NCBI GenBank assembly: GCA_964016885.1
Contig: CAXHJY010000254.1
Span: 1 to 64,000, forward strand
From: Eledone cirrhosa
Taxonomy: Eukaryota
Direction: 5' to 3'
DNA: 64,000 bases
In this document: piece by piece, positions 1 to 64,000 of the stretch
Layout of the letters: the number at the start of each line of letters is the position of its first letter
How positions within the stretch are numbered: position 1 is the first letter of the stretch
The notes under the pieces: model-generated
The model's database searches: none
Told to the model about the DNA's origin: nothing
What the model saw: only the letters and a program-made list of their open reading frames with translations
Program-made: the position numbers and the translations under genes

Positions 1-160
1 GTAGGTGCCACCGGCAAAAAAAGCACCCAGCACTCACTGTAAATGAGTTGGTGTTAGGAAGGGCATCCAGCTGTAGAAATCAAGCCAGAATCAGTTCCCG
101 TCCCACCCTTGCAAGCAGGGAAAAGCGGACGTAAAATGAATGATGATGATGATGATGATG
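1..160 (+). mobile_element. 3' part of a tRNA-derived SINE with RTE-LINE-like tail ending in (GAT)n
   Basis: Matches the reverse complement of the SINE copies at 57883-58219 and 39291-39626; shares GTTGGTGTTAGGAAGGGCATCCA and the (GAT)n end with the RTE 3' UTR at about 28455-28607. Confidence 0.8.
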
Positions 161-170
161 ATATATATAT

Positions 171-261
<91 letters not shown>

Positions 262-530
262 GTATATATATATAGGTATATATATATATATATATATAGG
301 TATATATATAGGTATATATATATATATATAGGTATATATATATATATAGGTATATATATATATAGGTATATATATATATAATAGATATATATATATATAT
401 ATAGGTATATATATATATATATATATAGGTATATATATATATATATAGGTATATAATATATATATAGGTATATATATATATATAGGTATATATATATATA
501 GGTATATATATGGTTATATATATATATAGG

Positions 531-563
<33 letters not shown>

Positions 564-608
564 TATATATATATATATATATATAGGTATATATATATAT
601 ATATATAT

Positions 609-639
<31 letters not shown>

Positions 640-647
640 GGTATATA

Positions 648-698
<51 letters not shown>

Positions 699-901
699 TA
701 TATATATATATATATAGGTATATATATATATATATATATATAGGTATATATATATATAATAGGTATATATATATATATATATATATAGGTATATATATAT
801 ATAATATATATATATAGGTATATATATATATATATAGGTATATATATATATATATATATAGGTATATATATATATATATATATAGGTATATATATATATA
901 T

Positions 902-936
<35 letters not shown>

Positions 937-960
937 TATATATATATATATATATAATAT
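161..960. repeat. (TA)n microsatellite with GG interruptions
   Basis: Directly visible (TA)nGG units. Confidence 0.98.
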
Positions 961-992
961 AAGATCAAAAGATGGTTAAAGGAGTTCCATGT

Positions 993-1060
993 ATTTTATT
1001 ATGCGCATTTCAAAAACAAACATCATCATGCAATAATATTGTGTTTTCATCAGATAAAAC
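993..1060 (-). ncRNA. Type I hammerhead ribozyme in the PLE family B pLTR
   Basis: Minus strand: GTTTTAT-CTGATGA-(AT-rich bulged stem II)-GAAA-TGCGCA-TA-ATAAAAT. 7-bp stem I, palindromic minimal stem III (ATGCGCAT), AUA cleavage site. Confidence 0.85.
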
Positions 1061-1158
1061 AGGAGAACATGATATGAAAGGCTAAAAAACACTTGTGGAT
1101 AGTGCAGTTTTAAATCAACATATGCAAAAGTGGTTTTAGATTGATGAGTGATATTGGG

Positions 1159-1583
1159 AAAAATATTTTATTTAGAGGGGGGGGGGGGGGTGGAAAGGAT
1201 GAAAAAGGGGAGGAGATGAGAGGGAGAGATGGGTGATAGAGAGAAAGAGATAGTTTTTATAACTGAGAGAAGATATATTGTTTTACATAGAGAGGTTGAA
1301 AACCGTTGGAAGATAATGTATAAATTAAAAGAATTTGAAAATTAACGAAGGGAAGATATGTACGAGGAAAAGATATTTTATTTAGGGAGGGGGGGGAAGG
1401 ATGAAAAAAGGGGGAGGAGATGAGAGTGAAGGTGGAGAGGGAGAGATGGGTGATAGAGAGAAAGAGATAGTTTTTATAACTGAGAAAAGATATATTGTTT
1501 TACATAGAGAGGTTGAGAACCGTTGGAAGATAATGTATAAATTAAAAGAATTTGAAAATTAACGAAGGGAATTTATGTATGAA
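1159..1583. repeat. Tandem duplication (about 210 bp x2) in the PLE family B 3' UTR
   Basis: GAGAGATGGGTGATAGAGAGAAAGAGATAG...GAAAATTAACGAAGGGAA occurs twice in tandem. Confidence 0.9.
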
Positions 1584-3363
1584 GATAGAGAGAAAAAATA
1601 ATAATTGTGGATGAATATTCCAACGTCAAAAAAAGTGTATGTTGATAAGTATTGTGGCAATTTCAAATTAACGAAGAGAAAAAATTATTACGGTTTGTGT
1701 GTAGAAGGATTTGAGAAAAATAATGTGAAGTTAAAGTTTGTATATTGAATGAATTGATAATATGTGCGAATAAGAGTTAATATGTATTAAGAATGAGTCG
1801 TTGATGGGGAGAAAAAAATAATAAATTAAGGATGAAATTGAGATTAAAAAGTTTTATGATAGAGAGAAAAAATAATAATAATTGCGGATGAATATTCTAA
1901 CGTCAAAAAAACAAATGCATATGTTATGAAGGATTTTACAAGGTGAAGATAGAAAGAGGGTAATGAGTAAACAAGTATTATAGAGTGTATAATGCCCTTT
2001 GAAGTAAGGTAGGAAGATGGGTATATTTTAAAGAGGTGTATGTATATGTGCCTTTGAGAAAAGATTCTAAATTGATAAAGAATTGAATATTAACTGTATA
2101 CTTTGTGAAAAGTCCTCTGGAATTTATGCAGGCAGATAGAAAACAAATCTGTACGTCTATTTATTATAGAATCTAGATAGAGATAATGGTAAATTTTTCA
2201 TTTAGGCAGAGATTACAGATTTTAGATAGAGCTGTTCAAGTATGAGGATGCAGAAGAAACCTTCTTCCAAAAGATGGTATATTTAATGTTTTTGTCTTTC
2301 AAGGACCATATGAGTTCTGAGAGAGCCGTGTTGGTTCTTTTAAGTTTGTATTTGAAAGATGAATGGTGATTATAGAGACGAGCTTTAAAAGAGGTGGAAG
2401 TGGAGCCAAAATAGGTGAAGGAATTGGTGCTTGTTATAACTTTACATTCATAAATTAAGTTTTTATCGAGACAATGGTTGTTGAGAGGACATTTATTTTT
2501 AATGCGGCAGTTGCAATTAGAGAGATTATTAATGAGTGACCTAGTGTTATCTATAGAAGGAATTGGACTGGAGAAGTTGTTTGCGATAGGAATAATAGGA
2601 ATAATAGTTTCTTGATTTAGAGTTGGATTATGAACATTTAGCGAAGTTGTGTTTGACGTTGTATTTGGGTTTACAGAAGTTAGCCTAGGGTTTACAATGA
2701 CGTCGGGAGTACTATTACTGTTATTATGAAATTCAATGTTGGAAGGAAGAGATTTAGTATTTAGTATTTTATTGTTGTGTTTAGAGATGATGTTGGAAAT
2801 ATTGGAGGGATGTAGAATAAGAAAATTTGATGGTGTGTTTGTTAAATATTTTACTATAGATATGTGAGGGAGGGAAGCATTTATTTAAGGCACTAAAAAA
2901 TAATTAGGAATATTGTTATTAATAGAGATGGAGAAAGGAGCATTATACCAGATTATGTTTTTGTATCTAGGTCTTTTATTAAAATTATTGGAATGATCAT
3001 GATTAATTATTCTACTGTAAGTTTTTCTAGAATTTGTTTCTTTACTATATTTGATTTTATCTGGATAGCCGGCTTTAGAAAGTGCGTTATTATAGTAATT
3101 GGCGTTAGCATCAAAGATGTTTTTATTAGAAGATATGTTAGATATTCTTTTTCCAATATTACTAACTATAGCATTCTTGATATTGGTAGGATGGTTAGAT
3201 TTAAAGTTAACATAATTTAGGTTCTCATTGTTTTTATGGTAAGGGTAATATAGGCCAGTGTCAAGATTAAGAGATACATCCAAGAAATTAGCTAGTTTGA
3301 TACTATTATCAAATTCAATTACCCTTACCATAAAAACAATGAGAACTTAAATTATGTTAACTT

Positions 3364-3500
3364 TACATACAGACTAGCTGGACACTCACTGTAAAGTGTC
3401 TAGTGAAAAACTCGGCACATGTACATATGTATACATGTGTGTATTTATATGCATACTAGTACTTCCGTATACATATGTAGATGTACACTTTAACTTAATT
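3364..3500. repeat. Unclassified interspersed repeat; inverted copy at 63861-63997
   Basis: Reverse complement of 63861-63997 with few differences. Confidence 0.85.
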
Positions 3501-7336
<3,836 letters not shown>

Positions 7337-8325
7337 CTGTTAGAACACGAAAAGTGTGAAACAACAGAATGTTCACTTTTCGTGTTCTAACATATATGCG
7401 TAGCTTCTTAAAAAATTTTTCGGGGATAGCGTGGTGGTGGTGATCGTATGTCATTGGCTAATTTTCAACCAATCAGAGTACCTCTCTCTATATCTCTTCC
7501 ACTGTTACTTACGCCTGTTTCTCTCTATCTGTTCCGTCTCTATATATATCTCTTACTCTTTCGCTTTGCACTCCTCCCCTTCAATACCATCTCTCCCCCT
7601 CTCTATATATTTGTTACTCTATCGCTGCACGCTCCTCTCCTTCAATATATCAATTACACACGCTTTACACTCCTTTATCCCCAGCGCCCCTATATATACA
7701 CCCCCCCTCTCCCGCATCTATATTTTAATGTACCGCTGCACCGTGAATATATGTGTCTATATATATATACATATATATTGTATATACACATTCATGTATG
7801 TGTATACACACTCATGTATGTATATACACTGGTTTTATGTGTGTATTGTAAATTTGTACTGTTAAAACACGAAACTAACATTCGATTGACACTTTGATTA
7901 CCTGTACAGGCAATAGTTATTAGAATGCTGTTGAAGTGTGTATATATTTTTGGGGGACATCCTGTATATACACACATTATATATAATACAATAAACAGAT
8001 AAATACACACATATATATATGAGCTTATTTAATTATAAATATTGTGAATTTTTAACTCAGTTCAATTATATATATAAATGGTTTCTACAGGACTAGAACT
8101 GTTCATTCGAAAGAAATCATCATAATATTGAGAGGGGGGGACTAGATAAAATATTCAAATCAAATGTGTATAAGTTATAAGTTAAAATGTATAAATAGAG
8201 ACGATAGTGGAGGTATATCTGTTTAGTGGAAACAGTAGACGATAGAATTAAATACAGACGATAATCTCCCTTTAATGAAACAGCAGACGATAGAATTAAG
8301 GCAATTTAAATTTAAGCATTTGCAT

Positions 8326-8380
8326 TTTTGCCTTTCATCGTTACGGGGTCGATAAAATAAAGTACCAGTAATACACTGTC
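8326..8380 (+). mobile_element. SINE central-domain fragment (GCCTTTCATC..GGGGTCGATAAAATAAAGTACCAG); related decayed copies at about 9190-9320, 51670-51750, 51850-51940 and 53395-53450 (-)
   Basis: Recurrent motif, preceded at about 9245 by a B-box-like GTTCAAATCC; resembles the conserved domain of MetaSINE-type elements (from recall, not searched). Confidence 0.6.
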
Positions 8381-8737
8381 ACTAGACGACTTTCAAATTG
8401 AATTGTTGGTTCCATTTCTTTAGTATTTTCAATTGTAGTTATCTACTTAAAAAGCGTTACACGGTTAGAGACATAATTCGTAAGTTATATCTTCCCTATT
8501 AAACCATTGCATTATTTCGCCTACAATAGAACAAAAATGAAATGTTCTTTAAAGAAACAGGAATATAACTTTATAAAAAAAAAAGTTGCATCCGCTTCTT
8601 TTATCATTGATAATTTTTTCGTTTTAATATTAATTGTTTTTTGTAGTTGTTTATATTAAAAATCTTACTGTAATATTTACTTAAACGAAGGCAAACATCT
8701 AAACTTATAGATTAATCTTGAGCGAAGGACTAGATAA

Positions 8738-8792
<55 letters not shown>

Positions 8793-9908
8793 AACGAAGA
8801 ATGATAAAATTTCAAGCAAAGAGTTTAATTAGGTATATTTTGTAATATTATTAACTAATTATTATAATTAACGCGCATATTTTGCTATCCTCAAACACGT
8901 TTACACATGGCATGAAATATAACTAATCCGAGATGGCTAGGTTTCATCTTCTAACTGGATATACGAAATCCATTATGTCTTGACAACAACATGAGGTAAC
9001 ATTATGTTATTCACAGACACACTTTGTACACTGTTCCATATCAGAATGTATTTCCTTCGTCACATTCACAAACAGTATTGAAAATATGTTCTTCGGCAAA
9101 TAAAATGTTTTGTTCATAATATTTCAACTAGCGATTGCTCTACTCCACGCACGACCACCATAAATTAATGACCAGCTCAACACAAGTATTGGTAGAGCGT
9201 CAGACACCATGCTTTGCAGTATTGTTATGGTCCTTTGCATTCTAAGTTCAAATCCTGCCGAGGTTAACTTCGACTTTCATACTTACTAATTCGATAAAAT
9301 AAAGTACCAGTAATGGACTGCCGTAATGGATTTGTGCCGAAAAATAAAAACACTATTAATGTGCAATAAGAGCAAAATATAACGACATTGCTCAATTATT
9401 TTATCTAATGTTGTAATAACACAAGGAAATGTTGTTTGTGTATTTTTTTTTATATTTGCTCATAGGCTTTTACAATTTCGCTCAGCCAACAACTATTAAA
9501 AAGTGAGTTGCTTAAGATAACAATTTAATCACAAATTGTTGCTATCTTTTAATACACTCCAACAAGTCATCAAATTATGTACAATAAAAACAAATCTTAT
9601 TAATTTGCTCAGGGAATATAAAGAAAATGTATATACACTGATAATTGCAATTGTATGTAAATATTTTGTTTTTGTATTGTATATTTTATGTTTTCTATTA
9701 TGTATAATATATTGATTTAATATTGATTGTTTTTTGTAGTTGTTTATATTAAAAGTCTGAAAATATTTTTATACATCTTACACTAATATTTATAAGATAA
9801 TTTATAATAACAATTACATAATCTAATTACATTACAACGATAATTTATTATTAATATATATCCTGTTTAACTAGAGTTATTACAAGCGTTGCCTTAAAAA
9901 AATATTAA

Positions 9909-10854
9909 ACTAGACATGAAAAATGCGCAAGCTCAAAAGTGCCACAGAATGTTATAATAAACCTTCAAAAGTGTGGGACTAGAGTTGTTGCTAAAAAATA
10001 TTGTAATCATTATATATCGTACATTCTGTGGCATCCTTTATAAAAATAGCTTAAACCAACGAAGCCTTTATTTTTACGCTATTTCACTTAGTTAATTCTT
10101 AGAGTGTAACATATAAAAATAAATACATCTATGTTTAATGTAATAACAGCTATAAATAATTACGTAATATTATTATCATATACTCATAGTAACAAAATAA
10201 TTGTGTTGAAACTTAATATGATGCTTATATGAACGATCAAATCTATAATGATAATTTCTTAAATATACTAATAGTAAAATAATTTAGTTATCTATTGTTA
10301 CATTTTCATAGAACTATAATATTAACAATCGTATTGCATTATCAAATTTTTATCACTACAAACTTTCATATTGGAATTACCTTAAGCCACTTATTATTAC
10401 TTCGCTTTCGTACTTTTACAGCTGTAGATATTGCGCTGTATCTTATATCTAATATCAATATCTCGTGGTAATTTGCATGAGGTTTATTAATAACTTTAAT
10501 ATGAAATGTATTATACAGGGCTGCGGAGTCGGCCAAAAATTGACTGGCTCCAACTCAGGATCCGATACTCCATTATTTCCTAAATTTCAGCTCCGCAGCT
10601 CTGTTATTATATTAATTAATTTATTTTATAGTTGTAAATGATATTTTTATATGTTACACTCTAAGAATTAACTAAGTGAAATAGCGTAAAAATAAAGGCT
10701 TCGTTGGTTTAAGCTATTTTTATAAAGGATGCCACAGAATGTACGATATATAATGATTACAATATTTTTTAGCAACAACTCTAGTCCCACACTTTTGAAG
10801 GTTTATTATAACATTCTGTGGCACTTTTGAGCTTGCGCATTTTTCATGTCTAGT
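9909..10854. repeat. 213-bp apparently perfect inverted repeat (9909-10121 / 10642-10854) around a 520-bp spacer; foldback/MITE-like or inverted duplication
   Basis: ACTAGACATGAAAAATGCGC...CATATAAAAATA mirrored by TATTTTTATATG...GCGCATTTTTCATGTCTAGT. Confidence 0.92.
10516..10603. mobile_element. 88-bp hAT-type MITE
   Basis: TIRs CAGGGCTGCGGAG / CTCCGCAGCTCTG; 8-bp flanks GTATTATA / TTATTATA (7/8 match, TSD-like). Confidence 0.7.
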
Positions 10855-13229
<2,375 letters not shown>

Positions 13230-16200
13230 AAAATTTCAGTTATCAATAATGTAGTGATAATATATCGTTACGTTAGAGATGAACAGCGTACGTGCAGGTT
13301 TGCTCAACGAGTATAAATTATATTCCGGAGAAATGTAGAAAGGATGAATATAAAATGAAAGTGCTTTTGTTAAAAAAGGAATTTATTAGGTATTGACATA
13401 TGTTTCTGTAACAGACCGAATACCTATGTATCGCTGCTTGCGTAATCATATAATGTTAGCAAGTATTCGATAGCAAATGTATAATCAGTTGTCACTTCTT
13501 CAGAGATTTTGGATAAACTGGATAAAATCAGAAAATTGAAGTATTTATATTAGTAAAAGAGGAAGGAACAGAGGGGATAGAATATGACAGATGGTAAAAT
13601 AATTTACTGCTAAACAAGTATATAATGGGTTTTTAATGAGAATACCATGAGTAAATCTAAATAAGAATTTTGGGAGTGCCGATTTTAATCTCTACTTGAC
13701 CAACTGGACAGTGGACAGGGCTGGTCATTTGGTGCAGTAGTATTAATCATAAAGTGTCAATTGGGGAAGGGGGAGATTTCGATTGCTACTAAATAACATC
13801 AATGCTCGTAGTCAGCTGGTATTTGCACTAGGGAATTGAATCAAAAAATCAGAAATCTCATTTTATCTATAGCAGTTTGTATTAAAAGGTAAATAATAGA
13901 AGAGTTGATAGAATTAAGACTAATAAAGAATGTTCATATCTATTTTGACAATCAAACGGGGATAGAGACAGGCGTTCAATCCTGGTAGTATTTATAATAT
14001 GAAAATGTAGATTTTAAGCGATGGTTACAGTATAACGATCGCTCTATTCTGTTATTTAATAAAATGTTTTTGGATTTCATAATACAAAATAATTCTACAT
14101 TACATAATCTACAAAATTCCTGTCCATTGGTATATGGGGGGCAGACGCTATTATATCCCATTTTAGGTGAAATTGTTGGTTATTTTCACGCAGCTGCCAA
14201 GCCTTGTCTGCGAGTGTTGTTACATAACGCTGGTTTTCATGTTTTATCGAATAACGATGTCTATAAAGGCGTGATTTAAAGGAGGTGGCTGTAGATCCCA
14301 CATAGTACCACTTTTGTCTATCCGATTCGATAGTACATTTGTATACGATGTTGCGTTCAAGACACTGATTGTTCAACGGACACATTCCTGGTTGGACACA
14401 GTTGCAATTACAATTTTGCGTTGTTGTATTGCCATGGATGGGTTGATGAGGTTGCTTATGTAGGACAGGATGTTGTTTGTTGTTTTGTGATGTTATAGCT
14501 AATGTTTTACGTGTATTGTTATGTGTTGGAAGGCGTTTATACAACCGTTTTGCGTTAAGCATTTTTATATGTTGTTCAATATTAGGGGCGGTTGAATATG
14601 AAAGTCGGATGGTGTTAGGGTTTAAGATTTTATTATATTTATGTGATGTTGGAAAGTGTTTTCTAACTAATCGAAAGAATTTTGAGGGTAGATTGGTTTT
14701 AATAAATTTGTTATAGACCGGGTTGTACCAGATATACTCCTTACATCGCCTTCTGTTTGGTGGTGTGCGACTATTATTGTGTCTATTGCGGTAGTGTATG
14801 TATGGTGGTGATTCTGTGCTATTTCTACTCCTATGTGAATTATTTTGGGTGTTTTGGTGATCATTGACTATATACTCTATATTATCTAGGTGACCGGCTT
14901 TCCTAAGTGCATCATCATAATACTCGGCATGTTCTTTGAAGGTTTGTTGGTTGGACGATAGGCGGGAGATTCTAAGAGAAACATTTCTAGGGATGGATTT
15001 AATTATAGAGAGTGGATGGTTAGAACTCGTATTTACATATTTAAGGTTCTCATTTAGTTTATGGAACGGTTTAATCGTATCTGTATTGAGATTGAAAGTA
15101 ACATCAAGGAAATTGACCTCTTTGAGGTTATATTCAAATGTAATATTTAATCCTAGTTCTTTAAAAGTTTTCTGATATTTTTACGCATCCTTTCTAAATT
15201 CTGGTTATTCATATTCTTAACTAATAGGAGCGCATCGTCACGGTAAATTCCACCGTGGAGATCCTTGAATTTTCCTTGTAATCTGTGGGTGATATAAATT
15301 CCCACAAGATCTGTTACTTCCGCCGAATCATTAGAACCCATAGTGATATCAAAATTAGAAGGTCTATCTTTGCGAACCCAGTAGCTATCATCGAATTTAA
15401 CTATAGTTTTTCTCGCTTCCATAATAATTTTAATTTCAGCATCCGTAAGGTCGGAATTATCCTTAGCGAACGAAAGAGCTTCATGTAGAGTATCAGGTGA
15501 AATTGAGGAATAATATTCATCAATATCAAACTGAATAAATTTTGATTTTTTCTTATCAGTAATGTTGTTAAACCATCTTATTGCTTCATGAGTGTTACCC
15601 CATAGTTTAATCTCTACTTTAACCTTAACTTGGGGGATAATTCTGTCTAGTATATATTTGCTAATTTTACCTATATCAGATTTAGAGGGGCATATAAGTC
15701 TAATATTAGGGTTAGTATCGAAGTTTACCTTGTGGTCCTTCAGGTTGAAGGATGGTATAGCTGGTGTTAAGGGTTGCGTTCTATCGTCAATACAAAGTTT
15801 TTTAACAATATCACATGCCGAGTTGTTGATGTTTTTAAGTGTGGCTTCATTAGTTTTCCTGTATTTTTTATGCAATTCCTTACGGATGAAGTTATTGTAA
15901 GTGTCCACATCCATGGTATATACGTTTGATGTTTTGTCTGCTCTAACAATAACTCCATTGGCGTTTTTTTAGATTATTGAGCAGTGCCGTGATGTCATTC
16001 TGTAGTTTATTGTTCTTACGTTTGTAAATTTGATCTCCATGATCATATCCATTAGGTCTTGTTCAAATGCATCCAAAAGTGGGTTTGAGGGTGGGTTCTT
16101 GTAAGATTTAAATCCAAATTTATCCTTGTTAAGATCCGATGTTTGGTTTATACGGCTTTTGTCAAAATGGAATGTTTTCCATCTGATTCGTCGAATAAAA

Positions 16201-16340
16201 TCATTGGTCCTTCGTATCATACCTAGAATATATTCCCTTTTTGCCTGAATAGGTATGTTTTTTAACGACATATCCAATTGGTGCCTTTCCATTTTAGAAG
16301 CGTATGCTGAATTAGTTGCTCAACTGTATAGAAGATTAAT
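13230..16340 (-). mobile_element. PLE family A copy 1, full 3.11-kb monomer
   Basis: ATG at 16292 (MERHQLDMSLKNIP), RT motifs IQFDIDEYY / MG / IYRDD, CNC..CPL..C linker, IVYKC..YYVGST GIY-YIG, stop at 13976, about 750-bp 3' UTR ending in the TA tract. Confidence 0.95.
13976..16292 (-). CDS. PLE RT + GIY-YIG endonuclease polyprotein, broken by four single-base homopolymer indels; 772 aa in consensus
   Basis: ORF pieces 15969-16292, 15153-15914, 14095-14562 and 13976-14161 join when corrected against copies 2 and 3 (2317 nt +1+1-1+1 = 2319). Confidence 0.88.
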
Positions 16341-19226
16341 AAAATTTCAGGTTATCAATAATGTAGTGATAATATATCGTTACGTTAGAGATGAACAGCG
16401 TACGTGCAGGTTTGCTCAACGAGTATAAATTATATTCCGGAGAAATGTAGAAAGGATGAATATAAAATGAAAGTGCTTTTGTTAAAAAAGGAATTTATTA
16501 GGTATTGACATATGTTTCTGTAACAGACCGAATACCTATGTATCGCTGCTTGCGTAATCATATAATGTTAGCAAGTATTCGATAGCAAATGTATAATCAG
16601 TTGTCACTTCTTCAGAGATTTTGGATAAACTGGATAAAATCAGAAAAATTGAAGTATTTATATTAGTAAAAGAGGAAGGAACAGAGGGGATAGAATATGA
16701 CAGATGGTAAAATAATTTACTGCTAAACAAGTATATAATGGGTTTTTAATGAGAATACCATGAGTAAATCTAAATAAGAATTTTGGGAGTGCCGATTTTA
16801 ATCTCTACTTGACCAACTGGACAGTGGACAGGGCTGGTCATTTGGTGCAGTAGTATTAATCATAAAGTGTCAATTGGGAAGGGGGAGATTTCGATTGCTA
16901 CTAAATAACATCAATGTTCGTAGTCAGCTGGTATTTGCACTAGGGAATTGAATCAAAAAATCAGAAATCTCATTTTATCTATAGCAGTTTGTATTAAAAG
17001 GTAAATAATAGAAGAGTTGATAGAATTAAGACTAATAAAGAATGTTCATATCTATTTTGACAATCAAACGGGGATAGAGACAGGCGTTCAATCCTGGTAG
17101 TATTTATAATATGAAAATGTAGATTTTAAGCGATGGTTACAGTATAACGATCGCTCTATTCTGTTATTTAATAAAATGTTTTTGGATTTCATAATACAAA
17201 ATAATTCTACATTACATAATCTACAAAATTCCTGTCCATTGGTATATGGGGGGGCAGACGCTATTATATCCCATTTTAGGTGAAATTGTTGGTTATTTTC
17301 ACGCAGCTGCCAAGCCTTGTCTGCGAGTGTTGTTACATAACGCTGGTTTTCATGTTTTATCGAATAACGATGTCTATAAAGGCGTGATTTAAAGGAGGTG
17401 GCTGTAGATCCCACATAGTACCACTTTTGTCTATCCGATTCGATAGTACATTTGTATACGATGTTGCGTTCAAGACACTGATTGTTCAACGGACACATTC
17501 CTGGTTGGACACAGTTGCAATTACAATTTTGCGTTGTTGTATTGCCATGGATGGGTTGATGAGGTTGCTTATGTAGGACAGGATGTTGTTTGTTGTTTTG
17601 TGATGTTATAGCTAATGTTTTACGTGTATTGTTATGTGTTGGAAGGCGTTTATACAACCGTTTTGCGTTAAGCATTTTTATATGTTGTTCAATATTAGGG
17701 GCGGTTGAATATGAAAGTCGGATGGTGTTAGGGTTTAAGATTTTATTATATTTATGTGATGTTGGAAAGTGTTTTCTAACTAATCGAAAGAATTTTGAGG
17801 GTAGATTGGTTTTAATAAATTTGTTATAGACCGGGTTGTACCAGATATACTCCTTACATCGCCTTCTGTTTGGTGGTGTGCGACTATTATTGTGTCTATT
17901 GCGGTAGTGTATGTATGGTGGTGATTCTGTGCTATTTCTACTCCTATGTGAATTATTTTGGGTGTTTTGGTGATCATTGACTATATACTCTATATTATCT
18001 AGGTGACCGGCTTTCCTAAGTGCATCATCATAATACTCGGCATGTTCTTTGAAGGTTTGTTGGTTGGACGATAGGCGGGAGATTCTAAGAGAAACATTTC
18101 TAGGGATGGATTTAATTATAGAGAGTGGATGGTTAGAACTCGTATTTACATATTTAAGGTTCTCATTTAGTTTATGGAACGGTTTAATCGTATCTGTATT
18201 GAGATTGAAAGTAACATCAAGGAAATTGACCTCTTTGAGGTTATATTCAAATGTAATATTTAATCCTAGTTCTTTAAAAAGTTTTCTGATATTTTTACGC
18301 ATCCTTTCTAAATTCTGGTTATTCATATTCTTAACTAATAGGAGCGCATCGTCACGGTAAATTCCACCGTGGAGATCCTTGAATTTTCCTTGTAATCTGT
18401 GGGTGATATAAATTCCCACAAGATCTGTTACTTCCGCCGAATCATTAGAACCCATAGTGATATCAAAATTAGAAGGTCTATCTTTGCGAACCCAGTAGCT
18501 ATCATCGAATTTAACTATAGTTTTTCTCGCTTCCATAATAATTTTAATTTCAGCATCCGTAAGGTCGGAATTATCCTTAGCGAACGAAAGAGCTTCATGT
18601 AGAGTATCAGGTGAAATTGAGGAATAATATTCATCAATATCAAACTGAATAAATTTTGATTTTTTCTTATCAGTAATGTTGTTAAACCATCTTATTGCTT
18701 CATGAGTGTTACCCCATAGTTTAATCTCTACTTTAACCTTAACTTGGGGGATAATTCTGTCTAGTATATATTGCTAATTTTACCTATATCAGATTTAGAG
18801 GGGCATATAAGTCTAATATTAGGGTTAGTATCGAAGTTTACCTTGTGGTCCTTCAGGTTGAAGGATGGTATAGCTGGTGTTAAGGGTTGCGTTCTATCGT
18901 CAATACAAAGTTTTTTAACAATATCACATGCCGAGTTGTTGATGTTTTTAAGTGTGGCTTCATTAGTTTTCCTGTATTTTTTTATGCAATTCCTTACGGA
19001 TGAAGTTATTGTAAGTGTCCACATCCATGGTATATACGTTTGATGTTTTGTCTGCTCTAACAATAACTCCATTGGCGTTTTTTAGATTATTGAGCAGTGC
19101 CGTGATGTCATTCTGTAATTTATTGTTCTTACGTTTTGTAAATTTGATCTCCATGATCATATCCATTAGGTCTTGTTCAAATGCATCCAAAAGTGGGTTT
19201 GAGGGTGGGTTCTTGTAAGATTTAAA
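16341..19226 (-). mobile_element. PLE family A copy 2, 5'-truncated, head-to-tail with copy 1; contains the 482-aa ORF 17088-18536
   Basis: Near-identical to copy 1 at about 3111-bp offset; breaks at GATTTAAA, about 180 nt into the ORF. Confidence 0.95.
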
Positions 19227-22200
19227 CCTGAAATTTTATTAATCTCCTATACAGTTGAGCAACTAATTCAGCATACGCTTCTAAAATGGAAAGGCACCAA
19301 TTGGATATGTCGTTAAAAAACATACCTATTCAGGCAAAAAGGGAATATATTCTAGGTATGATACGAAGGACCAATGATTTTATTCGACGAATCAGATGGA
19401 AAACATTCCATTTTGACAAAAGCCGTATAAACCAAACATCGGATCTTAACAAGGATAAATTTGGATTTAAATCTTACAAGAACCCACCCTCAAACCCACT
19501 TTTGGATGCATTTGAACAAGACCTAATGGATATGATCATGGAGATCAAATTTACAAAACGTAAGAACAATAAACTACAGAATGACATCACGGCACTGCTC
19601 AATAATCTAAAAAACGCCAATGGAGTTATTGTTAGAGCAGACAAAACATCAAACGTATATACCATGGATGTGGACACTTACAATAACTTCATCCGTAAGG
19701 AATTGCATAAAAAATACAGGAAAACTAATGAAGCCACACTTAAAAACATCAACAACTCGGCATGTGATATTGTTAAAAAACTTTGTATTGACGATAGAAC
19801 GCAACCCTTAACACCAGCTATACCATCCTTCAACCTGAAGGACCACAAGGTAAACTTCGATACTAACCCTAATATTAGACTTATATGCCCCTCTAAATCT
19901 GATATAGGTAAAATTAGCAAATATATACTAGACAGAATTATCCCCAAGTTAAGGTTAAAGTAGAGATTAAACTATGGGGTAACACTCATGAAGCAATAAG
20001 ATGGTTTAACAACATTACTGATAAGAAAAAATCAAAATTTATTCAGTTTGATATTGATGAATATTATTCCTCAATTTCACCTGATACTCTACATGAAGCT
20101 CTTTCGTTCGCTAAGGATAATTCCGACCTTACGGATGCTGAAATTAAATTATTATGGAAGCGAGAAAAACTATAGTTAAATTCGATGATAGCTACTGGGT
20201 TCGCAAAGATAGACCTTCTAATTTTGATATCACTATGGGTTCTAATGATTCGGCGGAAGTAACAGATCTTGTGGGAATTTATATCACCCACAGATTACAA
20301 GGAAAATTCAAGGATCTCCACGGTGGAATTTACCGTGACGATGCGCTCCTATTAGTTAAGAATATGAATAACCAGAATTTAGAAAGGATGCGTAAAAATA
20401 TCAGAAAACTTTTTAAAGAACTAGGATTAAATATTACATTTGAATATAACCTCAAAGAGGTCAATTTCCTTGATGTTACTTTCAATCTCAATACAGATAC
20501 GATTAAACCGTTCCATAAACTAAATGAGAACCTTAAATATGTAAATACGAGTTCTAACCATCCACTCTCTATAATTAAATCCATCCCTAGAAATGTTTCT
20601 CTTAGAATCTCCCGCCTATCGTCCAACCAACAAACCTTCAAAGAACATGCCGAGTATTATGATGATGCACTTAGGAAAGCCGGTCACCTAGATAATATAG
20701 AGTATATAGTCAATGATCACCAAAACACCCAAAATAATTCACATAGGAGTAGAAATAGCACAGAATCACCACCATACATACACTACCGCAATAGACACAA
20801 TAATAGTCGCACACCACCAAACAGAAGGCGATGTAAGGAGTATATCTGGTACAACCGGTCTATAACAAATTTATTAAAACCAATCTACCCTCAAAATTCT
20901 TTCGATTAGTTAGAAAACACTTTCCAACATCACATAAATATAATAAAATCTTAAACCCTAACACCATCCGACTTTCATATTCAACCGCCCCTAATATTGA
21001 ACAACATATAAAAATGCTTAACGCAAAACGGTTGTATAAACGCCTTCCAACACATAACAATACACGTAAAACATTAGCTATAACATCACAAAACAACAAA
21101 CAACATCCTGTCCTACATAAGCAACCTCATCAACCCATCCATGGCAATACAACAACGCAAAATTGTAATTGCAACTGTGTCCAACCAGGAATGTGTCCGT
21201 TGAACAATCAGTAGTGTCTTGAACGCAACATCGTATACAAATGTACTATCGAATCGGATAGACAAAAGTGGTACTATGTGGGATCTACAGCCACCTCCTT
21301 TAAATCACGCCTTTATAGACATCGTTATTCGATAAAACATGAAAACCAGCGTTATGTAACAACACTCGCAGACAAGGCTTGGCAGCTGCGTGAAAATAAC
21401 CAACAATTTCACCTAAAATGGGATATAATAGCGTCTGCCCCCCCATATACCAATGGACAGGAATTTTGTAGATTATGTAATGTAGAATTATTTTGTATTA
21501 TGAAATCCAAAAACATTTTATTAAATAACAGAATAGAGCGATCGTTATACTGTAACCATCGCTTAAAATCTACATTTTCATATTATAATACTACCAGGAT
21601 TGAACGCCTGTCTCTATCCCCGTTTGATTGTCAAAATAGATATGAACATTCTTTATTAGTCTTAATTCTATCAACTCTTCTATTATTTACCTTTTAATAC
21701 AAACTGCTATAGATAAAATGAGATTTCTGATTTTTTGATTCAATTCCCTAGTGCAAATACCAGCTGACTACGAGCATTGATGTTATTTAGTAGCAATCGA
21801 AATCTCCCCCTTCCCCAATTGACACTTTATGATTAATACTACTGCACCAAATGACCAGCCCTGTCCACTGTCCAGTTGGTCAAGTAGAGATTAAAATCGG
21901 CACTCCCAAAATTCTTATTTAGATTTACTCATGGTATTCTCATTAAAAACCCATTATATACTTGTTTAGCAGTAAATTATTTTACCATCTGTCATATTCT
22001 ATCCCCTCTGTTCCTTCCTCTTTTACTAATATAAATACTTCAATTTTTCTGATTTTATCCAGTTTATCCAAAATCTCTGAAGAAGTGACAACTGATTATA
22101 CATTTGCTATCGAATACTTGCTAACATTATATGATTACGCAAGCAGCGATACATAGGTATTCGGTCTGTTACAGAAACATATGTCAATACCTAATAAATT

Positions 22201-22241
22201 CCTTTTTTAACAAAAGCACTTTCATTTATATTCATCCTTTC

Positions 22242-22242
<1 letters not shown>
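19225..22242 (+). mobile_element. PLE family A copy 3, inverted relative to copies 1 and 2
   Basis: ATG 19286, stop TGA 21601-21603, 3' UTR ends about 110 nt short of the copy 1 end and runs into the TA tract. Confidence 0.95.
19286..21603 (+). CDS. PLE RT + GIY-YIG polyprotein with four homopolymer deletions and a 3-nt insertion creating a stop at about 21212
   Basis: ORF pieces 19286-19963, 20154-20909, 21014-21214 and 21278-21697; 2318 nt +4-3 = 2319. Confidence 0.88.
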
Positions 22243-26466
<4,224 letters not shown>

Positions 26467-26468
26467 AT

Positions 26469-28607
26469 ACCGACACTGATAAGAAGGTAGCTTGGAAGTG
26501 TCACTATGAAAGGCTACTAAATGAGGAGAATAAATGGGAGAAAGACAGTCTCCCCCATATCGACCCAATAGAGGGACCAGCAGTGTTAGTCGAGGGGAGT
26601 ATAATAAGTAAGGCAATCAAGGATATGAAGACAGGTAATGCGGCTGGGCCTTCGGAAATAGTTGCTGAGATGCTGAAGGCATCTGGCACGGTGGGACACA
26701 CCATGGTCACTCGCATAGTTAACCATGTCGTACAGAATGGGGTTGTTCCGAAGGACTGGCATAGCAGCATCATTGTTAACTGTTATAAGGGTAAAGGAGA
26801 CGCCCTAGATAGGAGTAACTATAGAGGCATTAAATTAATCGACCAGGTCATGAAGGTCACGGAAAAAGTAATAGCGCAACTAATCAGAGAGAGAATTGAC
26901 CTAGATGAAATGCAGTTCGGGTTTGTGTCAGGCAAAAGTACCACAGACGCTCTTTTCATAGTACGACAACTACAGGAGAAGTTCCTAACTAAAGGTAAAC
27001 CCCTCTACTTAGCTTTTGTCGACTTGGAGAAAGCCTTCGACAGAGTCCCCCGCTCCATTATCTGGTGGGCTCTTAGAAAACTAGGCGTTGACGAATGGCT
27101 TGTGAGGGCTATACAAGCCATGTATAAAGAAACAGTCAGCAAGGTTAGAATTAACAACGAATATAGTGAAGAGTATAGCGTAAAAGTTGGCGTCCATCAG
27201 GGCTCTGTTCTCAGCCCCCTACTATTTATTATTGCCCTTCAGGCTATAACAGAGGAGTTCAAGACAGGCTGCCCATGGGAACTCCTATACGCAGACGACC
27301 TGACACTCATAGCGGAATCAATGGCCGAGCTAGAGAAGAAATTCCAAACATGGAAGCACGGCCTAGAGTCAAAAGGACTTAAAATTAACCTGGCTAAGAC
27401 CAAAGTTCTAGTTTGTAGGAAAGAAAACAAGGCGGCGGTCCCTTCTGGGAAATGGTCGTGCTCGGTGTGTAGGAAAGGCGTAGGTAGAAACTCCATTTTA
27501 TGTCCTAAATGCAAAGTATGGGTGCATAAAAGATGTAGTGGGATCACAGGTAAGCTAACTAAGAACATAGATTTTACATGTGGCTGGTGTTCTGGTGCAA
27601 TAAGTAGCAGCAAGTGCCCACAAAATACTAGCTCTTTCAATTGCGCAGAGGGTTCTATAGAAATAGTGGACAGCTTCCGTTACCTGGGCGATAAAATCAG
27701 CAGTGGGGGAGTGTGCTCTGAAAGTACTGTAGCTAGAGTCAGAACTGGTTGGAAAAAGTTCAGAGAGCTTATACCACTATTAGTTGCTAAAGGGTTCTCC
27801 CTAAAAATGAAAGGCAGGTTGTACGATGCCTGCATACGAACAGCAATGTTGCATGGCAGTGAGACCTGGGCATTGTGTGCAGAGGATATACGCAGACTAG
27901 AGAGGAACGAAGCTTGCATGCTCCGCTGGATGTGTAACAGTAATATACGTGAACGGCAAAGCATAAACGAACTAAGGAAAAAATTAGAGATAAGAGGGAT
28001 CAGATGTTGTTTACTCGAGAGAAGGCTACGTTGGTATGGACACGTGATGCGCATGAAAGTCGATAGCTGTATAACAAAGTGCAGGGCAATAAAGATAGAC
28101 GGTAGCCACGGAATAGGCAGACCTAGAAAAACCTGGGACGAGCTGATAAACTCCGACCTCACACACTTACACCTCTCCAAGACAATGTCACTGGACCGAG
28201 ACCTTTGGCGGTACTCAGTAACAGAGAAGACCCGCCTTGCCAGTAGGCATCTCTAACAAAATACACCCCGTCCCGCCACCACCCCCACCCATCCACACCA
28301 CCCCGTCCTATGTAAAGTTATGTTGGTGCCGCGCCATCCGGGCCGAAACAAATGAGATCGTGTAGGTGTCACGACAAAAAAACACACAGTCCACGCTGTA
28401 ATGTGGCCGTGTAGGCAACACGGTAAAAACCTCCCAGACCCACACTGTAAATGTGGTTGGTGTTAGGAAGGGCATCCAACTGTAGAAAACCTGCTAGACA
28501 GTCCTATGCGAGCAAGACAATCACTCTTGCCTCAAGTGGGACTACCCCCGTCCAAACCCATGCAAGCGTGGAACACGGACGTTAAACGTTGATGATGATG
28601 ATGATGA
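26469..28607 (+). mobile_element. 5'-truncated RTE-clade LINE with open RT frame (26469-28256) and (GAT)n tail
   Basis: NYRGIKL, QFGF, FVDLEKAFDRV, GVHQGSVLSPLLF, YADD, Cys/His finger CSVC..CPKC..HKRC..CGWC, RLRWYGHV, GRPRKTW; the endonuclease domain is absent. Confidence 0.95.
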
Positions 28608-28608
28608 T

Positions 28609-28649
<41 letters not shown>

Positions 28650-28692
28650 TATATATATATATAGGTATATATATATATAGGTATATATATAT

Positions 28693-28723
<31 letters not shown>

Positions 28724-28881
28724 GGTATATATATATATATATATATATAGGTATATATATATATATATATATATAGGTATATATATATATATATAGGTAT
28801 ATATATAGGTATATATATATATATATATATATAGGTATATATATATATATATATAAATATATATATATAAATATATATATG

Positions 28882-29013
28882 AGAATTAGCCGTCGAAACG
28901 GCTTGAGCTCAGCTGTCGGGGTCTTACTGGTTCCTATTACCCACTCTACTACCTCAAGTATTGAGTACTTTGGTGCGTTATGGTCCACCTGGTTCCTTAC
29001 CACATTTCCTTCG

Positions 29014-29015
<2 letters not shown>
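28882..29015 (+). mobile_element. Short pLTR-like island carrying the 3' half of a hammerhead; identical to 37187-37320
   Basis: GCCGTC-GAAA-CGGCT(TGAGCTC)AGCTG-TC-GGGGT; flanked by TA tracts; no CTGAnGA half. Confidence 0.6.
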
Positions 29016-29084
<69 letters not shown>

Positions 29085-29187
29085 TATATATATATATATA
29101 TATATATATAGATATATATATATATATATATAGGTATATATATATATATATATATATATAGGTATATATATATATATATATATATAT

Positions 29188-29218
<31 letters not shown>

Positions 29219-29231
29219 GGTATATATATAT

Positions 29232-29262
<31 letters not shown>

Positions 29263-29305
29263 GGTATATATATATATATATATATATAGGTATATATATA
29301 TATAT

Positions 29306-29336
<31 letters not shown>

Positions 29337-29358
29337 GGTATATATATATATATATAGG

Positions 29359-30926
29359 TATAGTAATAATAATAAAATTGAAGACTAAAATCCAAAGAGG
29401 GCTCGATAAGGAAAATATATATCAAATATATAAGAACCGAAGAGCAAATATAACAGAGCAAACCGAAGAGCAAATATAACAGAGCAAACCGAAGAGCAAA
29501 TATAACAGATTAAAGTTTAAGCAAAGAATCGCTGCTTTCACCCTTAACGGGATCTTCTGAAACTAACAAAGTCAATCTGTAAACGCCGAACTGGATATTT
29601 CAAAAAACATTGCAACCGGAGGAAGACAGGAAGACGATACTTTGGTTCATTGTGACGTTCGCTGGCAAAGAACGGGAAAAAACGAATAATACGTCATTAA
29701 TAGGAGCGGTGAAAAGCAATTACGCGCAAAGATAGAACCACGTTTATGGTATAAAAGAGGTCGTAGACTAATGTTCTCTAAGTGGTGCATAGAGACGTTC
29801 TCTGGCAATGAACGAAAAAACGAAGATAATAAGTCATATGTGGAGCGTGGAGAACAATAGCACGCAAAAACAAAACCACGTAAATGGTATAGCAGAAGTT
29901 GAAGACTAAAATTCTAACTAGGAGACCGAATGAATCTCCGCTACAGAGTTAAGAACAAAGTAAATAAATACAATACAGAAGTAATAGAAACAAATAAATA
30001 CATACACGCAAACAGATACGTACATACACAAGCATATGCACAACCTTACCATAGGTATACAAAACCACGCACATATAAATATGTGTATGTGTGTATGCTT
30101 GTGTACAAATAAATAAATAATTATATAAACGTATATAAGTAAATAAATATGTATATAACAAGCGCACACACATACCTACAAATAAATACACGAAGGTTCG
30201 GAGACGTAAGTCAACTAAAACAAGAAGTACACATATACACACACCCACCATACGTACGAACCTGCATACTCACGCAGACGCAAAACTCCCATATGCACAT
30301 AACCAAACCCTAAATACCAGAATAGTTAAAATTATACACCATAACAGTCAAATATACGTACGAGAAGGTATACATACCTTCACAAAACATACGGATAATA
30401 TATACTTACCTATGCAAATAAGTAAAGGAATAAACAAAACATATACTTAGCTCCCACATCAAGACGTAAAATATCCACGTATAGATCGTGCTATCCGTTA
30501 GGGTATAACGTGGGGCTGTAATACAGGAAAGTTTTGTGCAATTTATGTTTACAAGCCGAAATTGCCTCAGATTTTTTGTTTAAGATGTGGTCTGTGGCGT
30601 AGAGTATTTCCAGGGCCTCAGCGGCGCAGAGGTCACATGGTCTTTTATTTCCGTTATACGATCTAGCCCTAGCTAGGATCTCCCAGTGTAACTTATATTG
30701 GGTGTGGTTGTCTTTTAGACTCCAGATATAAGCTGAAAGTGACGTCATATTCCTTCTTAGAGGGTAACGAAAAGAATGGGTATGCATGTAAAGACGCTGT
30801 TTGAAACTATTGGCGGTTAACCCTATGTAGGCCCTACGGGACGTGGGTGTTACAACCTTACATTTGTAGACAATGTTACTAGAGAGGCATTTCCCGGATA
30901 GGGGACAGTCAGCCCGATTCCTACAA
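29359..30926 (-). mobile_element. PLE family C, 5'-truncated (GIY-YIG domain + 3' UTR/pLTR)
   Basis: ORF 30491-30934 [33 protein letters not shown], nearly identical to the C-terminus of 60261-61457. Confidence 0.92.
29514..29564 (-). ncRNA. Hammerhead-fold motif with variant core CAGAAGA (family C); copies at 41554-41604 (-), 42469-42519 (+), 59279-59329 (-)
   Basis: AGTTT-CAGAAGA-T-CCC-GTTAA-GGG-T-GAAA-GCA-(9 nt)-TGC-TT-AAACT; all three stems form. Confidence 0.7.
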
Positions 30927-30961
30927 ATTATCATTCTTCAAATTATCATTACTATATATAG

Positions 30962-31044
<83 letters not shown>

Positions 31045-31102
31045 TATATATATATATATATAGGTATGTATATATATATATATAGGTATATATATATATA
31101 TA

Positions 31103-33504
31103 TCTATATATATAAAAATGAATGTATGTTTGTTTGTTTGTCCAAAGATATAAACGGAGAAAGAGAAATCAACGTATAGACAAAGAGTGAGTGAAAGAGC
31201 GAGTGTGAAATTTTTTTAATTAAAGATAATTTCAATAGAATTAGTATTCTCTCTTTAATTTAATATAATTTCAATAGAATTAGTAAATTCTCTCTTTAAT
31301 TTAATATAATTTCAATAGAATTAGTATAGTGTCTGTTTCACATTACTTCCCTTCCACTCCCATTACAGGGAATTCTTTTTCAGCTAGCCCTTAACTAAGT
31401 GCTGTAATTTGATATCTTCATTTCGTCTGTCCTTATTTTCCTGACCTGGACACATACGTGGACCGACATCATTCCAAGAATTGAGAACAATAAACGGTCA
31501 AGTATGTGCCACTTATCGTGAAGCTTGCCAAGAATTAAATCTTCTTGAAAATGATGGACATTGGGACACTTCACTCGCTGATGCATCGAATACTGCTCGA
31601 CCAAAGCAAATACGCACATTATTCTCAATAATATTGACAACGTGCTTCCCATCAAATCCAAAAGATCTTTGGGAAAAATATAAAGACTACATGAGTGAAG
31701 ACATACGACATCGTTTGCGTGCAACAAATCAAAATATGAATATTCAATTCACACAAAATGTGTATAATGAAGCATTGGTTTCCATTGAGGTCATATGTTT
31801 AGCAATCGCTAACAAAACATTGGTACAATTGGGAATGCCTGCGCCGAATCGATCTGTAAACGACATTTTCGATCGTGATTTGCAACGAGAAACAAACTTT
31901 GATGTCGCCGAATTGGGTACATTTGTTCAAACGAATCTTCCCAAATTGCTACCAGAACAACGCATAGTATATGACCAAATTATGCAGGCAATTATAAGTC
32001 AAAGTGTCGGATTGTATTTTATAGATGCGCCCGGTGGTACAGGCAAAACTTTTCTCATTTCACTTATATTGGCAACTATACGATCAGAAAATAATATTGC
32101 ACTGGCAATCGCATCATCTGGAATTGCGGCAACTCTTTTAGATGGTGGCCGAACAGCACATTCAGCCCTGAAATTGCCATTGAATATGCAAATCGCTGAG
32201 ACATCAACATGCAATATTACCAAAAATTCTGGTATAGGTAAAGTACTCCAATCATGTAAAATCATTATATGGGACGAATGTACTATGGCGCACAAAAAAT
32301 CATTGGAAGCGCTTAATAATACGCTAAAAGATTTGAAAGGAAATGAACAGCTCTTCGGTGGCACACTCATTTTATTGTCTGGTGATTTTCGACAAACTCT
32401 ACCAGTTATACCGCGATCAACACCCGCTGATGAGCTTAATGCATATGTCTCAAATCATCAGTTTTATGGCGACACATACAGAAATTAACTTTAAAAAACA
32501 ATATGCGTGTACAACTACAAAATGACGCATCCGCTGAACGTTTCACAAAACAATTGCTGGATATTGGGAATGGGAAAATGGTAATCGATGATTCCACAAA
32601 ATGTATCACATTGCCAACAAACTTCTGTAGAATCACGGCAACCAGAGACGAACTGATTCACAAAGTGTTCCCAAATATTGCGCAGCATTACAAAAATCAT
32701 CAGTGGCCCAGTGTACGTGCTATATTAGCAGCCAAAAACACCGATGTCAATGCCATTAATTTCAGCATTCAAAACGAAATACCAGGCGAAGCGACAACGT
32801 ATAAGTCCATCGATACTGTAATGAATCAAGACGAAATTATCAATTATCCAATTGAATTCTTGAATTCACTTGATTTGCCAGGCATGCCACCGCACATTTT
32901 AACATTGAAAATTGGCGTGCCTATCATCCTTCTCCGAAACATCAATCCACCACAACTTTGGAACGGTACCAGACTTTCAGTGAAAAAGACGATGAACAAT
33001 ATCATCGAGGCTACAATTTTAAATGGAAAATTTAAAGGAGAAGATGTACTCTTGCCACGCATCCCAATCATTCCAACAGATACGCCATTCGATTTCAAAC
33101 GTTTGCAGTTTCCGGTGCGACTTGCCTTTGCAATGACTATCAACAAAGCACAAGGACAATCGCTACAAGTGTGTGGACTAAATTTAGAAAATCCATGCTT
33201 CTCACATGGACAGCTGTATGTGGCTTGCTCACGCGTCGGTAAACCTTCTGATTTATTCGTGTACGCACCTGAAGGAAAAACAAAAAACATTGTGTATCCA
33301 AAAGCACTTCAGTAAAACAAATTAAATGTTCTTATAACGAATTTTCTTTAAATTCGTCAGTCATTCAGTCATTTAAAGATAAATGTGAAAATCAAAAAAA
33401 TAGAAACTAAATTACAGAAGTTTTTAAATAACGATTAAAATGTTAATATTATTCTTTTCTAAATAAGCTTTTTAACACTGAGCGAAGCCGGGTAGCTCCG
33501 CTAG
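31103..33504 (+). mobile_element. Internally deleted Helitron retaining the PIF1-like helicase
   Basis: 5' A|TC start, 3' hairpin (ACTGAGCGAAGCCGGGT) then CTAG|T; helicase motifs DAPGGTGKT, WDECTM, GDFRQ, AMTINKAQGQ, HGQLYVACSRV; no Rep domain. Confidence 0.95.
31451..33315 (+). pseudogene. Helitron helicase, 5'-truncated, one frameshift near 32445
   Basis: ORFs 31481-32488 and 32503-33315. Confidence 0.9.
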
Positions 33505-33665
33505 TATATATATATATATATATATATAGGTATATATATATATATATATGTATATATATAGGTATATATATATATATATATATATAGGTATATATATATA
33601 TATATATAGGTATATATATATATATAGGTATATATATATATATATAGGTATATATATATATATAT

Positions 33666-33710
<45 letters not shown>

Positions 33711-34114
33711 TATATATATATATATATATATATAGGTATATATATATATATATATATAGGTATATATATATATATATATATATATAGGTATATATATATA
33801 TATATATATATATAGGTATATATATATATATATATATAGGTATATATATATATATATATATATATAGGTATATATATATATATATAGGTATATATATATA
33901 TATATATATAGGTATATATATATATATATATATAGGTATATATATATATATATATATAGGTATATATATATATATATATATAGGTATATATATATATATA
34001 TATATAGGTATATATAGGTATATATATATATATATATATATAGGTATATATAGGTATATATATATATATATATATAGGTATATATAGGTATATATATATA
34101 TATATATATATAGG

Positions 34115-34146
<32 letters not shown>
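33505..34146. repeat. (TA)n/GG microsatellite
   Basis: Directly visible. Confidence 0.98.
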
Positions 34147-35825
34147 ACGTTTGGCGCCCCTGATGTCTTGGCGGCAATAAAGGAAATCAAGCATAATTCA
34201 GCAGTAGGTCCCGATAGGTTCCCTGCTTGTGTCTTGAAGGCGTGTCAACACCAACTTGCATCTCCTCTTGCCAATCTGTGGCGGAACTCACTGGATGCTG
34301 GATATGTGCCAGAAAACCTTCTATCCCAGTCTGTTGTCCCAGTTTTCAAAAAGGGAAACAAATCCCTTGCCGTGAATTACCGTCCAATCTCACTCACCTC
34401 TCATATCATTAAGGTATTTGAGAGAGTGGTGAGATCGCGAATGACCCACTTCCTTGAGAGTAACAATATGCTGAACTCCAACCAGCATGGATTCCGTAAT
34501 GGAAGGGATTGCCTGACGCAGCTACTGCATCACTTTGATGACATTTTGAGAGCCTTGGGAGAGGGTTCCAACACTGATGTTATCTACCTTGATTTCAGAA
34601 AGGCCTTTGACAGGGTTGATCATAACATTCTACTGAGAAAGCTGTCCAATATTGGTGTCACCGGAAAGCTGCTGCAGTGGATCAAGAGCTTCCTGTCAAA
34701 CAGAACCCAACATGTTGTAGTTGAGGGAGTCAAATCAAGCCCAGCCAAAGTCAGTAGTGGGGTCCCACAAGGCACTGTGTTGAGCCCACTTCTCTTCATC
34801 ATCTATATTAATGACATCACTGACATCATCAAACACAGCAACATTAAAATTTTCGCTGATGATTCCAAGCTCCAAAAGGTCATCAATGGCGTGGATGACC
34901 GGATAAGCCTTCAGTCAGACCTACTGGCTGTTACCCAATGGGCAGAAAAGAACAACATGTTACTGAACGAAGACAAATTCGAACTGATCCACTTTGGAAA
35001 AGAGGATGCTCTGAAACTCCCGTACTCCCTTCCCTCCGGGGAAACTCTCGTGGCATCTAACAACATCAGAGACTTGGGAGTAACCGTGGACAGCAACATA
35101 AGCTGGACCACGCATATAAGCAGCAAAGTTGACATGGCCCGCAGAATGTGTTCCTGGATCCTCAGAACATTCCAGTCGAGAGATTCCCGCACCATTATCC
35201 TTCTCTTCTCTACTTTTGCCCGACCACACCTTGAATACTGTTGTCCACTGTGGTCTCCCCACACGAAACAAAGTATCATGAAACTTGAAGCTCCTCAAAG
35301 GGCAATCACGAAAAAGATAGATGGCATGTCAGACCTTGACTACTGGGGTCGATTAGAAAACCTGAAACTTTACTCACTCCAACGTCGCCGTGAGCGTAAT
35401 ATTATCTGCATGATGTGGAAAATGTTCCATCATCACTGCCCAAATGATGTTGGCATCGCCTTCAAGATACACCCAAGGCTTGGGCCCCGTGCTATCCGTT
35501 CCATTCAAAAATCTAAATCGCAACTCATAACAACAATACGGCACAATTATTTCACCTCAATCGGCCCTGCTCTCTTCAACATCACACCAGGACACGTCAA
35601 AACAGAAACTGACCACACAAAATTCAAGAAGTCTTTGGACAAATTCCTCCAAGTAATCCCGGACAAACCACCCACACCCGGATATGTCTCCGCAAACAGT
35701 AATTCTCTTCTCGAATGGGCCATGGTGCCCAAATCCTGAATTGAAAGACTTCGCCAGGTGGTGCTATTAAGTTAGACATGGCCTGGGCCAATACTGGCCA
35801 AAACATTTCAATGTTATTCAAAGTT
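34147..35825 (+). mobile_element. 5'-truncated CR1/L2/jockey-group LINE with open RT frame to 35739
   Basis: GPD, NYRPISLT, QHGFR, YLDFRKAFDRV, GVPQGTVLSPLLF, FADD, RPHLEYCCPLWSP, SLQRRR. Confidence 0.92.
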
Positions 35826-36270
35826 ATATAGGTATATATAGGTATATATATATATATATAGGTATATATAGGTATATATAGGTATATATATATATATATA
35901 GGTATATATATATATATAGGTATATATATATATATATATAGGTATATATATATAAATATATAGGTATATATATGTATATAGGTATATATATATATATATA
36001 GGTATATATATATATATATATAGGTATATATATATATAGGTATATATATATATATATATATAGGTATATATATATATATATAGGTATATATATATATAGG
36101 TATATATATATGTATATATATATATATATATATAGGTATATATATATATATATATAGATATAGATATATATATATAGATATATATATAGGTATATATATA
36201 TAGGTATATATATATATAGGTATATATATATATATATATATAAGTATATATATATATATATATATATAGG

Positions 36271-36314
<44 letters not shown>

Positions 36315-36423
36315 GGTATATATATATATATATAGGTATATATATATATATAGGTATATATATATATATAGGTATATATATATATATATATAGGTATATA
36401 TATAGGTATATATATATATATAT

Positions 36424-36458
<35 letters not shown>

Positions 36459-36690
36459 TATATATATATATATAGGTATATATATATATATATATATAGG
36501 TATATATATATATATATATAGGTATATATATATATATATATAGGTATATATATATATATATATAGGTATATATATATATATATATAGGTATATATATATA
36601 TATATATATAGGTATATATACATATATAGGTATATATATATATATAGGTATATATATATATATATAGGTATATATATATATATATATAGG

Positions 36691-36722
<32 letters not shown>

Positions 36723-36773
36723 GGTATATATATAGGTATATATATATATATATATAGGTATATGTATATATAT

Positions 36774-36816
<43 letters not shown>

Positions 36817-36877
36817 GGTATATATATATATATATAGGTATATGTATATATATAGGTATATATATATGTATATATAT

Positions 36878-36918
<41 letters not shown>

Positions 36919-36937
36919 TATATATATATATATATAT

Positions 36938-36968
<31 letters not shown>

Positions 36969-37045
36969 GGTATATATATATATATATATATAGGTATATA
37001 TATATATATATATATATAGGTATATATATATATATATATATATAT

Positions 37046-37091
<46 letters not shown>
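35826..37091. repeat. (TA)n/GG microsatellite
   Basis: Directly visible. Confidence 0.98.
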
Positions 37092-37096
<5 letters not shown>

Positions 37097-37320
37097 AACC
37101 AGTAAGACCCCGACAGCTGAGCTCAAGCCGTTTCGACGGCTAATTCTGGACTAAATGAACATTTAGGATAAATGTTCATTTAGTCCAGAATTAGCCGTCG
37201 AAACGGCTTGAGCTCAGCTGTCGGGGTCTTACTGGTTCCTATTACCCACTCTACTACCTCAAGTATTGAGTACTTTGGTGCGTTATGGTCCACCTGGTTC
37301 CTTACCACATTTCCTTCGTT
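37092..37320. repeat. Perfect palindrome (74-bp arms 37092-37165 / 37169-37242, loop GGA) made of inverted pLTR-like fragments
   Basis: Arms are exact reverse complements; the right arm continues as the sequence also seen at 28882-29015. Confidence 0.92.
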
Positions 37321-37336
37321 ATATATATATATATAT

Positions 37337-37377
<41 letters not shown>

Positions 37378-37426
37378 TATATAGATATATATATAGGTAT
37401 ATATATATATATATAGATATATATAT

Positions 37427-37467
<41 letters not shown>

Positions 37468-37838
37468 TATATATATATATATATATATATATAGGTATAT
37501 ATATATATATATATATATATAGGTGTATATATATATATAGGTGTATATATATATATATATATATAGGTATATATATATATAGGTATATATATATATATAT
37601 ATAGGTATATATATAATATATATAGGTATATATATATATAGGTATATATATATATATATATAGGTATATATATATATAGGTATATATATATATATATATA
37701 GGTATATATATATATAGGTATATATATATATATATATAGGTGTATATATATATATATATATAGGTATATATATATATATATATAGGTATATATGATATTA
37801 AATAAATGGAAACTATATTTATAAAACCATATTTATTT

Positions 37839-37894
37839 CATTATATATATTTCAGGGATAACATATTAACAATATGTTATGCCTTCATCAGTTG
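37839..37894 (-). ncRNA. Hammerhead motif with weak or truncated stem I in a 130-bp island
   Basis: CAA-CTGATGA-AGG-c-ATAACATATT-gtt-AATATGTTAT-c-CCT-GAAA-TATATA-TA-ATG. Confidence 0.7.
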
Positions 37895-37922
37895 TTAACC
37901 CAACAATTTAAATATAACTTTC

Positions 37923-39086
<1,164 letters not shown>

Positions 39087-39109
39087 ATGTATAATAAACA
39101 ATACAATAT

Positions 39110-39189
39110 AATTACCTCATTACCAGAGGTTTCCCGAATAAGACTAATACGAAAAAAACGTCCTCATTCGTTCGTCGGACAAGGCAATT
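39110..39189 (-). ncRNA. Hammerhead motif with CCGACGA (U4C) core in a 150-bp island
   Basis: AATTGCCTTGT-CCGACGA-A-CGAATGAGG..TCTTATTCG-G-GAAA-CC-TCT-GG-TA-ATGAGGTAATT; 11-bp stem I including G-U pairs, about 9-bp stem II, GUA site. Confidence 0.75.
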
Positions 39190-39290
39190 TAAAACATAGT
39201 GAAATATTTGGAAAGTCTCCAAAAGAAATGCAAAAAAAAATATATATATATAAATAAAAGTAATATAAATTATATATATATATATATATA

Positions 39291-39626
39291 TCATTTTATT
39301 TTACGGCCGCTTTTTCCTTGCTTACAAGGGTGGGACAGGAACTGTTTCTGGTTTTATTTCTACAGTTGGATGCCCTTCTTAACACCAACCTCATTTACAG
39401 TGAGTGCTGGGTGCTTTTTTGCCGCGGCACCTCCACGACCACTTTGCAGTCCCTATCATCTTATTTCTACAGCTGAGTAAACTGGAGCAATGTGAAATAA
39501 AGTGTCTTGCTCAAGGAAACAACACATCACCCGGTCTGAGAATTGAACTAACAACCTTTCGATTGGAAACCCAATGCTCTAACCACTAAGCCATGTGCCT
39601 CCATTGCTCTAACCACTAAGCCCATG
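39291..39626 (-). mobile_element. tRNA-head/CORE-like SINE with RTE tail and duplicated 5' head
   Basis: A box TGGCTTAGTGG, B-box-like GTTCAATTC, CCTTGAGCAAGACACTT core, RTE-shared tail. Confidence 0.85.
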
Positions 39627-39958
39627 TATATATACATATATGTGTATATGTACATGTATATATATGTATATATGTACATGTATATATATATGTATATATG
39701 TACATGTATATATATATGTATATATGTACATGTATATATATATGTATATATGTACATGTATATATATATGTATATATGTATATGTATATATATATATGTA
39801 TATATATATATATGTATATGTATATATATATATGTATATATATATATATGTATATGTATATATATATGTGTATATATATATATGTATATATATATGTGTA
39901 TATATATATATGTATATATATATGTGTATATATATATATGTACATATATATATATGTG

Positions 39959-39989
<31 letters not shown>

Positions 39990-40044
39990 GTGTATATATA
40001 TATATATGTATATATATATATGTATGTATATATATATATGTATA

Positions 40045-40941
40045 TACGAGGTGTGTCAGAAAAGTTCCAAGACTGATGTCACAAAAGATTTTTTTCAAAC
40101 CCAAACTTCACACTAAGAGTTTTCTCCTTCAAAGTAATCCCCTGGAGTCTAGTGCATTTTTCCATCCTTTTCTGCCATGCTTGCATGCACTCCTGGAAGG
40201 ATTCTTCCGGGATCCTCCGCAGTTCCGTCGTCACTGCCCCTTTGATGTCGCCCATGTCTTCAAAAAGGGTCCCCTCTGGGTCGTACTCGAAGATCCATGA
40301 TTCATTACCAGTGATGACTGTCCCTAGCAAGTCTGGTTCGGTTTCAAGACGCTTGAGGATGTCCTGACACACTTGCATATGTCGACCCTTCTGGTCATCG
40401 TTCAGCAGTTTTGGCACCATCTTCGCGCAGACTTTCCGCATGTCCAAATCTTCAGTGAGAATCTTCCAGACGCTGTCCCAATTCATGCCCAGCTCATTTG
40501 CCATCAGTCGAACAGTCAGCCGACGATCGCTACGCACCATCTGCCTGACGCGCTCAACGTTGACTTCAGTCCTGGTTGTTGAGAGCCTTCCACTCCTGGG
40601 GTCATCTTCCACGTCCTCGCGTCCTTCTTTAAACCTCTTGCACCACTCAAAAACACGTGAGCGTGACATCGTCTCATCTCCATACACTTGCTGCAGCAAT
40701 CCCAGTGCTTCTGACGTAGTTTTCAAGTTGGTTCGTTGCTCTGTGCTCATTGCTTGACGACCTGAAACAGAGGATACGTATATAAAATTATGAAGAAAAA
40801 AGTTTGATCGCTGCAGAGAGCTAAGATTACAGTTACATGCTCCAGGGGATTACTTTGAAGGAGAAACTCTTAGTGTGAAGTTTGGGTTTGAAATAAAACT
40901 TTTGTGACATCAGTCCTGGAACTTTTCTGACACACCTCGTA
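40045..40941 (-). mobile_element. Internally deleted mariner with about 100-bp TIRs
   Basis: TACGAGGTGTGTCAGAAAAGTTCC.. at both ends in TA context; ORF 40079-40750 has HTH (MSRSRVFEWCKRFKEGRE..PRSGR), MVPKLL and [14 protein letters not shown] fused to the C-terminus; most of the DD34D domain is deleted. Confidence 0.93.
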
Positions 40942-40959
40942 TATATACGTATATACATG

Positions 40960-41006
<47 letters not shown>

Positions 41007-41030
41007 ATACATGTATATATATATATATGT

Positions 41031-41308
41031 ATCATCATCATCTTCGTTTAAAACGTCCATTTTCCATGCTAGCATAGGTTAGACGGGAGTTGTCCCACTT
41101 GAGGCAAGGTTGGTCGGGTGACCATGTCTCGCTCATATAGGACTATCTGGCAAGTTTTCTACGGCTGGATGCCCTTCCTAACACCAACCACATTTACAGT
41201 GTGGAACTGGGAATTTTTTACCGGGTTACCTACACGCCCACATTACAGCGTGGACTGTGTGTTTTTTCTCGTCACCTACACGATCTCGATCTTATTTATT
41301 TGGACTGG

Positions 41309-41309
<1 letters not shown>
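41031..41309 (-). mobile_element. RTE LINE 3' UTR fragment
   Basis: Reverse complement of the RTE tail at about 28330-28607. Confidence 0.85.
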
Positions 41310-41382
<73 letters not shown>

Positions 41383-41440
41383 ATATATATATATATATAT
41401 AAAAGAAATAGGATTTCGCTTCATGTTTATATATATATAT

Positions 41441-42539
41441 ATAGTAATAATAATAAATTTGAAGACTAAAATCCAAAGAGGGCTCGATAAGGATAAATAT
41501 ATATCAAATATATAAGAACCGTAGAGCAAATATTTATTAAAATAACAGATTAAAGTTTAAGCAAAGAATCGCTGCTTTCACCCTTAACGGGATCTTCTGA
41601 AACGAACAAAGTCAATCTGTAAACGCAGAAGTGGATATTTCAAAAAACGTTGCAACCGGAAGAAGACAGGAAGACGATACTTTGGTTCGTGGAAACGTTC
41701 CCTGGCAAAGAACGGGAAAAAACGAATAATACGTCATGAATAGGAGCGGTGAAAAACAATTACACGCAAAGACAGAACCACGTTTATGGTATAAAAGAAG
41801 TCGTAGACTAATGTTCTCTTAGGTGGTTCATAGAGACGTTCTCTGGCAATGAACGGAAAAAACGAAGATAATACGTCATATGTAGAGCGTGGAGAACAAT
41901 TGCACGCAAAGACAAAACCACGTAAATGGTATAGCTGAAGTCGAAGACTAAATTCTAACTAGGAAACCGAATGAATCTCCGCTTCAGAGTTAAGAATAAA
42001 GTAAATAAATACAATACAGAGGTAATAGAAATTAAATAAATGCATACACGCATGCAAATACGTACATACAAAAGCATACTCAAAACACTTGCCATAGGTA
42101 TACAAAACCACGCACATATAAATATATGTGTGTGTGTGCGCGTGTATACAAATAAATAAATAATTAAATAAACATATAAATAAATAAATACGTATATAAC
42201 AAGCGCACACACATACCTACATGTAAATACACAAATGTTCGGAGACGTAAGTCAACCAATACATGAAGTACACATATACACACACCCTACATACGTACGG
42301 ACCTGCATACTCACACAGACGCAAAACTCTCGTATACACATAACCAAACAATATGTACCAGAATATATAAAAAATTCATACGCCATAACATAATCAATCA
42401 AATATACGTATGAGAAAGCATACGTACCTTCACAAAACATACAGGTGCGTTTACAGATTGACTTTGTTAGTTTCAGAAGATCCCGTTAAGGGTGAAAGCA
42501 GCGATTCTTTGCTTAAACTTTCATCTGTTATTTTAATAA

Positions 42540-42541
<2 letters not shown>
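41441..42541 (-). mobile_element. PLE family C non-coding 3' segment (41441-42445, -) plus an inverted pLTR piece (42447-42541, +)
   Basis: Similar to 29359-30390; 42447-42541 mirrors about 41532-41626. Confidence 0.9.
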
Positions 42542-42599
<58 letters not shown>

Positions 42600-42825
42600 T
42601 AGTAAATACAATTCCAAAAAAATGTTTTTCTATATATTAAGAACCTTTTAAGAGTAACTTATTCACTATTTCGAAAATTTGGAGGTGAACAACAATTATT
42701 ATTGAATGGCTACTATTTGCAGTATACCAATATAAGGTTGCTGTTACCAATGAAACGGTTGTAAATACCTGGATAAAATCCTTTTTTAATGCTTACCTCT
42801 GTTTTCTCTTTTATCCTTTATAATA

Positions 42826-44263
42826 TCAGGGCTCCGTTCTTAGCCCCCTACTATTTATTATTGCCCTTCAGGCTATAACAGTGGAGTTCAAGACCGGCTG
42901 CCCATGGGAACTTCTATATGCAGATGATCTAACGCTCATAGCTGAATCAATGGCCGAACTAGAGAAGAAATTCCAAACATGGAAGCATGGCCTAGAATCA
43001 AAAGGCCTTAAATTAACCTGTCTAAGACTAAAGTTCTAGTTTGTAGGAAGGAAAATAGGGCACCGGTCCCATCCGGGAAATGGCCATGCTCAGTGTGTAG
43101 GAAAGGAGTAGGTAGAAACTCCATTTTATGTCCCAAATGCAAAGTATGGGTGCATAAAAGATGTAGTGGGATCACAGGTAAGCTAACTAAGAACATAGAT
43201 TTTATATGTGGCCGGTGCTCTGGTGCAATAAGTAGCAGCAAGTGCCCACAGAATACTAGCTCATTCGATTGCACAAATGGTTCTATAGAAATAGTGGACA
43301 GCTTCCGTTACCTGGGTGACAAAATCAGCAGTGGTGGAGGGTGCTCTGAAAGTACAGTAGCTAGAGTCAGAACTGGATGGAAAAAGTTCAGAGAGCTTAT
43401 ACCACTATTAGCTGCTAAAGGGTTCTCTCTAAAAATGAAAGGCAGGCTGTATGATGCCTGCATACGAACAGCAATGTTACATGGCAGTGAGACCTGGGCA
43501 TTGTGTGCAGAGGATATACACAGACTGGAGAGGAACGAAGCTTGCATGCTCCGCTGGATGTGTAATAGTAATATACGGGAACGGCAAAGCATAAACGAAC
43601 TAAGGGAAAAATTAGAAATAAGAGGGATCAGATGTTGTTTACTCGAGAGAAGACTACGTTGGTATGGTCACGTGATGCGCATGAAAGACGACAGCTGTAT
43701 AAAACAGTGCAGGGCAATAAAAATAGACGGTAACCACGGAGTAGGCAGACCCATAAAAACCTGGGACAACTTGATAAATTCCGACCTCACACACTTACAC
43801 CTCTCCAAGACAATGTCACTGGACCGAGATCTTTGGCGCTACACAGTAATACAGAAGACCCGCCTTACCTAAGTACAAAGTGAAACCTACTACAGTCAGT
43901 AGGTACCTCTAACAAAATACACCCCCGTCCCACTACCACCACTCCATCCACACCACCCCTTTCAATGTAAAGTTATGTTGGTACTACAACATCCAGTCCG
44001 AAACAAATGAGGTCGTGTAGGTGTCGCGACAAAAAAAACACCCAGTCCACGCTGTAATGTGGCCGTGTAGGTAACACGGTAAAAACCTCCCAGTCCACAC
44101 TGTAAACGTGGTTGGTATTAGGAAGGGCATCCAGCCGTAGAAAACTCACCAGACAGTCCTATGCGAGCAAGACAACCACTCTTGCCTCAAGTGGGAAAAC
44201 TCCCGTCCAAACCCATGCAAGCGTGGAAGATGGACGTTAAACGATGATGATGATGATGATGAT
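42826..44263 (+). mobile_element. 5'-truncated RTE LINE
   Basis: Begins at QGSVLSPLLF; ORF 43093-43872; (GAT)n tail. Confidence 0.93.
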
Positions 44264-44419
44264 GTCTACAAGATTGAACGTGATTCTTACAAACTTGTGG
44301 AGTTACCCCTAACCGTATGTTGAAACCGTCCATGAAACTGGCTTTCTTAACCACGAACTGGATTACAATAAGCAATTTTCTGCCTCCATAACTATATATG
44401 TATGTAAAAGGTAAACAGA

Positions 44420-46551
44420 AATAACAACACAATCGGTACAGTATATGGAAGGTATATATTAGGTTAACGCTTGATATAGCAGGAAGAGGGTCTTACCGTT
44501 TCGGACACTAGTCCTTCATCAGAAGAAAGAATGAAAAATAAAATAGATTAAGGGGACAGGCAGGATGGAATTGGAAAAAATGTCTTTAGATAAAAATAAT
44601 AGGTCCATTCATGTTGACATCTCTTGCAAAACTGTTGGTGCTGGCGTTTTGTGTATGATTTGTTTTTTAGAAAAGTGGATGATGGCAGGCGTCTACCTGA
44701 AATGGAAAAAAAACCGTTTTGTAAAAAGAGCTATACTTGAGCACGTGCGTAAGCATGAGTTTGTGTGTGTGTGTGTGTTATAGGTCCGTCCGAAGCTAAG
44801 AAGAAATATGTATGTATATGTGAGTAAAAGAGTGTGTGTGCATGTAAGTACGAAGCTATGAGCAAAGAGAAAGCGATAGGTATCTAGGGGTGTGATAATG
44901 GACGGGGTATTAGAGAAATATGGGAGGTGAGTTGAGTCCAAGAGGGGAATAGGATCCAAGACGGTGAATCAGACTTTGTTCAGTCCTGGTGCGCGAGGCC
45001 TGTAATCCATGATGTAAAAGGACACCCAGGGCTGAAACGTAGGGAGGAGTCGTGGGAGAGGACGAAAAAGAACTGCAAACCAGGAGGTCGTGGAGATTTC
45101 GGGCGCGCTTAAAAGCAGTAATGGGTGGGTTTGGAAGAAAGTGAGAAGTGACGGGGTCAGAAGAGAGGATACGGAAGGAATGGAGGATATGTCGCCAGAG
45201 TGATGGGGTGGTAGGTGAGAGGACTGTGGTGCGGTCTGTTTCACGGGCGCGGGTGAGAGCAGCTTGGATCAAGGTGGGGGGATATCCACGCTGGATGAAG
45301 CAGGAAGCCATGCAAAGGGAATGGGTTTCGAAATTGTCGTCCTGGCTACAGAGTCGACGAAGACGGAGGAATTGGGAATAGGCTATGGAGTGTTTGGTGT
45401 GGGTTGGATGGGAGGAGGTGAAGTCGAGATAAGATCAGGAGTCTGTTGGTTTAATGTAGATGGAAGTAGAGAGGGTGTGGTGAGAGTGATTAATAGATAG
45501 AGAGATATCTAGAAAAGCGACAGAAGAATCGGAAACAGAGGCGGTGAAATTGAGAACAGGATGGAAAGATTGGACAAAAGAAAGAAAACGGTCGAGCTGT
45601 TCTCGTGATAGAGAGGTGGCGCCGATACAGTCGTCGATATAACGACTGTATAGCTCAGCAGTCGGTCCAGCGTACTGGGAGAAGATCTGGGCTTCGATGT
45701 AGCCAACAAACAAGTTGGCATAGTTTGGACCGATTCTGGTTCCCATCGCTACCCCAGAGACCTGCTGGTAAAATTCACCCGAAAAAGTAAATCCATTAAG
45801 GGTGAGAACAAGCTCAGCCAGACGGAGAAGAGTGGTAGTGCTGGTGTAAGGAGTAGGGCGTAAATCTAAAAAATGCTGGAGAGCGCGGAGGCCGTCATGA
45901 GGGATGACGGTATAGAGAGAAGTGATGTCCAGGGTAAAGAGAATGCAGGAGGGAAGGAGAAAGAGTTGAAAAGTCTAAGGGCATGATTTGTATCGTGGTT
46001 GTGGGAGGTGAGATTGCCGACCAACGGGGCGAGGACGGTGTCTAAATATTCAGAAATTATCTCAGTGAGGCAGTTGCACACAGAAACGATAGGACAGCCA
46101 GGATTATTTTGTTTGTGTATTTTGGGGAGGAAGTAGATGGTGAGTGTGCGAGGGGTGCGTACAATAAGGTTGGTGGTTTAGGAGATGAGGAGATGAGCTC
46201 GTGGATGGTGGAGGCACGAGTTGTTGGTAGCCAGGAGTGGGATCGGAGGATAAAGGGTGGTAAAAACGGGTATTGTGAAGCTGGCAGAGAGCCTCAGCCC
46301 TATAGAGGTCAGCGCTCCAAACCACCACAGCGCCACCTTTGTCAGCGGGTTTGATGACAATGTCATCATGACACCAAAGGTTGCAAAGAGCGGAGAGCTC
46401 AGTTCGCGTGATGTTAGAGCGACGAGAATGCTGGTGGAAACGGAACCGATTCACAGTACGGCGACAAGTATTGACAAAGGAGTCGAGGGTGCTGAACTGG
46501 CCAGAGCTCAGCGTCCAATGTGATTGCCGGCGACTGAGACGAGTGAAGTCA
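44420..46551 (-). mobile_element. Decayed Neptune/Poseidon-type Penelope-like element
   Basis: Fragments IVIKPADKGGAVVVW, PGCPIVSVC..EIISEYLD, MGTRIGPNYANLFVG..YSRYIDD..FLDI, RGYP, AFKRARNL.DLLV and EQSLIHRLGS..PLGLN; many frameshifts; left boundary approximate. Confidence 0.88.
44491..44526 (-). ncRNA. Minimal hammerhead in the Neptune-like pLTR
   Basis: TCTT-CTGATGA-A-GGAC-TAGT-GTCC-GAAA-CGG-TA-AGA; stem I is short. Confidence 0.75.
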
Positions 46552-46619
<68 letters not shown>

Positions 46620-46639
46620 CACATATACATACATATCCA

Positions 46640-46861
46640 CATCATCATCATCGTTTAACATCTATCTTTCACACTAGCATGGGTTTAGACGGGAATTGTC
46701 CCACTTGAGGCAAGATTAGTCGTCTCACTCGTATAGTACTGTCTGGCAGGTTTTCTATGGTTGGATGCCCTTCCTAACACCAACCATGTTTACAGTGTGG
46801 ACTGGGAGGTTTTTACCGTGTTACCTACACAGCCACATTACAGCGTGGACTGTGTGTTTTT
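46640..46861 (-). mobile_element. RTE 3' UTR fragment
   Basis: Reverse complement of the RTE tail. Confidence 0.85.
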
Positions 46862-46920
46862 ACATATACATACATATACACATATACATACATATACACA
46901 TATACATACATATATATACA

Positions 46921-48796
46921 TAGCATCTGGTGGGACATACTGTGATCACCTGGATAGTAAACCAAGTAATACAGAATGTGGTCATACCAAATGACTGGCG
47001 TAGCAGCATCATCATTAACTGCAACAAGGGTAAAGGACATACTCTAAAAAGAGGAAACTATAGAGGCATTAAGTTAGTTGACCAGGTCATGAAGGTCACT
47101 GAAAGAGTTATTGCACAACTAATCAGAGAGCAGTTTGGGTTTGTGCCAGGTAAAAGTACCATGGATGCTCTTTTCCTTGTACGGCAACTACAGGAGAAGT
47201 ACATAGCTAAAAGTAAACCTCTCTACTTAGCTTTTGTTGACAGTCTCCTGCTCTATTATCTGGTGGGCCCTTAGAAAACTAGGAGTAGATGAATGGCTTG
47301 TGAGAGCTATACAAGCCATGTATAGAGGAACAGTCAGCAAGGTTAGAATTAACAATGAATATAGTGAAGAATTTAGTGTAAAAGTAGGTTCTTAGCCCCC
47401 TCTTGTTTATTATTGTCCTACAGGCTATAACAAGAGTTTAAGACTGGCTGCCCATGCGAACTTCTATATGCAGATGATCTAACTCTCATAGCTGAATCTA
47501 TGGCTGAACTAGAGAAGAAATTGCAAACATGGAAGCATGGCCTAAAATCAAAAGGCCTTAACTTGTCTAAGACTAAAGTTTTAGTATGTAGAAAGGAAAA
47601 TAGGGCACAGGTGCCCTCTGGGAAATGGCCATGCTCAGTGTGTAAGAAAGGAGTAGGCAGAAACTCTATTCTATGCCCCAAATGCAAACTATGGGTACAT
47701 AAAAGATGTAGTGGGATCACAGATAATCTATCTAAGAATGTAGATTTTATATGTGGCCAATGCTCAGGTGCAGCAAGTAGCAAGGACCCACTGGATGATA
47801 TCTCCTTCAACTGCCCAGATGGTTCTATAGAAATAGTAGACACCTTCCGTTATTTTAGTGACAAAATCAGCAGTGGAGGGGGGTGCTCTGAAAGTGTAGT
47901 AGCCAGAGTTAGAATGGGATGGAAAAGGTTCAGAGAGCTAATATCGCTGTTGGCCACAAGAGTTTTTTTTTCTAAAAATGAAAGGCAGATTGCATGATGC
48001 ATGCATACGAACGGCGATATTACATGGTAGTGAGACTTGGGCATTGTGTGCTGAAGACCTGCATAGATTAGAAAGAAATGAAGGTTGCATGCTCCGATGG
48101 ATGTGTAATAGTAATGTACGCGAAAGGTGAAGCATAAACGAACTAAGAGGGAGACTAAGCATAAGAGGTATCAAATATTGTGTTCTGGAGAGGAGGTTGC
48201 GTTGGTATGGACATGTGATGCATATGAAGGACGACAGCTGGATAAAAAAGTGCAGGGCAATGAAAATTGATGGAAGCTACGGAGTAGGTAGACCCAGAAA
48301 AACCAGGGACGACATGATAAAATCCGACCTTGCACACTTATACTTCTCTAAGACAATGTCACTGGATCGAGATCTTTGGTGCAATGCAGTAATACAGAAG
48401 ACCCGTCTTAACTATGTGGAAAGTTAACCTATAATCAGTAGGCTCCTCCTAACCAAATATACACCCCGTCCCACTATCCCTACTCCACCTCCCACCAACA
48501 CCACCCTTTCTCTGTAAAGTTATGTTGGTGCCACAAAGAGGTCGTGTAGGTGTCATGACATAAAAACACACAGTCCACGCTGTAATGTAGTCGTGTAGGA
48601 AACACGGTAAAAAGGCTCCCAGTTCACACTGTAAATGTGGTTGGTGTTAGGATGGGCATCCAACCATAGAAAACCTGCCAGATACATTTCTATACGAGTG
48701 AAACACGGTCAACTGATCAATCTTGCCTCAAGTGGGACTATTCCTGTCTAACCCATGCTAGTGTGGAAGATAGACGTTAAACGATGATGATGATGA

Positions 48797-48797
<1 letters not shown>
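46921..48797 (+). mobile_element. Older, frameshifted 5'-truncated RTE LINE
   Basis: ORF pieces 46930-47274, 47500-47997 and 48197-48427 homologous to 26583-28256; (GAT)n tail. Confidence 0.92.
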
Positions 48798-48829
<32 letters not shown>

Positions 48830-48830
<1 letters not shown>

Positions 48831-49626
48831 CCAAAATTATATTAAGGGTGTCATATCTAAGAATATCAGAATCATGCACCATCCCACATGTGGAATATGC
48901 TCAAAGATTCCAAGTAGTAAATCCGATCATTTATATTAATTCAAAAGTAGGATGATATATATATAATAAACACATCAAACAATTACAGGGGATAATTTGT
49001 AAAGAGTGTAACCACAAATAGTTATGGGAGTAACATATTAAAAATTAAACAAGAACTTTGAATATAGATACCTAGCAAAAATGATTAATCTCCTTTGTAT
49101 ATATTCCATTGAAGAAATATATTTCACCATTAATCAGTGGATTATAAATGTCAAAACTTGGATCATTAGCAAAGGAGAAGATTTAAGCCATTTATGATGA
49201 CACACTCAAAGCAAATCAAGAGATAACGGTGTAAAAGCACATGTGGTTTAAAAAAACACACATCGCTCTGCTGTCACGTCAGTAGCATGAATAGGTTTAT
49301 CGACAGCTAGAAATAACAGCCGATTCCTTTCAACATAATAAGCTCTACTAATGAACCTAGGAACCGTAGTACCAAAATTATATTAAGGGTGTCATGTCTG
49401 AGAATATCAGAATCATGCACCATACCACCTGTAGAATATACTCAAAGATACCAAGTGGTAAATCCAAGCATTTATATTCAAAAGTAGGATAATGTATATA
49501 TAAAATAAACACATCAAACAATTACAGGGGATTAATTTGTAAAGAGTGTAACCACAAATTATCCCATGTAATTGTTTGATGTGTTTATTTTATATATATA
49601 TATCATCCTACTTTTGAATTAATATA
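48830..49626. repeat. About 190-bp direct repeats (48830-49019, 49371-49559) followed by an inverted partial copy (49558-49626)
   Basis: ACCAAAATTATATTAAGGGTGTC..GTAACCACAAAT occurs twice; ATTATCCC..CCTACTTTTGAATTAATATA is the inverted copy. Confidence 0.85.
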
Positions 49627-50431
49627 TATATATATATATTTCTTATCTTCTACCTGTTCCAGCTGACGAGCTGAGTCCATACCAGGGTACCACCATTGTT
49701 GCTACATTTTCTATAGCTATCATTCCTTGGTTGGCCATTGATTCACAAGGGATGTTGACTTTATCACTCTTATTTGTGCTTCCACTGACCTCCCAGACAA
49801 CCTGGGGATCCGCATCTCACTTACGTACAGAATTTGGCTACTAATTCTAGCAGGTCAAGTGACCACAATAGAAACACCCTTCTTGATATTCTTTATACTT
49901 ATTTAAAATGCTATGGTGTGGCAGACGGAGATTTGGCTGTTATTTCTTGCATATCATGTGACCGTTATTATTGTTGTTTACCCCCATGTTAACTCTATTT
50001 GAGCTGACCTATGACCAAAAGTATTTCAGCCATTTCCATCCTATCATTTTAGGGATACCTCAGATTACATTATTGAACGTAACCTTTTCCTTATTTTAAA
50101 GATGGTAATTGATGAATCAAGGGAGATTTAGCTGCTATTTCTAACAGGTTAAACATAAAATACATCAGTTAATGAGAGAGGTAAGCTGTCGGCTACTGAA
50201 ATCTGCAATGTTTCGATGCTCAATTATCGTTTTTCTCAGGTTGTTAATGTGTGTCGTTAAGTAAAAGTATGAACATCATTGTTTGGTCTCATATATCCTC
50301 TTCCCTCTTTCCCTTTATTTTTTTGTTTTATAAGAATACATATTTCAAATTGCAATTAACATCAGAAAGCTGTTTTCAAGAATATAAGGGAAAATTAAAC
50401 CAAAAATCCTTTCTTTTTGCATCTTATTCAG

Positions 50432-50680
50432 GTGTGCCAGTCATTTAACATAGAAGCTCAGGCAATCCTGAACCAAGGGTTTGCACGTGTCCACAAATAC
50501 CATGCGTTTGTACAACGTCAGATCAAGGGCCAGCTACCAAGAAGGGAGTCAGAGCGGCGTAACCACCAATTAGCCCGTCATGTTGATATTCTCTCTGCTA
50601 TTGAAACACGGTTATCTTTGCTTGGAATGACGTACCTGAGATACATTGATATGGGACTTTGCTGCTTCATACCAGGAAAG
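50432..50680 (+). CDS. FBXO28: F-box only protein 28, internal coding exon (249 nt, phase 0/0)
   Basis: VCQ..LNQGF..VH.YH..Q.QIK.QLPRRESERRNH.LARH.DIL.A.ETRLSLL.MT...YID..LCCFIPGK matches FBXO28; TTATTCAG| acceptor and |GTATGG donor. Confidence 0.93.
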
Positions 50681-50814
50681 GTATGGTATTATTTATCATA
50701 ATTTATTTAATAGTTTTCTGTGCATCACTAGTTGCACACATGCGTTCCTGTGTTGTGTACAGCATTGTCTTTTGCAGATGTTGTGCCAGAAAAATGTTCA
50801 TACTTGATACATCT

Positions 50815-51300
50815 TAATAAATCTACCTTTGAGTACTGTTGTCACATTTGTTCTGGTGCTTCTGCTGAGCACCTCCAGAGTCTAGATATATTCCAAAGAA
50901 GAATCGTCAACATTATGGGTCTTGATTTATCATGCCAACTTCAATCACTATTACATCATCAAAATGTTGCCTCTGTGTGCCTTCTCTATAAATATTTTTA
51001 TGGAAATTATTCTGATGAGCTTTCTTCTTTGCTACCTTGTCTTCATGAGTTTAAATGTAGCACCAGATTTGCAGCTGGTCTCATCCCTTTACAGATGAAG
51101 TTCCTAAATGTAATTGTAAATCCTATTCTGATAGTTTCTTGCACATCTTTCCTATGGAACTCGCTTTCTGCTTCTTGCTTTCATGACCACTACAATTTGC
51201 GAAACCTCAAAAGCAGTATCAATTGTCTTCTCGCTTCTTGAATTATGTTCTCTCTATCTTGTTCTTTTCCCTTCCTGATAACCCCTAGAATTTTAGTTGC
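50815..51300 (+). mobile_element. Decayed CR1/jockey-group LINE 3' fragment in an FBXO28 intron
   Basis: FEYCCHI..LD..QRR...LQSL.H...VAS..LLYKYF.G..S.EL..LLP..FLWNSL is typical of post-RT LINE C-termini. Confidence 0.75.
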
Positions 51301-53640
51301 TTTATTGCCTTGTGTGGGGGTTTAAAAAATGGATGTAGAATTGTGTTTGTATAATTCTGTTCTTTGTTGTGAGATTTGGTTTATTGTTTCTGGTGTTATT
51401 TTAGTGTTTTGTCTCTTTGTTGTGTAGATTATGTGCAATGTGAGTTTGTGGGGACTGTGTAGGTTATGTACTATATCTGTAGTGTGGATTGTGTTATATT
51501 AATGGGTGACAATTGTATAGAATATGTGTGTGCTGGCATGAATTATATAGAGTGTGTGTTGTGTGCAGAGATGTATGTACTGTGTGAGTTGTGCTGTTCA
51601 ATTGAAATTATTATTTGGCAGAATCATCAAAGCATCAGACAAAATGCTTCACAATAGTTGTTCCAACTCTTTGCATTCTAAGTTCAAATCTTACCATAGT
51701 CAACTTTTGATTTTCATCTATTTGGAGTTGATTAAATAAAGTACCTGTCAGGTGCTTGGGTCAGTTTAATCAACTAACTGCTTCCCTGGCTATGTGCCCT
51801 AATCTAGAAATTATTATTATTATTATTTTAATAGTTAGTTACAGCCTTTATGTTCCAATTTCAAATGCTGTCCAAAGTGAACTTTGCCTTTTATCCTTAT
51901 GGGATCAATATAATAATTTACAAGTCAAGTATTAGAGTTGATTTAAACAAATACATCCTCCTACCATAATCTCTGAGCTTGTGTTTACTGAACAAAATAT
52001 GTTAATCAACCAAGGCAATGAGGAAACTTCTACATGGCTGCTCAATCTGTTAAAAATAGCAACCAAATCTTTCTGCACTCACATTCTACTATATTAAAGA
52101 AAGAACAAATGAGTTAATGCAGTTCTACTTAGTCTTAACTGTGTTATGTTCACAGTTGGAATGCCTTTGATCATAAGTCTCTTGCAATTAGGGTTGACCT
52201 GGGGCTAAACATCAACTTTACTCAATGTTTCCCTAGACATAAAATCACATGGTTATGTTGCATATGGTAGATAAGTATCCTTGTTTGCCAAGAGGTAGAT
52301 TTATCTTTTGTCCCTTTAATATCATAAAAACCACAAGACCTCTATGTGGTTGTTCAACCTGCTAGAAATAGCAATCTAATTTCCCTCAAATCAGATCCTA
52401 TCATCTTAAAAAAAAGGAAGGGCACATTGGATAGTGTTGTGCTGGATATACAAAAATACAGGATACTCATAGCTGGAATGTCTTTAACCATAAGTCTGCT
52501 TGAACAGGATTCACAAGAGAAACCATAAAATCAGAATTAAGCACTGACTCTCAAAAGTCCTTCAGAGGTTTGTGATGATTATATTTTAGTTGTTATTGCT
52601 TAGCCCCACGTCAGTGCTGTCTGAACAGACCTATAATCAAAAGGTGTTCCAGTCATGACCATCCTGTCTTTTTTGTTTTTTCATCATATAGTATAATTAT
52701 GACTACCTCATCAAATATCATCATCATTTAACGTCTACCTTCCATTTTTTAAGAAGGTATGATCTTATTTGAAGAAAATTAAGCTGATATTTCTAGCAAG
52801 TCCTGGAAATCCGCTTTATTAGTGCATACATATTTTTCTACCCTTTTTTTGCATATGCAGTATTTGTTCCAATTCTCTTTGCACCGAGTTCAAATTTCCC
52901 CATGGTCAACTTTGTCTTTCAGTGGGGATAAAGTAATTCAGGCTAGTGCATTAGCAAAATTGTTATTGTGTCAAATGAGATGTCATATGGTATATGTTCC
53001 AACTCTTTGAATTTTGTGTTCTTGTACGATATACTTAAACCATTTTTTGGTTTAAAACCACCACCTGGTCCTTTGGTGCATTTTTAGTGGAGTCCACTTT
53101 GTTGCAAGTATTCAGGTCAGGTCTTTAGTTCGAGGATAAATTTCCCCCTTCCTACCACCAGTGTCAGATGCTGTCAAAATGTAAGGGAACATTGGCACTG
53201 CCTTTACCTCCCATTATGTATGAACTCGTAACTTTTGTTAAAGTTGTTGGGGCGTCATAGCATGTGTACAGCATGTTTTTGGACATTTTAAAACTGGCAG
53301 AGCCCATCCCCTCTCTAAGTTTAAACACAGCCAGTTTCTTCCAGAGAAGGAGAAAGAGAGAAAGTGATGAAAGGGAAGAGAGATAGAAGAATTGACCCCA
53401 GTACTGGACTACTTTTTTATCGACCTCAAATGGATGAAAGTTGGCTGTGGCAGGTTTTGAAATATGAGTGCAGAGAGCCGGAACGAATACCATAAAGCAT
53501 TCTATCTAACATTCTAACAACTCTGCCAATTCTTACCTCAATAACTAAATGGTAAAAAAAAAATAAAGATAATTTACCCCCTTGCATACAACACACCCCA
53601 CACACAGTTCTTCAAATGATATCTTTTGTCTTTATGTCAG

Positions 53641-53848
53641 GTGCTAGATGAACTTTACCACATACTGCAAACACTTCAGTGTACATGCCAACCTCCTCGT
53701 GCTCATGAGTTCCTCCAAGAACTGCGGGACATATCTTCTATGGCCATGGAGCATTTTGAAGAGAAAATTGTGCCTTCATTGAAACAGAAAATGCCAAGTG
53801 TTCGACTAACACTTGGCAACTTTAATGTCAACTCAGAATCAGAAGCTG
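53641..53848 (+). CDS. FBXO28: FBXO28 internal coding exon (208 nt, phase 0/1)
   Basis: VLDELY..L......P.RAHEFLQELRDISSMAMEHFEEKIVP.LK.K.P; TTTATGTCAG| acceptor and G|GTAAGA donor. Confidence 0.93.
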
Positions 53849-55119
53849 GTAAGAAGTCTAATTTTTTTTATTACTCCTCATCCTCTCCCTCTCTTTGTTT
53901 CCTACTTTGATACCTCTAATGTAACCAATACTTTGAACTTTCTTAAGTCAACAGGGTGTGTTTTGAGGGGAATTTGGATATTATTTCTAGAGGGTTAATC
54001 AACCACATATTTATCCCCTTGTTGATTTGTCACCATCCTAGATTAGCATGTCAAACAAACACCAGGGAACCATTTCTAGGACAACCAATATGTGTTATGA
54101 AAAATTTAGCCTCAAGCAAACAAAATAGGAAGACTCCTGTTTAATATTAAATAGAATAACATGACTGACCACTATGAATATTATGCTCTAAAGTGAAGAA
54201 GAAGCATGTTTATAGGATGTCTTCTGACTTTCTTACACTATCTCTCTCTAGTTTCCCCCACTCACTCTCACTTCACCTCTATAAATGAAAATGTTTCTTT
54301 GAGTCATCATCATCATCATCGTTTAATGTCCATCTTCCACGCTAGTGTTTAAATAGCATTCTAGGTGAGGTCAGGTTTGTCTCCTACTACTTTTGATAAA
54401 ATAGAAAATACAGAACAAACGACTGCATATACTTAGGGTACACAGAGCTGTGCTCTGTAGTGCAGTGAAATAATGAAATAAAAGTGATAGTGGATACAGG
54501 GCCAATTAAGGAACCCCACAAATCCTTGATTGCTCTTACTGATAAGGGTAAATGTCCTCTCCCAGCTGTATTTTTTAACCTACAAGCATATGCTGAGATT
54601 AGGCTCATTCATGAGGCTCCTGCTCTTCACTCTCAATCACCATTCCAAATGGAACATGAAGTCAGGGAGGGCTTTACTGTTCAACATAACTCCACAAATC
54701 AGCAATACTTGTACACATGGTTTTTGTTACTCTGTGTGCTCCCACCCCATTAACTCTTTTGATACCAACCTGCCTGAGACTAATTTGTTTTATGATACAA
54801 AACAGTCCATTTAAAATGTATTTAAATTTAAGCTCTCTAGCATAATTTTATGAAATAAACTTTTATGTGCTAAACACAAATCTAATAATGAAGTTAGTTA
54901 TTTTATTAAATCCCTCAATATTCTTGATTATTTTATAAATTAATTGAAACATAAAGACTGTGCATTTCATTAAGAATTTGGTTACATTAAGGTTAACACT
55001 CCCAATAATAATGGTAAATTGTACTTTTGCTTATTTTTTCTTTATTGATATAATAGTAATCTTTACTGTGAAGTTACATCCACACCACACATTGAAGGTG
55101 TTTATTTTTCTTGTTTTAG

Positions 55120-55769
55120 GAACTTCTAGTGCTATAGTGCCGCTGAATAACTCCCAGCCTGGTATGCGAGCCATTTCTCTGAGGGAAGAGATCACTAACA
55201 TGCATACGATGATTCGCTCACAGAGTAACTCCATGAAGGTTTTCAAACGAGAACTCTCTGAAATGCAGACCAAGCACAACCTGCAGCGCAAGAAGTCCAG
55301 AGAATTTAACAAGAAACTGCTTGTTCAGAAGAAACGTTGCAAACTTCAGAACAAATGTTTATCTGATTTGAACACACGACTTCTTGAGGAGGAACGCAAG
55401 GTCGATGAGCTGAGTAGCAAACTTTTAAGCCAGGGCAAAACAATGGCTGAACTTAATGACAGGGTGAATGACCAGGGGAGAAAAATCGCCGAACTGAACC
55501 AGAAGCTTGTTCTGTATGAGGACAAGTTTACTAGTAAATTGCCTACTTATGCTGACCTTGACACAAAAATCTGTGAAGGGCACAAGGAAGCTGATTTTAA
55601 CTCACCTAGTTGCCACAGCACAAGCTCTGTGTCAGAGCATATGGTGGATTCATCTTTAGACCACTTAGGTGACATAGCAGGTCGGAAGGCCAAAAAGACT
55701 ATAAAGCGAAGGCTTTCCATGTCTGGGAATCAAAGTGACCTACCAAATATAAAACATTACAAACAGTAG
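55120..55769 (+). CDS. FBXO28: FBXO28 probable last coding exon (coiled coil + basic C-terminus)
   Basis: TTGTTTTAG| acceptor gives a phase-1 join G+GA that keeps the 54960-55769 frame; heptad-rich segment and RKAKKTIKRR tail; TAG stop. Confidence 0.82.
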
Positions 55770-55984
55770 AGCTAACTACACTTGTCTGTCTTTTTTACAG
55801 ACTTGGAATGTTACTGAATTTGTTTGTTGTTTTTCTTCAACAAGGAAAAAAAAAAAGAAAGCATGAGGAAGACAGAAAAATTGATAAAAATTAAATATAT
55901 ATTACTACTATTTTTTTTTTATAGACTCCAGGGTCCTCCCTTCTTGTAAATATATTTAAATACATGTATACATATATACATGCA

Positions 55985-56016
<32 letters not shown>

Positions 56017-56034
56017 GTATATATGTGTATATAT

Positions 56035-56894
56035 AAATATAAATTCAACGAGAATCGCATTTCGGCGGGTAGAAAAAGCGAAACGTAACGCAAATTCCGA
56101 GTCATGCTAGCAAGCGCTCCATGGGCTAAAAAAGACCAGAGCAATAAGGTTATTAGGCCATACAAACTGAGAAGGCGGTCAAGGCGCCATTAACCACCTA
56201 AGCCAAAAAACAACTCAAGCTAAACAGGTCAGAAAAAATAAATGACATATTCATATACATATATATATATACATATACATATATATATAACAAACCTGGA
56301 CCCTTGGAATTGATGGTAAAATCCAGTACAGGGTTTCTGTGACACCTAAATCAATAATACTGTCTGCTTAAAACAATAAGCTTTTGGTATAATGATCGAA
56401 TGAGGAATATCACGTTATCAACAGGTATTTTGTTCTGCGCCAGTGTTGTGGATGACACAGTGTTTTGTAAAAGCACCTGCGTAACTCACAAGGAAAAACC
56501 CCCAGATTTTGGCAAATTAATTCAGTATGTGTAAATCTATGCAAAAAATTGCATAAATAGCACAAATCGAATAAGCTCTCGACCGGTTAGTTTTTAAAAT
56601 AAACTTAAGCAATTGATCTGTCAGTAGAATTATTAACAGGTTAATTGTAAGACTTGGGAGATTAATACAAATATAAATTCAGCGAGAATCGCATTTCGGC
56701 GGGTAGAAAAAGCGAAATGTAACGCAAATTCCGAGTCATGCTGGCATGCGCTCCATGGGCTAAAAAAGACCAGAGCAATAAGGTTATAAGGCCATACAAA
56801 CTGAGAAGGCGGTCAAGAAGCCATTAACCACCTAAACCAAAAAACAAGTCAAGCTAAACAGGTCAGACAAAATAAATGACATATTCATATACAT
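56035..56894. repeat. About 225-bp direct repeats (56035-56260, 56669-56894) around a short TA run and a 380-bp unique core
   Basis: AAATATAAATTCA.CGAGAATCGCATTTCGGCGGG...GACATATTCATATACAT occurs twice, 634 bp apart. Confidence 0.9.
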
Positions 56895-56897
56895 ATA

Positions 56898-56929
<32 letters not shown>

Positions 56930-57028
56930 ATGTCTGTATATATATATGTATATATATATGTGTGTGTATATGTATATATATATATATATCACCATCATCA
57001 TTTAACGTCTATCTTCCACGCTAGCATG

Positions 57029-57100
<72 letters not shown>

Positions 57101-57410
57101 GAAGAAGTTATATTTAATTTGTTGGGATTCAACAAGCTTAAAAGTTTTTATAACTGATATAAAGCACTCAACAAGTTTCATATATATATATATATATATA
57201 TAGATATATATATATATATATATGAAACTAGGGAGAAAAAGACGATTATTAGGAAGAAAAATATTTTTTTTTCCTTTTATTTCTTTCTCTTTTTTCTGGG
57301 TTAGAAAATGTTTAATACAAAATATTTTACTTTCTGTGAAGTGATAAGGTATTAGTTAATTTATTTATTAATTAACAATGGCATTTATTTATTTATATAT
57401 TTAATAATTG

Positions 57411-57450
57411 TCTATTACCGGTTTCAGCATTTTATGCATTATCAAAGAGG
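57411..57450 (-). ncRNA. Degenerate hammerhead relic
   Basis: CTCT-TTGATAA-T-GCAT-AAA-ATGC-T-GAAA-CCGG-TA-ATAG; palindromic stem III; core shows C3U plus G8A. Confidence 0.5.
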
Positions 57451-57684
57451 GAGATTTGTATTGGTGTAAAATGTTGGTGATGTTGAACATGTTAAGGAAA
57501 TGGGGAAGAAAGAATAATATTATTTACAAACAAGGTTTTTGAAGTGAAAAGAAAAAAGAAAAGAAAAGGGGGTGATGTGGACATGATAAGGTAATGGGAA
57601 AGAAAAAATATTATTTACAGGCATAGCTCTTGAGGATAAGCAGTTCAAAATGTGTTATTATCGCAAGAGCGCTTAGTTGATCCA

Positions 57685-57745
<61 letters not shown>

Positions 57746-57843
57746 TATATATATCATGCTAGCGTGGAAGATAGACGTTAAACGATGATGGTGATGATGG
57801 TGATGATGATGATATGTATATATATGTATATGTATATGTATGT

Positions 57844-57882
<39 letters not shown>

Positions 57883-57883
<1 letters not shown>

Positions 57884-58214
57884 CATCATCATCATTTCAT
57901 TTTACGTCCGCTTTTCCCTGCTTGCAAGGGTAGGACGGGAACTGATTCTGGTTTGATTTCTACAGCTGGATGCCCTTCCTAACACCAACCTCATTTAGAG
58001 TGAGTGCTGGGTGCTTTTTTGCCGTGGCATCTGCACAAACAACTTTGCAGTGGGATGATATGGACCCCAGTCCCTATCATCTCATTTCTACAGCTGAGTA
58101 AACTGGAGCAATGTGAAATAAAGTGTCTTGCTCAAGGAAACAACACATCACCCGGTCTGAGAATTGAACTCACAACCTTTTGATTGCAAGGCCAATGCTC
58201 TAACCACTAAGCCA

Positions 58215-58219
<5 letters not shown>
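57883..58219 (-). mobile_element. Full tRNA-head/CORE-like SINE with RTE tail
   Basis: A box TGGCTTAGTGG, B box GAGTTCAATTC, core CCTTGAGCAAGACACTT, (GAT)n tail. Confidence 0.88.
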
Positions 58220-58272
<53 letters not shown>

Positions 58273-58275
<3 letters not shown>

Positions 58276-59211
58276 TCATCATCATCATCAACGTTTAACG
58301 TCCGTGTTCCACGCTTGCATGGGTTTGGACGGGGGTAGTCCCACTTGAGGCAAGAGTGATTGTCTTGCTCGCATAGGACTGTCTGGCAGGTTTTCTACAG
58401 TTGGATGCCCTTCCTAACACCAACCACATTTACAGTGTGGGTCTGGGAGGTTTTTACCGTGTTGCCCACACGGCCACATTACAGCGTGGACTGTGTGTTT
58501 TTTTGTCGTGACACCTACACGATCTCATTTGTTTCGGCCTGGATGGCGCGGCACCAACATAACTTTACATAGGACGGGGTGGTGTGGATGGGGTGGGGGT
58601 GGTGGTGGTGGGACGGGGTGTATTTTGTTAGAGATGCCTACTGGCTGGAGTAGGTTTTACTATATATTTAGGTAAGGCGGGTCTTCTCTGTTACTGAGTA
58701 CCACCAAAGGTCTCGGTCCAGTGACATTGTCTTGGAGAGGTGTAAGTGTGTGAGGTCGGAGTTTATCAGCTCGTCCCAGGTTTTTCTAGGTCTGCCTATT
58801 CCGTGGCTACCGTCTATCTTTATTGCCCTGCACTTTGTTATACAGCTATCGACTTTCATGCGCATCACGTGTCCATACCAACGTAGCCTTCTCTCGAGTA
58901 AACAGCATCTGATCCCTCTTATCTCTAATTTTTTCCTTAGTTCGTTTATGCTTTGCCGTTCACGTATATTACTGTTACACATCCAGCGGAGCATGCAAGC
59001 TTCGTTCCTCTCTAGTCTGCGTATATCCTCTGCACACAATGCCCATGTCTCACTGCCATGCAACATTGCTGTTCGTATGCAGGCATCGTACAACCTGCCT
59101 TTCATTTTTAGGGAGAACTCTTTAGCAGCTAATAGTGGTATAAGCTCTCTGAACTTTTTCCAACCAGTTCTGACTCTAGCTACAGTACTTTCAGAGCACC
59201 CTCCCCCACTG

Positions 59212-59214
<3 letters not shown>
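58273..59214 (-). mobile_element. 5'-truncated RTE LINE, near-identical to 27700-28607
   Basis: ORF 58668-59105 almost identical to the C-terminus of 26583-28256. Confidence 0.93.
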
Positions 59215-59254
<40 letters not shown>

Positions 59255-59258
<4 letters not shown>

Positions 59259-61527
59259 TTATTAAAATAACAGATTAAAGTTTAAGCAAAGAATCGCTGC
59301 TTTCACCCTTAACGGGATCTTCTGAAACTAACAAAGTCAATCTGTAGACGCAGAACTGGATATTTCAAAAAACGTTGCAACCGGTGGAAGACAGGAAGAG
59401 GATACTTTGGTTCGTGGTAACGTTCGCTGGCAAAGAACGGGAAAAAACGAATAATACGTCATTAATAGGAGCGGTGAAAAACAATTACGCGCAAAGACAA
59501 AACCACGTTTATGGTATAAAAGAGGTCGTAGACTAATGTTCTCTTAGGTGGTGCATAGAGACGTTCTCTGGCAATGAACGAAAAAACGAAGATAATAAGT
59601 CATATGTGGAGCGTGGAGAAGAATAGCACGCAAAGACAAAACCACGTAAATGGTATAGCAGAAATCGTAGACTAAAATTCTAACTAGGAGACCAAATGAA
59701 TCTCCGCTACAGAGTTAAGAACAAAGTAAATAAATACAATACAGAAGTAATAGAAACAAATAAATACATACACGCAAACAGATACGTACATACACAAGCA
59801 TACACAAAGCCTTACCATGGGTATACAAAACCACGTACATATAAATATGTGTGTGTGTGTGTATGCTTGTGTACAAATAAATAAAAAATTAATGAAAAAT
59901 TATATAAACGTATATAAGTAAATAAATACGTATATAACAGGCGCACACGCATACCTACATATAAATACACGAATGTTCGGAGACGTAAGTCAACTAAAAC
60001 AAGAAGTACACATATACACACACCCACCATACGTACGAACCTGCGGACGCAAAACTCCCGTATACACATAGCCAAACCCTAAATACCAGAATATGTAAAA
60101 ATTATATGCTATAACAGTCAAATATACGTACGAGAAGGTATACATTACTTCACAAAAGATAAGGGTAATATATACTTACCTATGCAAATAAGTAAAGGAA
60201 TAAACAAAACATATAATTAGCTCCCACATCAAGACGTAAATTATCCACGTATAGATTGTGCTATCCGTTAGGGTATAACGTGGGGCTGTAATACAGGAAA
60301 GTTTTGTACAATTTACGTTTACAAGCCGAAATTGCCTCAGATTTTTTGTTTAAGATGTGGTCTGTAGCGTAGAGTATTTCCAGGGCCTCAGCGGCGCAGA
60401 GGTCACATGGTCTTTTATTTCTGTTATACGATCTAGCCCTAGCTAGGATCTCCCAGTGTAACTTATATTGGGTGTGGTTGTCTTTTAGACTCCAGATATA
60501 AGCTGAAAGTGACGTCATATTCCTTCTTAGAGGGTAACGAAAAGAATGGGTATGCATGTAAAGACGCTGCTTGAAACTATTGGCGGTTAACCCTATGTAG
60601 GCCCTACGGGACGTGGGTGTTACAACCTTACATTTGTAGACAATGTTACTAGAAAGGCATTTCCCGGATAGGGGGCAATCAGCCCGATTTCTACAATTAC
60701 AGTTAGTACTAACTACAGGGTTGCACGTGTTCCTACGGCTAGGTAGTTTAGCTAAATTTGAAGCTGTGATGTTATGTGCAAGGTTAGGAGTTGTAGAGTA
60801 AGAAATTTTAATAGTATTTCTATTAAAAATTTTACTATATTTATGTGTATGGGGAAAATGCTTCGTAATAAGGGAAAGAAAGATATTAGCTAATGGTGTG
60901 GCCACCTCCATATTATATGGTGGGTTAAACCAACAAATGCGACGGGATCTATTTCTTCTAGGTCTATTTTCGTACTCTGTATATGCTACCTTATCGACAA
61001 ATCCACTTCGAGCAAGAGCTTCATTGTAATAAGTGGAATGGTCATTGAAAATGCGCTCGTTGGTGGAAAGACGGGAAAGCCTCAACGAAACGTTTCTTAC
61101 CAGGTTCTTGGTTATGCTGGCAGGATGGTTGGCATGCTTACTTATGTAATTAAGCGTATCATTCGGCTTTCTATACGGGTAATACAACCCATTCAATAAA
61201 TTGAAGGTAACGTCGAGGTAATTAACGACCGAGAGATTGGCCTCAACCTGTATAGAGAGGTTGAAGCCTTTAAAGAAGGCTGTGAGTTCTTTTCTGAACC
61301 TGTCGCAAGCACGAGGTCCGCACTTAGTCATGGTCAAAAGACCATCGTGACGGTACAAACCACCGCCCGCGTTGGGGAATTCGTCCTTGATAGAGAAAAG
61401 AAGGAAAAGGCCAATAAGATCAGTAACCTCCGCAGAGTCACTGGCGCCCATACTCACGTCGAATGGGGTACTATTCCTTATCGAGCCCTCTTTGGATTTT
61501 AGTCTTCAATTTTATTATTATTACTAT
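59255..61527 (-). mobile_element. PLE family C, 5'-truncated (ORF 60261-61457) with an inverted tail piece at 61474-61527
   Basis: [20 protein letters not shown] (YRDD with D to H), NYLDVT, WFNPPY, CNC..CPL..C, GIY-YIG; 61474-61527 is the reverse complement of 29359-29413. Confidence 0.93.
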
Positions 61528-61680
61528 ATATGTATATATGTATATATATATATATGTATATATATATATGTGTATATATATATATGTATATATATATGTA
61601 TATATATGTATATGTATATATATGTATATGTATATATGTATATATATGTATATGTATATATGTATATATATGTATATGTA

Positions 61681-61721
<41 letters not shown>

Positions 61722-62012
61722 GTATATATATGTATATGTATATATATGTATATGTATATATATATATGTATATATATATGTATATGTATATATATATGTA
61801 TATGTATATATATGTATATGTATATGTATATATATATATAGATATAGATAGGTAAATATACACGGGTGTGTATGATTGTGTATAGAAGATTATATTAATA
61901 AGAGGAATTCCAACTTTGTCTGATTTACTCGTTTTATTTACAATCCTTTAAAATATATATAATGGTATTATAATGAAATAGTATGATAGAATATTAAATT
62001 CTAAGTGTTAAT

Positions 62013-62051
62013 TGAACAAGTACTTTCATGCTTTCGCAATCTTCAGGTTCA
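62013..62051 (-). ncRNA. 39-nt minimal type I hammerhead in an isolated 240-bp island
   Basis: TGAAC-CTGAAGA-T-TGC-GAAA-GCA-T-GAAA-GTAC-TT-GTTCA; perfect 5-bp stem I, GNRA-capped stem II, palindromic stem III. Confidence 0.88.
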
Positions 62052-62103
62052 TGATATGTGGTGACAGTCGAGTTTGCAATTTTCAACTGTGTATATAAAT
62101 ATG

Positions 62104-62138
<35 letters not shown>

Positions 62139-62171
62139 GTATATATATGTATATATATATATATATGTATA

Positions 62172-62216
<45 letters not shown>

Positions 62217-62217
62217 G

Positions 62218-62406
<189 letters not shown>

Positions 62407-62445
62407 GTATGTATATATATATATATATATGTATATATATAGATA

Positions 62446-62630
<185 letters not shown>

Positions 62631-62649
62631 GTATATAGATATATATATG

Positions 62650-62724
<75 letters not shown>

Positions 62725-62939
62725 TTCGTTTCTGAATTTGTTTAGCAAGATTCTTTATCTGAAATCGTGTGTTGAAACCGATATTGTTACACTTTGGGAG
62801 GGTCATGCTGCCAATAAGAAACACACGCACCAGTTGCTTTTACTTCAATTTAATTTATTAAATATTTATAAATTTACAAATTTATAAATTTCTGGTTGGT
62901 TGGTTGGTTCCACAACCAGATAGTTGTTTATATATATAT

Positions 62940-62984
62940 AGTCATAGTTCTTTCGTCACACACTCTGTGACCTCTTCAGTGACT
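62940..62984 (-). ncRNA. Minimal type I hammerhead (left arm)
   Basis: Reverse complement of 63175-63219. Confidence 0.88.
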
Positions 62985-63174
62985 GGGGATTTCTTTCTTC
63001 GTTTCTGTGCCTTTCATTTCTTCTATCCTACGCCATTTTGTTTGTATATATGTATATATATATGTATATATATGTATATGTATATATATGTATATATATG
63101 TATATATACACACACAAACAAAACGGTGTAGGATAGAAGAAAGGAAAGGCACAGAAACGAAGAAAGAAATCCCC

Positions 63175-63219
63175 AGTCACTGAAGAGGTCACAGAGTGTG
63201 TGACGAAAGAACTATGACT
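63175..63219 (+). ncRNA. Minimal type I hammerhead (right arm)
   Basis: AGTCA-CTGAAGA-G-GTCACA-GAGTG-TGTGAC-GAAA-GAAC-TA-TGACT. Confidence 0.88.
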
Positions 63220-63374
63220 ATATATATATAAACAACTATCTGGTTGTGGAACCAACCAACCAACCAGAAATTTATAAATTTGTAAATTTATAAATATTTA
63301 ATAAATTAAATTGAAGTGAAAGCAACTGGTGCGTGTGTTTCTTATTGGCAGCATGACCCTCCCAAAGTGTAACA

Positions 63375-63538
<164 letters not shown>

Positions 63539-63720
63539 GTATATATGTATATATATATGTGTATATATATATGTGTATATATATATGTATGTATATATAT
63601 ATGTATGTATATATATATGTATGTATATATATATGTATGTATATATATGTATATATATATATGTATGTATATATATATGTATATATATGTATGTATATAT
63701 ATATGTATATATATATATGT

Positions 63721-63761
<41 letters not shown>

Positions 63762-63860
63762 TGTGTATATATATATGTATATATATATAAAAACAAATAA
63801 CGAAACGAAATTAAATTTCGTTTCGCTTCTAACTCACATTTGTATGACTGACGCTTAAAC

Positions 63861-63997
63861 AATTAAGTTAAAGTGTACATCTACATATGTATACGGAAGT
63901 ATTAGTATGCATATAAATACACACATGTATACATATGTACATGTACTCAGCTTTTCACTAGACACTTTACAGTGAGTGTCAGCTAGTCTGTATGTAA
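63861..63997. repeat. Unclassified repeat, inverted copy of 3364-3500
   Basis: Direct comparison. Confidence 0.85.
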
Positions 63998-64000
63998 CCA

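Follow-up and report, generated by a model that had tools for sequence, protein, structure and literature searches.

Three copies of a PLE between (TA)n flanks

Positions 13230–22243 of the window, that is, of the whole 64-kb stretch of Eledone cirrhosa DNA analyzed here, are filled by three copies of a PLE. By self-BLAST of the TA-masked window the copies are 99.4–99.5% identical and oriented <- <- ->, which bears out the near-identical triplet described by a sequence-only reading of the same DNA. The setting is a degenerate (TA)n array. Its left part lies at 10854–13229 and contains 197 G and 1 C on the plus strand. The right part, at 22244–26469, has the same polarity, with 367 G and 9 C on the plus strand. 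Interruptions by G on the plus strand at both sides are what would be expected of one array split by an insertion. The targeting of TA, also proposed from the sequence alone, is supported by the two degenerate (TA)n flanks. In the window as a whole, 25 masked TA-rich arrays occupy 19,138 nt, and the remainder carries pieces of retrotransposons and DNA transposons. The window resembles animal genomic DNA, and its G+C content is 29%.

The unit is 3115 nt by majority and consists of a 2319-nt ORF and a 796-nt spacer. Copy 1 (13230–16340, minus strand) is a full unit of 3111 nt, and its ORF is located at 16292–13976. It is preceded by the spacer of copy 2 as a pseudo-LTR; copy 1 alone among the three has an upstream spacer in sense orientation. 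Copy 2 (16341–19226, minus strand) is 5'-truncated, beginning 180 nt into the ORF with the first 60 codons missing. It contains an uninterrupted 561-aa stretch of RT, linker, and EN (18773–17091, minus strand). Copy 3 (19225–22243, plus strand) is inverted. It starts 61 nt upstream of its ATG at 19286, and its stop codon is at 21603. The 3' end of copy 3 is 108 nt short of that of copy 1. The 3' extension, or tail, of ~108 nt (13230–13336, minus strand) is seen at the left outer end and at the tandem junction, and is absent from the right outer end. A tail at one end is drawn in Craig et al. (PMC8557442). The partial tandem with a pseudo-LTR, the inverted 5'-truncated copy, and the one-end tail are all present, matching the published layout of EN+ PLEs (PMC8557442).

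The boundaries of the copies were refined after self-BLAST, and differences were counted over a three-way alignment. They comprise 12 deletions and 2 insertions of one base, a 3-nt duplication, and 3 substitutions; wherever all three copies overlap, each difference is confined to a single copy. Thirteen of the 14 single-base indels are in runs of at least three bases, and the other is in a run of two. Eleven indels fall in the ORF: four in copy 1 (3 one-base deletions and 1 one-base insertion, the ORF spanning 2317 nt), two in copy 2, and five in copy 3 (4 one-base deletions and one 3-nt insertion, the ORF spanning 2318 nt). By this bookkeeping, copies 1 and 3 both reconcile to 2319 nt, as had been calculated earlier. 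The disruptions had also been described as copy-specific and nearly all homopolymer indels. This holds except for the 3-nt duplication of copy 3, which is no homopolymer slip. The duplication, at 21210–21212, generates an in-frame TAG at 21212–21214 just before the nuclease, and it may be real. One of the three substitutions is in the ORF and is synonymous, the codon being read by eye.

Because any two copies differ by only one or two substitutions over 2.8–3.0 kb, they are judged to be very young or recently homogenized. The youth claimed for the array agrees with these counts, and the insertion is very probably recent. The ratio of indels to substitutions is 15:3 in the array, against 14:200 summed over seven other repeat pairs of the window. 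Homopolymer errors remain in repeats after polishing (PMC8812927). The single-base indels, which show the pattern of unpolished reads, are likely to be mostly residual consensus errors of long reads.

It is rather unlikely that the indels are real, caused by RT slippage or by mutations after insertion, and that all three copies were dead on arrival. Each indel is private to one copy, as real indels would be, and the 3-nt duplication resembles true slippage. The assembly is also not uniformly noisy, since the other long ORFs of the window are mostly free of frameshifts, a comparison biased by the fact that these ORFs were picked for being long. However, the indel-to-substitution ratio is 5 here and 0.07 in the other pairs, and 12 of the 14 single-base events are deletions. 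Besides, Hydra-type ORF stretches of 1.2 kb in family B and 1.05 kb in family C of this window are without a frameshift, which speaks against RT slippage occurring routinely at a rate of 1.5 per kb. An assembly artefact, with a single genomic copy written three times from noisy reads, would suit the near identity of the copies with their read-like errors and the very repetitive flanks. It is nevertheless very improbable: the junctions are exact and typical of PLEs (a tail at one end, microhomology), diverged copies of family B show the same geometry, and the polarity and some sequence of the flanks are common to both sides.

If the single-base indels are errors, the copies differ in their prospects. 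Only copy 1 could be intact, since 60 codons are missing from copy 2 and an in-frame stop interrupts copy 3. The balance is somewhat in favor of an intact copy 1, which may specify the complete 772-aa protein, with copy 2 providing its pseudo-LTR. Activity, which the earlier reading considered probable, is plausible for copy 1 only, on the condition that the four indels in its ORF are errors.

The encoded protein and its clade

The majority sequence contains a single ORF of 772 aa (2319 nt). The motifs are found where they had been placed: SLKNIP at 9, FDI at 255, YRDD at 350, CxCX5C at 630, and VY..YVG at 650–666. RWK is at 37 and DKT at 119. The CX2-5CxxC linker has no match in the majority protein. 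C and H residues had been noted in the GIY-YIG domain, and they are present, but they are of the Hydra type (CxxC, CxH) and do not constitute a canonical CCHH finger. One Cys is located between the two catalytic Tyr, with CxxC at 728, E734, N747, and CxH at 756. In copy 2, the CxCX5C linker and the GIY-YIG domain correspond to 17115–17540 (minus strand), with Y651, Y664, G666, R675, H679, E734, and N747 in majority numbering. The EN, at 650–760, is C-terminal, and SLKNIP is ATG-proximal; the protein has no N-terminal CxC domain and no N-terminal EN, the latter being the trait of Naiad/Chlamys. Traits of Penelope/Poseidon, Neptune, and Nematis (a CCHH finger inside GIY-YIG, and DKG) are also absent from the protein.

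Craig et al. 2021 (PMC8557442) define the Hydra clade by RWK, DKT, a CxCX5C linker, the lack of CCHH, CxxC and CxH around the catalytic E and N, and (TA)n targets. Every published Hydra protein motif is present here. Based on these motifs, on which the membership rests, the element is almost certainly a Hydra-type PLE, and its earlier assignment to PLEs and to the Hydra clade stands. Among 57 aligned rows, the catalytic GIY-YIG residues are conserved in 56–57 and the Hydra-definition motifs in 55–57. DK[TS] is seen in 35 of 38 long aligned rows and DKG in none of them.

The 561-aa stretch of copy 2 has 24 relatives of 31–44% identity in a word-indexed search. A full search with the same stretch yields 11,520 matches at E 0.001 and 355 at 1e-30. 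The top identity among the matches listed is 54%, to a 221-aa fragment. As the best full-length relative found is only 39% identical, the element is regarded as a new family of a known clade. In a tree of 19 rows, which took in 16 of the 24 proteins of the first search (those longer than 500 aa), families A, B, C, and P0001 fall together at 88/99 without a star; the tree has no named references and places nothing. Atlas neighbors (top score 0.98) are clusters from eukaryotes that include the families HTH_animal, RVT_1, and GIY-YIG. Phages gave no match.

The predicted structure of the 561-aa stretch has a pLDDT of 73. Its residues 1–275 match RTs with Z 13–15.8, namely those of DGR, group II introns, and telomerase (e.g., telomerase 6zd2, Z 14.2, rmsd 3.1, 189 aligned). 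These are fold scores and not a tree, and telomerase chains tie with the RTs of DGR and group II introns. The C-terminal 142 aa folded alone reach a pLDDT of 92. The top three of 48,161 chains for this domain are I-TevI (Z 9.1, rmsd 2.4, 89 aligned), T4 EndoII (Z 7.1), and UvrC (Z 5.9). The EN had no Foldseek match at E 0.001, while this wide structural search did match it. Pfam matched neither RT nor GIY-YIG in the two array fragments tested; in 20 aligned rows it matched RVT_1 in two and GIY-YIG in one. Sequence searches of PDB gave nothing useful, one of them returning weak matches to retron-type RTs (best E 0.037).

A half hammerhead in the array, and the hammerhead islands nearby

Scans for hammerheads, shaped on the forms in File S2 of PMC8557442, find canonical motifs in the window at 1053–1000 and 62046–62018, and a motif with one mismatch at 39178–39121. 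The same scans, which find 2–3 motifs elsewhere in the window, give 0 canonical matches in the array. What the array does contain is a half core, at 22154–22193 (plus strand) in copy 3 and in identical form at 16499–16538 (minus strand) in copy 2 and 13387–13426 (minus strand) in copy 1. An 8-bp stem I surrounds GAAA, a palindromic stem III, and GUC; where CUGANGA and stem II would be expected, there are 12 nt instead. The half core lies 57 nt ahead of one 3' end and 165 nt ahead of the other. In a test designed after the motif was noticed, a half core with an 8-bp stem was seen in 1 of 5000 shuffles, and with 6 bp in 34 of 5000. The minimum-energy local fold is a plain hairpin without the hammerhead stem III, and the 751-nt 3' region shows no excess of structure over its shuffles (z 0.14).

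Other candidates in the array were rejected. Restoring a hammerhead by removal of an intron gives no core in any of 467 hypothetical GT-AG splicings. Two partial cores in the spacer, a single CUGAAGA near 22078 and a longer-core variant near 21765, have no matching stem I by eye and by scan. Rfam has no match in the window at gathering scores, nor in 16200–17200 at E up to 10; this silence says little, for the canonical-looking hammerheads at 1053–1000 and 62046–62018 are missed too. In family B, CAGAAGA is seen in 4 of 4 occurrences.

The hammerhead of the array appears to have lost its catalytic half. If so, self-cleavage would not be needed for this array's family to move. A canonical hammerhead is called universal in the Hydra clade by Craig et al., although it does not define the clade and is common to other PLEs (PMC8557442). 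The exceptions they list are Penelope-3_NV, with the core only, and Penelope-3_ADi, incomplete at the 3' end (PMC8557442). The missing canonical hammerhead is a small extension of these published exceptions.

It had been proposed that the element could mobilize the hammerhead islands nearby. This is unsupported. None of eight other segments tested matches the array at the nucleotide level, the array is itself without a canonical hammerhead, and families B and C carry remnants of their own Hydra-type ORFs, with 33–39% aa identity to the array protein. Because of these remnants, the favored reading of families B and C is that they are 5'-truncated copies belonging to other families, presumably moved by their own proteins. 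For Adineta vaga, PMC3846280 states that there is no cross-mobilization between PLE families. The islands at 61845–62092 and 39094–39240 contain no ORF, and nothing links either of them to the array.

Junctions, target site, and mode of insertion

Both outer ends of the array are 3' ends of the element, joined to TA through 2–3 nt of common sequence, and they sit 108 nt apart in unit coordinates. The tandem junction of copies 1 and 2 is seamless and has no internal duplication. At the head-to-head inversion junction (19225–19226), copies 2 and 3 overlap by 2 nt (AA), and a 6-nt palindrome is seen. A longer microhomology considered at this junction is within chance (rank 197 of 3091). Between the inverted arms there are 239 nt of copy 3. 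In unit coordinates, the 5' end of copy 3 is 13 nt upstream of the position where copy 1 ends. The combination of a long and a short end recurs in two of the three insertions of family B, and the third, the family B copy at 29359–30960, apparently has long-type ends on both sides.

A flanking repeat of 33 nt is found at 13190–13222 (plus strand), ending 7 nt before the junction, and at 22263–22295 (plus strand), starting ~20 nt after the junction. Its 31-mer occurs exactly twice in the 64 kb, at 13190 and 22263. The match is exact for 33 nt and the similarity extends over ~54 nt; beyond the 33 nt, one base and the lengths of TA runs differ. Among 15,911 contiguous cut points in 11 TA arrays of the window, 70 pass the same duplication test, whose lengths were chosen after the motif was noticed; among 200,000 random left-right pairings, 29 do. 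Local duplicates do exist in the TA arrays of the window (5 runs). The repeat is a candidate target-site duplication, the alternative being a pre-existing local duplicate. The duplications of PLEs vary in length (PMC9977147).

Frangieh et al. 2024 (PMC11167929) showed for a purified Poseidon protein that it cleaves AT-rich DNA on both strands and extends both, that it initiates internally on RNA at two sites bounding the tail, and that insertion is independent of hammerhead cleavage. The array as a whole is best explained as a recent two-primer insertion of a Hydra-type element into (TA)n, with a probability of roughly 0.7. By analogy with Poseidon, the array probably represents one event in which both nicked target strands primed reverse transcription. 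The nuclease would nick the two strands of the TA array some 35–55 nt apart. Each 3'-OH would then prime on element RNA at an internal site, giving one short end and one long end. Copy 3 would be the 3.0-kb cDNA started at the short end, and copies 1 and 2 together the 6.0-kb cDNA started at the long end. The two cDNAs would meet at their 3' ends and be joined head to head over 2 nt, and gap filling would duplicate the target.

Stepwise build-up would instead start from one copy, with the others added into its own AT-rich unit junction or by local duplication. The Poseidon protein nicks the DNA of its own ORF-pLTR junction (PMC11167929), partial tandems are common among PLEs (PMC8557442), and the unit here does have an AT-rich junction. 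This origin is nonetheless unlikely, considering the scarcity of substitutions between copies, the seamless tandem junction without internal duplication, and the single candidate duplication enclosing the entire array. Rolling-circle copying of a circular unit-length RNA, proposed for hammerhead-bearing PLEs (PMC4209133), accounts for a seamless cDNA of more than unit length. It is less probable still, as the unit has no canonical hammerhead to make the circle, and the model alone does not account for the inverted copy. Fold-back self-priming, the model for A. vaga Penelope elements in PMC3846280, would make the inverted arm and fits the head-to-head layout and the 6-nt palindrome. The inverted arm, however, continues beyond the 3' end of copy 3 across the tail and one more complete unit, and for this reason cannot be derived from the cDNA of copy 3. 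It also lacks the 3-nt duplication of copy 3 and has two private substitutions, and the arms are asymmetric by 239 nt. Fold-back is the least probable of the three and very improbable.

Within the two-primer insertion, the start of copy 3 only 13 nt from the end site of copy 1 suggests a single multimeric RNA primed twice, i.e., twin priming. Priming of one three-unit RNA at both places would be expected to halt the first cDNA close to the second priming site, and this is what the array shows. In twin priming, a small overlap is expected at the breakpoint. Ostertag and Kazazian reportedly explained L1 5' inversions in 2001 by twin priming, with two target 3' ends priming two regions of one RNA. 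A passage in PMC2246262 describes twin priming for L1 5' inversions. Two RNAs, with the long end near the transcription start, would fit equally well, and three substitutions cannot separate one RNA from two. In the open-access literature searched, no account of twin priming in PLEs was found. The fullest scenario is tentative and rather doubtful: a currently mobile Hydra family without hammerhead catalysis but with ribozyme stems, a single twin-primed insertion of a three-unit RNA, a target duplication of 33–54 nt, and an intact copy.

How PLEs form tandem and inverted arrays, and how they choose microsatellites, is stated as open in PMC8557442. A very young and nearly error-free array with readable junctions and a readable candidate target duplication in TA constrains the mechanism of insertion. 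If the single twin-primed event is true, the array would be direct genomic evidence that PLE inverted arrays originate when opposite target strands prime at two fixed internal positions of a single RNA. The 2024 PAc paper describes its Poseidon element as the first PLE whose full-length protein was purified in an active state (PMC11167929). The array supplies a candidate Hydra enzyme, which, if the fullest scenario is true, would be a full-length one for testing twin priming, and a natural test of the importance of the hammerhead.

The type of element, the arrangement, the tail, and the TA preference are already described for PLEs. The gain is a good specimen and not a new system, and what it adds is the readable duplication, the coincidence of breakpoints, and the broken hammerhead. 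With the Hydra clade of Craig et al. 2021 (PMC8557442), the element shares the single ORF, RWK, DKT, CxCX5C, the lack of CCHH, CxxC/CxH, and the (TA)n target. The published list records, for Penelope-13_HM of this clade, an inverted 5'-truncated copy at the element's 5' end, like the array here, and Hydra-1_Obim has an N-terminus similar by eye, yet is clearly another family (PMC8557442). Hydra elements are generally shorter than 3 kb, and the complete families in File S1 are 2084–2729 nt (PMC8557442), whereas the unit here is slightly longer at 3115 nt, due to the 796-nt spacer. The Hydra tail is 30–40 bp (PMC8557442) and that of the array ~108 nt; the near-3' canonical hammerhead of the clade contrasts with the half core of the array.

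Penelope/Poseidon elements, as described for D. virilis Penelope, Anolis PAc, and A. vaga Pen2a, are alike in RT followed by GIY-YIG, the partial tandem with an inverted copy, the one-end tail, and the AT-rich target. They carry CCHH and DKG, while the array element carries neither. Their 3' ends are inside the start of the ORF, while here the ends are ~48 and 156 nt before the ATG. The duplications of A. vaga copies are 8–10 bp (PMC3846280), in contrast to the candidate of 33 nt or more here. The non-LTR retrozymes (bioRxiv 10.64898/2026.07.22.740005) are likewise hammerhead-bearing sequences derived from PLEs. They are tandem non-coding units, whereas each island of this window is a lone 3' end and the array codes for protein. 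Finally, L1 twin priming is alike in the head-to-head junction with microhomology, the small overlap at the breakpoint, and the flanking duplication. L1 relies on an AP endonuclease and has a poly(A) tail, whereas both of the primings proposed here would occur at fixed internal positions within a multimeric RNA.

Neighbouring coding elements and inverted pairs

Other reverse transcriptase (RT) ORFs are found in the window. The one at 26331–28608 matches Pfam RVT_1 and PHD, with the PHD finger immediately downstream of the RT core, and may belong to an RTE-like element. It terminates in (GAT)n, its 3' 70–250 nt recur about 10 times, and its relatives are located at 42825–44263, 46929–48797, and 58274–59214. 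The second, at 34114–35739, is an uninterrupted ORF of 541 aa (Pfam RVT_1), 5'-truncated at a TA array, or (TA)n-rich stretch. A PIF1-like helicase split over two frames (31445–33315) is flanked by TA arrays; PIF1-like helicases are associated with Helitrons, and this one is possibly a Helitron remnant. The Mariner-like element at 40047–40939 has 101-bp terminal inverted repeats (96% identical) and Mos1-type HTH domains. TA arrays also adjoin two inverted pairs, 9910–10121/10642–10853 (100% over 212 nt) and 62785–63044/63115–63374 (98.5% over 260 nt), neither of which matched any Penelope-like element (PLE) family of the window.

Hydra-type families B and C and islands in TA arrays

The second Hydra-type PLE, family B, is represented by three insertions in TA (29359–30960, 41440–42541, and 59264–61524), which are 88–94% identical to one another. 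Its hammerhead core is CAGAAGA, with U4 of the canonical CUGANGA changed to A, in all four occurrences. The 3' region contains a 138–140-nt tandem repeat, and the tail, the extension that distinguishes a long 3' end from a short one, is about 92 nt. In the longest copy, the RT catalytic motif YRDD is replaced by YRHD. The third, family C (962–3368), is 5'-truncated and contains one stop, and its 5' junction carries a short inverted fragment; the hammerhead of this family (1053–1000) is canonical with a long stem II.

Short non-coding islands within TA arrays carry Hydra-style hammerheads on the minus strand: a canonical one at 62046–62018 (island 61845–62092), and one with the core CCGACGA at 39178–39121 (island 39094–39240). 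These islands are probably the 3' ends of additional families. Another island, 225 nt long and likewise within a TA array, is bordered by a perfect palindrome (37096–37240; arms of about 70 bp, 4-nt loop), which may be a head-to-head retroelement end.

Long 3' ends of families A and B

The longer of the two alternative 3' ends in families A (the three-copy array) and B shares AATTTTATTA. At that of family A, TTGATAA is located 3 nt upstream of GAAA (16341–16362, minus strand; 19225–19240, plus strand), and stem II is absent from this site. Both the TTGATAA/GAAA arrangement and AATTTTATTA are possibly chance occurrences in AT-rich DNA. TTGATAA corresponds to the U3-A8 core variant (PMC4209133).
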